Shown piece by piece: positions 1-64,000 of a DNA stretch of 64,000 nucleotides. The notes under the pieces are model-generated. The model did not search any database, was not told the origin of the DNA, and saw only the letters and a list, made by a program, of their open reading frames with translations. The stretch comes from Ignavibacteria bacterium (lineage in GTDB: Bacteria > Bacteroidota > Ignavibacteria > Kapaibacteriales > UBA2268), in contig JAERMQ010000001.1 in assembly GCA_016844745.1 (NCBI GenBank), forward strand, positions 29,475 through 93,474. The letters are read 5' to 3'. Positions within the stretch are counted from its first letter, which is position 1. Every line of letters begins with the position of its first letter. The translations under genes were made by a program, and so were the position numbers.

Positions 1-1
1 T

Positions 2-2200
2 TTTGATTATTCAACTTATGAATTAAGGCTTGTCGGCGGATTAACTCAATTATCGACAAACTATAAATTATTATATAGTAACGTAGCAGCCTGCATTTTA
101 ATGTTAGACAGCACCGGTTCGGTAACAAATTTAACAAAGAACTATTTTGCAGGCGACCAGGTCTATAATCTTACTTTAAAACGTGCTGAAACATTAAAAG
201 GCGATTTGTTTGTAAGAGGAACACTTACCATGAATTCAGGTAATCAAAGCCTTAATCTGGATAAGTATTCATTAATGTTCGAAGACCTCACTTCAGGCAC
301 AAGCTTAGTGACTATGTCGTCAGGACATATTTATGCACCGACCTTATCACATGTTATTTTCTCACCCGGTATGACAACAATGCCCTTGAATATATTCAAG
401 AATAACGAATGTGATGCTTTGACTACAGTAGCAGCATTAACTTTACCTTCTAACTTAAAGGTTAATGGCGCTTTCACTCAGCTTGGCGGTCCTTTTACTG
501 TCACAACAGGTGACTTTATATTTACATTAGGTCCCAATTCTACCATAACGAGGGCATTTACTTCAACTTATTATGTTTATGGTAATTTGCGCAGAACAGT
601 AACAAAGACTTCCACTCCGTTTAATATCGGCGGTGGTACAACTATAGCTCTCTATAGACCTGTAACCTTAGCATTTAAGAATACCGGCAGCAGCCAGGAT
701 GTTTTAATCTCATCGACTGCTTTAGAACCAACTGTCGGAAGAAACGGCGATGCAACAAAATCTGTAAACGTTACATGGAACATAACAGCAGAAGGTACAG
801 CTCCCACCGATAGCTTAAATGCAACTTTCGGATGGAACACTACTTATGAGTTAGATGAAGGTTCGGCAAATAATACAGTATTTACTGCAAAATGGCGAGG
901 TACAAGTTGGAAATCTTATAGAACTTCTCAAACACTCGCTGCAGATTATGATGCCACAGCAACACCTAGTATTACACAAAGTTTTGATGCAAGTTCTTAT
1001 CCAATAAAGAAAGACTCATTAAGCGGTTATTGGGCAATTTTTGTTGGTGATAATTCTGCTGATTCAAGTAAAGACCATGCTATCGGCATAGATTTTGGCG
1101 ATACAAAAGTAGTTGTGAAAAATATCAATCCTAATCCTGTCAGAACAGACGAAGTTTTCGATGTTACAATCGAGCTTCAGGACCAGGACGGTCAGCCGGT
1201 ATTAGCAACAGGTTCATCAGCATTTAAGGTAAAATTAAATACAAAATATGGAACTGCAACTTTAACTCAAGCAACCGGAAGCATTCCCGTTGGCTCAAGC
1301 GAAGTAACTTTGACAGGTTTGACTCTTACTAACCTTAGTGGAGAAGCAAACCATCAATTCATAGCCGATACTAACGGAACAGCTTCAGATGGATTCACAG
1401 ACGAAAGAATTCAAGCTACGATTAGCGACCCATTCTCGATTATTGGCTCCGACCCCGGCGCACAGGCATCAGGAATAATTTTCAGTAGTGTTGATTATAC
1501 AACTTTGACTGTTGCATGGACAAATCCGGCTACAAGTGCATTAGTTGTTGTCAGGGCTGATGCAGCTATTTCCGACACACCTGTCGATGGAGAAACCTAT
1601 ATCGCAAATTCTCATTTGGGTCTTGGCTCATCACTCGGAGACGGTGTAGTTGTTTATAATGGAACAGGTACTTCGGTGAATTTAACAGGATTAACCCCCG
1701 GAAGAACATATTACTTCAAGGTATTTTCTTATGAAGGTTCAACCGGATATGAAAATTATCTTCTTACGGGTTTTGGCACAGGAAATCCTAAATCCCAAGC
1801 TACGACAAGTTCCGATGACGATGATGTTGTTTATGGAGATAATGATAATTTTGTAAAATCAAAACCGATAGGTACTAATACTCCATTGGCTGGAACGATA
1901 AAGTCAGCAACCGATGAAGATTGGTTCAATTTCAGGGTTGTTAAGACTTCACCGAATATCAGGGTGAAATTGTACGGACTTCCGGCAAATTACAATGTCG
2001 AACTTTATAATTCTGATAATGTGATTGTTCGAAGAGCAATGCTAACTGGTTCGCAAAACGACGGTTTTGGTATAAACAGCTTAGAAGCGGGTACATATAC
2101 AATGAGGATTTACGGAGTAAGCGGTGCTTTTAGCGCAGCTTCCACTTACACAGTGAAAGTTACTTCAAAAGGCGCCGAAATATTCAGCGTTACCCGGTAA
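2..2200 (+). CDS. Large secreted protein, 5'-truncated by window edge; FN3-like domain and C-terminal pre-peptidase C-terminal (PPC)-like domain
   Basis: The frame is open from base 2, upstream of the ATG at 101. The protein is Thr/Ser/Gly-rich, with an FN3-like segment (LTVAW...LTGLTPGRTYYFKVFSY) and a PPC-like end (GTIKSATDEDWFNF...NYNVELY...GTYTMRIYG). Confidence 0.75.
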   Translation, partial: FDYSTYELRLVGGLTQLSTNYKLLYSNVAACILMLDSTGSVTNLTKNYFAGDQVYNLTLKRAETLKGDLFVRGTLTMNSGNQSLNLDKYSLMFEDLTSGTSLVTMSSGHIYAPTLSHVIFSPGMTTMPLNIFKNNECDALTTVAALTLPSNLKVNGAFTQLGGPFTVTTGDFIFTLGPNSTITRAFTSTYYVYGNLRRTVTKTSTPFNIGGGTTIALYRPVTLAFKNTGSSQDVLISSTALEPTVGRNGDATKSVNVTWNITAEGTAPTDSLNATFGWNTTYELDEGSANNTVFTAKWRGTSWKSYRTSQTLAADYDATATPSITQSFDASSYPIKKDSLSGYWAIFVGDNSADSSKDHAIGIDFGDTKVVVKNINPNPVRTDEVFDVTIELQDQDGQPVLATGSSAFKVKLNTKYGTATLTQATGSIPVGSSEVTLTGLTLTNLSGEANHQFIADTNGTASDGFTDERIQATISDPFSIIGSDPGAQASGIIFSSVDYTTLTVAWTNPATSALVVVRADAAISDTPVDGETYIANSHLGLGSSLGDGVVVYNGTGTSVNLTGLTPGRTYYFKVFSYEGSTGYENYLLTGFGTGNPKSQATTSSDDDDVVYGDNDNFVKSKPIGTNTPLAGTIKSATDEDWFNFRVVKTSPNIRVKLYGLPANYNVELYNSDNVIVRRAMLTGSQNDGFGINSLEAGTYTMRIYGVSGAFSAASTYTVKVTSKGAEIFSVTR

Positions 2201-2217
2201 ATGGCAAGAGTTCAGAA

Positions 2218-2245
2218 ATAACAAGGGAGCATGCTCCCTTGTTAT
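2218..2245. promoter_or_regulatory. Perfect 28-bp palindrome / intergenic stem-loop without U-tract
   Basis: ATAACAAGGGAGCA-TGCTCCCTTGTTAT lies between two co-oriented large genes. Confidence 0.7.
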
Positions 2246-2291
2246 GAAAGAGGGAAAAAATTAATTATTTAAAATATAAAGGAATAAAGCT

Positions 2292-5200
2292 ATGATAACA
2301 AAATTGAACAAAACGGAAAGAAAAGGACGTCACTTTTCCGTTAGCCAGTTGTTCATGTTAATTGCCGTCGGTTTAATACTGATTGGCAGCGAACTCTTCG
2401 CTCAGACATATTATTCGGTTTCTCTTAACCAACGTCGTATGGGCGATACAATCGGAGTAGAGGTATGGATTAAATCAGCAGATGCTACTAATGCTACCCA
2501 ACTCGGCAACATGACGTTAAACGTTCTCTATAACTCGACATATCTATCCCCAACAGGGACAACAGCATATGCCACGACAGATTCGATATTATTTGATATA
2601 CCGGAAGCATCCGACCCATATCAGACAATTCAATCAAATTACTCATCACAAGGTACCGGCGCTGTATATGGATTCGGAACGATGAGTGCCTCGGCAGGTT
2701 CCGGACTCATCGGTGGCAGTCCAACCAGTTTTTATGGTTTGCAGGTCGTATTGAATACCACAACCGGTTTCAAACCATTATCAACAGGTAAAGGTTCGTT
2801 CGTAGGATTATTGAAATTCAAAATACTTCAAGCAACGGCAATAACGAATGCAATTTTGACCGGTATTAGCATCAATGAAGATGCATCTGTCGGTAGTCCT
2901 ATTGTTATGACAGCCGGTGGAACAAATGTAACTACCAATGTTGATTTCACATCAACAAGCGACTTCAAATTGCGCGGTATCACTTTATTGAATCCTATCG
3001 GACTAAATCAAACAGTTAACAGATATCCGGTACCTACATATCAATTTATGAGTGCATTTAATAACCATAGTTATCCGATATACTTCGAAAGAAGCGGACT
3101 TCTTTTGGCAAATGCCGGAACCGACGAAACTTATGGTACAAATAAGCTGGCTTATAAATTTGAATATTCATTGGATAATGGTACGTTATGGACTGAATTC
3201 GGCAGAGTTGCCGAAACGGTTTACGATGTAGTTACATTAGGTGAAAATGTCAATAACCATCGTTCCGATGATATTGATACATTATCAGATACATATAACT
3301 ATACTGTTACCCAAGGAAATGGTACGGATTCATTATATTCGGAAAATAATGGTTTTAGTGGTATCTTAAGGGTTTTATGGAAAGGCGATTCCGAATTTTT
3401 ATCACGTTCGGAGGTTGCCAAGATGAAGATAACCCAACTCGATACTGCATCGGCATCGACAACCACGACTATAACAAGCCGTACGCTGATTACTTCATAT
3501 ACCGAAGCATCGCGTTATGCCGTAAGTCCCTATACATTTATACTTGGTAGGCTATTCTTTGTACAGTTGGATGGTAGTTCTTCATATCTCCGAACTTCAT
3601 ACAATTATGAAGGCGCTGCACAGTTAACTGTTGAAGCTTGGGTTAACTTGAATCATACCCCATCCAATTTTGGTGGGTATCCTGCAATTGTTGCTTCATC
3701 AGCAGGTCCAACATCAAATGAAGAAGGAGCATGGATGCTTTATCTGAACCAGGGAAAATATCCGGCATTCAAATGCCGTGAAATGAGTGGTCGTGGATTA
3801 GTTGATTCATTCCTCGCGGTAGTTGTGTCTCCGGATTCTTTGACTACATCAAACCCGGTCGTACCAATAGTAAATGCACATACTTCACATTGGACACATG
3901 TTGCAGCAACTGTTGAAAACAATGTTGTTACATTGTATGTTAATGGCGAAATTGTCGATAAACAAACAAATAAAAATGCCAAGAATATTCAGTTACTTCA
4001 AACCAAACATCCGATTTGGATTGGTTTAAATCCGAATACCACTTATAATACCGGTATTGGACCAAGTAATTTAACAAGCGGTACTTTTACTTCAACAAAT
4101 TATTTACATGGCGGTGTAAAAGAAGTTCGTGTTTGGAGAACTGCTTTAACTCAAGACCAATTAAGAGCAAGGATCATTGGTGTTACAGATCCCGATGGTT
4201 CTACAACCCCCGTTGGTTCAACGTCACAAGATTTACGAACAGCTTTGGATATGGATTTTTCATTCCAGGGTGCAAGAACGGATGTTGCCGGTGATTATAC
4301 CTGGCAAGCCGGACCAAATGTAATAAATTTATATACGACTTCTAATATATTGAGTTCTGCTTCGAATAGCAGTATTAATTTCCGACCCGACAGACCGCAT
4401 ATCAAATTAACTGCACCTGTTGGAAACGAAGGAGTTGTAAATAGAAAAGACTTTACTTTTGATGTTCGTTGGGTATCTTATGGATTTAGTTCCAGCTATG
4501 ACAGCGTTCAAGTCCAGGCTACCCGCGATGGCGGAAACAATTGGTTTGATGGTATTGCCAGCGATGGTAATCCTATGATTAACATGAGTATAGTTAATGG
4601 TCAGGCTACTTGGGAGCCATACAGGAATCAAGGTGCATCCAATGATGTTGCCGACGATTTGCAAAGTGTTGTTCCACTTGTAACTGCACAAACTACATTT
4701 GACGGTAATTTTGATAAAACCTGCCAGTTAAGAATCGTTACATCTGATGGTAATTGGAATAGTATATATGACCAATCAAGTGATTTTACAGTTGCTCCGT
4801 ATTTCGCTTTTGAAAACAACGGTTCCTCATATATTAGAGTTCCTAGCACGACAACTATCAATTTAACCGGAGCTTATGGTTTTATAGAGAGTTGGATAAA
4901 TCCTTATAAACTGCCTACATCAGGTAAATTTTTCCCGATTTTCTCAAAAAGGGATACTTCAACAGCTAAAACTATGCATTATTCATTAAGACTACTCAGT
5001 ACAGGTCAGTTGCAGTTTGCAGTTGGCAGTAGCAGTGGTACAATTTATACGGCAACCAGTTTAAGTACAGACCCTATCGTTGCACCTAATTCAAGGGTAT
5101 TCGATTCTGTCTGGACTCATGTTGGAGTATGGTTTAACCTGGCTAACGGCGGTACCGGACATCAGGTAATTTTCTACATCGATGGTACCCCGCAGAGTTC

Positions 5201-8200
5201 ATCGTCAGTTCAATTTACTGCAACATCAGGTATATCCGTAAATAGTTTGAATCTATATCCTGCTTTTATAGGTTATGAACCTGATGCAAGTGCCGAATTA
5301 TTCTTAGGTATGATTAGGGATTTAAGAGTCTGGGGAAGTAATCCTGCCGGTATGGATGCAACAGGAACAGAACCGACATCATTGTCGAAATTTGTTCAAG
5401 GAGCCTGTACTGTACCCACAGATTCATTAACTACGATTCTCGGAACTGATTATTCCAAGAATTTAAGGATGGCATTCTTACTAAATGGTGGAAGTTTTAT
5501 ATCCAACGGAAATTGGATGAGCGTTTCCGCTTTTCCATCAAGACTTGGTTTGGATGCTAAGGTAATGGGTTATGATGTTAGCTATAAAGCAACACCACCT
5601 TTTGTTAAATTAGTAGAACCTGTATTTGAACAATCAGTTCCCACAACGCAAACCGATTTACGTGTTCGATGGGTTGGTTCCGATTTTACAAAAAATAACG
5701 AATTGGCTTATGATGCTTCAACAGCACCTACATTCCGAGCCGGTGATTCAACATATTATCCTGACTTGTGGTTCTCGACCCGTGGCGGTGGAGGAATGGC
5801 ATTTACACCATTCAAATATGTTGCAAGTATGCGTCATAATGTTGCAAGTTATGTTAACTCTTTGACTTTGCCTTCCAGCAATAGTGAATATGAATTTCCC
5901 GGTTCATTCAATGCTTCTCAATATTCAGGAATACTCGATGTATCGATGGCAAATCCTGAAGTTGCAGGAGAACTGGATTACTCGGAACAGGGAGAAATTC
6001 CTTCATCGATGACTCAAGGACAATTGCAATTGAGAGCTCGTACTTATATTAACGGTTCGTTCCTTGAATATGAGAATGAAGACGATGGGAGAATGTACTC
6101 ATTACTTTCCAAATCAAAGGTATTTGATATAACACCTCCGAGTAATTATACCGTTCGTGTTCTTTTGGAAGGTTTTCACAGAGGAAATCAAGGCACAGAC
6201 GGAATGCCAATCGGCACATCTTATGTAACTGGCGGTTTAAGAATCAGTATGTACGAAGATAATGGTAGTTCTGCCGGAACAAAATTGGATTCTGCTGAGT
6301 CTACACTTGGATATTATACCGATGCTTCGACTCTTAATCCTACTACACCCGTTATAAGAGGTACTGATGGTTCGACATACGGTAATGTACCATTTATTTT
6401 CAGGACATTATCCGATGGTCGTTATTTCGTAAAAGTTGACCATATAAATCACTTACCGATTCTTTCCCGTTATGCTACACCGTTCTATTTCTCAGGTGAT
6501 GCTATTGGAACATGGGATGTTGAATCCGGTTGGGATTTCCAAAACTGGGATGGAACTGATGACCAGGTTACCGAAGCCGAAGCAGCTACTGAACCCCCAA
6601 CTATCGGTACAAAATATACTGCTTATGGTAATTCTATTGTTACTAAAGGTGAACCGAATTGGGGTAATACAGGTCTGAGTTACAATAACGGTAATGGTGA
6701 CGAAGATATCGATGTTGCATTTGCAGCTATGGTTGGCGGTGATGCAGTAAAAGACGGTCAAATTAACTCTGCTGATAGAACAAAGATTGTTATTGCTGCA
6801 GGCTCGAGTAATAATTATGAAAGCGACGTTAATGGCGACGGTTTTGTTAATGCAACTGACCGATTGATTTGCGATAACAACTTCAACAAAGGTTCATCCA
6901 TTGCAGGATTGGGACTCATTGCCGGAACCGGTAACGGGTTTAATACTCCTTCTATCATATTGCCCGAAGAACCTGAGTTGTCAATGATGTACATCAAAGC
7001 TGCCAAATTAACTTCTGAATTGTTATCTAAACAATCAAATCCGTCTGCTCCAATATTCGGAAAGAATCAGGACAGAGTATTAGCAGCCGGTATTAACTAT
7101 AAAGTTATGGCAGAAACAAAAGTAAATGGTCAATTTGTTGATGTTGATGTTTACATTCAAAATACAGGTGATGATTTTGCAATGGGAAATGCTACTTTTG
7201 CCATTAATTTCAATGCAGGCGCTTTAAAATTTGAGAGCCTGATTAGAAATAAAGAAGTTATCTTCAACGAAAGACCTGACCTCGGGTATTTCCAACAATA
7301 TTCTGCACCGAATATGAATACAAAGAATCCAATTTCCGATTTGAGAACAATCGAAATCGACTTTGATAGTCATGTATTCAATGGAAAACATTTACCAGGT
7401 CAGATTGTCCCCAGAATAAAAACTTATGTCGGTACTTTAAGATTCCAGGTTGTTGTTCCAACCAATGAATATTCATTTACATGGCACCGCAGTAAAGTTG
7501 TTCATGATGTCGATGGTGTTGACAAAACAAGTAAAGGTACATTCTTACCAATCAGCCCGATAATTACAAGCAATGAAATTGCAATTATTGTCCCGAACGG
7601 TGGCGAAATACTTCAATCAGGCGATGTTTACAACATTTCATGGACAAAACCTGCAGAGGAAGTACTTGTACATATTGAATTATCTCTGGACAATGGCAAA
7701 TCATGGCAGAGAATTACAACTGCACCAACAAGCGCTATGTCCCAGAAATTCATCTGGAAAGTTCCTCAGGCTAATTCTGCCGAATGTTTGGTTAGATTGA
7801 CAAATTCCGAAAACGGAACTGAAATCGACCGTTCAGACGCAGTATTTACAATTAATCCTCCGGCTCTTCAGTTAATTCGTCCGGCAGCTTCCGATCCTAC
7901 TTATGCCGGTGGCTCATCCGACTATATTAAATGGAAAGTCAGCAACACATCGAATATTCGTTTCGAATTCTCATCGGATGGCGGAACGAAATGGACATCA
8001 GTTACAGCAGTTGTAAATGCAAACTTAGACCAGGTAAAATGGACGCTTCCTTCGGTAAATACAAAAACCGCCGTCGTTCGTATGATTAATAACGATAACG
8101 GAACCGAAATGATTCGTTCAGGCTACTTCAGGATATTAGTTGGCAAGGTTACTCTAACTTCACCAACCGATGGAAAGAAAATTACATTAGGTACACAAGA

Positions 8201-8720
8201 AACAATTAAATGGACCTTCAACGGTGTTACCCGTTTCGACCTTCAGTTCAGCCGCGATGGCGGTGCAACCTGGGAAAAACTGGCAAATAACGTAGTTGCA
8301 TCAAAATATAATTTGGTATGGTCAGTACCGAAGATTAATACCGATAAAGGTATAATCCGTGCAGTATTGGTCGGCGATCCTTCAATGGAATATTCCAGGA
8401 CAGGCGTATTCTCAATCGTTGGACCTGTTAGTGACGTAAAAGAATGGTTAGCAGACGGTTATTTATTACAATCCGTACAGCCCAATCCTTTCGCTGAGCA
8501 GGCAAATGTTGAATTCTCAATTCCGAGAAATGAAAAAGTAACAATCAGTATCTTCAATGAAGCTGGTATGAAAGTTGCAACAATCATAAATGGACAGGAA
8601 TTCGATGCCGGCACATACAGAATCGATATCGATGGTACAAGCCTTGCAAATGGTATGTACGTCGTTCGTATCGAAGCCGGACTCTTTAACGAAGCGCAGA
8701 AGGTAATTCATATCAAATAA
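2292..8720 (+). CDS. 2142-aa T9SS cargo: signal peptide, cohesin-like domain, two LamG-like domains, dockerin-like module, second cohesin-like domain, three Ig-like repeats, T9SS CTD
   Basis: LamG motifs are TVEAWVN...WTHVAAT...LYVNG...EVRVW and IESWINP...WTHVGV...FYIDG...DLRVW. A duplicated Ca-loop reads GDAVKDGQINSAD / SDVNGDGFVNATD. There are PNGGE...I.W repeats. The C-terminus is QPNPF...LANGMYVVRI...KVIHIK. Confidence 0.85.
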   Translation: MITKLNKTERKGRHFSVSQLFMLIAVGLILIGSELFAQTYYSVSLNQRRMGDTIGVEVWIKSADATNATQLGNMTLNVLYNSTYLSPTGTTAYATTDSILFDIPEASDPYQTIQSNYSSQGTGAVYGFGTMSASAGSGLIGGSPTSFYGLQVVLNTTTGFKPLSTGKGSFVGLLKFKILQATAITNAILTGISINEDASVGSPIVMTAGGTNVTTNVDFTSTSDFKLRGITLLNPIGLNQTVNRYPVPTYQFMSAFNNHSYPIYFERSGLLLANAGTDETYGTNKLAYKFEYSLDNGTLWTEFGRVAETVYDVVTLGENVNNHRSDDIDTLSDTYNYTVTQGNGTDSLYSENNGFSGILRVLWKGDSEFLSRSEVAKMKITQLDTASASTTTTITSRTLITSYTEASRYAVSPYTFILGRLFFVQLDGSSSYLRTSYNYEGAAQLTVEAWVNLNHTPSNFGGYPAIVASSAGPTSNEEGAWMLYLNQGKYPAFKCREMSGRGLVDSFLAVVVSPDSLTTSNPVVPIVNAHTSHWTHVAATVENNVVTLYVNGEIVDKQTNKNAKNIQLLQTKHPIWIGLNPNTTYNTGIGPSNLTSGTFTSTNYLHGGVKEVRVWRTALTQDQLRARIIGVTDPDGSTTPVGSTSQDLRTALDMDFSFQGARTDVAGDYTWQAGPNVINLYTTSNILSSASNSSINFRPDRPHIKLTAPVGNEGVVNRKDFTFDVRWVSYGFSSSYDSVQVQATRDGGNNWFDGIASDGNPMINMSIVNGQATWEPYRNQGASNDVADDLQSVVPLVTAQTTFDGNFDKTCQLRIVTSDGNWNSIYDQSSDFTVAPYFAFENNGSSYIRVPSTTTINLTGAYGFIESWINPYKLPTSGKFFPIFSKRDTSTAKTMHYSLRLLSTGQLQFAVGSSSGTIYTATSLSTDPIVAPNSRVFDSVWTHVGVWFNLANGGTGHQVIFYIDGTPQSSSSVQFTATSGISVNSLNLYPAFIGYEPDASAELFLGMIRDLRVWGSNPAGMDATGTEPTSLSKFVQGACTVPTDSLTTILGTDYSKNLRMAFLLNGGSFISNGNWMSVSAFPSRLGLDAKVMGYDVSYKATPPFVKLVEPVFEQSVPTTQTDLRVRWVGSDFTKNNELAYDASTAPTFRAGDSTYYPDLWFSTRGGGGMAFTPFKYVASMRHNVASYVNSLTLPSSNSEYEFPGSFNASQYSGILDVSMANPEVAGELDYSEQGEIPSSMTQGQLQLRARTYINGSFLEYENEDDGRMYSLLSKSKVFDITPPSNYTVRVLLEGFHRGNQGTDGMPIGTSYVTGGLRISMYEDNGSSAGTKLDSAESTLGYYTDASTLNPTTPVIRGTDGSTYGNVPFIFRTLSDGRYFVKVDHINHLPILSRYATPFYFSGDAIGTWDVESGWDFQNWDGTDDQVTEAEAATEPPTIGTKYTAYGNSIVTKGEPNWGNTGLSYNNGNGDEDIDVAFAAMVGGDAVKDGQINSADRTKIVIAAGSSNNYESDVNGDGFVNATDRLICDNNFNKGSSIAGLGLIAGTGNGFNTPSIILPEEPELSMMYIKAAKLTSELLSKQSNPSAPIFGKNQDRVLAAGINYKVMAETKVNGQFVDVDVYIQNTGDDFAMGNATFAINFNAGALKFESLIRNKEVIFNERPDLGYFQQYSAPNMNTKNPISDLRTIEIDFDSHVFNGKHLPGQIVPRIKTYVGTLRFQVVVPTNEYSFTWHRSKVVHDVDGVDKTSKGTFLPISPIITSNEIAIIVPNGGEILQSGDVYNISWTKPAEEVLVHIELSLDNGKSWQRITTAPTSAMSQKFIWKVPQANSAECLVRLTNSENGTEIDRSDAVFTINPPALQLIRPAASDPTYAGGSSDYIKWKVSNTSNIRFEFSSDGGTKWTSVTAVVNANLDQVKWTLPSVNTKTAVVRMINNDNGTEMIRSGYFRILVGKVTLTSPTDGKKITLGTQETIKWTFNGVTRFDLQFSRDGGATWEKLANNVVASKYNLVWSVPKINTDKGIIRAVLVGDPSMEYSRTGVFSIVGPVSDVKEWLADGYLLQSVQPNPFAEQANVEFSIPRNEKVTISIFNEAGMKVATIINGQEFDAGTYRIDIDGTSLANGMYVVRIEAGLFNEAQKVIHIK

Positions 8721-8743
8721 TTATTGATTATTAATTATATCTT

Positions 8744-8779
8744 AAGAGCGGCTAAGTAAAATTAGCCGCTCTTTTTTTT
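8744..8779 (+). terminator. Rho-independent terminator
   Basis: AAGAGCGGCTAA-gtaaaa-TTAGCCGCTCTT is followed by a T-run, directly after the 2142-aa gene. Confidence 0.85.
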
Positions 8780-8816
8780 GTATTTTCCTTAAATAAACGG
8801 TTTCAATATATTCCTA

Positions 8817-8906
8817 ATACCAAGTTGCGTTCAAACAGACAAGGATGTCTGTTCTACCAATAACAGTAGAACAGACATCCTTGTCTGTTTGAACGCAACT
8901 TGGTAT
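8817..8906. repeat. Perfect 41-bp inverted repeat with 8-nt spacer (MITE/REP-like)
   Basis: ATACCAAGTTGCGTTCAAACAGACAAGGATGTCTGTTCTAC (8817-8857) has its exact reverse complement at 8866-8906. Confidence 0.85.
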
Positions 8907-9171
8907 AATACTAAGAAAAATTTTTGTACTACTCAGGAGGATGGAATAACGAACAAGGATTAACAATTTAAGATTTTAGAAGAAAGCAAACAGGAAAAAA
9001 AGTAATTATATGAATATAAAAGAATTGAATTTATACCTATTTTCGTAAAAAGCGTTGAAGCTACACTGAAGAATGAGCAAAAAAAAAGTACGAAATCATA
9101 AATCATAAATCGTTAAACCTAGTTCTTAAATATTTTTTCTATACATAATTGCTGAATAGTTACAAATTTTT

Positions 9172-9179
9172 TAATTTTG
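9172..9179 (+). promoter_or_regulatory. Bacteroidota-type -7 promoter element (TAnnTTTG)
   Basis: TAATTTTG lies upstream of the biotin carboxylase. The same motif precedes rfbA (11398), tRNA-Arg (24130), prfB (48592-48599, minus), MNT (48739), isochorismatase (53762-53769, minus), murG (56083) and the 61274 gene (61237). Chance matches are common in AT-rich DNA. Confidence 0.5.
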
Positions 9180-9251
9180 AACTATAATAGATAAAGTTTA
9201 TCAATCATATTAATTGAATTGATGGTATCAAAGGCTAAATAAGGAATAAAA

Positions 9252-10745
9252 ATGTTTAAAAAGATTTTAATTGCAAATCGAAGTGAAATAGCTTGTCGTG
9301 TCATTAAGGCATGCAAGGAAATGGGAATTAAGTCGGTAGCCGTTTATTCGGAGGCAGATGCATTATCCCGGCATGTCAGGATTGCCGATGAAGCGGTATG
9401 TATTGGTCCGGCGCCGGCACGGGATTCTTATTTAAAAATGGAAGCGATAATTGAAGCAGCAATGCAAACCGGTAGCGATGCTATTCATCCGGGGTATGGC
9501 TTTCTTGCTGAGAATCACGAGTTTAACCAAAAAGTAAGAGATGCCGGGTTGATATTTATTGGACCTGACCCTGAACCCATGAAACTGTTGGGTTCTAAAG
9601 TTGCATCCCGCATTAAAATGTTAGAAGCCGGAGTTCCGGTAATACCCGGGATGAATTCAAGTTCAAAAAAGATTGAAGATTTCGAGGAGGCTGCCGAATC
9701 AATGGGATTTCCTGTCCTAATAAAAGCATCAGCAGGTGGCGGAGGAAAAGGAATGCGAATCGTAAATAAAAAAGATGATTTGGCATCTTCTGTCGAATCT
9801 GCAATGCGGGAGTCATTATCAGCTTTCGGGAGTGATGAAGTATTTCTTGAAAAGTATATCGAACAACCACGGCATATTGAATTCCAGGTTGCTGCGGATA
9901 ATCATGGTAATGCACTTCATCTTTTTGAAAGAGAATGTTCTATTCAACGTCGCCACCAGAAAATAATCGAGGAGTCTCCGTCAACAGCTATCGATGCAGA
10001 ACTAAGGCGTAAAATGGGTGAGACAGCCGTTCGAGTTATTAAAGCTTCAAATTATAATAATCTGGGTACTGTTGAATTTCTTGTCGATAAGAATAAAAAT
10101 TTCTATTTCCTCGAAGTAAATGCTCGTATTCAAGTCGAACATCCGATAACGGAGGCTGTAACCGGTATTGACCTCGTTAAATTACAGATTCAAATTGCTG
10201 ACGGAGAAACATTACCTTTTACACAGGACGATTTGAATCAACGGGGACATGCCATTGAATGTCGTATTTATGCCGAAGATGCCGATAATAATTTTATGCC
10301 ATCTTCCGGGATTATTCATTATTTAAGGGAGCCACTCGGTGGGGGAATCCGGTATGATTCAGGTATATATCAGGGAGCCACTATTCCTGTATTTTATGAC
10401 CCTGTACTTGCAAAACTTATTACTTTTGGTAAAGACAGGGAAGAGGCACGAGTCAGGATGATTCTTGCTCTAAAGGATAATATAATTCTTGGCGTAAAAA
10501 CCTCGATTGGTTTTATGATACGGGTATTGGAACATGAAGAGTTTATCGCCGGCAATACATATACCGATTTTATTGATAAGAATATGAAAAACTGGAAAAA
10601 GGATGAAAGTGATTTATTTAATGCAGCTCTTGCTTCGGCTTCCCTAACTTCTTCAAAGAAAAAAGTAGAATTCGAGTTTTCAGAATCAATAATTCCTGAA
10701 CCCTGGCAGTTAATTGGGAAGTGGGAGATTGCCGCTGGTAATTGA
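9252..10745 (+). CDS. accC: Biotin carboxylase subunit of an acyl-CoA carboxylase (AccC/PccA/MccA family)
   Basis: Motifs KILIANRSEIA, HPGYGFLAEN, KASAGGGGKGMR, ERECSIQRRHQK, EVNARIQVEHP and YDPVLAKL are present. No BCCP domain is fused. Confidence 0.9.
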   Translation: MFKKILIANRSEIACRVIKACKEMGIKSVAVYSEADALSRHVRIADEAVCIGPAPARDSYLKMEAIIEAAMQTGSDAIHPGYGFLAENHEFNQKVRDAGLIFIGPDPEPMKLLGSKVASRIKMLEAGVPVIPGMNSSSKKIEDFEEAAESMGFPVLIKASAGGGGKGMRIVNKKDDLASSVESAMRESLSAFGSDEVFLEKYIEQPRHIEFQVAADNHGNALHLFERECSIQRRHQKIIEESPSTAIDAELRRKMGETAVRVIKASNYNNLGTVEFLVDKNKNFYFLEVNARIQVEHPITEAVTGIDLVKLQIQIADGETLPFTQDDLNQRGHAIECRIYAEDADNNFMPSSGIIHYLREPLGGGIRYDSGIYQGATIPVFYDPVLAKLITFGKDREEARVRMILALKDNIILGVKTSIGFMIRVLEHEEFIAGNTYTDFIDKNMKNWKKDESDLFNAALASASLTSSKKKVEFEFSESIIPEPWQLIGKWEIAAGN

Positions 10746-10748
10746 TGA

Positions 10749-10830
10749 TAAGAGAAACCCCCTAACCCCCTTTGAAAAAGGGGGAATAATTATTCCCCCT
10801 TTTTCAAAGGGAGTTAGGGGGTTTCTCTTA
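10749..10830. repeat. 82-bp near-perfect palindrome, CCCCCTAACCCCCTT family
   Basis: TAAGAGAAACCCCCTAACCCCCTTTGAAAAAGGGGGAAT...ATTCCCCCTTTTTCAAAGGGAGTTAGGGGGTTTCTCTTA sits between convergent genes. Relatives occur at 47219, 51012 and 63277. Confidence 0.9.
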
Positions 10831-10884
10831 AATGTCATAACTTATCGTAAATAATAACCTGATTTAATAAATCTATAAAAATTC

Positions 10885-11271
10885 TTACATCGCATCTTTG
10901 AAGTACGTTAGCTTCGGAGGTTTTTCAGTATAGTCAATTATTACAGCATCGAAACGGCAATCGGTATTTGTAATTTTATTTATATAAAGATAAGCTTCGG
11001 CAATTTTCCTTATTTGTTTTTGTTTGCCTTGATTAATAAAATAAACCGGGTCGCCATATTCCTTTGTTCGGGCTGATTTTACCTCAACGAAAACCAATAT
11101 ATCTTTATCTTTGGCAATTATATCGATTTCGCCTAATTGTCCGAATCGGAAATTCCGCTTCACTATATCGAAATTCAATTTCTCAATATAAGCAACCGCC
11201 ATATCCTCGGCGCTCATTCCTTTTTTATGTGTTGATATTTTTGTAGGATTATTTTGCCCTTGCACTTCCAT
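10885..11271 (-). CDS. yraN: YraN family (UPF0102) putative endonuclease
   Basis: Motifs G...E..A..Y, RNFR...GEIDIIAKD...LVFVEVK and CRFDAV are present. Confidence 0.9.
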   Translation of the reverse strand: MEVQGQNNPTKISTHKKGMSAEDMAVAYIEKLNFDIVKRNFRFGQLGEIDIIAKDKDILVFVEVKSARTKEYGDPVYFINQGKQKQIRKIAEAYLYINKITNTDCRFDAVIIDYTEKPPKLTYFKDAM

Positions 11272-11435
11272 ATATCCCTCAATTTATAGTTTTACGAACT
11301 TTATTCACAACATTTGATTAACCAATTCTCACTCCATACATATCCACTATTTCTATTTGACGCTCCAATCCCGAATTTATTAAAAGGGAAAATTCGGTAA
11401 ATTTGTAATGTTTATAATTTACATTTTGAGAACAA

Positions 11436-12305
11436 ATGACAACTAAAGGGATTATACTTGCCGGTGGCAGTGGTACAAGGCTCTATCCGACTACTGCCGT
11501 TTTTTCGAAACAGCTTCAACCGGTTTACGATAAGCCGATGATATATTATCCGCTCTCGACCCTTATGCTGGGCGGTATTCGCGATATACTTATAATTTCT
11601 ACACCGGAGGACACTCCTAATTTCAGCAAACTATTAGGCGACGGTTCTCACTGGGGAATAAATTTGCAATACATCGTTCAACATGCTCCCAAAGGTATAG
11701 CTGAGGCTTTCATCTATGGCGCAGAATTTATCGATGGCGCTCAGGTATGTTTGATTCTTGGTGATAACCTTTTCTATGGCAAGCTCGATTTCTTCAGGAA
11801 TGCTCTACAAAACAACGACGGCGGTACGGTTTTCGGATATCGCGTAACGAATCCGGAAAGCTACGGCGTTGTGGAATTCAGTTCCGAAGGCAAAGTGCTT
11901 TCAATCGATGAGAAGCCCTCAAAACCGAAATCGAATTATGCAATACCCGGATTATATATTTTCGATTCGAATGTAGTAGATATATCAAAGAACATTAAGC
12001 CCAGCCAGCGCGGAGAATTAGAAATAACAGAAGTACAGAAAGCTTATTTAGCACAAGGCAAACTACGGGTAGAACTCATGGGTCGCGGGCTTGCCTGGCT
12101 CGATACCGGAACGCCGGAAAATTTATTGGAAGCTGCAGAATTCATCGCTGCAATAGAGAAGCGCCAGGGACGCAAGATTGCCTGTCTGGAGGAAGTGGCT
12201 CTGGGTATGAATTTTATTTCAAAGGACGATTATTTGAAGTCGGTGAATGCGCTGCCGAACTGTTCTTACAGAGACTATTGTCTTAGGATTATAGATGATT
12301 TTTAA
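11436..12305 (+). CDS. rfbA: Glucose-1-phosphate thymidylyltransferase
   Basis: Motifs KGIILAGGSGTRLYP, SKQLQPVYDKPMIYYPLSTLML, LILGDN, RGELEIT and AWLDTGT are present. Confidence 0.96.
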   Translation: MTTKGIILAGGSGTRLYPTTAVFSKQLQPVYDKPMIYYPLSTLMLGGIRDILIISTPEDTPNFSKLLGDGSHWGINLQYIVQHAPKGIAEAFIYGAEFIDGAQVCLILGDNLFYGKLDFFRNALQNNDGGTVFGYRVTNPESYGVVEFSSEGKVLSIDEKPSKPKSNYAIPGLYIFDSNVVDISKNIKPSQRGELEITEVQKAYLAQGKLRVELMGRGLAWLDTGTPENLLEAAEFIAAIEKRQGRKIACLEEVALGMNFISKDDYLKSVNALPNCSYRDYCLRIIDDF

Positions 12306-12350
12306 GTTATGGTTTTTCTTACAGATGCTGTCTCATATACAAAGTAGAAT

Positions 12351-12420
12351 GTCATTCTGAATGGAGTGAAGAATCCAGAAACAGCATTGGGACTGGATTC
12401 TTTACTTCGCTCAGAATGAC
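12351..12420. repeat. REP-like doublet (GTCATTCTGA...GAATCC / GGATTC...TCAGAATGAC)
   Basis: Two inverted arms flank a short spacer. The same arm family occurs at 20902-20930, 62123-62319 and 63221-63466. Confidence 0.8.
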
Positions 12421-12497
12421 AATTTTTAGAACCCCCCTTCAGTTAATATTCTATTTGAAAAGTGCTATGTTATAATTGCAAATTATATAGCTGGAAA

Positions 12498-12530
12498 AGA
12501 TGTCCAACATCTGCCAGATGTTGGACATCT
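12498..12530. repeat. 33-bp palindrome AGATGTCCAACATCT-GCC-AGATGTTGGACATCT
   Basis: Identical copies are at 19822-19854 and 20957-20989, with variants at 50949-50981 and 15287-15319. Confidence 0.9.
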
Positions 12531-12538
12531 AATTTTTC

Positions 12539-14110
12539 CTACTCAATCATTACCGACCTTGCATGGCTCTCCTGCAAATAATGCGAACCAAGACTCTTCG
12601 GTGCCTCCAATGTTGCCGAGGTTACGGCTAATGCAGTCTGGACGCCATTGCGCAATTCCACTACTGAGCGCGTCATTTTCGCCTTCTGATAGAATTGCTC
12701 GATTTCCGATTGTAGATGCCTCAGTATCGTACGTGCCCTCAACAGACGCTGCCTTGTGCGTACAAGCCCGACATAATTCCACATTGTATTTTTTATAGTC
12801 AGCCAATCCTGTGCTATTAATGCCGGGTCGACGAAATCATCCTCTTCCTTCCATGGATATATATGCGGGAAATAATCGTCACCCTTCGAGCCGCGAACCG
12901 CATCTTCTGCCGCCTTCACAGCCCATACCACACTTTCAAGAAGAGATGTTGATGCCAGCCGGTTAGCGCCATGAACACCTGTGCATGCAACCTCGCCGAT
13001 AGCATATAAGCGCTTGAGGGATGTCCTGCCGCGAAGGCTAACTCCGACTCCGCCGCAGGAGTAATGCGCTGCCGGAACTACGGGAATCGGTTCCTTCGTT
13101 ATATCAACGCCAAAAGTTATACATTTGTTATAAATCGTTGGGAATCTACCTTTTATCCATTCGGCATCTTTGAATGAAATATCAAGGTAAACGCAAGGGT
13201 GTCCGGAGTCCAACATCCGCTGGGATATTCCGCGTGCAACAATATCGCGAGGCGCAAGCGAGCCTGAATCATGAAATGCCGTCATAAATTCGGTGCCGTT
13301 TTTGTCAATTAGGATGCCGCCTTCGCCGCGAACCGATTCCGATATAAGGAAGCGCTCACGCTCGCCGAAAAACGATGTTGGATGGAACTGGATAAACTGC
13401 AAATTAAAGCAACGAGCGCCTGCCCGCCATGCCAAGCCGATGCCATCGCCGGTGGATTCTTCGGGATTTGTGGAATGAAGATATATTTGCCCCAAGCCTC
13501 CGGTAGCAAGGATTGTGTGCGATGCGTAAATCGGATAGACTTTGCCGCTTTGCCCATCCAGAACAATAGCGCCGAAGCATGCAGGTTTTTCGTAAATATC
13601 CAATGAATTGCTCGAATGGTGCGACAGCGTCATTAAATCGACGGCAGTATGCTCGAGCAGAATCGTGATGTTCTTATGAGCCTTCAATTGATTGATGAGG
13701 GCAGATTGAATCGTCACTCCGGTATTATCTTTGGAATGGATGATTCTCGCCTGCGAGTGGGCGCCTTCCGAAGTCAGGTCGAGCGAATTGTCGCCGTTGC
13801 GGTCGAAGTTGACTTTGAAGCGCTCGATTAATAATTTCTCGACTAAGGGAGGACCTTCGGTACAGAGGAAATCAACTGCCGGCTCCCATGAATGACCTGC
13901 TCCGGCATCGAGAATATCCTGCTTTAATTTCTGCGGAGAATCAGTTAGACCTTTGTATATAATTCCACCTTGGGCGTAGGCTGTGTTGCCGCTTAAAATT
14001 TCCGGAGTTTTTGTTAAAATTGTAACGCTCTTACCCATGTCGGCGGCGGTGATAGCCGCGACAGCGCCGGCGATTCCGGTACCTATGATTAATATATCTG
14101 TCTGATGCAT
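12539..14110 (-). CDS. nadB: L-aspartate oxidase
   Basis: Motifs IIGTGIAG, YAQGGI, EGAHSQARIIH, QFHPT, LISESVRGEGG, LAPRDIVAR, PAAHYSCGG and GVHGANRLASTSLLE are present. Confidence 0.95.
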   Translation of the reverse strand: MHQTDILIIGTGIAGAVAAITAADMGKSVTILTKTPEILSGNTAYAQGGIIYKGLTDSPQKLKQDILDAGAGHSWEPAVDFLCTEGPPLVEKLLIERFKVNFDRNGDNSLDLTSEGAHSQARIIHSKDNTGVTIQSALINQLKAHKNITILLEHTAVDLMTLSHHSSNSLDIYEKPACFGAIVLDGQSGKVYPIYASHTILATGGLGQIYLHSTNPEESTGDGIGLAWRAGARCFNLQFIQFHPTSFFGERERFLISESVRGEGGILIDKNGTEFMTAFHDSGSLAPRDIVARGISQRMLDSGHPCVYLDISFKDAEWIKGRFPTIYNKCITFGVDITKEPIPVVPAAHYSCGGVGVSLRGRTSLKRLYAIGEVACTGVHGANRLASTSLLESVVWAVKAAEDAVRGSKGDDYFPHIYPWKEEDDFVDPALIAQDWLTIKNTMWNYVGLVRTRQRLLRARTILRHLQSEIEQFYQKAKMTRSVVELRNGVQTALAVTSATLEAPKSLGSHYLQESHARSVMIE

Positions 14111-14180
14111 TTCTCTATTTCAATTCCAATTGCGTACAAAGAATTGTAAACGGTTTCGAAGTAATGATATTTTAAATTTT

Positions 14181-14482
14181 AATGGTCAATGGTTAATGGT
14201 CAATGGTCAATTATAAATTATGAATAATGAATTGTAATGTTCCCATTTACCTAACATTCACCCATTTCCCCCGTTTTTCTACACCTTTATACGATTTTCT
14301 ATGATTTTCTACGTTTTTTTTATTTTCAAATTGTTACATTTTCAAATTGTTACATTTTCAAATTAATTACGTTTTCTACGCCTTTCTACGATTTTCTACG
14401 CTTTTTGCATTTTTAAATTAGACGAACAGACAAGAATGTCTATTCTCCTTTTCCTAATTAACCATTTACCATTTACCATTGA
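14181..14482. repeat. Cluster of short degenerate tandem repeats (7-, 10- and 16-mers)
   Basis: AATGGTY/AATTAT heptamers lie at 14181-14238, TTTTCTACG-like units at 14275-14400, TTTTCAAATTGTTACA x2.6 at 14323-14365 and ACCATTT x3 at 14461-14481. Confidence 0.65.
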
Positions 14483-14483
14483 T

Positions 14484-15188
14484 TTACTCATTTTCCATTT
14501 TTTCAATTTCCGATTTCCAATTATCCGGTAATTTCTCAGGATTATTGCGCACTTGGCTAATAAGCAAGGGTAGTCTCTTTACTTCATTTTCATTCATAAG
14601 GTTTTGATATGCAAAATCCGATTCTGTTTCAATCTGCTTTATATCTTCCCTGAGTTCCAGAAGACAATTGATATTTATATCTCTTTTGGATTTTGCGTTG
14701 GATAAACTCCCGGATATTGGCATATCGATATATTTGATTATTTTGTCGATAGTTCTATTAATTTTATCAAGAAATTTCAGTTTGGCTGCGGTATCGGGAT
14801 TATTATAGAAAGCCCAGTAATCGCGGTAAATATTTGAAACCTCAGTAAGGGCGCGGCTGGCATACAAAGTTAAATCCATCTTGATTTTATCGGTTTCTTC
14901 ACGTCGTTTTTCAAGTTCAAGCAGGTAATCATTTTTCCTCAATTCTGCATGAAGGCGGTCGTGGAGGGCAACTCTTTCCTGCCAATTCCAGCGTTTTGCG
15001 TAATTGTAAACGGTTTGTTTGGTCAGGTTAAAAAAATCCGCTGCTTTCTTGTATGAGCGTGTCATTCCCAAAGACAGGTAGAATTCAAAAACACTATAGG
15101 TATTAAGCGGTTCGCCATCCTGCAAATCCCATAGCATTTTCTTTGTGTCGGTGCTACTGCTAATTTCTTCATTCATAATTTTCTTCAA
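14484..15188 (-). CDS. Hypothetical protein with N-terminal HTH resembling phage terminase small-subunit N-termini
   Basis: FEFYLSLGMTRSYKKAA...TVYNYAKRWNWQERVALHD is followed by a coiled-coil. The start codon is uncertain. Confidence 0.55.
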   Translation of the reverse strand: MKKIMNEEISSSTDTKKMLWDLQDGEPLNTYSVFEFYLSLGMTRSYKKAADFFNLTKQTVYNYAKRWNWQERVALHDRLHAELRKNDYLLELEKRREETDKIKMDLTLYASRALTEVSNIYRDYWAFYNNPDTAAKLKFLDKINRTIDKIIKYIDMPISGSLSNAKSKRDININCLLELREDIKQIETESDFAYQNLMNENEVKRLPLLISQVRNNPEKLPDNWKSEIEKMENE

Positions 15189-15286
15189 TTTTAATAATAC
15201 AAACGAAGCAAATTAATCAGGAGGAAATTAATCCTATAAAAATGAAATTAAAAAGGTTTGGAAACGATTTTTAAGAAATGATAGTC

Positions 15287-15460
15287 AGAAATCCAATGTT
15301 TGCCAAACATTGGATTTCTATTTTTAAATCATAATAATAACACAAATCATCAAAATCATAGTTCGGACAATTATTCCTACAGTCAGAATGAACTTCTGAC
15401 TAAAGGGTATAGTTACCGAAAGTAGGCAACCTTTCGGAAAGTTTCCTTACTTTCAGAAAG
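15287..15460. repeat. Mosaic of short palindromes
   Basis: It contains AGAAATCCAATGTTT-GCC-AAACATTGGATTTCT (15287-15319), AGTCAGAATGAACTTCTGACT (15381-15401, related to 49751-49771) and AACCTTTC.GAAAG...CTTTC.GAAAGGTT. Confidence 0.7.
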
Positions 15461-15467
15461 GTTTGTG

Positions 15468-16964
15468 TTATCTTGCAATTACTATTTTTTCAGTTATTGT
15501 ACCGTTAATATTACGAAAGACACATAAATAAACACCGCACTGCCATTCCGAAACATCTATATTCAAAGGATTGTCGCCTTCGATTTTGCTTTCATAAACT
15601 TTCTCGCCGAGCAGGTCGTAAATTGCTACGGTGCCGCCCTGCAAGCCGAGATGGATTGTTATAATGACAGAAGCTGGATTTGGGAAAATTAATAATGTCT
15701 TGTTGTAATCAACCTGCTCTTCAACAGACGTAATTATTGAATTTAATTTAGCATAATAAAATTGATAATAACCCTTATTATCCCATCTATTTGCCATAAC
15801 AAAATAATTCTTATCATTACTTAAAGCTAATTTTTTTAAAGAATGTGTACGCCCTCCTAAATCCCAAAATTTTGAATTAATAATTTCTCCTTTGATATTC
15901 GTTTTTAAAAGATAAAAAATTGTTGAACTTTTTGTTTTTAAGTCATTACTATCACCAACAATGGCAAATCCACCATCGCTATCCTCAATAAAATCATTAA
16001 TATAGAAATTTCCTTTCGAATAATTATAAGTATTTGATATTAATTTTCCTTTCATATCAAATCTTCTAATATTTAAACCATACTTTTGGGAATCTGCCAC
16101 AGATATGGGTATTGTTTTGGATATTACAGCAAAGTCATTATTTTTTAATAATATTGTTTTATAATCTTCGTAATAAATTAACGGGTCATCATCGAATGGG
16201 ATAATTTCCCATTCCTTTTTAAAGTCTTTATCCAATTTAAGATAATAACCGCCAAATCGTTTTCCCGAATAGGTAAAACAGGCAATTCTCAATAAATAAC
16301 CATCATCATTGGTTCTTATAGCAAATGGGATATAAAAAGTTTTATCCTTTCCGGGTTCAAAAGAATATGAAACCGAATCAAACATAATCTGTTGCTGGAA
16401 GTTGCATAAAGAATCCCATTTATTTATATAAAAATAATTATTTTTATTTCTATATAAAAAAGTAAAATTAATAATATTTTTATCATTATTTTCTACAAAA
16501 GAACCTTGATACCAAAAGGTTTTAAATCTTTCAACTGGTGAAGCACTATCGACATAATCTTCTATAAATTCACCTTTTTTATTTAATTTTATCACTAACG
16601 GACGAAAATCAATATTATCATCAACCCCAAAAATTCTCACCCAAATGCAATGATAAATAATTTCACCATTTTCATTAACTTGAATATAATTTGGAATTAC
16701 TTTTTTATCATAAGATTTATAGAATAGCCAATTAACATTCCCATCTTTATCCGTTTTCATTAAAGCGGGGATTTCATGGTCAACAATACTATCCACAAAA
16801 CTGAAAATCCAGAATATAGAACCATCATCTTTTTCCTTAATACCTATCATATGATAAATATTCTTCATTTTATCTGGTATATTAATTTCTTTCCACCAGA
16901 TATTTTCAGCATTTAAATTGATGGATACTAATAACAGTGCAATTGTGATATAAAAGTATTTCAT
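15468..16964 (-). CDS. T9SS type A cargo protein, probable beta-propeller plus CTD
   Basis: The signal peptide MKYFYITIALLLVSINLNA makes 16964 the likely start rather than 17036. It has K.D..G...W repeats and a CTD (IFPNPAS...IYDLLGEKV...GVYLC...EKIVIAR). Confidence 0.8.
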   Translation of the reverse strand: MKYFYITIALLLVSINLNAENIWWKEINIPDKMKNIYHMIGIKEKDDGSIFWIFSFVDSIVDHEIPALMKTDKDGNVNWLFYKSYDKKVIPNYIQVNENGEIIYHCIWVRIFGVDDNIDFRPLVIKLNKKGEFIEDYVDSASPVERFKTFWYQGSFVENNDKNIINFTFLYRNKNNYFYINKWDSLCNFQQQIMFDSVSYSFEPGKDKTFYIPFAIRTNDDGYLLRIACFTYSGKRFGGYYLKLDKDFKKEWEIIPFDDDPLIYYEDYKTILLKNNDFAVISKTIPISVADSQKYGLNIRRFDMKGKLISNTYNYSKGNFYINDFIEDSDGGFAIVGDSNDLKTKSSTIFYLLKTNIKGEIINSKFWDLGGRTHSLKKLALSNDKNYFVMANRWDNKGYYQFYYAKLNSIITSVEEQVDYNKTLLIFPNPASVIITIHLGLQGGTVAIYDLLGEKVYESKIEGDNPLNIDVSEWQCGVYLCVFRNINGTITEKIVIAR

Positions 16965-16989
16965 AATTTTGATTTTTAAATTAGATATA

Positions 16990-17021
16990 AACGGGAGGAA
17001 AAAAATATTTTTCCTCCCGTT
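16990..17021 (-). promoter_or_regulatory. Intergenic stem-loop
   Basis: AACGGGAGGAAAAA...TTTTTCCTCCCGTT lies between the 17029 stop and the 16964 start. Confidence 0.6.
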
Positions 17022-17028
17022 ATTTAAA

Positions 17029-17484
17029 TTATTCAAATTTTAAGAACTTAAAATCCTTTTTATTATTATCAATTATGAACGAAGCAATAAAGATGCCGAT
17101 GTTAAGATTATCGATATTTAATGAATAGAGATTCATACCTTTATTTATTTCGATATATCTTTGTTCATTTACTTTCCCCGATAAATCAAAAATTCTTAAT
17201 TGAATCTTTTGATTAATTTTGGAATATAAATTGAAATTTAAAAGATTTCCAATTCCATAAATCCATTCTATTTTCAAACTCTCCAATGAGTTATTTTCAG
17301 AATTAACGGAATAGGTTTTTTGTGAGTTTGGAGTGATTACCTTAATTATAGTTGATTTAACAAAAATTCTTTTTTCGGAATTAATATTAAATTTTTTATT
17401 ATTGTTCTTACCCAATGAATGGGCTTCATTAACAAAAATATTAATGAAAATGAAAATAATAATAAAAATAGTTGTTTTTTTCAT
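17029..17484 (-). CDS. Small secreted protein consisting mostly of a T9SS-type CTD
   Basis: A GGAGG SD precedes the ATG at 17484 and the signal peptide is MKKTTIFIIIFIFINIFVNEAHS. The C-terminus reads IFDLSGKV...IDNLNIGIFIA...FKFLKFE. Confidence 0.7.
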   Translation of the reverse strand: MKKTTIFIIIFIFINIFVNEAHSLGKNNNKKFNINSEKRIFVKSTIIKVITPNSQKTYSVNSENNSLESLKIEWIYGIGNLLNFNLYSKINQKIQLRIFDLSGKVNEQRYIEINKGMNLYSLNIDNLNIGIFIASFIIDNNKKDFKFLKFE

Positions 17485-17495
17485 TGTATCCTCCA

Positions 17496-18293
17496 TTAAT
17501 CATTTAAATGAAGTTCCTGGCAATTAGATTTGCAGGATAAATAAGTGACCTCAACACCAGCCGGACATTCAATATAAGGTGTTTGGATTGAATGACAACT
17601 TGGTGCAGATTGTCCATCATAAGTTTTAACCATCATAATTGTTGGAGGATTAGTATTTGGATTAGTTACACAATAACGTATGGTAATTTTACAACATTCG
17701 GCTTCAGTACATGCTTTTGGTACTAAAAGAATGTCATCATCCAAACCAACAGGCTGATAAACCCTACACCATGCTTGGCATAAACCATCTTCAAAAAAAT
17801 ATTTGGTACGCCAATGAAGTGCATTAGGATCACTTCCTGAAGGTCCTCCTGGGCATAGATATGAATTTTTTTCTTCTTGAGTTGTTAAATGTTCCCACAT
17901 ATAAAGAAAAAGATTAAGTGTGAGTGCATTTTGAACTAGCTGTTTTAAGTAATTGGCATTATGAGCTGCTAATGCATCATCATTCACATTAAGATAATCT
18001 CTCAATCCATTGCATTCAGGATTAGAAGGGACATGTATTTTTTTAATAAACAATTGAACTTGATGATTTGGAGGTGGGCTTACTTGTCGCCAACAAAAGT
18101 CAATTGTCACCGGACATAACATGTTCCAATCTGGCAAACGAATTGTTTCCGTTGCTTCTGTCCATGCTCCTGAACCTCCTGCATCATAACAATCCTCAAC
18201 ATTGGGATCAATGTCACATTGAGCTTTTAACTCCGAGTTATTTAGCAGTGTGAATATTGCCAATAAGAATAATAAAATGAATTTAGTTTTCAT
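17496..18293 (-). CDS. Secreted cysteine-rich protein (16 Cys), no CTD
   Basis: The signal peptide is MKTKFILLFLLAIFTLLNNSELKAQ. I counted 16 Cys in the mature region, including a C...CC...YC cluster. Confidence 0.8.
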   Translation of the reverse strand: MKTKFILLFLLAIFTLLNNSELKAQCDIDPNVEDCYDAGGSGAWTEATETIRLPDWNMLCPVTIDFCWRQVSPPPNHQVQLFIKKIHVPSNPECNGLRDYLNVNDDALAAHNANYLKQLVQNALTLNLFLYMWEHLTTQEEKNSYLCPGGPSGSDPNALHWRTKYFFEDGLCQAWCRVYQPVGLDDDILLVPKACTEAECCKITIRYCVTNPNTNPPTIMMVKTYDGQSAPSCHSIQTPYIECPAGVEVTYLSCKSNCQELHLND

Positions 18294-18661
18294 TTCTTTT
18301 CCTTTAGTAAATTATTAGTAATTTAGTAATCTTAATGGGCGGTGTCCAATGCAAACCCTTGCGAAAGATTCTGCATACATGACGATGCCCATTTTAGCCA
18401 ATTGTGGAGTCGGTGGGGCAACCTTCCGGCTCTGCTATTTTTATATGCCCCGGCTAATAGGGTTTGAGCATTTTTCTTCTCCGGTATTATTTGAGAATCA
18501 ATTTATTATCAGCACGGCTTTTTGACCGGCTCTATCAATTTTTTTATGTCAATGAAAACAATTTTGCGCATGCCTTATAATGTATAAACAATTGAAAATT
18601 GACATTTTTGCAATATTTTCATATATTAATTTAAATTAATTTATTCTTCATTTTACAAAAT

Positions 18662-19234
18662 TCACTTTCCCGGCAGGTTCAGCAATCTTCTGCATAGAGC
18701 CAGAGCCGCCTTATGCCCTCTATATACTTTATCCTTGCTGCAATTAAACTTTACTGAAATTTCATTAATTGTCAAGCCTTTATAATAATGAAGATTGAGT
18801 ATTTCCTTCAAACGGTTGGGAAGCTGTTCCAATATTTGCATTAATTCATCGGTATCGGAAATTTTATTTTCAATTGTATAGGCGAAACCTTGAGAATTAA
18901 TAAGAGTTGCTTGTTCATCATCCGTGATAGAATCTAACGAAACGAATTTTTTATTTATCCTGTATAAATTTAAAAGCTTCCATTCAGCTCTTTTTTGGAT
19001 GATGCTGAACATTTTATTTGATATTTTGTAATAAATTGAGTTCGGAATAATATTTGCCTGGGAATTTACTTCAGGGTACGTTTCAGGTATTTCCTTAAAG
19101 ATAAACTCATTGTACGCTTCGAATACGCAATCGGCTATTTCCTCGTTTTGGAAATTTTGATATTTTCTTTTCAACACTAAAATTATTTTTTTAATAACCG
19201 CAGTATAGGACTCATTATTTAAGGTTGTTCCCAT
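18662..19234 (-). CDS. ECF-like sigma-70 family factor
   Basis: Region 4 reads LEQLPNRLKEILNLHYYKGLTINEISVKFNCSKDKVYR. The region-2-like segment EEIADCVFEAY is divergent. Confidence 0.75.
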   Translation of the reverse strand: MGTTLNNESYTAVIKKIILVLKRKYQNFQNEEIADCVFEAYNEFIFKEIPETYPEVNSQANIIPNSIYYKISNKMFSIIQKRAEWKLLNLYRINKKFVSLDSITDDEQATLINSQGFAYTIENKISDTDELMQILEQLPNRLKEILNLHYYKGLTINEISVKFNCSKDKVYRGHKAALALCRRLLNLPGK

Positions 19235-19287
19235 TTTAAAATTTCTACTCTAACTTTAGTTTCTTTTTAAAATTTATTTCAATACCC

Positions 19288-19350
19288 TTTGAGAAAATTT
19301 GAGAAAATTTGAGAAAATTTGAGAAAATTTGAGAAAATTTGAGAAAAATT
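19288..19350. repeat. Decamer tandem repeat (GAGAAAATTT) x5 plus a degenerate copy
   Basis: Five exact copies lie at 19291-19340, about 55 bp upstream of the sigma start. Confidence 0.95.
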
Positions 19351-19419
19351 TCTGAAAATCATTTCACAAAAAGCAACTTAATCGGAAAAATAATAAAATC
19401 CAAATTTATTTTTTATTAA

Positions 19420-19854
19420 GAAAAGCTATACTATAACTGTAAGTTATAGTATAGCTGAAAAACCGCTCCAGCAGGGGATTACTGCATTCGCAGGAATGAC
19501 AACCATTACTAATAAGGGATTCCTGCATCCGCAGGAATGACAAAGCAATCTCCCTTCCAAAATAATCCCGTAAGGATGTTATATGTATAGAATGAAACCC
19601 CAAATTACCAACAGGAATCCCGTAGGGATGGAATAATATGTCATCCCTACGGGATTTATATGGTTTCCGGGGTTGGGATTTTCTATAAATATGTCATCCC
19701 TACGGGATTGATTTGATTTGAATTTGAAGAAAGCTATGCTATAACTGCAAGTTATAGTATAGCTGGAAAGCCGCTCCAGCAAGGGATTCCTGCATCCGCA
19801 GGAATGACAGAAAAAGAGAAAAGATGTCCAACATCTGCCAGATGTTGGACATCT
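19420..19854. repeat. Composite palindromic mosaic, copy 1
   Basis: It combines AGCTATRCTATAACTGYAAGTTATAGTATAGCT, GGATTCCTGCATCCGCAGGAATGAC, TGTCATCCCTACGGGATT and the 33-bp GCC-loop palindrome. Confidence 0.85.
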
Positions 19855-19929
19855 AAATCTTTAGGCAGAGTCTCAGGAATTTAGATTAGTTTATTCTCAG
19901 AAATGATACTTTTGCAATCAAACATGCTG

Positions 19930-20394
19930 TTAATCGGTAATAACAACCTGGCGGATGCAATGATTGAAGCCACCTTCGCTATTTTGCTCACTGGCTGTGC
20001 ATTTGCATCCTTCAAATTGATTCGAATCATTAAAATTGAATAAACATGATGCGCAATTGGCACAAACACATATTTGAAGAGTTTCAACTGCATTCAAGTA
20101 CTGCCCAAATTCATTGCCTACTTTGACTAATAAAAATCCACAAGTAACGCTTTTTCCCAAGTGATTGCCAGTTCCTTTTAAAAAGAAATTACTGCCGTTA
20201 ACTTCAATTTCAACAGAAGTTATACGCGAGCCGTTATTCAGCATCTTTTCAAGCATAATTATCAGATTGCCGGGTGTTATTGTTAAAACAGGTTTCCCGT
20301 TTTGAATTTCCCCGTATTTAATAAAGGATTTTGCTTGTATGTTTATACAAAATGCAATTAATAAAATTGCCAAAAAAGATAATTTAGTTTTCAT
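19930..20394 (-). CDS. Small secreted protein with Cys-rich C-terminus
   Basis: The likely start is 20394 (GGAG SD; MKTKLSFLAILLIAFCINIQA). The C-terminus is CVCANCASC...GCKC...NHC. Confidence 0.75.
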   Translation of the reverse strand: MKTKLSFLAILLIAFCINIQAKSFIKYGEIQNGKPVLTITPGNLIIMLEKMLNNGSRITSVEIEVNGSNFFLKGTGNHLGKSVTCGFLLVKVGNEFGQYLNAVETLQICVCANCASCLFNFNDSNQFEGCKCTASEQNSEGGFNHCIRQVVITD

Positions 20395-20673
20395 AATAGC
20401 TCCACAAATTATTGAACTTATGTTTATTATGCTTTTGCTCATAAATTTTCCAAGCAATAGCGTTATTTTTGTAAATATAGATTGTGTCCGCTTTAACAGT
20501 TCTTTCGTAAATATGCTTTTAATCTATATAAATAAACAATAATTGCTTGTATATAATTTAATTACTAAAAATAACCAAAACAATAATATAATCCAAATTA
20601 TTTTTTCGAATGTTAGCAATAATCTCAATAATTGCTATAGCAAGGGTTTACAACAACCGCTGGAATGACAATT

Positions 20674-20989
20674 CAATCTCCCTTCCAAAATAATCCCGTT
20701 GGGATGGAATAATATGTCATCCCTACGGGATTTATATGGTTTCCGGGGTTGGGATTTTCTATAAATATGTCATCCCTACGGGATTGATTTGATTTGAAGG
20801 AAGCTATGCTATAACTGCAAGTTATAGTATAGCTGGGAAGCCGCTCCAGCAGGGGATTCCTGTATCCGCAGGAATGAAAATTCAATGATTTAATGGAACC
20901 TGGATTCTTCGCTTCGCTCTGAATGACATTCTTCTTTGTATAGGAATTTGATAAAAAGATGTCCAACATCTGCCAGATGTTGGACATCT
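20674..20989. repeat. Composite palindromic mosaic, copy 2 (direct repeat of 19546-19807)
   Basis: About 200 bp are near-identical to copy 1 and are followed by the same 33-bp palindrome. Confidence 0.85.
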
Positions 20990-20996
20990 CCCTTCT

Positions 20997-21590
20997 TTAA
21001 ATGATAATCACCCCACTCGCAATTTTCCGAATTGTCTCGGGATAGAGAATATGCTCGGCTTCCAACACTCTTTTTGATAATGATTCAATATTATCTCCCG
21101 GCAGAACAGGCACCTCTATCTGAGCTAATATCCTGCCGTGGTCGAAAATGTTATCGACAAGATGTACCGTTGGTCCGGTTTTTTTTTCATTATTTGCTAA
21201 AACTGCTTCGTGAACAAATCTGCCGTACATTCCTTTTCCGCCGTATTTCGGCAGTAACGCCGGATGAATATTCAATACCCTGCCGTTAATGTATGAAATG
21301 ATTTTGTCGTCAAGTTTCTTCATGTACCCGGCAAGAATTATCGTATCGGCATTATGGTAATCAATGATTCGTATGATTTCGCGAATGAAGGAATCGGTAT
21401 CGTAATGTGTTTTTGTACTGACGTGATAATATGGAATTCGTTCTCGTTTTGCTCTTTCGATAGCGCCGGAATCGGAATTGTTCGAAATAACAAAAGAGAC
21501 TTTTGCATCAATATTTCCGCTTTTTATTGCGTCAATAATTGACTGCATATTCGAACCGCCATGCGAAGCAAAAAATCCTAATCTTAACAT
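20997..21590 (-). CDS. purN: Phosphoribosylglycinamide formyltransferase
   Basis: Motifs GGSNMQSII, LAGYMK, LNIHPALLPKYGGKGMYG, GPTVHLVD and RVLEAEH are present. Confidence 0.95.
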   Translation of the reverse strand: MLRLGFFASHGGSNMQSIIDAIKSGNIDAKVSFVISNNSDSGAIERAKRERIPYYHVSTKTHYDTDSFIREIIRIIDYHNADTIILAGYMKKLDDKIISYINGRVLNIHPALLPKYGGKGMYGRFVHEAVLANNEKKTGPTVHLVDNIFDHGRILAQIEVPVLPGDNIESLSKRVLEAEHILYPETIRKIASGVIII

Positions 21591-21812
21591 ATTGCAATTT
21601 ACTTAAAAATTTTTATGCTGAAAAATCGTTTATATATAATTAGTTTTTCCCCTTTTTACTTACTTCTAAATTCAAAAATCGTTAATCCTTGTTCATTATT
21701 CCATCTTATAAAGTATAAGCAAAATTTTTATCAGCAAAAAACGTTAATATATTCTTTAGTTCTTTATGACAAAGAAATATATAATGAATTTGTAAATTAG
21801 GGAGTATAATAT

Positions 21813-23957
21813 ATGCCCAATGACCATACTAAATCTAAAACTTATATAAGCATTGGAAAAATACTGAATCAGATACCCGGAATTATAAAGATGACGTATC
21901 AGGGTAAGGAGCGGGAAATTATCCTGAACTGCCCATTCGATACGAGAAATGTTGACAATGAAACCGTGATTGATTGGTATTCTCAAATACATTTGGGCAG
22001 GACGTTGGACGATAAAGCCGCCCTTTATGTGAAAATGGCAAAAGGATGGACTTACCACGCTCCATTCGGTGGACATGACGGGATTCAGTTTGCTTTGGGT
22101 AAAATCTTCCGGCAGGGAAAGGATTTCCTGTTTCCATATTACAGGGATATGTTAACTTGTCTTATTGCAGGAATTACTGTCGATGAGATTATTCTCAACG
22201 GACTTAGCAAGGAAGATGACATAGCAGGGGGAGGAAGGCACATGAGCAATCATTTTGCCAAACAATCATTAAATATCCAGAACGTTTCGTCATGCACGGG
22301 TAATCATGCCCAACATGCAGCAGGATTGGCTCGCGCAGTTAAAAAATACGGCGGGGATGAAGTTGTATATTATTCCGGTGGCGAATCCGCAAGTTCGGAA
22401 GGTTATTTCTGGGAGGCATTGAATTGCGCTACTCTTGAGAAGCTCCCTGTTATTTTCGTGATACAGAATAACAGGTATGCTATATCGGTTCCTTTAGTGC
22501 AGCAAACGGCTAATATATTGGTATCCGAGAATTATTCAGGATTCAAGAACCTGAAAATATTTAATTGCAATGGCAGATGTCCGTTTAATTCATTCAAAAC
22601 CCTTTCGGCAGCAAAGAGATATGTTGAATCGGGCGCAGGTCCGGCAATCGTACATGCTGATTGCGACAGAATGGGGGCACATTCGAATTCCGACCCGCAT
22701 AAATTATACCGTTCTGATGATGAATTAGATGATGCGGCAAAGCGCGACCCAATGCTCCAGCTTCGTTATATTATTGTAAAAAATGGGATAGCAAAGGAAG
22801 AAGAGCTAATTGCAATCGAAGAAAAGAACCGGAAAACAGTATATGAAGCTGCCGACCGGATAGAAAAGGCACCGAATGCCGACGGCAGTCAATGGAATAA
22901 ATTTATAGTTCCGGAGCAGTTTGCAAAAGAATATAAGGAACCTGCTCCTAAAGAAGGCACTCCTCAAGTTACGTATCTTCATGCAATCAATTCGGCTCTG
23001 AAAGAAGAATTCAGGCGAAATCCGAATACATTTCTCTGGGGTCAGGATGTTGCATCGAAGGATAAAGGCGGAGTTTTCAATGTAACCAAAGGAATGGCAC
23101 AGGAATTCGGTGATGAAAGAGTGTTTAATTCGCCAATTGCAGAGAATAATATTGTCGGAACTGCTAACGGTTTCTCAAGATATAGAAAAGACATTTGGGT
23201 GGTAGTTGAAGGCGCTGAATTTGCAGATTATTTCTGGCCCGCAATGGACCAGTTAATCGAATGTTCGCATGATTATTGGCGAACCAAGGGGCAATTTGCT
23301 CCCAATGTTGTAATACGCCTTGCAAGCGGTGGATATATCCAGGGAGGCTTGTATCATTCACAGAATTTAGAGGGTGTATTTACTACTATTCCCGGTATAA
23401 GAGTAGTATCTCCGGCATTTGCAGACGACGCAATAGGATTGATGCGGAATGCAATGCGTTCGCAGGGAGTTACTGTATATCTTGAACCAAAATTCCTGTA
23501 TAATTACAAAAATGCTAGTACGATTGAACCGAATGAGGATTTTATATTGCCTTTCGGAAAGGCAAAAGTACGAAGAACCGGAACAGATATTTCGATAATT
23601 ACTTATGGCACGGCTTGCCACTTAAGTCTAATTGCAGCGGAAGAATTAAACAAAGAAGGAATTTCAGTTGAAGTAGTTGATTTGCGCTCACTAAATCCGT
23701 TGGATGAAGAAACTATTTTAGCGTCTGTTGAGAAAACCAATAGGGTAGTGGTAGCTCACGAAGATAAAATGATGGGCGGCTTCGGAGGCGAAATCGTAGC
23801 GCTGATAACCGAAAAAGCTTTTGGCAAACTCGATGCACCGGTAATGCGGGCTTGCTCGAAATTTTCACCCGTCGGATTTGCAAAAGAATACGAAAAGGAA
23901 ATCCTGCTTAATACAGAAGATATTAAAAAAACTGTCAGAAAAGTTGTCAGCTTTTAA
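21813..23957 (+). CDS. 2-oxoacid (probably branched-chain) dehydrogenase E1, fused alpha/beta
   Basis: Motifs FPYYRD, GGRHMSNHF, GESASSEG...IQNN, HSNSD, GQDVA..KGGVF, GGLYHSQ and VDLRSLNPLD are present. Confidence 0.9.
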   Translation: MPNDHTKSKTYISIGKILNQIPGIIKMTYQGKEREIILNCPFDTRNVDNETVIDWYSQIHLGRTLDDKAALYVKMAKGWTYHAPFGGHDGIQFALGKIFRQGKDFLFPYYRDMLTCLIAGITVDEIILNGLSKEDDIAGGGRHMSNHFAKQSLNIQNVSSCTGNHAQHAAGLARAVKKYGGDEVVYYSGGESASSEGYFWEALNCATLEKLPVIFVIQNNRYAISVPLVQQTANILVSENYSGFKNLKIFNCNGRCPFNSFKTLSAAKRYVESGAGPAIVHADCDRMGAHSNSDPHKLYRSDDELDDAAKRDPMLQLRYIIVKNGIAKEEELIAIEEKNRKTVYEAADRIEKAPNADGSQWNKFIVPEQFAKEYKEPAPKEGTPQVTYLHAINSALKEEFRRNPNTFLWGQDVASKDKGGVFNVTKGMAQEFGDERVFNSPIAENNIVGTANGFSRYRKDIWVVVEGAEFADYFWPAMDQLIECSHDYWRTKGQFAPNVVIRLASGGYIQGGLYHSQNLEGVFTTIPGIRVVSPAFADDAIGLMRNAMRSQGVTVYLEPKFLYNYKNASTIEPNEDFILPFGKAKVRRTGTDISIITYGTACHLSLIAAEELNKEGISVEVVDLRSLNPLDEETILASVEKTNRVVVAHEDKMMGGFGGEIVALITEKAFGKLDAPVMRACSKFSPVGFAKEYEKEILLNTEDIKKTVRKVVSF

Positions 23958-24159
23958 TTACAATGTGAAAATGATTGTGTAAGAAAAATTTACATATTAT
24001 AGTTAAAAAGTGTGAAATTAATCTGACAGTGTAAATATAAAATTACATAAAAAAGAAAAAAAAATCGTTTTTTTATATAATATATATCGATTTTCAAAAT
24101 CTTTGAACATCAATTTGAGCTATAATAGTTAAATTTGTAACTATGCAGGAACCAGAATT

Positions 24160-24234
24160 GCGCCTGTAGCTCAATTAGGATAGAGCGTTGGATTCCGGTT
24201 CCAAAGGTTGGGGGTTCGATTCCCTTCAGGCGTA
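24160..24234 (+). tRNA. tRNA-Arg(CCG)
   Basis: The acceptor stem is GCGCCTG/CAGGCGT, the D-arm is TAGCTCAATTAGGATAGAGC, the anticodon arm is TTGGA-TT-CCG-GT-TCCAA and the T-loop is GGTTCGATTCC. CCA is not encoded. Confidence 0.95.
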
Positions 24235-24260
24235 CAAGTAATTGATTTAAATATAACTTA

Positions 24261-25019
24261 ATGGCAGATATGAAAAGAAGCGAAAAAGAAAATTTAAACG
24301 AAGAAAACTTAACCGAGCAGGAAGAAGTAGAAGAAGAAATACTTGCTCCCCAAAGAGACGATTCCATATCAAAATTTCAATTTTACATTCAAAAATATAG
24401 AACTTACGTTATAAGTATTTCCATTGGATTAATAGCCCTGATTGCTATTTTTATTTATGTGAGATATAATAACGAAGCAAATGATAAAAAAGCCGTGTTG
24501 GCTCTATCCCGTGTATTGCCATATTTTAACGCAAAGTACTATGACGCAGCGCTGAAGGGCGACCCGAAAGCAAAAGTAAGAGGCGACGAAGTGTTAGGAT
24601 TGGAATATATAGCAGATGAATATTCGGGAAGACCGGCAGGCAAAGTAGCAGCATTATATGCCGGAGAATGTTTCATAGCCCTTGGTAAACCTGCAGAAGC
24701 TAAAAGATTTTATGAGATTGCCTCAGGCTCCGATTCCAGGTTGGTTGTTAGCGGTGCAAATGCGGCATTAGGCGCATTGGCAGAAACAGAAAACAATTTC
24801 GAATCGGCAGCAAAATACTATACCGAAGCAGCAGCTTTATCGCTCGATGATGCCGCCAAATCAAGATATAAATATTTCAGTGGTTTAGCATACGAAAAAT
24901 TAGGGAATAAGGAGAAAGCCGAAAGCCTTTACAGAGAGATTATCGGTGAAACGCAATATTCGGAGTTTACACTACATGCAAAATCGGGCTTAATTCGTAT
25001 TGGCACGATAATTGAGTAA
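24261..25019 (+). CDS. Membrane-anchored TPR protein (YfgM-like)
   Basis: A single N-terminal TM helix is followed by Ala-rich TPR-like helices (GLAYEKLGNKEKAESLYREI). Confidence 0.75.
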   Translation: MADMKRSEKENLNEENLTEQEEVEEEILAPQRDDSISKFQFYIQKYRTYVISISIGLIALIAIFIYVRYNNEANDKKAVLALSRVLPYFNAKYYDAALKGDPKAKVRGDEVLGLEYIADEYSGRPAGKVAALYAGECFIALGKPAEAKRFYEIASGSDSRLVVSGANAALGALAETENNFESAAKYYTEAAALSLDDAAKSRYKYFSGLAYEKLGNKEKAESLYREIIGETQYSEFTLHAKSGLIRIGTIIE

Positions 25020-25121
25020 TTAAAGGAAAAATAATAGGAAAACTAATTAAATTAGTGAGAAAAATTTGAGAATAAATAAATACTATATTAATAAAAACAT
25101 GTTTTTTTTTATGGAGGTAAT

Positions 25122-28100
25122 ATGAATCGACTGATTCGTCTAAGTTTACTTATATGTTTGTTTGCTGTTTTTTCGATAGAAGCAATAGCTCAAACACCAA
25201 ACCTTGTCAGAGTCTCCGGGCGCATTAGCCCCGGTGAGGTTAGAGTTTTTGTTAAAGACTCTATCTATGAAATTAACAATCAATATATAGTCGGCGGTAC
25301 GCTGATTATTGAACCAGGGACATTGATTTACTTCAATCCCAACAGTAGAATAGTAGATTCTACAGGCGGCAGAATCATAGCTGATGGCCGCGCGCAAACT
25401 ACTTATACTCCCAATCCTGGCACTTGGGACCCATTGGGCACTGCTTACAGCACTTCGAATCCCAAAGGATTTGCCGGTTATGCCGACCTTCGCTATTTTC
25501 TATGTAACTATGTACCCGGCGGACTACCGACCGGTCCTACAACCGTTACTGCAAATACGCCAAGAGATGTAACCGTGCATCCGTCAAAATATAATTATAT
25601 TTATAATGTTGTACTCGATACAAGCATTATTAATCCATTATCTACAGATACAACTTACAAAAACAGATACAGAAGAATAGTTGATTTGGATATCGGTAAA
25701 GAACCATTACCCGATGTTCCGGGCGTACCGGCAAGCGGACAGGTAATTGTTCCTTTCGAATATGCAATTTTATTTGTTACTTCGAGATTACAAAGCGACC
25801 CTTATGATGACGTTAACCTTAATATTAGCTCATGGAAAAGAGTTGGCGGGTATCCGGTCGATGTTTCTCCTGCCCAGATTAAATTTGTTGCACGTGATGT
25901 TGGTAATTATTCCCAGGAATGGGGACATATTATCGTATTACCAGGCGCAAGAGCAGCTTTCTTTAGAAACTGTTCATTCGAAGGCTTCAGAAAAGATACT
26001 ACTGTTGACAGAGTTGCAATTTACTCGGCTAACCTTGGCGGAACTGCAGGCGACGGTACATTGATGAATAATACTTTACGAAAACTTACAAATGGTAGTG
26101 GTGGAGCAATTACAACTTTTTCATCAAGGACATGGTTGATTAACTGCTCTTTTACCAATAACTTTGCAAGGTTTAGAGGTGGCGCAATTCAATTACTTCA
26201 AGCACCGGACGGATATCCGATGACAGGTAATACACCGGTAACAAATCCTACAAATGGGGGTAATTATTTTGCAAATAAAAATCCCAACATTACCGATAGA
26301 GACGGCAGTACATCGGACGTTATCGAGTTCAACGGAGTACCAAGAATCGATGAAATAGATGAAGCATTGGGAACAATTGCTCCAAGCTGCTCATGGTCAC
26401 GTTACGAATATTTGAATGATTATGAAAGACAAGCATTCGATGATGCACGTATAGCGCTTTATCTTGGAAGAATGCGTAACCTGACATTTACAAACAATAA
26501 GGTTATGCTTTCTAATTTCGGATTAATACCACCAATGAGTCTTCCAAGGGATATTACGGACAGACCGGCTAATTATCCCCAGGAATATGGAAACGGAGCC
26601 TTCGGAGGCGCTATCTATATTTCCGGTAAAGCAGGCGCTCCAAGTACATCGCAGATAGAAGTAGGTTTCGGTATTAATAATAGTATAATGATTGGTGGTG
26701 GTGAATCAACATTTACAACCCCGGATAATTTTGTATTATCCGGCAACAAAGCAATTAACTATCAAAACTCCACTCAGTCCTCAGGAGCAAGAGGCGGCGG
26801 TATTTATGTCGGCTCGATGACTTCGCTTATTTTAGCCGGTAATTACAATACAAATACCACTTCGGTACCATTTATCGAACAAGCAAATTTGGGACCGGCA
26901 ACCGGCGGATACTCCAGAGGCGGAGCAATTTATGAAGCTGAAACTTACGGACGTATTCAGGTACGCGGCGGTCCGGCAAGAGACCTGATTAGCAATCCTA
27001 CACAATTTGTCGGCAATAAATCTGCCGACGGTGGTGCAATGTACGTTGAAGGTAATATGACAAAAGTTCCTTATAATACTTTAGGATCGCCATTTTTCTA
27101 TGCATCGCCAATTATAGGCGGTTCGGATGTCAATCCCGTAACGAGAGATTTCGGATTTAACATTAAATTCGAAAATAATACGGCATCTGCTTCCGGAGGA
27201 GCTATTTATACAAACCGTAATATGGCAATGAACGGCGCTGGCGGTGTTGTTGCCGACCAGTTAATCGGTTATGGAGGTTTGTACCCAATAAGATTTTTAA
27301 ATAATACTGCCGGTTATGGCGGCGGCGCTATTGAAATCAACATCAAGAGCAGCCAAGGCGCAACAATTACAGACGACAGGCGAGCAGTAAAAATTATACG
27401 TTCGGTATTCGAAGGGAACCAAGTCGGTTATACAGCCGATTCTGCTTACTTTGCATCTGTTAAAGGCGGCGGCGCTGTTAATTGCGTCAATGCAGACCTT
27501 AACATTGTAAAGGGCGCTCAATTTTTAACAAATAAAGTTAAGAATGGTAATGGTGGTGCAGTAGCCATTGTATCTCCATGGTCATCGGCAAGAAGATTTA
27601 TTGTTTCCGACCTCGATACCATCAATACTTCCTTAAATAAGATGTCTCCGGATTTAAATACCGATATGACAGTCGGTACAAGCTTTATTTCTAATAATAA
27701 GTGCTTTACATTCGATACTTCCGGTATGTGGAATAACAGATATTATCCACCGGATTTGGGTATGTTAACACGATTCGTACAAAACGTTTGCGAAACCGAC
27801 CAGTCAATGAGAGATTCGCTTAACGGAACAGGAACCACACAAGTTGGTCTTGGTACTCTGAATCCCAATGATAATTTGAATGCAACTTACTGGATTGACG
27901 ATAACACCGGTTATGCCGGTGGTCAAAACGGAAGAGTTATTAAATTAACAAGCGGAGCCTCTAATTGGGCATTTAACCAGATTGACCCGTTGGCAACAGT
28001 AAATGATATTAAATTCCCAACTGATAATTCAGGTTATGCCGTCGGTACAAGTGGATTTTTCTACAAGACAACTAATGCAGGCACTAGTTGGAATCCGGTT

Positions 28101-31100
28101 ACATTACTGCCACCATCTCCCGGCAACTTAAATGCAGTAACATTTATTGGTTCTCAAATTGGTTATGTAGTAACATCAACTGGTGGGATTTATAAAACGA
28201 CTGATGGTTGGAGTTCAGTATGCTCTACTTTGGTCAATCCGGCTCCCGGTATTCCATTATACAATGTTTACTTTATCAGTTCATCAATTGGTTTCGTATG
28301 CGGAGATAATGGTTTGATAATGAAAACTACCGATGGTGGAGGTACATGGGGAATAACAGGCGTTCCCGGAATTACAAATTCATTGAATAACATTTTCTTT
28401 ATAAATACAAATACTGGTAATATTGTTGGTTCCGGTGGAGTTGTACTAAGAACATCAGACGGTGGAAATAGCTGGGATCAAATGGTAAGTAATACTACAT
28501 ATGATTTAGTAGGAGTTAGCTTCACAAATCAATCAAACGGATATGCTGTTGGTAACTTCGGAACTGCTATTAAGACAACAAATGGCGGAGTTGAATGGAA
28601 TTCAGTTACATTCACAACGAAAAATAATCTAAAAGATATTTACTTCTCATCGAGTAATGTTGGCTTTATCGTTGGCGATAAAGGTTTATTGATGAAGACA
28701 ACAGATGCCGGAGCTTCCTGGACAACACGCAGACCGGCGGATGAAAGATTAGTTGACGTAAAACGCTATCATCCCGAAGCACGATTACCTGAGAATGGAA
28801 TCGGTTTGGGTGGCGCTGTTTATGTATTGGATAGTATTACGGTAAACAGGGTGAATCGTCAGGATTCAATATTCTTCAACAGGGTTAGAATGCAAAACAA
28901 TATTGCATTCACCGGAGCAGCGGTTTATTCCGATAACTTCGACCTGAAACTTATCTTTAACCGTTCATTAATTACAGGTAACTCAATTGACCCGTCAAAC
29001 CAAATCGGCGCAACACAGAATGTCGTCGTTGGTCCGGTAATCAAGGATGGTAATAACACTTATAACCAAGCCTCGAAGGATTTGACAGGCGCAATTATAT
29101 ACGGAGAAATTCAGGGACCTCTTCCATCAAATTTATTCTCGGAAGCAGCGAACTCAATTTATGATAACACAGCAAGATTTTTAATCAGGTTACCCGATGC
29201 TCCTAATACCAAAGGTGTATTAGCCGGAACAACCGGTTACGGATTTGGCGGAACAGATACATTGAGGGGTAACTACTGGGGTAAAACAGAATCTAATGTT
29301 AATATGTATATAACAAATCAACAAAATAATAAAGTTGTACAGGAAACATTCTTCGTATCGGGAGATAATACTTCATGGCTGCCTTTCAGCTATCAGGCTA
29401 ATCCTGCCGATCCGAGAACACAGGGTCCTTTCGAATCGCTATTGAAATTTACATATCAACCGGTACCATTGAAAAATGTTGCTACCGATGAAAACGTTGC
29501 CGACCCGGCAAGTATTCCTGAAAAGATTCTACAGTCCGGCAGAATATATGATTTATATGATAAAGGTACTGATGTTAAAACAGCGGATTATTCAAAACGC
29601 AGAATGAGTCCGATAGAAGATTTCGCTGTTGGTATCCCCCCATATATGAGGTTATTCAATACAGCACGACAGCCGTCGTTTAATAAATATGTCAGAAGAC
29701 TAATTCATGACCCGGCAGTTGCAGAGAAAAGAGATAATAACAATGTTTTAGTATATCCATTTATTTCATTACTTCAAGATGAATGGAAACCGGACCCGAG
29801 CGGTAATCTTTACCACCCGCTTGGTGAGCCTTTATACTTAGAATCAATAGTAAATTATGACGGTTTGGTAGAAAGAAGCAATCACGATAATTTGACAAAG
29901 AACGAAACAGTATTCTTTGTAATTAACGAAAGTACTGATGATTACATGCGCATCAATTTACAGCAAGTATCCGAAGATGCTCCTTTCAGAGAAGTATTCA
30001 GGGGAAGAGTTGAACTTGTTCCGGATTCAACCCTAAGAAATCCACAAACTTCATATCGCAGATCTGCAGAAGGATTGTCTAACTTAGGTGATGGAAATGA
30101 ATTTTTGCAAAATGTCGGTACAAGACCATTTGCACCATATAAAGAAGATAAAGGGACACTCCCGGGACGTCGTTATTCTACTCCATGGAATGCAGCCGGT
30201 AATAATCCGTTAGCATATTCGAACAGAAATTCAGCAGGACAAGGTTCGAACGGTAGAAATATCGGAGACCCGGCATTTATTCCATATATGCCGGCAACTA
30301 ACGTCAACCCTCTGGGAACCAATTTGGAAACCTATTATGCAGGCGAACGCTATCATTCACTTCCTGTTAACGTTGGTGACCAAATTCGTGTCGTATCGCG
30401 AACGGTTCTTTGGAGAGACGGAGCTTTAACAGCTTACAATGAAAGTATGGTATTTAAAGTATCAGCTTCTACTCAACCACCGGTATTTACGGGTAATGTA
30501 GTTTCGTTGCAAAAAGATACAGTCATAAAAACCATGCCATCCGATAAGCCATGGGAATTTATAAAGATTGTAAAGATGACTGATTTCTTAAATAAAATCT
30601 TTATAACAGAGGACAGGGAATATCCGGTTCAATTAGGTACTTATTCAAATTTACCGACAGCCGGCGGCAAAGGTCGTGATTCTATTATGACCGTAACTGC
30701 TGTTGATTCGAACAATTTCTATGACCCGAGGTCTGTAACCGAATTTTCACCGAAATTATATTCGGCATTAACATACAGATGGTCTGTTGACGGTAATTCA
30801 GGATTATATCGCTGGTTGCTTTGCGATACGGTAAAAGCAGGATATACGGAAGATTTCGCGGGAAATACAATTCAAAATCCGCGAAATGGAGCCAAAGGTT
30901 ACCTTCAGTTCCATGGTCGCTCGATTAATCCTTACATAGTACCAGGCGGCGAATGGGTACACGTTGAAGTAGATAATTATCCGTTGCATTATAGAATGCT
31001 CGATTCAATGTTAGCTCATAATAAACGTGTAAACGATAAGATATCTCCTTACGATTCGGCAAAAGTAATTCCTCAGGATGTAATTGATAAATTCATTGAA

Positions 31101-33503
31101 GTATATTGTCCTTATATGAGTTCACCGGTTTACGATGTAACTAATGCAAGATTTTTGCAGCAAGATACGGTTAATTTTGGAACAGTTATAACTAATAAAT
31201 ATGATTTCCAGGTATTTGTCGTTGAATCTAATCCAAGATTTTTCGAACCAACGGATGCAACTGAACCTGTTATAAGACGGCTTGATTACATGAATACAAG
31301 TAATGATACTTTGGTTGTTTACGAACCATCGGTTTATACCTGTAATCAAACGGACGATGGGAAATTAATCGCAAACTTAACCGACCAACTGCGATTCCAG
31401 GTTGATTTCAATACAGATGATGAATTGGAAGATGCATGGGCTGTAAACTGGGATTTCAGATTTGGAAAAACATCTTATGGTTACATGAACCTTGCACGTA
31501 AAGGTAGTGAGTTGATTGGTATCGATACTACAGTTTATGATGGTGTTGACGATTTCGGTTATAGCGATGGAATCGATAACGATACAATTATAACGCAAAC
31601 AAGACCAAGATGGATGTCAAATAAATGGCATTTCAGATATAATAAAGAAGACCAGGCAAGCAATGACGGAACATTATTGGTTGATTTCCAGACAAATGGA
31701 AAAATTAATATACGTATCCCGAAAGATTCTGCTATGGCGCTGTTAAAGCCAAGAAACCAGATAAACGCCGCAATGAATCTCGATACGGTATTCTCAGTTG
31801 TCGTATCCGATGGTCATGGTGGTGTGAATTCGAAGATATTACCGATATTTATTAATGTTAAACCGACAATTACAAATGGTGATTTACCAAATGCCAAGGA
31901 AGATTTCGAATATACGTTGAATGGTAATGCAGGCAATCAACAAATGATTGATACATCTAAAATGGTTAAGGTATTCGACCCCAATCCAGGTCAGAAACAT
32001 ACTTTCAGATTGATTTATCCGAATGATACCAATATAACAACCGTACCTAAAGACCCGTGCTATCCCGAAGCAGGAGTTTGGGATCTTACCACAATGAGAA
32101 CAACACCGGAATGGATTCATATTAATCCTCAGAGTGGATTGTTATATGGCAAACCCGGAGTAAAAGATGCTCCACGTACAGATCTGGTTACGGTTCTCGT
32201 TACGGATGAAGGCGGATTAACCGATGTAAGACAATTAAATATAACAGTTGATTCAACAAATCACAGACCGGCAATGTTTAATGAACCGCTTATGAAATGC
32301 GTTGTTAAAGGCGCTCCATATTCGGAAACAATGTGGGTTCGCGACCTTGATTTACTGCGTGGCAGACAACCCGGTGACCCGACAGAAACAATTACAATAA
32401 CAGTATCAAAACCGACATCAGGATTCTCGGTAACACCATCAACAATTTCCGGCATATTTACCGGAACACCCGATAACGGAGTCTATCAACGTTCTGATTA
32501 TTCGAGGTCGTTCACAATCCAAAGCACAAGCTTTAATCCACCTGCAGATATGGATGGAAAAGCAACAATTGAAATAACAGTTACCGATAAATCAGGCGCA
32601 ACTCATGTTATATCATACAGGGTATCGATTTCCGAAACAGTTGATTTTGAATGTCAGTTATTAGTTGCAAATTCAATTGGAGCAAGCCAGATGTTATCAT
32701 TCGGTACAGCCCCAAGATATGCATCGAGCGGTGATGGTACAGATACTGATTACCCGGTAGCAGGTCATTTGGATGAAGAATATTGCGAAACCGAATGTCC
32801 ACCCGTTCCACCGGTTGACGTATTCGATGCACGCTGGACAATACCTACAAAGAATGGTATCCTGAGAAACATCTTCAAGACTGGTAAAGTAGGCGATACA
32901 ACAGAACGCAGATATGTTGGTAAGATTCAACCGGGAGGAGAAAACGGTACAACATCTCCGGCATATCCGTTAACACTTACATGGAATAAAACGGAAGTAC
33001 CTGCAAGAAGTGATAGAACTAAGAATCCAAGCGGAGCTTCATGGTTCATCAGGGATGCAGCTTCGAACGGTTCATGGTTCAATGTAAATATGAACACTGG
33101 TTTGGGTAACTGGGTAAAACCAATACAGGTAAATAATAATGGTAATAACTGCGAAATCGTAATTGCACCAAATACAATTTGGGAATTTGTTATTGTTCAT
33201 GATTGGGCAAGTGATGTTGAAACGAACGGGGCAATTTTGGGTAATAAGATTACTTCGGTTGCGCCAAATCCGGTAAACAACTCAGCACAGATTAGTTTTG
33301 AATTATCAGCAGCTAATAAGATAAAAATCGATATAGTCGATGCACTTGGTAATATCGTAAAAACCATGGTAAACAACGTTGAATATACAGCTAACCAATA
33401 TACAATCCAATGGAATCAAGTAGAACTTCCTGTTGGAGCATATATGGTAAGACTGATATCAGGCGGAGTAGTTTCGGCATACCCGATAGTTATCATTAAA
33501 TAA
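25122..33503 (+). CDS. 2793-aa T9SS cargo: GGA(I/V)-repeat beta-helix, inserted YCF48/BNR-type propeller, He_PIG/cadherin-like Ig domains, CTD
   Basis: It has a signal peptide and many N.A..GGAI repeats. KTTDGG.SW blades lie at about 27870-28740, and PEWIHINPQSGLLYGKPG...VTDEGG marks an Ig-like domain. The C-terminus is APNPV...LPVGAYMVRL...PIVIIK. Confidence 0.85.
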   Translation: MNRLIRLSLLICLFAVFSIEAIAQTPNLVRVSGRISPGEVRVFVKDSIYEINNQYIVGGTLIIEPGTLIYFNPNSRIVDSTGGRIIADGRAQTTYTPNPGTWDPLGTAYSTSNPKGFAGYADLRYFLCNYVPGGLPTGPTTVTANTPRDVTVHPSKYNYIYNVVLDTSIINPLSTDTTYKNRYRRIVDLDIGKEPLPDVPGVPASGQVIVPFEYAILFVTSRLQSDPYDDVNLNISSWKRVGGYPVDVSPAQIKFVARDVGNYSQEWGHIIVLPGARAAFFRNCSFEGFRKDTTVDRVAIYSANLGGTAGDGTLMNNTLRKLTNGSGGAITTFSSRTWLINCSFTNNFARFRGGAIQLLQAPDGYPMTGNTPVTNPTNGGNYFANKNPNITDRDGSTSDVIEFNGVPRIDEIDEALGTIAPSCSWSRYEYLNDYERQAFDDARIALYLGRMRNLTFTNNKVMLSNFGLIPPMSLPRDITDRPANYPQEYGNGAFGGAIYISGKAGAPSTSQIEVGFGINNSIMIGGGESTFTTPDNFVLSGNKAINYQNSTQSSGARGGGIYVGSMTSLILAGNYNTNTTSVPFIEQANLGPATGGYSRGGAIYEAETYGRIQVRGGPARDLISNPTQFVGNKSADGGAMYVEGNMTKVPYNTLGSPFFYASPIIGGSDVNPVTRDFGFNIKFENNTASASGGAIYTNRNMAMNGAGGVVADQLIGYGGLYPIRFLNNTAGYGGGAIEINIKSSQGATITDDRRAVKIIRSVFEGNQVGYTADSAYFASVKGGGAVNCVNADLNIVKGAQFLTNKVKNGNGGAVAIVSPWSSARRFIVSDLDTINTSLNKMSPDLNTDMTVGTSFISNNKCFTFDTSGMWNNRYYPPDLGMLTRFVQNVCETDQSMRDSLNGTGTTQVGLGTLNPNDNLNATYWIDDNTGYAGGQNGRVIKLTSGASNWAFNQIDPLATVNDIKFPTDNSGYAVGTSGFFYKTTNAGTSWNPVTLLPPSPGNLNAVTFIGSQIGYVVTSTGGIYKTTDGWSSVCSTLVNPAPGIPLYNVYFISSSIGFVCGDNGLIMKTTDGGGTWGITGVPGITNSLNNIFFINTNTGNIVGSGGVVLRTSDGGNSWDQMVSNTTYDLVGVSFTNQSNGYAVGNFGTAIKTTNGGVEWNSVTFTTKNNLKDIYFSSSNVGFIVGDKGLLMKTTDAGASWTTRRPADERLVDVKRYHPEARLPENGIGLGGAVYVLDSITVNRVNRQDSIFFNRVRMQNNIAFTGAAVYSDNFDLKLIFNRSLITGNSIDPSNQIGATQNVVVGPVIKDGNNTYNQASKDLTGAIIYGEIQGPLPSNLFSEAANSIYDNTARFLIRLPDAPNTKGVLAGTTGYGFGGTDTLRGNYWGKTESNVNMYITNQQNNKVVQETFFVSGDNTSWLPFSYQANPADPRTQGPFESLLKFTYQPVPLKNVATDENVADPASIPEKILQSGRIYDLYDKGTDVKTADYSKRRMSPIEDFAVGIPPYMRLFNTARQPSFNKYVRRLIHDPAVAEKRDNNNVLVYPFISLLQDEWKPDPSGNLYHPLGEPLYLESIVNYDGLVERSNHDNLTKNETVFFVINESTDDYMRINLQQVSEDAPFREVFRGRVELVPDSTLRNPQTSYRRSAEGLSNLGDGNEFLQNVGTRPFAPYKEDKGTLPGRRYSTPWNAAGNNPLAYSNRNSAGQGSNGRNIGDPAFIPYMPATNVNPLGTNLETYYAGERYHSLPVNVGDQIRVVSRTVLWRDGALTAYNESMVFKVSASTQPPVFTGNVVSLQKDTVIKTMPSDKPWEFIKIVKMTDFLNKIFITEDREYPVQLGTYSNLPTAGGKGRDSIMTVTAVDSNNFYDPRSVTEFSPKLYSALTYRWSVDGNSGLYRWLLCDTVKAGYTEDFAGNTIQNPRNGAKGYLQFHGRSINPYIVPGGEWVHVEVDNYPLHYRMLDSMLAHNKRVNDKISPYDSAKVIPQDVIDKFIEVYCPYMSSPVYDVTNARFLQQDTVNFGTVITNKYDFQVFVVESNPRFFEPTDATEPVIRRLDYMNTSNDTLVVYEPSVYTCNQTDDGKLIANLTDQLRFQVDFNTDDELEDAWAVNWDFRFGKTSYGYMNLARKGSELIGIDTTVYDGVDDFGYSDGIDNDTIITQTRPRWMSNKWHFRYNKEDQASNDGTLLVDFQTNGKINIRIPKDSAMALLKPRNQINAAMNLDTVFSVVVSDGHGGVNSKILPIFINVKPTITNGDLPNAKEDFEYTLNGNAGNQQMIDTSKMVKVFDPNPGQKHTFRLIYPNDTNITTVPKDPCYPEAGVWDLTTMRTTPEWIHINPQSGLLYGKPGVKDAPRTDLVTVLVTDEGGLTDVRQLNITVDSTNHRPAMFNEPLMKCVVKGAPYSETMWVRDLDLLRGRQPGDPTETITITVSKPTSGFSVTPSTISGIFTGTPDNGVYQRSDYSRSFTIQSTSFNPPADMDGKATIEITVTDKSGATHVISYRVSISETVDFECQLLVANSIGASQMLSFGTAPRYASSGDGTDTDYPVAGHLDEEYCETECPPVPPVDVFDARWTIPTKNGILRNIFKTGKVGDTTERRYVGKIQPGGENGTTSPAYPLTLTWNKTEVPARSDRTKNPSGASWFIRDAASNGSWFNVNMNTGLGNWVKPIQVNNNGNNCEIVIAPNTIWEFVIVHDWASDVETNGAILGNKITSVAPNPVNNSAQISFELSAANKIKIDIVDALGNIVKTMVNNVEYTANQYTIQWNQVELPVGAYMVRLISGGVVSAYPIVIIK

Positions 33504-33514
33504 TATTCGCAAAC

Positions 33515-33547
33515 TCGGCTCTGCCCCTTTAACAAGGGCAGAGTCGA
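33515..33547 (+). promoter_or_regulatory. Intergenic GC-rich stem-loop without U-tract
   Basis: TCGGCTCTGCCC-ctttaacaa-GGGCAGAGTCGA lies just after the 2793-aa stop. Confidence 0.7.
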
Positions 33548-33591
33548 ATTAACAAGAAGAAAAAATTTATTATAAATCGAAGGAGAAAAAA

Positions 33592-35589
33592 ATGAAACAA
33601 AAATTCTTATTAGCTGCGAGTATGGCAATTCTGCTTTTCGCCAGCTTGCAGCCCTTAGGCGCGCAGGTGTACAGCCAGTTTAAGGATTTGGTAATTAAAA
33701 AGAATGTGCCATATTCCGAGGTTGTAGCCAATAGAAGTGACTATGCCAGAAGTTCGTTTACTATCTGGGGGCAAACGCGTCCCGACCAAGGTTATGATGA
33801 TGGTTATAAGTATGTTCAATTTCCAGCTAATTTTAAATTTGAATATAACAGTGAAGTTTATGATGGTTGCTGGATTTCAGTAAACGGATTCATTACCTTT
33901 ACAGAACCGCCGAAATTAGCAGTATCATCGCGTGATGCTACGATTCTTTTCAAGAAAGCGCCAAACTTCCCGATAAATGTAATTGCTCCTTTCTGGGGCG
34001 ACCACTACTATAGAAGCAGTGCACAAGAGCCTGGTTATGTTTCATCAGCAGTCAGGACCGGTTGGGAAACAGTAGCAAATAATAAAAGAGTATTTATTAT
34101 TGAATGGAAGAATTTGAATATAAATGATAAATCTATTCCATCATCTGTTGCTACATTCCAGGTAAGAATATATGAATCAACCAGCCCCAATTCATATCAG
34201 GGCGATATTGAATTCTGCTATGGAAATATTAACAGTACACAGGGTTCAACTAACGTTGTAAAAGGTTCGTCAGTCGGATTGAATGGCGAATTCTACGGTG
34301 GACGTTCGAAAAATGGTATTGATGACAGGGTAGATTTTATCAACGCTTTATATAATGATAATGCAGTATGTGGTCTCGGAATTGACCCATACAAGAGAAG
34401 AACAGAAGAAAATTTGACAACAATGTGGACACCATCGGGTTATAACGATTGGAGAATCCGCTTCGTAGTCGAACCCCAATTGAACGTAGAAGAATGGTGG
34501 GGCGATGGTGATGCAGGCATGTCTAAAGCGCCGGGAGGTTCGGATTACGCAGATCCGGGTCCTGCTCCATGGTTCCAAAATCGCTGGGTTTCCGTAAATG
34601 ATGCAAGAACGATTATCCGTTCCATAGCAAGAAACCGACCTCTCGATAGTATCCGCAGAAGGGCAGCTTTCCATGGTGATGCAAATCATAACGGTAGATT
34701 CTACTTTAAAGATACATCATGGGTTGTTCCCTTAACATTAGTTATTAAAGACTCAACTATGAAACGCCTTATCAGAAACCAGGATGAAGTTTATACCGAC
34801 AATCTGAGAGACCCGTTAACATGGGCAACTATTCCCAGCGCTAAAGCAGTGTACTTTGCAGTTACTGAAGCTGATGCTTCATTAATTCTGCATTACTTAG
34901 CAGCTCGCGTTCCCAAGCTTCCCTGGTTAATTGATACTATTGTCAGGTCAGGAAAAGTAACGCCAACAGAGCAGTTGTCATCAAATATTCAAATTGGTGA
35001 TATTAGGACTGTTGCTGAAAATACCTACCTGATTCCAATAGCATTCAATGGATATAGCGAAGGAACCGTTTCCGGTAAATTCAATATTAATGGCGAAATC
35101 GTTAACATATTTAATAATGCCAGCGATGACATAATGATTGATAATAACAATTCAACATTCGTTTTTGCAGGCAGTGGAAAATTCGAATCCGGATTTCCCT
35201 TCATTAATTTAATTGTGAAAACCGATTCTAAGGACATTAATATTACCGATTTAAGATTCAACGATAATGAAAAGAATCCTATTAATATTCATTTGACTGA
35301 AGAGCAGGTAAATACAAATTCCATACTATATAATGATGATAATCCGGTAACAAAAAACACGCAAATATTTGCGAATATTAAAGATGCCGGTAATTACACA
35401 ATTACAGTCATTGATTTGTTCGGCAATAAAATTAAAACCATTACAAATGGAAATTTAAACGCCGGATTTAATCAATTTGAATGGAATTTAACCGACCAAA
35501 ATGGTTCTTCGGTTCCAAATGGTGTTTACTTCTATATACTTAATGGTGAAAATCTAACGATTATGAATAAAATGGTTGTAGCAAGATAA
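33592..35589 (+). CDS. 665-aa secreted protein: nidogen-like N-terminus, divergent dockerin-like module, FlgD-Ig/T9SS CTD
   Basis: The nidogen-like segment reads ISVNGFITF...IAPFWGD...FIIEW...TFQVRIY. The dockerin-like segment reads GDGDA...SVNDARTII / GDANHNG...TEADASLILHYL. The C-terminus is WNLTDQNGSSVPNGVYFY...KMVVAR. Confidence 0.8.
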   Translation: MKQKFLLAASMAILLFASLQPLGAQVYSQFKDLVIKKNVPYSEVVANRSDYARSSFTIWGQTRPDQGYDDGYKYVQFPANFKFEYNSEVYDGCWISVNGFITFTEPPKLAVSSRDATILFKKAPNFPINVIAPFWGDHYYRSSAQEPGYVSSAVRTGWETVANNKRVFIIEWKNLNINDKSIPSSVATFQVRIYESTSPNSYQGDIEFCYGNINSTQGSTNVVKGSSVGLNGEFYGGRSKNGIDDRVDFINALYNDNAVCGLGIDPYKRRTEENLTTMWTPSGYNDWRIRFVVEPQLNVEEWWGDGDAGMSKAPGGSDYADPGPAPWFQNRWVSVNDARTIIRSIARNRPLDSIRRRAAFHGDANHNGRFYFKDTSWVVPLTLVIKDSTMKRLIRNQDEVYTDNLRDPLTWATIPSAKAVYFAVTEADASLILHYLAARVPKLPWLIDTIVRSGKVTPTEQLSSNIQIGDIRTVAENTYLIPIAFNGYSEGTVSGKFNINGEIVNIFNNASDDIMIDNNNSTFVFAGSGKFESGFPFINLIVKTDSKDINITDLRFNDNEKNPINIHLTEEQVNTNSILYNDDNPVTKNTQIFANIKDAGNYTITVIDLFGNKIKTITNGNLNAGFNQFEWNLTDQNGSSVPNGVYFYILNGENLTIMNKMVVAR

Positions 35590-35591
35590 TA

Positions 35592-36809
35592 ATGAAATTT
35601 CCTAAAAAACATATTGCATGCGCCTGGTTGCTGCTAAGCTTGCTTAGCGGCTACCAGCCTGCATTGTCCCAGGAATTGGAATCTGCTACTTTATCCCTTG
35701 CAAAACCAATCGATGTATGCGGTGATAAAATTGACAGGGAAGTTCAATTGCTTGTAAATATAGGATTAATAAAGAAATCGGATTCTTTATTTGGTTTTGA
35801 TTTGGAAATTAAATTTGACAGGAACAAAATCAAGTTCAATTCAGCCCTGTTGATAGGTACTTTAGCAGATAATTTCGATACCAAGGTTAATCCTACATTT
35901 TCTGTTGATTTGCAAGGTAACGGTGTTATTTCTGCTGCAGGTATGAATTTTAATTATAATTTACCACCTGTTTACGGAAATAAACCATTAATAGCGTTTC
36001 TTGGTGAATATTTAGGCAATTGTCCTGAAACTTTGGAAATTAAACTTACAGATATTCAATTTACCGATGAATTTAAGAAAACATTTAGTCGTAATTCTGT
36101 TAATACAATAAAAGCTGAAATATATGATAATCCTCAGCGGTATTTACGGTTTATTTTGCCAACAAATAAAATTATATTCGATACATTTGAAATAAAGACT
36201 TCAATTTCATTGAAAATCAATAAAGTTCAAGGTTTGGACAGTCTCGAATTTCTGATTGCGTTCGATAATCCAACTAATTACTTTGTATCAGATATAAAGT
36301 CAAAAAATAACAATGTTATTATTGATTCGGTATTGGATGATGCAAAGGGCAAAAGACTGAAAACAAGAATTCTCCAACCGGTAAATAATGAAGATATATT
36401 TGAAGTGGAATTTACAAGAAAAATTGATAAAGATGAAAATATTAAAATACATTTTACTCCATTAAAAGTTAACGGTTGTGCTTGTGCCACAAGATTGCTC
36501 GATACAACGATTTTATTGTTAAACACAAAAAATCCTGTAACATCAATTAACAATGATGAAATTATTAATAATAATTACATAGGTTATGTTTCATCCGATA
36601 ATAAATATTTTATTGTTGAAACAAGTAACAGCCTACCGCAAAATTTAATATTATATAATATGCAGGGAAATGAAATTAATACTGAAATTACAATTAATAA
36701 TAAAAGCATAATTGTTAATCTTGACAATATTTCTAACGGTTTATATTTAGCCGTTATAAGAAATAAAAAGAACGAAATAAGAATAATAAAGTTTATAAAA
36801 AATCAATAA
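35592..36809 (+). CDS. 405-aa T9SS cargo with cohesin-like N-terminal domain
   Basis: It has a signal peptide, a cohesin-like segment LLVNIG...LFGFDLEIKFDRNKIKF and a CTD (LYNMQG...ISNGLYLA...IKFIKN). Confidence 0.7.
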   Translation: MKFPKKHIACAWLLLSLLSGYQPALSQELESATLSLAKPIDVCGDKIDREVQLLVNIGLIKKSDSLFGFDLEIKFDRNKIKFNSALLIGTLADNFDTKVNPTFSVDLQGNGVISAAGMNFNYNLPPVYGNKPLIAFLGEYLGNCPETLEIKLTDIQFTDEFKKTFSRNSVNTIKAEIYDNPQRYLRFILPTNKIIFDTFEIKTSISLKINKVQGLDSLEFLIAFDNPTNYFVSDIKSKNNNVIIDSVLDDAKGKRLKTRILQPVNNEDIFEVEFTRKIDKDENIKIHFTPLKVNGCACATRLLDTTILLLNTKNPVTSINNDEIINNNYIGYVSSDNKYFIVETSNSLPQNLILYNMQGNEINTEITINNKSIIVNLDNISNGLYLAVIRNKKNEIRIIKFIKNQ

Positions 36810-36832
36810 TTTTTAACAAATTGGAGGTTCTC

Positions 36833-39800
36833 ATGAAGAGATACTTTTTACAAAACAAGGTAATTCGATTGCTATTCGGATTGTTGCTTTTATCGGCAAT
36901 ATTCCTGGTAGAAATCGAAACAACCAATGCTCAGCAATTACCGCAAGTTCCTGTGTTGAGTTTAACCGGTGAAAATGACACCTACAACAAAGAAATCTAC
37001 CCGGATGGAAGAATTTGGCTGCCGGCATCTATAAATGGTCCGAGGGAATTCCTCCTGCCTGTATATGTCGAGAACAGATGGTACACATACAATGAAGCCA
37101 GCTTGATTGCCAATCCAATCTATAGTTTCGAGTTTAGTGTTGTATATGACTCAACAGCTATCAGAGCAACAGGAGTGCAGCCATTCGGCGATGCAAGGCT
37201 TGATCATACTCCCTTAGCCAGCAATTTCTCAATGGCATGGTATGATGAAAGGGATTTAACTTACAAAGAATACCTCGACCCCGGAACTACACAGGCTGAA
37301 AACGAAAAGGGCAGAGCTATTAGAATAGTCGGTACTGCAACATCAAACGCATTACCAAATACCGACCTAAGTGCCCAGGATTTTAAAGTACTGCTTTATG
37401 TTAAATTCAGGATAGTTGCAACAGGAGTTGGCGCCGGTTTGTTTACTCCTATTTATATTTCACCTAAATTAATAAAATATAATGATTGCAACATCCGGAC
37501 AACTCATCCGTTCGAAAAATCCACTGTCGGTCCATATTATGGTCTAGGCAAAATCGTTGACCCCGGAGCGAATATAATTTATTACTCAACCAATCCTTAT
37601 ATCGGTATGGGTGGTATTGATAATTCAACAAGGTCGAGATATGCTACCGAGCCGACATTACCAGGTTCTATTTATTTAAGATTTGAAACAACCTTACCTC
37701 AATTTGAATTTGTTATTAACAGAGGTAAAGGTCAAATTCCGGCTGTAAAAAAGATACCAACTGCGCCGGAATATGAAATTTGGGAGATTTCAGACCCCAT
37801 AACAGTAGATTCAGGCTCTGTAACACCACTATGGGGTTCACGAGTTGTCCAATTAAGGAATTCCGTTTCTCGTTCACGTTTGACTGATATTGAAATTGAA
37901 TCCGACCAGCCTTGGTTATGGTTCAGAACAAGGTCTTACGGAACAGGTACAAAAAATCCGATACCGACTTCAACTCGAGCTGATTATATTAATTATATCG
38001 ATAATGGAATATTAGGCGATTATCAAGACCCGATGGATATACCAACCGTGGCTGATGGTGATGTCTTCTTAGAGGTGCAATGCAATCCGACATATTTAGA
38101 CAATGCAACAGAATATGAGCATGCAGGTATTTATGTAGGATACCTTACATTCAAATCCGATGCGGCTGCAATCACCCCGGTTAAATTAAAGGTAACATTC
38201 ATTTATTTCCGCAATCCCCGGGAAGGCGCTATCGGAGGAAGATTACCAGGTATTGAACTGACAGTTATGAATTCCGCACCTGTTCCCGATGTAACAACTT
38301 TAGTATTTGGAACCGGCTTTAAGGCAAGTAATGGAGTAGATTCTTTATTTGGCGAATATGCTTATGATTCTCCTTTGCAAAACTTCGGTGCACGCTGGTA
38401 CTGGCACTCATCGATGAATCCTAAAGAAGTTCAGGCTGACCACAAGGTATATCTTGAACAAAATGGATTTGGTGACTTTTCATCGAGTGAAGACGTTCCT
38501 CATTCTTCATCGAGGGATATCCGCAGCAATATGGATACTTTAAAATCCTTAATTTACTATTGTAAATTTAATGCAGGCGGTCCGGATAAATACCCAGTTG
38601 TATTAGAATGGGATGTTACCGACTTTATTATTATGGAAAAACAAATCCAAATAGAAGGCGGAAAATTTACTATTAAGGATGCAGTTAACGGAGGTCTCTT
38701 CCATGTTGATATGCGTAATGCAAATCCTAAAGGTCCGAATAAAATGACTTATACTATCGAAGATGCTAAATATTCCGAATTCATCATTGAATATACTCTT
38801 CCTAACATAATCAAATTTGTTGACGGTTACGGTAATCCAATTATTAAAAGCGGCTGGAATTTATTGTCATTACCAAGAGCCCCTGTGAACACAAATTGGA
38901 AAGCAATTTATAAAAATGCTATCAATATTCCGGTAACTTTTGCCAAACTCTGGCAACAAGCGCCGGTATTGACGCCAGGTGTTGGATATTGGGTAAGATA
39001 CCCGGATAATATAGTCGATGTATCCTTCTCCGGCGCTTATATTGACCAAATTAATGCCGTTGTTTATCCAACTTTGCTTTATACCGGTTGGAATACCGTT
39101 GGTTCCTGCTCCGGTCCTGTAAACGTGAAAGATATTGACCTTATTCCTTTCAATTCTTCAGACCCACCCGATATTAACGAAACTAAGAAAAAAGGTGTTT
39201 TCAGATATGTTACCGGTATTGGTTATAAAGAAGTATCTGAAATGTCACCCGGTTTAGGTTACTGGATGTATGTTAATAAGGGCGGTTATTTGAAAATGGA
39301 AGTTGATTTATCTAATATCGGTAATTCAAAAATGAATGCCCAGGTTGAAGATAATTATACAAAAACTAACATTTTCACAAACAGCACACAATTAACTGTT
39401 CGTGATAATTCAAGCAATGAAGGCACTGTTTATTTGACAACAAATAACAATGTTAATGTTAATGCATTTGAATTACCTCCGCCTCCACCTTTCGATTTGT
39501 TTGACATTCGTTTCAATAATAATATTGGTACCAGCCTTGACAATTCATCTGAACCGTTATTAAAACTTCAGGGCGTAACCTATCCTGTTTCTCTTGCGAT
39601 TGAGAAAGCTGATGCGAAATATACTTTTGTTGATGCAGTATCAGGACAGGTTTTCGGTTCAGTCAACAAAGGCGAAACAGGTAATATCGAAATAGGTTCA
39701 ACAAAATCCAATACAATCAAAATTTTGAAAACGGAAATTTCTACAGATTTGCAAATTTCCTGTAAACCAAATCCGATTGTAACTGAAAGTAACTTAAGCT

Positions 39801-40006
39801 ACAGTATTCCGGTAAGCGGCAATGTAACTATTACATTATATGATGCTCTCGGAATACAAGTATCAACATTATTAAATGATTATAGAAGAGCAGGCGAATA
39901 TAATGATATTAAAGTCAGCTCTGCCAATTTAACAGCCGGTCAATATTTCTGCAAAATAGTATCCGGCGGTAATACAGTAATAAGCACTTTGAATATTATC
40001 AGGTAA
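36833..40006 (+). CDS. About 1057-aa T9SS cargo: cohesin-like N-terminus, BACON-like domain, GWN..PG.GYW repeats, CTD
   Basis: A GGAGG SD precedes the ATG at 36833. Motifs include LPVYVEN...IYSFEFSVVYDSTAIRATGV, SDQPWL...GIYVGYLTF and GWNLLSLP/PGVGYWV/GWNTVG/PGLGYWM. The C-terminus is KPNPI...LTAGQYFC...LNIIR. Confidence 0.8.
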   Translation: MKRYFLQNKVIRLLFGLLLLSAIFLVEIETTNAQQLPQVPVLSLTGENDTYNKEIYPDGRIWLPASINGPREFLLPVYVENRWYTYNEASLIANPIYSFEFSVVYDSTAIRATGVQPFGDARLDHTPLASNFSMAWYDERDLTYKEYLDPGTTQAENEKGRAIRIVGTATSNALPNTDLSAQDFKVLLYVKFRIVATGVGAGLFTPIYISPKLIKYNDCNIRTTHPFEKSTVGPYYGLGKIVDPGANIIYYSTNPYIGMGGIDNSTRSRYATEPTLPGSIYLRFETTLPQFEFVINRGKGQIPAVKKIPTAPEYEIWEISDPITVDSGSVTPLWGSRVVQLRNSVSRSRLTDIEIESDQPWLWFRTRSYGTGTKNPIPTSTRADYINYIDNGILGDYQDPMDIPTVADGDVFLEVQCNPTYLDNATEYEHAGIYVGYLTFKSDAAAITPVKLKVTFIYFRNPREGAIGGRLPGIELTVMNSAPVPDVTTLVFGTGFKASNGVDSLFGEYAYDSPLQNFGARWYWHSSMNPKEVQADHKVYLEQNGFGDFSSSEDVPHSSSRDIRSNMDTLKSLIYYCKFNAGGPDKYPVVLEWDVTDFIIMEKQIQIEGGKFTIKDAVNGGLFHVDMRNANPKGPNKMTYTIEDAKYSEFIIEYTLPNIIKFVDGYGNPIIKSGWNLLSLPRAPVNTNWKAIYKNAINIPVTFAKLWQQAPVLTPGVGYWVRYPDNIVDVSFSGAYIDQINAVVYPTLLYTGWNTVGSCSGPVNVKDIDLIPFNSSDPPDINETKKKGVFRYVTGIGYKEVSEMSPGLGYWMYVNKGGYLKMEVDLSNIGNSKMNAQVEDNYTKTNIFTNSTQLTVRDNSSNEGTVYLTTNNNVNVNAFELPPPPPFDLFDIRFNNNIGTSLDNSSEPLLKLQGVTYPVSLAIEKADAKYTFVDAVSGQVFGSVNKGETGNIEIGSTKSNTIKILKTEISTDLQISCKPNPIVTESNLSYSIPVSGNVTITLYDALGIQVSTLLNDYRRAGEYNDIKVSSANLTAGQYFCKIVSGGNTVISTLNIIR

Positions 40007-40038
40007 TATTCAACTGCTCGTTAACGACTGAAAAGAAT

Positions 40039-40086
40039 AAACGGGTAACATATACCAACAAAAGGTAGTGTTGCCCGTTTTATTTC
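40039..40086 (+). terminator. Stem-loop, possible weak terminator
   Basis: AAACGGGTAACA...TGTTGCCCGTTT is followed by TATTT. Confidence 0.55.
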
Positions 40087-40107
40087 CTCAAGAAAAAAAA
40101 TTAGAGA

Positions 40108-40896
40108 ATGAAAAATTTTACCTTACTTCTGCTTTTGTTTATTGTTTTGTCAATAAATTTATTGACTGCGCAGGACATTACAGCTTTTCGGCATCAAATC
40201 ATATTATCTAATAAAACCGAGAAATTAGACAATCTTAACTTCGGTATTAATTCCAAAGCTACATATAAAATCGATAGTGAATTAGGCGAATGGGAAATAC
40301 CAAATTATCCGCCACAAGGGGCTTTTTTTGGTTCATTTCAATACCTTGACTCAGCAACAGGTCAGATGTTAAATATTCTATCCTATAATGACTTTAAATC
40401 CGTACCTGCTCAAGAAAAATTTTCTATCAAATTCCTGTTAGTCGTTCAGCGTTCCGCAGATAATGAGTTAACCATAGAATGGAAGAGTTTCCCTAAAGAA
40501 GTTGACTCAGTGAAATTAAATGATATTGATTTCGGAACTATCATTAATGTTGATATGCTCAAAGTTAACAAATATATGGTGTCCAATCAATTCCAAAACA
40601 GGTTTTATATTACTGTTTGGTATAATTTATTTCCAACCGAGGTAGCAGAACAGTCCGAAGCAACCAACCATCCAATTATCTATCCCAATCCGGCTCACAA
40701 TATTATTAAGATTCAATCTGAAAGTGTGCAACAACTTCAGATTATTTCCGATTTATCGGAAATTGTTTATCAGAAGAATGAAATCCGCTCATGGGAATCA
40801 ATAGAATTATCGGATATTCCTTCCGGAATTTATCTTGCGCTATTGAAGATGAGAAACGGCGGGGTAGTGTGCAGTAAGCTAATTGTAGTAAAATAG
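40108..40896 (+). CDS. 262-aa T9SS cargo with FG...AT..D..LGE.E.P..PP domain
   Basis: It has a signal peptide, the segment LNFGINSKATYKIDSELGEWEIPNYPP and a CTD (IYPNPA...PSGIYL...KLIVVK). Confidence 0.8.
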   Translation: MKNFTLLLLLFIVLSINLLTAQDITAFRHQIILSNKTEKLDNLNFGINSKATYKIDSELGEWEIPNYPPQGAFFGSFQYLDSATGQMLNILSYNDFKSVPAQEKFSIKFLLVVQRSADNELTIEWKSFPKEVDSVKLNDIDFGTIINVDMLKVNKYMVSNQFQNRFYITVWYNLFPTEVAEQSEATNHPIIYPNPAHNIIKIQSESVQQLQIISDLSEIVYQKNEIRSWESIELSDIPSGIYLALLKMRNGGVVCSKLIVVK

Positions 40897-40948
40897 ATTA
40901 CTTAGAAGCAAAGTGAAATTATTTCGATTTTAAACTGTTATTTAAAAA

Positions 40949-42055
40949 TTGAAAAGGAGCATAGAACAAGTGGATAATCAGCAAATTATTAAAAAACAAA
41001 AGCCCAAGGAAGAACCAAAAGATGAACAGAAAAATGAGCAAAAAAATGAAAAACAAATTCAAAAAAATTATAAAGATAGAAAATTTCGAAAATTTGATAA
41101 TGATAGAACGAAACAAACATTTGTATCTGTAGTTATTCCGGTATTTAATGAAGAGGAATCCCTTCAGGAACTAACACAGACATTAGAAGGAGAATTAGAT
41201 AAATTTGCAAAGAATTCTTATGAGATAATTTTTATTGATGATGGTTCAACCGATAAATCCTTCGATATAATGAAACAACTGAATAAGCGAAATCAAAATA
41301 TCAAAGTATTGCGATTCCGGCGCAACTATGGCAAATCTGCTGCTTTGACTGTCGGGTTTGCCGAAGCACGCGGATTGGTTGTAATCACTATGGATGCGGA
41401 TTTGCAGGATGACCCCAAAGAAATACAGAATTTGATTTCCAAGTTAAAAGAAGGTTATGACCTGGTTTCAGGATGGAAGAAAAAAAGAAAAGACCCAATA
41501 ACCAAAACAATTCCATCGAGATTTTTCAATTTCGTGACATCGATTGTAACAGGTCTGAAACTTCACGATTTTAATTGCGGACTAAAGGCATACAGGCGCG
41601 AAGTAGTTAAAAACCTTCAAATTTATGGAGAAATTTACAGGTATATTCCAGCCCTTGCCAAATGGGAAGGTTTTAAAGTTACTGAAATTCCTGTTGAGCA
41701 TCATTCCCGTAAATTCGGAAAATCAAAATTCGGTTCAACGCGTCTTATTAAAGGATTCCTCGATTTATTGACAATTCTTTTTACTACTCGATATATTAAG
41801 CGTCCGCTTCATTTTTTCGGAACCTTCGGAACATTGTTTTTCCTTACCGGCTTTGCATTGAATGTTTACCTTACCGTGGAATGGTTTCTCGGTAAAACCT
41901 GGCTTAGCAACAGACCTTTAGCATTATTTGGCGTTGCTTTAATTATTGTTGGCGTTCAATTATTTTCCATAGGATTAATTGGCGAAATGCTCGTTAAGAA
42001 TTCTATATCGAACATTACATATAGCATAAAAGAGAAAATATCTTCAAGAAAATAA
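40949..42055 (+). CDS. Family 2 glycosyltransferase, ArnC/DPM1-like, with two C-terminal TM helices
   Basis: Motifs SVVIPVFNEEESL, IDDGSTD, RNYGKSAAL, MDADLQDDP and HDFNCGLKAYR are present. The start is uncertain (TTG, low-complexity N-terminus). Confidence 0.9.
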   Translation: MKRSIEQVDNQQIIKKQKPKEEPKDEQKNEQKNEKQIQKNYKDRKFRKFDNDRTKQTFVSVVIPVFNEEESLQELTQTLEGELDKFAKNSYEIIFIDDGSTDKSFDIMKQLNKRNQNIKVLRFRRNYGKSAALTVGFAEARGLVVITMDADLQDDPKEIQNLISKLKEGYDLVSGWKKKRKDPITKTIPSRFFNFVTSIVTGLKLHDFNCGLKAYRREVVKNLQIYGEIYRYIPALAKWEGFKVTEIPVEHHSRKFGKSKFGSTRLIKGFLDLLTILFTTRYIKRPLHFFGTFGTLFFLTGFALNVYLTVEWFLGKTWLSNRPLALFGVALIIVGVQLFSIGLIGEMLVKNSISNITYSIKEKISSRK

Positions 42056-42064
42056 AGGCATATT

Positions 42065-42862
42065 ATGAGAAAATCGAATCTTGTACTCAAAATAATTATC
42101 TTAGCGGTATTTACGTTGAATATAACAAGTTTAACGAAGGCTCAATGGATTAAACCAACCTTAGCCGCCGGTTTGATTACAACGAACATAATAGGGAATA
42201 ATTTAAATTCAGTTCCATTTTTTCTACAAGATACCAATAGTAAATATCCCGGAGGTAATTTTGCCGGTACCCAACCTGGTATAGGGTTTCTGTTTTCTAC
42301 AGGTGTGGATGAGTTAAACGAGTATAGGATTACTATTGGAGCCGACCTTTATTTCTTTGACGGTCGAATACGAGGTCCGGGTATGATAGGAATAATTGAT
42401 AGTTCAGAGACTTATTATACTCCTGCTATGTCATCGGCTAAGCATACCTTATTGGTTTTAACCCCAACATTAGGAATAAATTATTATTTCTATACATTAA
42501 AAAAATGGGCTTGGATATATGGTGGTGTACAAATTCGTCCTTCTTTTATTTTTAATGATAATACCAAAGAATCTTTCGTCCCTATTTACGATTCATTAAA
42601 AGCGATTTACCCGGGTGTACAACGTGATTTTGGAGGCAAAGAAAATGCTTTCAGGTTAGGATTTTCTTTTAAATTGGGTGTAGAAGGCAATATTTATGAC
42701 AGATGGCAGATAAATACGAGTATTTCCTTAGGCACAATGAATATTATTGGGCAGGATGACAGTAGAGGTGAACTTCTTACACCAAATACTGCAGAGGACT
42801 TAATGAAAGAAAATTTACTATGGCAAACTTATTTTACATTGATGGTTCAATATAAGTTGTAA
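42065..42862 (+). CDS. Putative outer-membrane beta-barrel protein
   Basis: It has a signal peptide, amphipathic beta-strands and the C-terminus LMVQYKL. Confidence 0.6.
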   Translation: MRKSNLVLKIIILAVFTLNITSLTKAQWIKPTLAAGLITTNIIGNNLNSVPFFLQDTNSKYPGGNFAGTQPGIGFLFSTGVDELNEYRITIGADLYFFDGRIRGPGMIGIIDSSETYYTPAMSSAKHTLLVLTPTLGINYYFYTLKKWAWIYGGVQIRPSFIFNDNTKESFVPIYDSLKAIYPGVQRDFGGKENAFRLGFSFKLGVEGNIYDRWQINTSISLGTMNIIGQDDSRGELLTPNTAEDLMKENLLWQTYFTLMVQYKL

Positions 42863-42933
42863 ATTATGAATTATTTGTTATGAGTTATTATGAATTGGTA
42901 ATTAGTAATTAGATTATTTTATATCAAAGAATA

Positions 42934-42982
42934 AAAAAACACCCCTTAATCTAAATTGTTATTTAAGGGGTATTTTATTTTT
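42934..42982. terminator. Bidirectional terminator-like hairpin
   Basis: An A-run, ACCCCTTAA...TTAAGGGGT and a T-run lie between convergent genes. Confidence 0.6.
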
Positions 42983-42992
42983 TTAATTCCTT

Positions 42993-45551
42993 TCAATCTA
43001 CGAATTTCATAATTATCTGGTCAACATTTTCATTCTTTCTATTGTTCTGTTTTGGAGCAATATTCAAAATATCATGTAAAATAAGGGAATTTTTTTCTTT
43101 ATTCCATTTTGCATATAAATAATCAAAGATAACGAAACTCCAGTTGTCTTGTACGAATCTATCTTTAAATAAAGGTGATTTCATTTTACTCTCAAATTGC
43201 CGGAATCGTTCGGCAGGAAATAACATGACTTTTGGAATTGTATGAGCAAGGTTTGAACCACGTTGAAGCGCGCTGGTCATCGATGTTGTGGATTCAACTT
43301 CGAAAGCAAAACAAATTTTTTCGTCCTTAATCCATAAAATATCAATATCATCAACCGATTCAATATTTTTAACATCTTGTAATAGTAGCAGATTAGGGAA
43401 ATCGACATATTCTTTCAATGATTTTTTCTTTGATAAAGGATTATCTATTTTATGGGATTGCTCGACTTTTCCAATGTAGATATTATAACCGGAGTGACTT
43501 CCGATTTCAGCCAGCATTGCAATAATTGTCGAATGTTCTCTTTCGACGGCACCCGATTTGAAATTGTCCTTGATTAACCAAAATCCACCCTCAACCTGAC
43601 GGGCATAATCTTCGAGGCTATTTCTAATATTAGACTGGTCGGAAGTTAGAGAATTTGGAAATGCGATGCTAATAGCTTCCCATATCTGAGTAAAAGATAC
43701 CTTCCCTTTAGATTGCAACTGCCTAAGTACAGTTTGTTCAACACGTTCGGTCAATGGAATTTTTTCCAAATGAGGAACCATATTCGGATTGACAAACCAC
43801 CACAGTTTACCGGTACTACCTCCTAATTTACCTTCAATTAAGCGAAACTCATTACCTAAATGGTTTTTCAAAACTTTTTCAGAATCGAGACCTGTTTCCA
43901 ATTCTGAAAAATATCCTTGTTTAGTTAATTCGGGGTCAATAGCATTGATAATGATTGTATAAGGAGTTGGTTCGCCTCTTTCTGCTAATATTTTTGTTGT
44001 AGTCTGAACAACAATACTTTCGAAACGGTGTTCATCTATGATTTCCGGCTTAAATCCATCCTTACCAAAATCCGGTTTTTGAAATCTGAGGTAAAAATCA
44101 CCTTGTGCCGAACCAAATGGTTGCAATAATGATTTTGCAGAAGGTCTTGCCAACTCCTGATGATGAATCTTTTGCAATTCAAATCCGGCTAATACTCCCG
44201 TTCGGATGGTTGCGTTTCGGACTTTAAAGGTAGGATTATGAAATGTAAGAGTCAAATAACAATTTGGCTTTAAAATATTAAACATATTTTTAAAGCTATT
44301 TTGTAATAAAGATATATAAACAGCAAAATCCTTATGCTGCTTTTCATTATGAATTATTTCTTTGCCATCTATATTTTCGAGGTATTTATCATCTTTTCTA
44401 AGCCATGCAGCCCACATATAGGAAAGTTCACCATATTGCACGGAGGAATCATAAGGCGGGTCAGTAAATATATAGTCGATACATCCATGAGAACTATATT
44501 TTTTATCCATCTTATGCATTAGTTCAAGGCAATCTCCATTATGAATGAAAATATCTGCATTACCTTCTATGACTTCTTCAATTTTTTTTGCAAATTTTAT
44601 TTTTTCGAAATATTGATTTGATTCTGCCTTAGCCCTGATTAAACCTTGCTTTCCTATAATTGCACTTTCGAATTTTTCCCAAACATTTTGCTCCATAAAT
44701 TCACCGGCGCTCCAATAGCTATGTTCTGTCCAAGCAGAACTCATAGGGCGTGTAGGTCGAACTGGTGTCATTTTAGAACATAAATGAACCATTGATGAGA
44801 ACCCTATTTTAAGAAAGTCTAATATTTCTTTTTTGGGTTCTTTTTCGATTGATTCAATTAATATTGCTAAAGCATAAAGATTTCTTTTTGTAAATAATTC
44901 ATCTACAGATTCGAATTTTTGTTTTTCTTTAAAAGGATTCCCATCTAAATAATAAAGTCTGTTTTTCGGGAACCATTCCTGTATCTTATGTATGTTAATA
45001 TTTGATAAAATCTTCCGGTCATATTTGGTGAGGGGATTTCCATCCTTTTGTTCATCCCCACATTCGGGACATTTATAATATCTAATATCCGTACAGACAT
45101 CTTTAATCCATACTGAGCATGTAAATGGAAACTCTTTATTACACCTTCTGCATTTTGTCATATATAATTCGTTTATTCGAACTTTAACATCAGCTTCTAT
45201 CCTGTTAAAACTCTCCTGCAGCCGGCTTAATACAACAGGTTTAATAGTTAATCTTGTTATTTCGGTAGCTATTGGATTTACATCCGATATAATAGCTCTT
45301 CTTCCTCTTTTTATAGCTTCTATTGCAGTTACTCCGCTTCCGCCAAATGGGTCAAAAACGATTCCATTCTTTGGGCAGTAGGTTTCAATAAATTCTCCGA
45401 CTACATTCCAGGTTTTACGTGACCAATACTTATGAAAATTGTACATTGGGGTATGAGCTTCAGGTGGAATTTGCCTGTTGAGATGTTCAAATGATGGTTG
45501 GGGTACTTCGGGAAGTTTGCTGTTTAACTCATCGAATATTTCTTTATTCAT
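42993..45551 (-). CDS. Amino-DNA methyltransferase with Zn-ribbon, fused to a C-terminal PD-(D/E)xK-like nuclease domain
   Basis: It carries HKYWSRK, motif I DPFGGSG, CRRC/CPEC and motif IV FTDPPY. The C-terminus reads H......L.EIG...G...IG..E...IDILW...FEVESTT. Confidence 0.8.
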   Translation of the reverse strand: MNKEIFDELNSKLPEVPQPSFEHLNRQIPPEAHTPMYNFHKYWSRKTWNVVGEFIETYCPKNGIVFDPFGGSGVTAIEAIKRGRRAIISDVNPIATEITRLTIKPVVLSRLQESFNRIEADVKVRINELYMTKCRRCNKEFPFTCSVWIKDVCTDIRYYKCPECGDEQKDGNPLTKYDRKILSNINIHKIQEWFPKNRLYYLDGNPFKEKQKFESVDELFTKRNLYALAILIESIEKEPKKEILDFLKIGFSSMVHLCSKMTPVRPTRPMSSAWTEHSYWSAGEFMEQNVWEKFESAIIGKQGLIRAKAESNQYFEKIKFAKKIEEVIEGNADIFIHNGDCLELMHKMDKKYSSHGCIDYIFTDPPYDSSVQYGELSYMWAAWLRKDDKYLENIDGKEIIHNEKQHKDFAVYISLLQNSFKNMFNILKPNCYLTLTFHNPTFKVRNATIRTGVLAGFELQKIHHQELARPSAKSLLQPFGSAQGDFYLRFQKPDFGKDGFKPEIIDEHRFESIVVQTTTKILAERGEPTPYTIIINAIDPELTKQGYFSELETGLDSEKVLKNHLGNEFRLIEGKLGGSTGKLWWFVNPNMVPHLEKIPLTERVEQTVLRQLQSKGKVSFTQIWEAISIAFPNSLTSDQSNIRNSLEDYARQVEGGFWLIKDNFKSGAVEREHSTIIAMLAEIGSHSGYNIYIGKVEQSHKIDNPLSKKKSLKEYVDFPNLLLLQDVKNIESVDDIDILWIKDEKICFAFEVESTTSMTSALQRGSNLAHTIPKVMLFPAERFRQFESKMKSPLFKDRFVQDNWSFVIFDYLYAKWNKEKNSLILHDILNIAPKQNNRKNENVDQIIMKFVD

Positions 45552-45831
45552 TTTCCAGGTTCCTCAATATTCTTTTTGTTAATTCGAATAGAGCCGCTAT
45601 TTGTGTCGCTTTTGTAATGCCTATTCCTTCAATTTCGATAAGTTCGTGTAATGTATGACCCATCATATTATTTAAGCCACCGAATTTGTCCAATAGTTTT
45701 TCTGCAATTTGTACTGAATCAAAATTCTTTGTACCCGAATTGATTATTATTGCTAATAATTCCTTTTCGCTGCAAGTCCATGCGCCTTGTCTTCTTAATT
45801 TTCCTCCCGGATGGTTATAGGAACTTTTCAT
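45544..45831 (-). CDS. Stand-alone RadC (UPF0758) N-terminal HhH domain, no JAB domain
   Basis: P..KL...GA...SEKELLAIIINSGT...A..LL..FGGL...L..IEGIG..KA.QI.A.FEL.KR matches the RadC N-terminus. The gene overlaps the MTase start by 8 bp. Confidence 0.8.
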   Translation of the reverse strand: MKSSYNHPGGKLRRQGAWTCSEKELLAIIINSGTKNFDSVQIAEKLLDKFGGLNNMMGHTLHELIEIEGIGITKATQIAALFELTKRILRNLENE

Positions 45832-46058
45832 TAATTCTTGATAATTTCAATTTTCATTAATTAATAATTTGCAAAATAATAAAAAATGAATTATTAAAAT
45901 TTGAATCTACTCTTTAATCCTAAAAATCAATTCCAAAGTACAACTTTGGAATTAGTAAGTCTCTGATAAAACTCATTCTACAATTCCGATTTTGGAATGA
46001 AATTTTCACAAAAAATGCTTTTTAGAGTGGACTCAACTTTATAAACTTTCAACTTTTC

Positions 46059-47192
46059 CTACAACCATTTTCCTTCGAATTTATTCCTCACTGAATCGAC
46101 CGATTTCCTTACTTCCTGAACACGATTTTTCGGGCATATCATTACAGCATCTTCAGTTGTAATGACTACTACATCTTCCATTCCCAGCAAGGATACAATC
46201 ATTTTATCCGATGAATTGATGATAATTGAGTTTGAGCTATCAGTCAAAATGACATTGCCCTGAGAAATATTTCCGGCGCTATCTTTTGTACGGATTCGCT
46301 CCAATGAATCAAATGAACCAATATCGTCCCATTCAAATGATGCGCTTGCCACGACTACATTATCAGCTTTTTCCATTAATCCGTAATCTATCGAGATATT
46401 CGGGAATTTTTCGAAAATCTCGAAGGCTGATTCAAGGTAACTATCAAGAGTTTTGGCGGTCTGCCTTTTGTATTTTTCCCTCATCTTTGATATACCATTC
46501 CCAACTTCAGGAAGGCATTTGAGCATGCTTGCTTCAAAAGTATCGCAGCGCCAGAAGAACATTCCGCTGTTCCAGAGATGTCTGCCGTCTTTTACGAAGT
46601 GAAGAGCAGTAGCATAATCCGGCTTTTCATGGAATTTCATAACAGGTATAATATGTGTTTCCGAAACTGATTTTTCTATTCGCTTTTCAATTTCTATATA
46701 ACCATAACCCGTTTCAGGTCGATTCGGTATTACACCAATAGTTGCAAGCACCGGATTTGTTTCAACATATTCCAAAATTGACAGCACAGTTGCTGCAAAT
46801 GCTTCCTTAGGGTGGATACTATGGTCGGCTGTTAAAACTGAAATAGAAATATCTTTCGGTTCAAACCCCATACCTGAATATCTTTCTGCAATAAATGCGG
46901 CGGCTAATGCCAAACAAGGCGCCGTATTTCGCTTTAGAGGCTCGGCAACTATATTTTCGGCTGGAATTACAGGTATTGCACGTCTGATAGGTTCCAGTAG
47001 GGTTACGCTCGTAATTATGAATATATCTTCGGGTGCAATGATGGAAGAAATGCGTTCAATTGCTTCTTCCAACATCATTTTATTTTCGTTTGTTAAATAT
47101 AGTAATTGTTTAGGGCGATGTTTACGCGATAGGGGCCAGAACCTTTCGCCGGTTCCGCCTGCCATAATAACTGCTGTACGTTTCATAATCAT
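46059..47192 (-). CDS. manC: Mannose-1-phosphate guanylyltransferase
   Basis: Motifs VIMAGGTGERFWPLSR...PKQ, EP..RNTAP, ADH, PETGYGYI, F.EKP, WNSGMF, ISIDYGLME and WDDIGS are present. Confidence 0.93.
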   Translation of the reverse strand: MIMKRTAVIMAGGTGERFWPLSRKHRPKQLLYLTNENKMMLEEAIERISSIIAPEDIFIITSVTLLEPIRRAIPVIPAENIVAEPLKRNTAPCLALAAAFIAERYSGMGFEPKDISISVLTADHSIHPKEAFAATVLSILEYVETNPVLATIGVIPNRPETGYGYIEIEKRIEKSVSETHIIPVMKFHEKPDYATALHFVKDGRHLWNSGMFFWRCDTFEASMLKCLPEVGNGISKMREKYKRQTAKTLDSYLESAFEIFEKFPNISIDYGLMEKADNVVVASASFEWDDIGSFDSLERIRTKDSAGNISQGNVILTDSSNSIIINSSDKMIVSLLGMEDVVVITTEDAVMICPKNRVQEVRKSVDSVRNKFEGKWL

Positions 47193-47218
47193 AATTTCAA
47201 ATTTTTACTTAAATAATT

Positions 47219-47317
47219 GAAGAACCCCACCCTAACCCTCCCTACAAGGGAGGGAACTTTTAAACATCTTAAATTTCATTTCCCTCCCTTGTGTGGAGGG
47301 TTAGGGTGGGGTTCTTC
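47219..47317. repeat. Long palindrome, CCCTAACCCTCCC variant family
   Basis: GAAGAACCCCACCCTAACCCTCCCTACAAGGGAGGGAA...TTCCCTCCCTTGTGTGGAGGGTTAGGGTGGGGTTCTTC. Confidence 0.85.
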
Positions 47318-47390
47318 TTTTTCTTTTGATTTCATATAATTATTGAATTTTCAAACATTCACACCCGCTGTAATAGCATTTCTTTTTTTT

Positions 47391-47470
47391 ATTCAGCATT
47401 CAGCATTCAGCATTCAGCATTCAGCATTCAGCATTCAGCATTCAGCATTCAGCATTCAGCATTCAGCATT
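47391..47470. repeat. Heptamer tandem repeat (ATTCAGC) x11
   Basis: Eleven exact copies at 47391-47467 abut the prfB stop codon. Confidence 0.95.
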
Positions 47471-47471
47471 A

Positions 47472-48561
47472 CTAAAGCAAAAGATAAGCCTTAATAAAAT
47501 CATCCAAATCGCCGTCCATTACTGCATGAATATCTGTACGTTTCAATTCCGAGCGATGGTCGTTTACCATTGTGTAAGGCTGGAAAACATAAGAACGTAT
47601 CTGGCTGCCCCACTCAATTTTCTTTTTTGTTCCTTCGATTACTGCCTTGGCTGCATCTTCTTCCTCACGGCGCTTTTGATAAAGGCGGCTACGCAGCATT
47701 TTCATTGCTCGTTCGCGATTTTGAAATTGTGAGCGCTCTTGCTGGCATGCTACTACAATTCCGGATGGAATATGCCGCAAACGCACCGCTGTTTCGACTT
47801 TGTTCACATTCTGACCGCCCTTGCCACCGGAGCGGAATGTATCCATTTCCACATCTACCGGATTAATTTCGATTACTACGTCATCCTCAACTTCGGGATA
47901 GACATAAACCGAGGCGAAGGAAGTATGGCGGCGGGCATTGGAGTCGAAGGGAGATATCCGCACAAGACGATGCACTCCATTCTCTGCCTTTAAATAACCA
48001 TAAGCATATTTGCCGGTAATTTCGATTGTAGCGGATTTAATACCGGCGCCATCGCCTTCCAATTCATCCAAAAGATATACCGTATAGTTATGACGCTCAC
48101 CCCAGCGGGTGTACATCCGGAGAAGCATTTCCGCCCAATCCTGGGCTTCGGTGCCGCCAGCGCCGGAATGAATCGTTAGAATTGCATTGCTTTCGTCGTC
48201 TTTGGCTGATAAAATATTTTTAATTTCAAGCTCCGCAACGGCTGCCTGCGCTTTGTAGATTTCAAGATTTAATTCAATTTCATGAATGGGGTCTTTGTCT
48301 TCTTCGGCAAGCTGCAGGAAGGCTTCGGCTTCGTGGACGGCATAATCAATTTTATTCCATTGGTCTAACCACTCTTTATGCGTTGAAATCTCGCGCATAA
48401 TTTGTTTGGCAGCGATGGAGTCGTTCCAGAAATTTTCCGTATGGGTTTGGGTTTCTAATTCGTCGATGGAAGAGGCACGGGAGTCGATGTCAAAGAAACC
48501 TCCGTAATTCGGCGCTTCTTTGCTTCAGGGTTTCTATTCTTTCTTTCTGAGGTTCGTACAT
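47472..48561 (-). CDS. prfB: Peptide chain release factor 2, with programmed +1 frameshift
   Basis: The ATG at 48561 gives [23 protein letters not shown], ending in CGGAGG-TTT-CTT-TGA-C (slip site 48495-48489). The +1 frame contains SPF and GGQ, giving about 362 aa. Confidence 0.97.
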
Positions 48562-48630
48562 TTTTCTAATCTTTGTATCTAATAAAGATTACAAATTTAC
48601 GAAAAAAATAATTGAAAAATTAAAAATAGC

Positions 48631-48658
48631 TGTCATTCCTGCGGATGCAGGAATCCCC
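48631..48658. repeat. Single REP arm TGTCATTCCTGCGGATGCAGGAATCCCC
   Basis: It is the reverse complement of the arms at 19516-19542 and 19783-19809. Confidence 0.8.
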
Positions 48659-48807
48659 TTCAATTGGGGTTCAGTGGATTTTAGCTTTTAAAGAATAACA
48701 ATTTCTATAACAAATCTTTAATAAAGTGGAATATTTTGTAAATTTGTGATTGTTAAGGGTATTGATTAAGAACTCAATTTTTAAAAATTTATAATTTTTA
48801 AATAATT

Positions 48808-49134
48808 ATGTATTCCCAGCAAGATATTGATATAATAAAGGATTTGATCCTTAGTCATGTAACTAATGCACAGGATATTCTTTTATTCGGAAGCTACGCA
48901 AGAGGTACGGCAACACCGGATAGCGATTTGGATTTTGCCATTTTGACTGATTCCGAATTAGAACGAAAAACAAAATTAAAATTATTAGGAGATTTAAGAC
49001 ATGATATTGCTAAACTTGGCTACAATGCTGATGTTATGATAAAGGAAAAAAGAAAATTTTTACATGATGCAAACATGCCAACATTAGCCCGCGTTATCCA
49101 AACAGAAGGGAAAAATATATGGAAAAGAACATAG
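48808..49134 (+). CDS. Minimal nucleotidyltransferase (MNT) antitoxin
   Basis: Motif LFGSYARG...DSDLDF in a 108-aa protein. Confidence 0.9.
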   Translation: MYSQQDIDIIKDLILSHVTNAQDILLFGSYARGTATPDSDLDFAILTDSELERKTKLKLLGDLRHDIAKLGYNADVMIKEKRKFLHDANMPTLARVIQTEGKNIWKRT

Positions 49135-49508
49135 AAGAAGCAGTCAGGAAGTGGCTTATAAAAGCTGATAACAATATAAAAGCCGCATCCCAGTTGTTTG
49201 AAGTAAAGGAAATTATTACTGATGCAATTTGCTTCCATTGCCAGCAGGCAGTCGAAAAATATATGAAGGCATACCTTGTCAGCAAAGAAATAGCTCCTGA
49301 CAAAACTCATAAATTGGAAATTCTTCTCACTCAATGTATGGGATTCGAGCCATCGTTTGAAGAAATACAAAATGTAAAATATCTTACAGAATATGCAGTT
49401 GAATTAAGATATCCTGATGATTTTTATGTTCCATCTGTTGAAGAAGCAAGAGAAGCCTACGAGATGGCGGAAAAGGTAAAGAATTTCGTATTGAATTTAT
49501 TAAAATGA
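49119..49508 (+). CDS. HEPN-domain protein (MNT-HEPN toxin-antitoxin partner)
   Basis: Motifs WL.KA..., CFHCQQAVEKYMKA, KTHKL and ELRYP are present. The gene overlaps the MNT gene. Confidence 0.9.
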   Translation: MEKNIEEAVRKWLIKADNNIKAASQLFEVKEIITDAICFHCQQAVEKYMKAYLVSKEIAPDKTHKLEILLTQCMGFEPSFEEIQNVKYLTEYAVELRYPDDFYVPSVEEAREAYEMAEKVKNFVLNLLK

Positions 49509-49512
49509 TTAT

Positions 49513-49626
49513 ATGGAAATTCAATTAAACGGCGCAAATGCCGCCACTCTCGACGTTTCCGGTCTGTCTGCCGGGGTTTATTTTGTGCGTTGCGGAAGCA
49601 GAACAGAGAAGTTTGTGAAGTATTGA
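49513..49626 (+). pseudogene. Orphan fragment encoding only the tail of a T9SS CTD
   Basis: It translates as MEIQLNGANAATLDVSGLSAGVYFVRCGSRTEKFVKY*. Confidence 0.6.
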
Positions 49627-50147
49627 GTGCATGTTCTATTCCCTTCTCCTTGAGGAATGGAAATTTCCTCCCCAATAGTCAGAATTCCTTCTGATTGACT
49701 CATGAACAACAATGAAATAATTTATATTATAGCCATTTTTCAAGTAAGGCAGTCAGAAGAAACTTCTGACTGTAGGGGAAGATTGTCTTGTCTAATTTTC
49801 AATTTCCAATTTTACAAATTTCAAAGAATTTTCAATTACTAATTTTACAATTCTAAATCAAATTCGAATATTTTTTTATTATTTAGCATTTAATATTAAT
49901 CATTTATTGATAATTGAAAATTGAAAATTATCCACCTTGAATTAAGTGTCTATCTACATGATGATAGTATTTTAATGACAAAATTATCTAAAAAGAATAA
50001 AAAACCTTGTCACCTTTCCCCTTTATTCAGAGGTCTCTAATATATTATGAATAAAAATTAATTTAATTTTTTGTAACTCATAAATGTCTTATGTGTTTAT
50101 CAATCTGTTGGTTAATAATTGAAATTAATAGGTTGTTTTTATAAATT

Positions 50148-50858
50148 ATGAGGTTACAAATGAAAAAGTATTTATTAAGCATCTTTTTACTGCTTTTAGT
50201 TCTTACTATCAACTCCTGCCAGCGCACTACAGACCCAGCTACTACACAGGATTTACCCGGTACGAATTATGCCATACCTGCAACTGAAACTCAAACCCAA
50301 CCCGTTACCGTTACCGATATGTCCATAGATTCTCCGATGGCTGCAACCTCGGACGAACGCGATAAATGTATGGGTGAGTCGAGTGGTAGCAACATGATGA
50401 TGAATGACAGGCATCCGGCAAAGGATGTTCCGAGCGGCTTTGTTCCATTCGGCAGGTTATTACATGCGCTCAATTTAACCGACCGGCAGAAAGCCCACAT
50501 TGTTGTGTTCCATAAGGGTTTCAGGGATTGCAATGAAAGAATAATGCATGCTTTACGCGAATCTGAAAAGGAAATTATCGACCATGCGAATAGAGCAAGA
50601 CATTATGTTTTGCAGCAACTTAAAGAGGGAAAAATCGACAGGCAAGTTGCTCACCAGAAACTAAGAGAAATTAATGCACGCACACGCCAGGCATTGCATG
50701 ATAATCCGGCAAGGGAACGAGCCAGATTAGCATTACATGATTGCTTCTGTAATATGCTGCGTCAGATACGCTCTATTCTCACAGAAGAACAACTGCCGTT
50801 ATTCGATACATGGATGCGTCAATATGCAAAGCATTGCCTGCATACGGACAGAGGATGA
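50148..50858 (+). CDS. Lipoprotein with Spy/CpxP-like (LTxxQ) helical domain
   Basis: It has a lipobox (INSC), the motifs LNLTDRQK and ILTEEQ, and His-rich helices. Confidence 0.7.
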   Translation: MRLQMKKYLLSIFLLLLVLTINSCQRTTDPATTQDLPGTNYAIPATETQTQPVTVTDMSIDSPMAATSDERDKCMGESSGSNMMMNDRHPAKDVPSGFVPFGRLLHALNLTDRQKAHIVVFHKGFRDCNERIMHALRESEKEIIDHANRARHYVLQQLKEGKIDRQVAHQKLREINARTRQALHDNPARERARLALHDCFCNMLRQIRSILTEEQLPLFDTWMRQYAKHCLHTDRG

Positions 50859-50907
50859 TAAGATTGTAATTTACATTCGTTTAACAGATTGATTGTAATC
50901 TTTAAAC

Positions 50908-50940
50908 AAATAGGCTCCGGGACTATACGGAGCCTATTTT
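50908..50940 (+). terminator. Terminator-like hairpin
   Basis: AAATAGGCTCCG-ggactata-CGGAGCCTATTTT. Confidence 0.7.
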
Positions 50941-50948
50941 AAAAGAAT

Positions 50949-51070
50949 AGATGCCCAACATCTGCCGGATGTTGGACATCTTTATCAATTAAAGCTGGTT
51001 GAAGATTATTATTTGAAGAAAAACCCCCTAACTCCCTTTGAAAAAGGGGTTTAGTGGGTTTTTCTTCAAA
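50949..51070. repeat. 33-bp GCC-loop palindrome variant plus shortened CCCCCTAAC palindrome
   Basis: The two elements lie at 50949-50981 and 51012-51070, between convergent genes. Confidence 0.8.
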
Positions 51071-51079
51071 AATTGAAAA

Positions 51080-52036
51080 TTATACCAAGACTTCTTCGAC
51101 TACATAATCCAGATTATACGTATAGCTGTTCTCGAGATGTGAGTTCTCCCGCATATAATTCATTATATACTGACCGCAATTGCTACCTATTTTATTTTCT
51201 TCGAACTCACCAATACTTAATATTACGTCATAACCGCTATTCTTCAGTTCGGTAATAATAGGATAATCAACTATTCCGGGTTGAATGTATGATGCAATTC
51301 CGTTTTCAAAGGACCTGTAGGTAGGATTAACTGGTGTAATTTTAATGAGAAATTGCTCAGGAGAGAAATATTGAAGCAGGATTTCAGGTTCAATAATCGA
51401 ATCCTTTGATAAAGCAAAGTTCAAAGTTACTTTACGTTTTTCATCATCCGTATAAAATTTTGAACCATAATGGGCTATTTCTCCAAAACTCCACTTCTTA
51501 ACAGGAATAAGCCAATTCCGCTGCTTTTCGTCGGTTGAGTGAATGGAGAATTGCAACTGAAAATTATTCCTATAAAATTTATCTTTAATTTGTTCTAAGG
51601 ATGTAAAAAATGTTTCCGAGCCGCAGGGAGCGATTGATGAAATGGAGGGCAGAAGACCGGGAGCATTATACCTTTCAGGTAATTCTTTTAATACATCAAG
51701 CACGCTTGGATTAAGCGCAGGCTCTCCCATTCTGGCAAATTGTATTTTGAATTTATCTACATTGATTATACTGTTTGGGTAAAATTTATCGACTAAAAAA
51801 TCAATCTGTGAGAAAATTTCTTCCTTCGAAAGCTTACCGGAATAATATCCGCCGCTATCGCAAAAGCGGCATTTTACCGGACAACCATACATGGTTGAGA
51901 TTATTAATACCCATTTCTTTTTCTTAGGGATTGGTGGTTGACAGGATTCAACAAACTCGACAAGCTTTCCATTATCCATTCTACCAATATATACAGTTGC
52001 AATGCCGCTTTCGGCTGTTTGTGCTATGATTTTCAA
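51080..52036 (-). CDS. RlmN/Cfr-like radical SAM protein (atypical)
   Basis: It carries GCPVKCRFC, ARMGEPALN, LQFSIHST...R and GSNCGQ, and lacks the N-terminal RlmN domain. Confidence 0.8.
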   Translation of the reverse strand: MKIIAQTAESGIATVYIGRMDNGKLVEFVESCQPPIPKKKKWVLIISTMYGCPVKCRFCDSGGYYSGKLSKEEIFSQIDFLVDKFYPNSIINVDKFKIQFARMGEPALNPSVLDVLKELPERYNAPGLLPSISSIAPCGSETFFTSLEQIKDKFYRNNFQLQFSIHSTDEKQRNWLIPVKKWSFGEIAHYGSKFYTDDEKRKVTLNFALSKDSIIEPEILLQYFSPEQFLIKITPVNPTYRSFENGIASYIQPGIVDYPIITELKNSGYDVILSIGEFEENKIGSNCGQYIMNYMRENSHLENSYTYNLDYVVEEVLV

Positions 52037-52037
52037 T

Positions 52038-52937
52038 TTATTTGCTTATTCTTGAATTACAATAAAATCTCATTGCGGCTTCTAACCCGTCCCCGATACT
52101 AATTCCGGTCTGACGGTTACGCTTCCCTTGTGCGTCGCCGATAATAGCTAATCTATCAGCTTCCTTTAAATAATGAATGGATTTTCCTTCAAAATTTTTC
52201 AACAAATCAAGATTAGGCCATCTTCCTATTGCAAAAATAAGATAATTTACCGTGAAAATCTTCTTTCTATTAATAATTTCGGTTTGCAGCATAAGCTCGG
52301 TAGCGGCTGCATCATAATCAATTTTGTTTATCCATGAATTATTAAAATACCGTATTTTCTTTTTCCTCTTTTCATATTCCTCAATAAGGCTGATGTTGCA
52401 GCCTGGCTTTGTATTTTTGTTAAAAAGGATTACACTGTTTTTTTTCGATAGGGTTACAGCAAAATCGAATCCGAGGTCGCCGCCACCTATAATTGCAATT
52501 CTTTTGGAACTCATTCCTATTAAATCCGAAATGTCAAATTTAATTAAATCGATTGCTTCAGGTGGTATTTTATAAGAATAATGATGTGGTTTCGATACAG
52601 TCCCTGTTGCCAAAATTAGTTTGTGGGATTTGTATAAATTTTGATTCGTCTGTATGAAAAAAATATTATCACTGAATTTTACATCAATAACTTCTTCATA
52701 GGTTACCTGATTATTCTTTAAAAGCTGTTCAGTGAATATTGAGGTAAGTTTCGCCCCGCTTATACCTTTCGGAAATCCGGGATAATTTTCCACCCAAAAA
52801 GCCTGCTGAAGCATTCCCCCGATGCATTTTTTTTCAAGAATGAGAGGTTTAATCCCATATTTATTCAACTGTATCGCTGCAGCAATACCTGCAGGACCTG
52901 CGCCAATAATTGCTACTTTATATATTTGTTCTTCCAT
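52038..52937 (-). CDS. NAD(P)/FAD-dependent oxidoreductase, thioredoxin-reductase fold, no CxxC
   Basis: Motifs IIGAGPAG, VENYPGF, LILATG, IIGGGD, FAIGRWPN and IIGDA are present. Confidence 0.85.
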   Translation of the reverse strand: MEEQIYKVAIIGAGPAGIAAAIQLNKYGIKPLILEKKCIGGMLQQAFWVENYPGFPKGISGAKLTSIFTEQLLKNNQVTYEEVIDVKFSDNIFFIQTNQNLYKSHKLILATGTVSKPHHYSYKIPPEAIDLIKFDISDLIGMSSKRIAIIGGGDLGFDFAVTLSKKNSVILFNKNTKPGCNISLIEEYEKRKKKIRYFNNSWINKIDYDAAATELMLQTEIINRKKIFTVNYLIFAIGRWPNLDLLKNFEGKSIHYLKEADRLAIIGDAQGKRNRQTGISIGDGLEAAMRFYCNSRISK

Positions 52938-53078
52938 TAAGTATTTTCCATTATTGTCTGAATTAGGATTTATATCAATTATGAATTATGAATTATGAAT
53001 AAAATACCTTCCTTAAATGTTAATTCCTAATTTCTAATTCTTAATTTATTTCATTTACCATTAACAATTGACCATTAA

Positions 53079-53720
53079 TCAAAGAATCTCCTCAGATATA
53101 CAGGGTGTTATAAATCCTTGCGATAATGTGATGTATGACGCCTTGTGCAACTCCATGTTATAAGCTGCAGTAGTATCAACAGGAAATATGGGAGTAAAAC
53201 CCTTAATAAAGGCGCTTCGCACAGTTGAATCGCAGCATAGATTAGTCATAACACCGCAAATCAACAGCGTGTGACAATTCTTTTCCTTAAGTATTTTTTT
53301 TAATGGTGTTTTGTAGAATGCATCGTATTGTGTTTTATCAATAATGATTTCATTATCTGTTCTGAACGATTCGGAAATTCCAAATAAAAGATTTTTCTTA
53401 TCGATTAATCTTTGCCAGTGGAATTTCATCTGCCCGGCATTTACTTCATTATTCCAATGGCGGGTAAAAATTACAGGTAAATTTCTATGTTTGAATTTAT
53501 TTATTAATTTTTTTATTCTCTCGATAATTGCTTCGGAAGAAGAGACAAAAGCAAGGGATTTTTCATCTAAAAAATATTTTTGCATGTCCAGAACGATTAA
53601 TGCAGAGCCTGAACTTATTTTGAATTGGCATAAACGTTGATTATAAAGATGAGCCTGAGCAAGGATTTCATTGCATTTTACCTCTATTGTAGCTTTAGTC
53701 AAATATTTTTCTTTGAGCAT
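53079..53720 (-). CDS. Isochorismatase/cysteine hydrolase family protein
   Basis: Motifs ALIVLDMQKYF, K.QYDAFYKT and ICGVMTNLCCDSTVRSAF are present. Confidence 0.9.
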   Translation of the reverse strand: MLKEKYLTKATIEVKCNEILAQAHLYNQRLCQFKISSGSALIVLDMQKYFLDEKSLAFVSSSEAIIERIKKLINKFKHRNLPVIFTRHWNNEVNAGQMKFHWQRLIDKKNLLFGISESFRTDNEIIIDKTQYDAFYKTPLKKILKEKNCHTLLICGVMTNLCCDSTVRSAFIKGFTPIFPVDTTAAYNMELHKASYITLSQGFITPCISEEIL

Positions 53721-53871
53721 TAAAGTACTTTATTCTTTATAAAAGTTAATGGTAACTTTTGCAAAATTATGGAATTTCTTTAAATGAATCAATCAATAAA
53801 AGTATTTTTGTTGAAAATGACATTCCAATATCGGAATTTTAGAATGATTTATTACGAAAAAAATTAATTTT

Positions 53872-53983
53872 AAGGTAGTTCTAAAAATTGTCATTCCCGC
53901 GAAAGCGGGAATCCATAAAGCCGCTCTGGGAGTGGATTCCCACTTTCGTGGGAATGACAACATGGACTTTTTAGTACCACCTT
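53872..53983. mobile_element. MITE-like element: imperfect 16-bp terminal IRs enclosing a GTCATTCCCGCGAAAGCGGGAATCC REP doublet
   Basis: The ends are AAGGTAGTTCTAAAAA and TTTTTAGTACCACCTT. The internal doublet lies at 53890-53958. Confidence 0.6.
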
Positions 53984-54093
53984 TTAATATCAAAATAATA
54001 ATTTCAGGATTAATGAAAATAAATCTTGCTTATCATCGTTATTTATTATAATTTGGTTTATATATATGGATAACATTTATAAAGGATTTATTA

Positions 54094-54429
54094 ATGGCAG
54101 CAGTTAGCAAAGCAACTTCCAGGCCAAGCGATAGTCAGGAAGTGAAAATCGCTTCTTCCAGAGCATCGCAGAACCAAGCCAACGCTCAATCATCAACTAC
54201 ACGACTTGCGAAAAATGTTCAATCTGACAAATTAACAATAACATCAAAAGCCTCCGAGAATAAGTCTCTGTCAAGCAAACCATCGGTTAATTCTATTAAA
54301 TCTACATCCGAAGCTGACAGAACATTGAAAGCAGCTAAAGATTTAATCAGTAGCTATAAATCGAAAACTTCAGGCGCTGATTTTATTAAACCGATAAAGC
54401 GTGATGTTTACTCGTTTTTGGCTGGTTGA
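54094..54429 (+). CDS. Small Ser/Lys/Ala-rich hypothetical protein
   Basis: A 111-aa ORF with an AAGGA SD. Confidence 0.6.
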   Translation: MAAVSKATSRPSDSQEVKIASSRASQNQANAQSSTTRLAKNVQSDKLTITSKASENKSLSSKPSVNSIKSTSEADRTLKAAKDLISSYKSKTSGADFIKPIKRDVYSFLAG

Positions 54430-54539
54430 TTAGTTATTCTTTGATTTTTATTGCATGCTTTCGCAAGACCCAAAGCGGGTTGTTAAATATTTTTATTAAG
54501 ATATAATAATTCTTATCACATTTTATTGTTTTTACTTTT

Positions 54540-55997
54540 CTATTTCCTGAATTTTCTCCTCAATACATTTATTAAAAATGAAGTTAGGGTTAGCCTTCTA
54601 AGATTATTGTAATAATGGAAAGTATTTATCTTCCTTCGTAAATAGGATATCAGAAGTTCGGGAAGTGGCTTTATACCTTTATAAATATAATAATCAAACC
54701 ATAAATAAGCCTTCATAATTTGACTCTTTGAAAAACCCGGCATATCCAATACAGGTGATAATCGTTCTTTATCGGTTTCGATTCGCTTTTCCAGCAAGCC
54801 CATATTTTTGCAAACATCGAATAATTTTGTTCCCGGATAGGGATAGAAAATTGAATGAAGTGAAGTAGCCGGCTGGGCTTTTTTGTTAAATTCGACAGTT
54901 TCTTTAAATTCATTCCAGGTCTCACCCGGCAGACCTATGAGATTATATATATTTACACGCAAACCTGCATTTTGAGCCAACCGGATAGCAGATAGGACAT
55001 CGTCATTTGAATATTTTCTATTAAGTATTTCGCGCCGTACCCTGTCGGAGCCGGATTCGAGACCAATATTAATATATTCGAAATTCGCTCTCTTCATTGC
55101 TCCGAAAAGGTCTTCATAACTCGTTCTTGGAGTTATTCTAAGATTTGTGCCGAAGGTGCGGGGGTTTGGTATAGAACTGTTTAGCGCTGCCAGTGCATCG
55201 CAAAGTTCAAATGCCCATTTTTTATCAATACCAAAAGTTTCTACTTCAAGATAATAATTTATCAAATTGGGATAACTGTTTATTAACTCTTTTAATTCCA
55301 TTAAGATATTTTCAACCGAACGCAATCTGACATATTTGCCTTCCGCAAGTTTCATCAGTGCATGGTTTGAGCAATAGGTGCATAAAAAGGGACATCCCCG
55401 ACCAAGAAGAACAGGAATTGATTGACTTTTATCGTAATCGATGACATTATTCCATAGTTCCCTATCGGGAAATGGGAGTGAATCCAAATCACAGTTGAAT
55501 GGTCGTACAGGATTTGCATTTATTTTACCATCATGCTTTATTATCAGGTTAGGTATATCTAAAGGTTCATTGCTGTTTGTCAAACATGTGCAAAGTTCTG
55601 AAAGTGAAAATTCTCCTTCGCCGATACATATATAATTAAAACAATCCCTTATTGCTTCATCGGATGATAATGATACATGGGGACCACCTATAATTAGTGG
55701 TATTTCAGGGTGATTGGTTTTAATAAAATTGGCAATTAATGAATTATAGGGATATTCGGTAGCAACGCATGTAAAACAGATTAAATCAGGTTTGCTACTA
55801 TTTAACTTTTCAGTAATCAATTTGAAAGTTGTCTTTTTCGATAATATTTTACTGAGAAGTAATAAATCGGTTTGATGTCCTGTGTATTTAAGGTGAGAGG
55901 ATAAATAAGAAATCCCGAGATAAGAATATTGGAGTCCCAATAATTTATATGTTCTTAAATCAATCCAATCGGTTGTATAAACGAATAATACCCTCAA
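54540..55997 (-). CDS. Cobalamin-binding radical SAM protein
   Basis: It has an N-terminal B12-binding-like domain (LGISYLSS, IIGGPH, IGEGE) plus RGCPFLCTYC, IGLESG, IGLPGET and PYPGT. Confidence 0.88.
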   Translation of the reverse strand: MRVLFVYTTDWIDLRTYKLLGLQYSYLGISYLSSHLKYTGHQTDLLLLSKILSKKTTFKLITEKLNSSKPDLICFTCVATEYPYNSLIANFIKTNHPEIPLIIGGPHVSLSSDEAIRDCFNYICIGEGEFSLSELCTCLTNSNEPLDIPNLIIKHDGKINANPVRPFNCDLDSLPFPDRELWNNVIDYDKSQSIPVLLGRGCPFLCTYCSNHALMKLAEGKYVRLRSVENILMELKELINSYPNLINYYLEVETFGIDKKWAFELCDALAALNSSIPNPRTFGTNLRITPRTSYEDLFGAMKRANFEYINIGLESGSDRVRREILNRKYSNDDVLSAIRLAQNAGLRVNIYNLIGLPGETWNEFKETVEFNKKAQPATSLHSIFYPYPGTKLFDVCKNMGLLEKRIETDKERLSPVLDMPGFSKSQIMKAYLWFDYYIYKGIKPLPELLISYLRRKINTFHYYNNLRRLTLTSFLINVLRRKFRK

Positions 55998-56123
55998 AGT
56001 ATAAAATTAAAAATTGTACAAAATAATTACCTTCAAACTTATAAAATTAATCTTAATTTGATAAATTATAGATTTTACTTATTAATTTTGAGTTACTCTT
56101 TTTGTTTATAAATAAAAAGTTTC

Positions 56124-57248
56124 ATGAATAACGAAAATAAGGTACCGAAAACATTACTCGTGGCAGCCGGTGGAACAGGAGGTCACTTATTTCCTGCATT
56201 AGCAGTTGTCGAAGCTTTGGAATCGCTGGGAAATACTAATAAATTTAAATTCATTTTTACGGGAACACCGGATAGGATGGAATCGAAAATATTACCCGGT
56301 TTGGGATACAATTATTATCCATTACCTATAACCGGATTCAAGGGAATATTTTCCTTACAATCCTACATTTTACCAATAAAAATTATATGGTCGATAAACC
56401 GATGTATCGGGATAATTAAAAAGCATGATTGCAAAGCACTAATAGCTGCTGGCGCTTATTTAAGCTATCCGCCGGCAATAGCGGCTTCGCTTTGCGGAAT
56501 CCCGGTTTTTTTAATCGAATCAAATGTGCATCCCGGCAAAACGAATAAAATTCTATCGCGGAGGGCTAAAATTATCTTCACTTCTTATGATGAAAGCGCA
56601 GAGCATTTCCCCAAGGAGGTGCGGAGTAAATTAAAAGCTTATGGGAATCCATTAAGAAATACATTCGGCAACCTTCCCGAACGAAGCCGTGCTTTGCAAA
56701 ATTTCGGTTTGGATGACGGAAGAAAAACTGTACTGATTTTCGGTGGGAGTTTAGGTGCAAGGTCTATTAATAATGCTGTGAAACAATCAATATCAGGAAT
56801 CGAATCTTCTAAATATCAAATACTATGGCAGACCGGTAATAGTTTCGAAAAAACAGGGAAATTACCGGATAATATTATTTTATTGCATTTCATAGACGAT
56901 ATGGCTTCTGCTTATTCGGCAGCCGACCTTGTGGTTTGCCGCAGCGGAGGTACAACCGTTGCAGAGCTTGCCGCTTTGGGGAAACCATCCGTTTTAATCC
57001 CATTGCCGACTGCCGCCAATGACGAACAAAGTTCGAACGGGAAAATCTTAGCCAGCCATGGTGCTGCATGTATTGTCAAGGATTCGGAAATCCTGGAAAA
57101 ATTATTTCCCCTGATTGATGAATTGATTTTCGATGAAGTGCGATTATCTGATATGGCAAATGCAGCAAAAGAGCTTGGTAAGCCTGATGCTGCAAAGAAT
57201 ATTGCAAAAGAAATAATAAAGTTTTTATATTTGAAAAATTATTCATAA
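56124..57248 (+). CDS. murG: Undecaprenyl-PP-MurNAc-pentapeptide GlcNAc transferase
   Basis: Motifs GGTGGHLFPA, ESN..PGKTN, GNPLR, GGSLGA, RSGGTTVAEL and DEQ..N are present. Confidence 0.95.
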   Translation: MNNENKVPKTLLVAAGGTGGHLFPALAVVEALESLGNTNKFKFIFTGTPDRMESKILPGLGYNYYPLPITGFKGIFSLQSYILPIKIIWSINRCIGIIKKHDCKALIAAGAYLSYPPAIAASLCGIPVFLIESNVHPGKTNKILSRRAKIIFTSYDESAEHFPKEVRSKLKAYGNPLRNTFGNLPERSRALQNFGLDDGRKTVLIFGGSLGARSINNAVKQSISGIESSKYQILWQTGNSFEKTGKLPDNIILLHFIDDMASAYSAADLVVCRSGGTTVAELAALGKPSVLIPLPTAANDEQSSNGKILASHGAACIVKDSEILEKLFPLIDELIFDEVRLSDMANAAKELGKPDAAKNIAKEIIKFLYLKNYS

Positions 57249-57288
57249 TTTTCATTCATTGACTTTTGATTGTCTGATAAATTTAAAT

Positions 57289-57777
57289 ATGGAAGAACTG
57301 AAAAATAAAATGACCTCGCTCCATCAGGAGTCTTTCTCAAAAAGATTAGATTTTTATTGGCGTTCTATTGCGGTCTATTCAATTATTCTGATTGTATATA
57401 GTTTGCTAAGGGGTTCATTCGAATACAATCAACTAACCATGGAAATCAACGAACCGTTAGTAATTCTCCTTGCGTTTTTTATTTGTTGCACTGCGATTAT
57501 GCTTTTCATTAATTACTATAAAAGATTATCCATTATTATCGGTAAAGATTTTATTACTTTCAAAAGCAGGTTTCGCGAAAAAATATATCGTGTAGCCGAT
57601 ATTCAAAAAATCGCATTGGGCAAGGACAGAATAAACCGGCTTAGGGTAACTCATCGTGTAATTAAGATTAAACTTAATAACAGAAGAAAATCTTTAAAGA
57701 TAAGACCATCGTCGTTTTTAAACGAAGGGCGTCTGGTGCAGTCTATCGCTCGATTGAAAAAGGATTTGAATAAATAG
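57289..57777 (+). CDS. Two-TM membrane protein with basic C-terminal domain
   Basis: It has two hydrophobic helices. The likely start is the ATG at 57289. Confidence 0.65.
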   Translation: MEELKNKMTSLHQESFSKRLDFYWRSIAVYSIILIVYSLLRGSFEYNQLTMEINEPLVILLAFFICCTAIMLFINYYKRLSIIIGKDFITFKSRFREKIYRVADIQKIALGKDRINRLRVTHRVIKIKLNNRRKSLKIRPSSFLNEGRLVQSIARLKKDLNK

Positions 57778-57786
57778 ATTCCAAAA

Positions 57787-58407
57787 ATGAAAATTTTCCG
57801 CTTTATTTTAATTATTATTTTGCTTTTTTATCTTTACAATTTCAAATGTTATTCTCAAATTAAAAGTAACAATGAAATAATTGAATCCTTATTCGAAAAA
57901 TTTGCACAACATCTAAACTTGGCTCTGGTTCCGACCAATGGAGATTCTATCATTCTTAATATCACTGGATCTGATGCGGTTTCGATATTGAAGCAAAAAA
58001 TAATAACCGATTCAAATTTAAAAAAAATCATTTTTATTGAGAAATCATCCCTGAAAAATCCCAATCAACTTGTTTCAATCAGTGTAATATTAAATAACTT
58101 CGGAGTTGAATACTTGCAGGATTCAACAGATACTGATAAAATTATCCGCAAGTGTTTTCTTACTATCAATGCTAATATTACTAACAAAGAGGGTTTAATT
58201 CGTTCCCTTCCGAATTTTTCATCTTTTGTTATAGATACTTTATTCCACTGGCAGATTCATGCTGCAGAAAGTAATGCATATCCGTTTGCACGTGCACCTT
58301 TACCCGATAAAAAGGGAAGTATGTGGAATAAAATCATAGAGCCTGTAGTAATTGTTGCATCTGCAGCAGCAACTGTTCTTATTTTCTTCTATGTCCGTTC
58401 AAAGTAA
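57787..58407 (+). CDS. Hypothetical exported protein with C-terminal TM anchor
   Basis: It has a signal peptide and ends in IIEPVVIVASAAATVLIFFYVRSK. Confidence 0.7.
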   Translation: MKIFRFILIIILLFYLYNFKCYSQIKSNNEIIESLFEKFAQHLNLALVPTNGDSIILNITGSDAVSILKQKIITDSNLKKIIFIEKSSLKNPNQLVSISVILNNFGVEYLQDSTDTDKIIRKCFLTINANITNKEGLIRSLPNFSSFVIDTLFHWQIHAAESNAYPFARAPLPDKKGSMWNKIIEPVVIVASAAATVLIFFYVRSK

Positions 58408-58459
58408 TCAGGCAGAATATATTCTTCAAATCAATATATCATCTCAAAGTAGTCATCAA

Positions 58460-59122
58460 TTATTGATACACTCTTGGCTTGAAGCCCTGTGGGTATTCAA
58501 TTACAAGCATATCACCCCTTAAAGTTGCCGGATAGTAACCGGCTTTGAGAATTTCCTGAAGCTGTCCCGGCTTCAGGTGTGGAACGGCTATAACTCCGTA
58601 TTTCTTCTTGCTTTGATGCTCAGGACAGAACCTGTTGACTTCTTCAAGTTTCTTCGTAAGTTGTTTGATTAGTGTTTTATTGAACCGTGTCTTGACTTCA
58701 ATAACGAAAAGTTGATTAGAATTCCCATTCGAAAAAGCAAGAGCGTCAGCTTCGAAATCGGCGCCTTTTATGCTTCTACTTACATTTGTATCGAAAAATT
58801 CAATATCGAACTGTAACTGCAATTGTAACTGGAGTGAATTAAACAGCAAATCTTCGGTGAAATTACCGAAACTTTTATGCACACCTCCAATTTGGGTTCC
58901 CTGCTCATCAATTCTCCTGCCGACTTTCTCCAAAAAAATATCCAATTCGCGAAACTTTTTGTCAGTCTCCTTAAACTGCCTGTCAGTCTCCTTAAACTGC
59001 CTGTCAGTCTCCTTAAACTGCCGGTTAGTCTCAAGCTGTGCTTCCCTAAGTTGCTGCATATCGATGGAAAATTGTTTTAACATTTCCCAGACTTCGGCTG
59101 ATGTTGCGCTTTTCTGTTTCAT
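58460..59122 (-). CDS. Coiled-coil (ETDRQFK repeat) protein with C-terminal PD-(D/E)xK-like domain (DUF3782-like)
   Basis: A 21-nt unit is repeated three times at 58960-59022. Motifs G.F.E and EADAL...VIEVK are present. Confidence 0.75.
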   Translation of the reverse strand: MKQKSATSAEVWEMLKQFSIDMQQLREAQLETNRQFKETDRQFKETDRQFKETDKKFRELDIFLEKVGRRIDEQGTQIGGVHKSFGNFTEDLLFNSLQLQLQLQFDIEFFDTNVSRSIKGADFEADALAFSNGNSNQLFVIEVKTRFNKTLIKQLTKKLEEVNRFCPEHQSKKKYGVIAVPHLKPGQLQEILKAGYYPATLRGDMLVIEYPQGFKPRVYQ

Positions 59123-59291
59123 TTTATTTATTTATTATTTTATTGCTAAACGGAATGTATTAATTAATATTTTAAAAATTGAAATTAAAAATTATCACCT
59201 TAATCTTAATCCAACTATATCGAATTAATGCCACTTCATCATTGTGTATGTTCGTTTTATATCAAGAGTTCCTTATATTCTAAGAAATCAG

Positions 59292-60383
59292 CTAATTTAT
59301 CCAGACACCGAAATTAAGTATAAAATCGCTTCTTGAATTAGTCGGCTTTCCGCTGTTCATATTAAATAATTTGTAATTATCGCCGAAGTTCAACATTCTT
59401 CCTTCCAACCGAATATAAGAATTGTCGTAAGGTTTATATTCGCATCCTAAAGTTAAGTCAATTCCGGAAAGTGCCGGCGCGTAAACCCCATCTTCATTAT
59501 CGACAAATGCAAATCTGAAAGTGCCGCTCAATTTCTTGATAAATTCATAATGAGCTGTTGCGAAGACTCCCAAATATTGCCCGTTAATTATTTTGCCATT
59601 GGCATCCTTAACATCTTTCAAAGCTAAGTCACCTTGAAGTTTAACGGCAAATTCCTTTGTGATGCTTAGTGAAGCTACAAGATTATGAAGTTGGTGTGTT
59701 ATTGCATCATTGGGATTGCCTGGTTCTTCATTTCCAATTACTCCGGCATAAGAAACAGTGATATAATCAGCAAACCTGTAAGAAAGAAATCCTCCGAAGG
59801 TTTTATTGTAATTATTCTCATCGAAAATTCCATTCCCATTCAAGACCCAGAACTGACCTGTTAAATCATCAGTTTCGTAAGATGCCCGAATGCCAGCCTG
59901 AAAAAAAGGCTCGAAATAAGTCACTAATGAATGGGAAGTAAGCCAATTATCCTTTGGCAGCATTCCTTCTCCACCAATATGAGTCAGGAAATATCCGGCA
60001 TCAAGCCATAGATTATCAAATATTTTTATTCCGGCATTAGCCTGCTGAACAATTGGCATTTGAACTCCAGTTGCCGAATATGCAGTTTTATGAAGGTCGC
60101 CTACATGAAATGTCATTATAGACCTTACAATTCCCTTATAATTGATTTTTCCGGTAACCTGAGCAGTATTAATTGCAAATTCATTTTTCCGTGGACTGAC
60201 GAATGTAAATTGTCTCATATTGGTATCGTCCTTCATATTAGTTCTCGAAATTCCGTTATCAGTTGCTATATATGCATCGATATATCCGCCTATGATAAAT
60301 TTTGTATCTTCGTCTGCAGATAAAAGTGGTGTACAAACAGATAGATGCATCAATACTGTTACTAACAAAGAAATTTTAGTCAT
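59292..60383 (-). CDS. Outer-membrane beta-barrel porin (DUF1597/BBP2-like)
   Basis: It has a signal peptide and the motifs GYIDAY, DAGYFLTHIG.E, PFFQAG, NGNG...ENN.NK and RLEGR. Confidence 0.75.
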   Translation of the reverse strand: MTKISLLVTVLMHLSVCTPLLSADEDTKFIIGGYIDAYIATDNGISRTNMKDDTNMRQFTFVSPRKNEFAINTAQVTGKINYKGIVRSIMTFHVGDLHKTAYSATGVQMPIVQQANAGIKIFDNLWLDAGYFLTHIGGEGMLPKDNWLTSHSLVTYFEPFFQAGIRASYETDDLTGQFWVLNGNGIFDENNYNKTFGGFLSYRFADYITVSYAGVIGNEEPGNPNDAITHQLHNLVASLSITKEFAVKLQGDLALKDVKDANGKIINGQYLGVFATAHYEFIKKLSGTFRFAFVDNEDGVYAPALSGIDLTLGCEYKPYDNSYIRLEGRMLNFGDNYKLFNMNSGKPTNSRSDFILNFGVWIN

Positions 60384-60419
60384 ATTAACTCCTGAGATTT
60401 ATTGAGAGAAATAATTAAT

Positions 60420-61187
60420 TCAATCAACAGACTTATGGAAAGTTCTCCCTGATAAAATTAAATCAAAAAGTGCTGCCGGAACAGATTTTCCAAAATATGA
60501 AAAAAGTGACATAATCAGTGGGAAAGCTATAATCCTTTTTTCTTTTTCAATTCCTTTGACAATAATTTTCGCCGCTTCGTCGGGGTCAATCAGGAAGGGC
60601 ATGTTGAATTGATTTCCCGATGTCATTTCCGTTCGGACAAAACCGGGTTTAATTGTCATTACTTTTATATTTTTTGGTGCAAGCTCGCACCGCGCAGCCT
60701 CTAACAAATGACCGGCAGCAGATTTGCTTGCACAATATGCGGCATTGCCGGGAATTCCCCTCGATTCTGCTAATGAACCTACTCCGGCAATAGTTCCTCC
60801 ACCTTGTTCCAGCATAATCGGGACAAGGCAAGATAATCCATTTGCAAGTCCGAAAACATTTACTTCAAAAATTTTAACTAATGATTCAGGATTAGATTTA
60901 GAAAATAGAAAAGATTCGGCAAATCCGGCATTTAATATAGCCAGGTCAATATTGCCTAATAATTTTTTTGCTTGATTGGCAGCCTCCCTCATTTCGTCTA
61001 AAGAAGCAACATTGCAGTGAATGGTATGGCAAGTCCCTCCGTTTGAGCTAATCCAGGATTTGACTTTATTTAAATCTTCCGTATTGCGTGAAGAAAGAAC
61101 TATAAGAGAACCTTTTTTAGCATACTCCAAAGCTAAAGCCCTTCCTATTCCCCGCGAAGCGCCTGTAATAAAAACCGTTTTTACCAT
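60420..61187 (-). CDS. Short-chain dehydrogenase/reductase
   Basis: Motifs TGASRGIG, LNAG, YCASK and PGFVRTEM are present. Confidence 0.92.
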   Translation of the reverse strand: MVKTVFITGASRGIGRALALEYAKKGSLIVLSSRNTEDLNKVKSWISSNGGTCHTIHCNVASLDEMREAANQAKKLLGNIDLAILNAGFAESFLFSKSNPESLVKIFEVNVFGLANGLSCLVPIMLEQGGGTIAGVGSLAESRGIPGNAAYCASKSAAGHLLEAARCELAPKNIKVMTIKPGFVRTEMTSGNQFNMPFLIDPDEAAKIIVKGIEKEKRIIAFPLIMSLFSYFGKSVPAALFDLILSGRTFHKSVD

Positions 61188-61273
61188 TTACAAAAATATT
61201 ATTTTTCCGCAACACTTAACAATATTTTGAATTTTGTAATTTTGAATCTGGTGTAAACATTGAAAATAAATTT

Positions 61274-62032
61274 ATGGTTCGAATTATTATTTTTTTAATT
61301 CTGCTTGGCTTGGAAATGCTAACAGGCTGTTCGATTTTCAAAAAAGCTGCCGGAGTGGATATCGATGCTGAACAATTCGAGGCTGCCCGAAGAGCTAAAA
61401 TCTCACGTTTGAAAGCAGAATCCCTTCAAAATTTATCTGCTCGACTATCGAAGACGGACCCAATTGATAATGCTGATTTTTGCATTCAATTATCAGATGA
61501 TTTCCTTGGGAAAATAGTGAATCAATATGAACAAACCGAAGGCTGGCTGGATGCCAATACGAATTTTTCAATCAAAAAAATCAATGTTGCTATCGAAGAC
61601 GGCTATGCCTCTGCTTCCCTTGGCATGATTGCACACAATAACAAATTTAATGTCGAACTCGAGCTTATTACGGATTGCCTTGTGACACTTGAAATGAAGA
61701 ATGGTGAATTGGTTTTATCTCTTGAACCATTCAACATATCGCCAACTGCAACAGGCAAAGGAGTCGCTTCACTTGCCGAAGAAATTATAGAAAATTTAGT
61801 AAAAATCAATCTTGCCGGGCTTGGCTCCAAGCTGCCTGAAATTAAAATTCCTCTTGGTTTCTCGAATTCGATGAACTTTCCTTCGACAAATTTCACTATC
61901 CGTGATAAAGTCAATTTACAGCTTACAAGACAGATGAATACTATCGATTACAAAATCAAATTAAAAGAATTGCTAATTTTCAAGGGTAATATTTTTATAG
62001 CCCTGAATCTTGAATCTGTGAAAGTGAGGTAG
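61274..62032 (+). CDS. Putative lipoprotein
   Basis: It has a lipobox (LTGC) and a beta-rich body. Confidence 0.75.
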   Translation: MVRIIIFLILLGLEMLTGCSIFKKAAGVDIDAEQFEAARRAKISRLKAESLQNLSARLSKTDPIDNADFCIQLSDDFLGKIVNQYEQTEGWLDANTNFSIKKINVAIEDGYASASLGMIAHNNKFNVELELITDCLVTLEMKNGELVLSLEPFNISPTATGKGVASLAEEIIENLVKINLAGLGSKLPEIKIPLGFSNSMNFPSTNFTIRDKVNLQLTRQMNTIDYKIKLKELLIFKGNIFIALNLESVKVR

Positions 62033-62035
62033 AAG

Positions 62036-63187
62036 ATGAAAATAAAAAGTATTTTTGGAAGTTCTATTAATTTTCGAGTGTCTTACTTGCTTTCGAGACT
62101 GTGCAAAAACTTTGTTTTGATAGTCATTCTGAACGAAGTGAAGAATCTTCTGAAAGTTCAGATGAATGTTATAATGAAGGGAATAAAATGGAAAAATGAA
62201 ACCGGAAGCTGCATTAATACAAGATTATTCTTTGTCATTTTGAAAATTTTTGAGATGGTTGTTTACAAAAATAAAGTATCAATTTTTTCTAAAAGATTCT
62301 TCACTTCGTTTAGAATGTCATTCTTCTTGACTTTTCAAACTGCCTCATTCGCAGGAATGACATCTTTATTAGTAGTATTTGTTGTTTTATTACATTCCTG
62401 CAAAACTGTTGTTCTGCCGCCTGTTGAGCAATCACTAAGTGAAATTTCTTTTTATGAGCATAAATCAGACAGTTTAAGGAAAATCGTTGCACCGAAGTCA
62501 AAATTAAGTTCAGGCAGCGATTTATATGTATCAATAAGTAAAAATGCCATTAACCGGTTTGCTAATTCATTGGCAAATAATAGGATTGATGATTTAAATG
62601 TGAACTTTTTACCAAAGCAATCTTTTATCAGTGAAGATAAGTCTTTCCTTGGAGTAAAATATACAAATTACATGAATATCGATACCGGATATGTGAGCCT
62701 GGATTTGAAAAAACTAAACTTTAATAAAATCGAAGGAAAAACAATCGAAGCCGGTATCGAGCTGGAAGGGAAAGGATTTATTAAAATCTCCGGTAAATAC
62801 GCTGGTGTTCCGGCAAGTGTTAAACCTGATGTTGAGTTGTATCTTAATGAAAATATATCTTTCAATATTCTCCCGGGCGAAAATGGCTCTGCAGTATTGA
62901 AGCCGAATCCAAAGAAAATTCTACTTAAAACAAAATTTTCCATCAAATTGCTGGAATGGAAATTACCCTGGTACCATGAAGTGCCATTGGAATTGATGGA
63001 AATATTGAAACCAATTGTTCTGCCTGTTGGAATTAATACCGGTATAATGCTTCCCTTACCGGCTAAAACCTACGGAAGTAAACAAATTGAATATGTACCG
63101 TATCGCATTGAGTTTGTTGCTCCAACAGTATTTTTAAAAAATGATAAAATAGAATACACAAGCAATATAAATTTATATAAGAAATGA
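62036..63187 (+). CDS. Putative lipoprotein whose 5' region contains a palindromic element; start uncertain (62036 or 62357)
   Basis: The lipobox LHSC lies about 120 codons into the ORF. The preceding residues are translated REP arms (VILNEVKNL, RFFTSFRM, FAGMT). Confidence 0.7.
   Translation: MKIKSIFGSSINFRVSYLLSRLCKNFVLIVILNEVKNLLKVQMNVIMKGIKWKNETGSCINTRLFFVILKIFEMVVYKNKVSIFSKRFFTSFRMSFFLTFQTASFAGMTSLLVVFVVLLHSCKTVVLPPVEQSLSEISFYEHKSDSLRKIVAPKSKLSSGSDLYVSISKNAINRFANSLANNRIDDLNVNFLPKQSFISEDKSFLGVKYTNYMNIDTGYVSLDLKKLNFNKIEGKTIEAGIELEGKGFIKISGKYAGVPASVKPDVELYLNENISFNILPGENGSAVLKPNPKKILLKTKFSIKLLEWKLPWYHEVPLELMEILKPIVLPVGINTGIMLPLPAKTYGSKQIEYVPYRIEFVAPTVFLKNDKIEYTSNINLYKK
62095..62361. mobile_element. 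MITE/REP composite inside the 62036 ORF
   Basis: The ends are GAGACTGTGCAAAAA and TTTTCAAACTGCCTC, and the internal arms lie at 62123-62148 and 62294-62319. It is followed by ATTCGCAGGAATGAC. Confidence 0.65.
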
Positions 63188-63193
63188 TATTAA

Positions 63194-63514
63194 GAGCCTG
63201 TTGAAAAAGAAAAGGAGAATGTCATTCTGAACTCCAAAATAATGGAATTAATAAAAATAAGCAATGACAAATTAAAGAGAAACCCCCTAACCCCCTTTGA
63301 AAAAGGGGGAATTGTTTGTCCCCCCTTTTTCAAAGGGGGTTAGGGGGTTTCTCAATGTAGAAATTGTTGCCATTATTTTGAATCAAGAAAAATCTGTCAT
63401 TGGTAACTTGATTCAGAATCCATAAACCGCACTGGGAGTGGATTCTTCACTTCGTTCAGAATGACATTCTTCCATTTTTATTTGTTTTCACACAGACTCA
63501 TTCGCAGGAATGAC
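63194..63514. mobile_element. Nested MITE/REP composite
   Basis: GAGCCTGTTGAAAA and TTTTCACACAGACTC ends enclose GAATGTCATTCTGAAC arms, a TCCAAAATAATGG/CCATTATTTTGAA IR and the 63277-63353 palindrome. It is followed by ATTCGCAGGAATGAC. Confidence 0.7.
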
Positions 63515-63540
63515 AACTTAATTCTTAAAAGAATAATCCA

Positions 63541-63999
63541 TTATTGAAACATTACTATTTCAACTATTGTTTCGGATAATTGGGGATTAGAAAAATTAAG
63601 CGCCTTGCTGCGGTTTTCCGTTGATATTTGATTTCTATTCAGTCCGAAATTTTTTACGATTAAATTTGTAATAAATTCAATATAATGGGAATTATTATTT
63701 GTTTCCGATTGTGTATAACGAATTATTATTTTAGTTGGATTATTTAGGTTTTCCTTTAAAGATTTGATTTGTTTTTCAACAGACAACCTAATTTCAGGCT
63801 CTTCGATGGATGCTATTTGCAGGTATGCTTCGATATATGATGAATTCTGTAATTTATGAAACATCGGTTCTCTAAGATTGAGCCGGTTGACAGGAAATGT
63901 TATTTTTTCAATAACATTTTTTCCGTTTTTCCTTTCGGCAATAATTTGAATTTCCGAATTTTCATTCTTAGCTAAAATCGAACAATAGCGCGATAAATC
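63541..63999 (-). CDS. C-terminal part of a gene running off the right edge
   Basis: The frame stays open from the ATG at 63864 to the window end. Confidence 0.6.
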   Translation of the reverse strand, partial: DLSRYCSILAKNENSEIQIIAERKNGKNVIEKITFPVNRLNLREPMFHKLQNSSYIEAYLQIASIEEPEIRLSVEKQIKSLKENLNNPTKIIIRYTQSETNNNSHYIEFITNLIVKNFGLNRNQISTENRSKALNFSNPQLSETIVEIVMFQ

Positions 64000-64000
64000 G

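Follow-up and report, generated by a model that had tools for sequence, protein, structure and literature searches.

The window, i.e. the whole 64,000-nt stretch of DNA analysed here, contains a single-copy, clade-conserved operon of T9SS cargo genes (products P1–P5, numbered 5′ to 3′), and these products may together form one enzyme-free cell-surface structure, a reading to which we give a probability of about 0.5. In the proposed mechanism, the leader peptide of each of P1–P5 would take the protein across the inner membrane, the C-terminal sorting domain would direct it to the T9SS for export, and attachment to the outer surface would probably follow. There, (i) P3 would act as a mini-scaffoldin with two cohesins; (ii) a diverged, insertion-bearing dockerin of P2 would plug into P3, or into the cohesin-like N-terminus of P4; and (iii) P1, P4 and P5 would be tied in through a module of ∼160 aa (hereafter SD) found only in these three. 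The proposed export route follows the paradigm of P. gingivalis and F. johnsoniae. We infer that modules of the operon bind each other, which of them pair and that one complex results; such an assembly is plausible.

Table 1. Features of the operon and its surroundings. Coordinates are positions in the 64,000-nt window; residue numbers refer to the respective protein.
Feature	Position	Strand	Evidence
Near-canonical Dockerin_1	6738–6884		27.2 bits in one search, 21.8 (cut-off 22.9) in another
TPR protein, membrane-anchored, 252 aa, head of conserved block	24261–25019	+	TPR families
P1, giant T9SS cargo, 2793 aa	25122–33503	+	ORF
P1 Ycf48/BNR-like β-propeller, ∼residues 915–1205	27864–28736	+	PF14870 E 3.5e-31
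P1 SD, ∼residues 2507–2700, directly before sorting domain	32640–33221	+	hhalign
P1 sorting domain, residues 2713–2789	33258–33488	+	TIGR04183 24.1 bits
P2, 665 aa: NIDO-like domain, split dockerin, β-sandwich, sorting domain	33592–35589	+	ORF
P2 NIDO-like N-terminal domain, ∼residues 30–295	33679–34476	+	PF06119 E 1.9e-6, 28.4 bits (cut-off 25)
P2 dockerin-derived module, residues ∼300–448	34489–34935	+	conserved residues; hhalign to canonical dockerins
P2 β-sandwich, residues 461–570	34972–35301	+	Foldseek top match 2w1n, E 9.3e-8
P2 sorting domain, residues 584–663	35341–35580	+	TIGR04183 23.1 bits
P3, 405 aa: two cohesins and a sorting domain (layout of a mini-scaffoldin)	35592–36809	+	ORF; layout by predicted fold
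P3 predicted cohesin 1, residues 28–178	35673–36125	+	Z 14.0 to 4uyp_A
P3 predicted cohesin-like domain 2, residues 180–316	36129–36539	+	Z 11.1 to 2o4e, 11.0 to 5n5p_C
P3 sorting domain	36570–36803	+	TIGR04183 25.3 bits
P4, 1061 aa from TTG (1057 aa from ATG 36833): cohesin-like N-terminus, SD, partial second SD copy, sorting domain	36821–40006	+	ORF
P4 putative cohesin-like N-terminal domain, ∼residues 45–245	36953–37555	+	sequence evidence only
P4 SD, full copy, ∼residues 477–669	38249–38827	+	hhalign Prob 97.8–98.5 to P5 and P1 copies
P4 partial second SD motif, ∼residues 857–901, just before sorting domain	39389–39523	+	hhalign
P4 sorting domain	39767–39991	+	TIGR04183 24.6 bits
P5, 262 aa: SD and sorting domain	40108–40896	+	ORF
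P5 SD, ∼residues 25–180	40180–40647	+	hhalign
P5 sorting domain	40678–40887	+	TIGR04183 28.2 bits; PF18962 38 bits
GT2 polyprenyl-phosphate glycosyltransferase-like gene	40949–42055	+	PF00535 E 1.1e-34
Small outer-membrane β-barrel-like protein, 265 aa	42065–42862	+	PF13505 E 0.022 only

Gene structure, sorting domains and the conserved order of P1–P5 are direct observations. The five genes are co-oriented and separated by gaps of 88, 2, 11 (23 to the ATG of P4) and 101 bases, and all of their products exceed the curated TIGR04183 cut-off of 23 bits for T9SS type A sorting domains, with the match at the extreme C-terminus in each case. This bears out an earlier note on this DNA, which had described five neighbouring co-oriented genes with T9SS-type tails and proposed the TIGR04183 search as a check. 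The same note had named synteny as a test of its idea, and here too the outcome is favourable: 57 of the 60 related Kapabacteria-type loci with enough flank have P1–P5 complete and together, with order and strand unchanged. Violations of the gene order are absent among the 80 related loci, which counts for a common structure. Relatives of P2 are encoded by 190 species genomes, and those with conserved gene order are 33–40% identical to the P2 of the window. Since the sorting-domain profile matches just 216 of the 5485 six-frame ORFs of the genome and the order is kept across species, the adjacency of P1–P5 is not due to chance.

The conserved block extends beyond the five genes. A relative of the TPR protein, which has a hydrophobic helix at about residues 49–67, lies upstream of P1 in 71/80 loci and in 59/59 where the upstream flank suffices. 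Downstream, the GT2 gene scores 216.9 bits with the ArnC-like family NF007986, below that family's cut-off; its linkage to the operon is frequent, yet looser than that among P1–P5 (it lies 2.6 kb further off in locus L026). The gene of the β-barrel-like protein, which has a visible leader peptide, accompanies the GT2 gene and is present in 53/80 loci. The eight-gene block from the TPR gene to the barrel gene is entire in 45 of the 59 loci with room for it.

The N-termini of P1–P5, read by eye, appear to be basic/hydrophobic leaders ending in A/S-Q, and the A-Q at the leader end is conserved in family consensus sequences. The genome also encodes T9SS machinery: SprA (TIGR04189) scores 745 and 217 bits against its cut-off of 200. 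A PorV-like ORF is matched at 153.6 and 70.1 bits, below the cut-off of 250. Cohesins are not required for any of P1–P5 to arrive or remain at the surface, as every one of them carries a sorting domain itself, and this counts against a joint structure. An alternative explanation is that P1–P5 are five independent surface proteins, each self-exported and self-anchored, in which cohesin folds serve as stalk or spacer, the dockerin-like segment is a calcium-binding or linker element, and the linkage of the genes comes from shared regulation or one process. We consider this possible but less probable than one common structure. The sorting domain on every protein speaks for it, whereas a gene order kept in 57/60 loci, though P2 is only 33–40% identical, speaks against it.

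The P3 protein is, by its predicted fold, a cohesin dyad. The earlier note had taken the start of P3 for a cohesin-like sequence; the string that it quoted is present, and residues 28–178 have the cohesin fold in the predicted model (mean pLDDT of P3, 91.6). Our criterion for a cohesin fold was a nine-stranded β-sandwich of which the greater part superposes on solved cohesins; for residues 28–178, 136 of 144 residues align with 4uyp_A at an rmsd of 2.6. The best nine matches of this segment are cohesins only (Z 12.6–14.0, rmsd 2.5–3.1, 127–146 residues aligned), as opposed to Z 9.3 for the best non-cohesin match, so that the match is specific rather than generic. This argues against a mere spacer in a self-sufficient protein, although tandem β-sandwiches are common surface spacers and the structure searches return many generic Ig-like matches. 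The second cohesin-like domain (residues 180–316) was missed in the earlier note. Both domains together match the cohesin dyad 3l8q_A with Z 11.8 over 253 residues. In P0006, a P3 relative of 704 aa, the dyad is present twice, which parallels scaffoldins, as these vary in cohesin number.

Sequence identity of P3 to solved cohesins is 7–14%, and its cohesin segments have no match to PF00963 at E ≤ 10 (gathering score 24.1 bits), while PF00963 matches 7/58 P3 relatives at E ≤ 1 (best E 1.3e-4). The N-terminus of P4 is weakly cohesin-like, judging from sequence profiles: it matches PF00963 at E 0.17 (12.5 bits, below the cut-off of 24.1), as do 11/44 P4 relatives at E ≤ 1 (best E 8.8e-4), and its only two PDB profile matches are both cohesins (4dh2_A, E 0.058; 5lxv_A, E 0.68). 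Thus, the PF00963 search that the earlier note had suggested leaves all P3 and P4 segments of the window below the Pfam gathering score; for P4, the quoted string is there, but the cohesin assignment given to it is faint. Compared with each other, the cohesin-like modules have no significant profile similarity (best E 0.0036, Prob 9), which, like these low PF00963 scores, counts against the common-structure reading.

In P2, the NIDO-like region is modelled with pLDDT 73–94 in most blocks and is followed by a module of dockerin ancestry, although non-canonical. The module contains two D-x-D/N-x-D/N loop starts (D305-x-D307 and D363-x-N-x-N367-G368), each followed by an insertion and then a helix. 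The helices start at D337 and D428 and are modelled at residues 335–347 and 426–436, with a hairpin at 369–394; the model is poor at 297–330 (pLDDT <50), which counts against the main reading. The putative calcium loops are thus split from their helices by ∼22 and ∼55 residues instead of forming contiguous 12-residue loops, and position 309 is G, not D, in this genome. Even so, residues 303–445 hold 21 of the P2 family's 49 invariant columns, which would be unusual for a linker in an independent protein. The duplicated dockerin-like motif seen by the earlier note is therefore real and strongly conserved, but not canonical.

Pfam does not recover this relationship: the segment has no match at E ≤ 10, so that the PF00404 check proposed earlier is negative (Dockerin_1 gathering score 22.9 bits), and Dockerin_1 is found in 0/33 P2 relatives at E ≤ 1 among the best 25 of 31 Pfam families listed. 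Both this and the non-canonical loops fit independently acting proteins. Comparison with the profile of 18 canonical dockerins from this class, by contrast, gives a local hhalign E of 2.2e-5 (Prob 76) for the module, 3.9e-6 (Prob 87) for residues 325–375 alone and 3e-5 for the helix at 410–455 alone, as against Prob ≤ 0.3 for five other P2 segments used as controls. None of 150 column shuffles reaches the local score (31.5 observed; mean 9.8, maximum 16.6), whereas the global mode is unreliable for this module, with 5/150 shuffles reaching the observed score. Moreover, of 25 ORFs of the class with a canonical dockerin, 19 finish with a dockerin, ∼140–170 aa and a sorting domain; P2 residues 300–665 share this layout, which supports dockerin ancestry. 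The β-sandwich after the module is not clearly a cohesin: its Foldseek top match is a cohesin+FN3 construct, and VIA-align gives Z 8.2–8.3 to the cohesins 1ohz_A and 2xdh_A, with unrelated sandwiches of similar Z. This, too, counts against the main reading.

Complex prediction for P3 residues 28–316 with P2 residues 295–455 gives a score of 0.46 (runs 0.38, 0.46 and 0.59), compared with 0.00 for the best of three controls, and lends weak support to binding. The mark that it passes is reached by 58/80 solved complexes and 2/110 mismatched pairs; with a score ≤ 0.60, only 7 of these 80 complexes attain it, along with both passing mismatches. Agreement between runs is at least 79% of contacts, and the partner pLDDT is at least 41. 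Because cohesin–dockerin complexes have already been solved, the pass may reflect likeness only, and the weakness of the prediction is in keeping with five unconnected proteins. The weakness of the pass and the uncertain fold of the partner in the complex both count against a joint structure. The earlier idea of assembly via cohesin–dockerin pairs is accordingly met by a weak pass (0.46), with a non-canonical dockerin and a faint P4 cohesin on the other side. More broadly, of the earlier interpretation, the P3 cohesin, the dockerin-derived module of P2, the lack of enzymes, the T9SS tails and the conserved gene set hold, while assembly amounts to a weak in-silico pass. The adhesion, sheath or prey-contact role that the note suggested is speculative.

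The SD module, of ∼160 aa and new here, is shared by P1, P4 and P5 and, within this genome, confined to them. The P1 copy matches the N-terminus of P5 (hhalign Prob 98.1, E 9.6e-14) and the middle of P4 (Prob 98.5, E 1.6e-15); the partial P4 motif is matched across just 20 columns, with Prob 87–95 (E 3.6e-6 to 3.8e-8). The SD of P5 has no Pfam family at E ≤ 10, and further copies of SD, of the cohesin modules or of the dockerin module are absent from the genome at E ≤ 0.01. Presence in three of the five proteins and absence elsewhere in the genome point to mutual contacts and away from proteins that act separately.

Canonical Dockerin_1 is found at E ≤ 1e-4 in 3/36 sampled genomes of operon-bearing families, compared with 33/84 of other families, and its rarity in the former suggests that the operon cohesins need a ligand of their own. 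A possible variant is that the cohesins of P3 (two) and P4 (one) bind SD, of which P1, P4 and P5 each have a full copy, and not classical dockerins, while the split dockerin of P2 would bind the β-sandwich just C-terminal to it, either in cis or head-to-tail; the product would be an envelope structure of fixed composition in the Kapabacteria-type clade. We regard this variant as unlikely.

The P1 protein consists of a PMP-repeat β-helix, a Ycf48-like propeller (its family profile matches 5ojp_A at E 1.7e-29), a second β-helix, a conserved region of ∼800 aa, Ig domains, SD and the sorting domain, and has 43–53% full-length identity with 16 relatives. Payloads of the kinds listed in the earlier note are thus borne out by Chlam_PMP repeats (in 17/17 P1 relatives), the Ycf48-like propeller, the NIDO domain of P2 (28.4 bits) and He_PIG/FlgD Ig domains. 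A SprB/RemA-type apparatus for gliding motility or adhesion, in which P1 would be a surface adhesin that moves and P2–P5 its accessory and attachment factors, would agree with T9SS cargo that includes a giant repetitive β-helix protein with PMP repeats in 17/17 relatives, and sprB is co-transcribed with accessory genes in Flavobacterium. The P3 sorting domain also matches that of RemA (8gl6_D, Z 10.0), which reflects the shared sorting fold only. In the family searches, however, neither SprB nor RemA nor any of their accessory families is matched, and the downstream barrel gene has no PorP/SprF match at E ≤ 0.1; we hold such an apparatus to be improbable. It is compatible with the main reading.

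Family searches at E ≤ 0.1 find no GH, protease, other catalytic or carbohydrate-binding module family in P1–P5 or in the 16 P1 relatives, in agreement with the earlier note, which saw no GH or protease catalytic motif. This weighs against a cellulosome-like scaffold, in which enzymes or lectins with dockerins, encoded at other loci, would be recruited by the P3 and P4 cohesins, e.g. the 2142-aa Laminin_G_3/dockerin/sorting-domain protein encoded 17 kb upstream of the operon. Such a scaffold would draw on the near-canonical Dockerin_1 in the window (6738–6884), on canonical dockerins carried by T9SS cargo in 37/121 genomes of the class and on a T9SS-anchored scaffoldin inferred in Cloacimonadota (PMC8542988). 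Yet a single dockerin of the genome exceeds the cut-off, and the operon is kept though canonical Dockerin_1 is so scarce in its families (3/36); we think this explanation improbable as well.

We compared the operon with known systems. Clostridial cellulosomes (1ohz, 4uyp, 4dh2 and the dyad 3l8q) share the cohesin fold predicted for P3 (Z up to 14.0). Their anchoring scaffoldins likewise have tandem cohesins on a small cell-anchored protein, in a copy number that varies among relatives, and clostridial dockerins are related to the duplicated calcium-loop/helix module of P2. By contrast, the operon (i) has neither the enzymes nor the carbohydrate-binding module of a cellulosome; (ii) belongs to a Gram-negative host, with T9SS sorting domains in place of SLH or sortase anchors; (iii) has a dockerin with both loops split by insertions and below Pfam detection; and (iv) anchors every component individually, with 7–14% identity to solved cohesins.

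[quoted passage not shown] Such modules are mostly single, on enzymes or orphan proteins. The P3 fold also matches solved non-cellulosomal cohesins: 2xdh_A (Z 12.7), from Archaeoglobus fulgidus, and 2w1n_A (Z 12.5) and 2o4e (Z 11.1), from GH84C of Clostridium perfringens. The operon differs from these in being a fixed five-gene set with an order conserved across many species and an extra shared module. Gingipains, RemA and SprB are T9SS type A cargo; the operon proteins resemble them in their C-terminal sorting domains (P3, Z 9.8–10.0 to RemA and RemZ; 8gl6, 8gl8) and in the presence of SprA in the genome, but have no homology to them outside the sorting domain.

Closest in anchoring is the cellulosome-like system inferred in Cloacimonadota, also of the FCB group, which has a tandem-cohesin scaffoldin with a T9SS-type C-terminal domain (PMC8542988), so that its cohesins, too, would be cell-attached via a T9SS sorting domain. 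The domains of that system are canonical in Pfam terms, and it includes carbohydrate-binding modules as well as hydrolases and peptidases with dockerins (PMC8542988), whereas the operon is enzyme-free and its modules are hidden from Pfam.

In brief, the operon appears to be a variant of non-cellulosomal cohesin–dockerin systems, with modules diverged beyond the reach of Pfam and no enzymes, and its products probably clip together. Cohesin–dockerin assembly is known mainly from enzyme complexes of Gram-positive anaerobes; the same parts are found here in an enzyme-free T9SS cargo operon that a large uncultured clade keeps in order. If the parts bind, (i) the plug-and-socket principle would also build core envelope structures in Bacteroidota-related bacteria; (ii) dockerins would gain a new type, with insertions, and cohesins possibly a new ligand; and (iii) this would help to explain why dockerins are so often found just before T9SS sorting domains (19/25 in the class). 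Should SD be the ligand, it would represent a new class of cohesin ligand, and the T9SS would build a coat or fibre without a described counterpart. The operon offers a defined set of small modules amenable to in vitro work, for which the organism need not be cultured.

The best-supported reading of the operon, to which we give a probability of about one half, is that T9SS cargo proteins assemble on the cell surface into a structure without enzymes. In it, P3 (the 405-aa protein) would act as a mini-scaffoldin, P2 (665 aa) as a partner carrying a dockerin, and P1, P4 and P5 (2793, 1061 and 262 aa) would be tied in through a module that they share. The five genes are separated by 88, 2, 11 (23 to the P4 ATG) and 101 bases. 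Promoter (78 versus 74.2 in shuffles) and terminator scans (15 versus 14.3) gave no excess and say nothing on operon limits. The T9SS tails claimed for all five products in the earlier note are borne out by TIGR04183 matches over cut-off in 5/5 proteins, each of which starts with a leader peptide ending in A/S-Q, as read by eye. The note's remark that no GH or protease motif is visible also holds, with no catalytic family from Pfam or NCBIfam in P1–P5 or in 16 relatives of P1. The families found by these searches are PMP repeats, a Ycf48/BNR propeller and Ig domains in P1, and a NIDO domain and a FlgD-type Ig domain in P2; ESM Atlas matches of P4 and P5 are solely T9SS-cargo clusters without names. 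This genome encodes SprA (over the family cut-off) and a PorV-like ORF (under it), and T9SS cargo is plentiful, with 216 of 5485 six-frame ORFs matching a narrow sorting-domain profile. A role of the operon as a gliding adhesin is a minor alternative.

Positions of the operon genes, their neighbours and the module shared by P1, P4 and P5 (window coordinates unless residues are given)
Feature	Position	Strand	Description or basis
T9SS cargo, 2142 aa	2292-8720	+	Laminin_G_3, near-canonical Dockerin_1, sorting domain
Dockerin_1 of the 2142-aa protein	6738-6884 (residues 1483-1531)		
T9SS cargo ORF, 522 aa	15468-17036	-	PF18962, 55.1 bits; no other Pfam family
Fused E1 alpha/beta 2-oxoacid dehydrogenase, 714 aa	21813-23957	+	Upstream of TPR gene
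TPR protein	24261-25019	+	Head of conserved block
P1	25122-33503	+	ORF, 2793 aa
P2	33592-35589	+	ORF, 665 aa
P3	35592-36809	+	ORF, 405 aa
P4	36821-40006	+	ORF, 1061 aa from TTG; 1057 aa from ATG at 36833
P5	40108-40896	+	ORF, 262 aa
DNA methyltransferase-like protein, 852 aa	42993-45551	-	Weak DUF1156 anti-phage similarity
Shared module, P1 C-terminal part	residues about 2507-2700		Profile comparison
Shared module, P4 middle	residues about 477-669		Profile comparison
Shared module, P5 N-terminal part	residues about 25-180		Profile comparison

We compared gene order at 80 loci kept out of the 190 species-representative genomes that encode a P2 relative, from bins labelled Kapabacteria, Kapaibacterium, Ignavibacteria, Chlorobiota or Bacteroidota. 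Single-sequence searches found the five genes complete in 52 of the 60 loci with enough flank, and searches with family profiles added P3 or P5 at five further loci, so that the set is kept together in 57/60, with no violation of order or strand in any of the 80 loci; P5 is not detectable by its family profile in three loci (L012, L014 and L038). All 59 loci with room for it have a TPR gene ahead of P1, while a GT2 gene and a barrel gene follow downstream in looser linkage (all eight genes in 45/59 loci). The barrel gene has no NCBIfam match at E≤0.1, PorP/SprF included. In the TPR protein, an acidic N-terminus is followed by a single hydrophobic helix (about residues 49-67) and by the TPRs, a layout that marks it, as judged from sequence, as a probable membrane-anchored periplasmic TPR protein rather than a lipoprotein; its match to PorW/SprE is weak (E 3.3e-9, far under cut-off). 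The fused dehydrogenase gene lies upstream of the TPR gene in 40/80 loci, many others ending short there, and synteny therefore reaches past the surface-protein genes. The methyltransferase-like gene stands immediately past the conserved block. A sample of 200 class genomes places full-length P2 in six families (e.g. 20/22 genomes of the order to which this genome belongs, 21/21 of family f7 and 22/22 of family f10), and the remaining families have sorting-domain-level matches only. Canonical Dockerin_1 is rarer in the six P2-bearing families (3/36) than elsewhere (33/84).

A model of P3 built from an alignment of 58 relatives (mean pLDDT 91.6) was aligned to 48,161 representative chains without Foldseek, using VIA-align residue ranges. 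Cohesins take the first nine places among the matches of residues 28-178 (Z 12.6-14.0, rmsd 2.5-3.1, 127-146 aligned residues), and the top non-cohesin structure follows at Z 9.3. Residues 180-316 match cohesins at Z 11.0-11.1, with the following matches at about Z 9, and residues 327-404 match T9SS sorting domains. By fold, P3 therefore consists of two cohesins and a sorting domain. At the sequence level the signal is faint: PF00963 is found in 7/58 relatives (best E 1.3e-4), and a Pfam search with P3 of the window itself gives no match. The cohesin dyad is present twice in a 704-aa relative. The 405-aa family has four invariant or almost invariant cysteines (C43, C144, C296 and C298), which suggests disulfide bonds or metal binding in the dyad, a feature unusual for cohesins.

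The P4 N-terminus appears cohesin-like on sequence evidence only: it matches PF00963 at E 0.17, 11/44 relatives match the same family (best E 8.8e-4), and the family profile has just two PDB matches, cohesins in each case (E 0.058 and 0.68). In P2, Foldseek places a cohesin+FN3 construct first for the sandwich at residues 461-570 (E 9.3e-8); VIA-align gives cohesins at Z 8.2-8.3, among unrelated sandwiches that score alike. Matches to the sorting domain fill the VIA-align list for the 665-aa P2 model, leaving its NIDO-like and dockerin-like regions hardly probed. The main rival reading is that these folds are purely structural and that the proteins act side by side; we consider it less likely than the assembly. 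It would fit the Foldseek lists for whole P2 and P3, which hold mostly generic tandem Ig-like proteins, with cohesin entries at rank 1 (P2) and ranks 7 and 15 (P3). In hhalign, the cohesin-like modules of P2, P3 and P4 show no significant mutual similarity. PDB sequence profiles of the P2 and P3 families match sorting-domain/FlgD-type entries only; the single cohesin row, 2xdh_A (E 1.3), aligns to the sorting-domain region.

The dockerin-like duplicated motif described in P2 by the earlier note is real but not canonical. More than 256 full-length proteins are related to P2 at 33-52% identity, and an alignment of 33 has 49 invariant columns, 21 of them within residues 303-445. These columns make up a duplicated D-x-D/N-x-D/N(-G) start, each loop start being followed by a helix of the V/T-x-x-D-A-x-x-I-L type, with an insertion between. 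In the model, residues 335-347 and 426-436 are helical and the insertion at 369-394 is a hairpin, with low confidence at 297-330. Pfam finds no dockerin in this segment or in the relatives examined, and neither does the PDB profile search with the P2 and P3 families at E≤10. Local hhalign against canonical Dockerin_1 segments (n=18) of other genomes in the class yields E 2.2e-5 (Prob 76) for the module, E 3.9e-6 (Prob 87) for its core (325-375) and E 3e-5 for its second helix alone, versus Prob ≤0.3 for five other P2 segments; the local score of 31.5 is reached by 0/150 column shuffles (mean 9.8, maximum 16.6). The global-mode value (E 2.6e-6) was discounted, as 5/150 shuffles reach its score (maximum 132.7) and the mode is unstable. 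As an independent line, residues 300-665 have the same layout as the tail of 19/25 canonical-dockerin ORFs of the class (L091-L119), which end with a dockerin, about 140-170 aa and a sorting domain; in one such ORF the domain between dockerin and sorting domain is similar to the P2 sandwich (E 1.9e-4). This dockerin-one domain-sorting domain arrangement looks like a standard T9SS cargo cassette in the class. Both calcium loops of the P2 module are split, with G at position 309 in this genome's copy. These tests support dockerin ancestry, but the motif fails the family's sequence definition, and we conclude that the module derives from a dockerin yet is not a canonical one.

Pairing of cohesin and dockerin modules, as the earlier note proposed, was modelled for P3 (residues 28-316) and P2 (residues 295-455) in one complex prediction, both entered as alignments. 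It scores 0.46 (runs 0.38, 0.46 and 0.59; best of three controls 0.00), with at least 79% of contacts agreeing between runs and partner pLDDT of at least 41. The score passes a mark reached by 58/80 solved complexes and 2/110 mismatches, but is graded 'weak support', and passes at 0.60 or under comprise only 7/80 solved complexes and both of the passing mismatches. As solved structures of cohesin-dockerin complexes exist, the pass may reflect likeness only.

P1, P4 and P5 have in common a module of about 150-190 residues whose copies match one another by profile at Prob 97.8-98.5 (E 1e-12 to 1.6e-15) and which matches no Pfam family. In P1 and P5 it lies immediately before the sorting domain, and P4 has a short second motif of it just ahead of the sorting domain. 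Within this genome, it occurs in these three proteins only at E≤0.01, and the cohesin and dockerin modules likewise have no other copy. Recruitment of outside dockerin proteins by the operon's cohesins is a minor alternative. The 2142-aa protein, 17 kb upstream of the operon, has the sole canonical-type dockerin over cut-off in the genome (27.2 bits in one search, 21.8 versus a cut-off of 22.9 in another). Pfam gives 12 further cohesin-like matches in the genome at E≤10 (e.g. C93:5108-5368), one of them over cut-off, so cohesin-like sockets outnumber recognisable plugs.

Non-cellulosomal cohesin and dockerin modules were reportedly described by Peer et al. in 2009. The general kind is already known from these modules and from a T9SS-anchored scaffoldin inferred in Cloacimonadota (PMC8542988). 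Full-text literature searches, supplements aside, yielded no paper describing this operon or cohesins from Kapabacteria. What is new is a fixed, enzyme-free five-gene set kept across the clade, with a split dockerin and a shared module.
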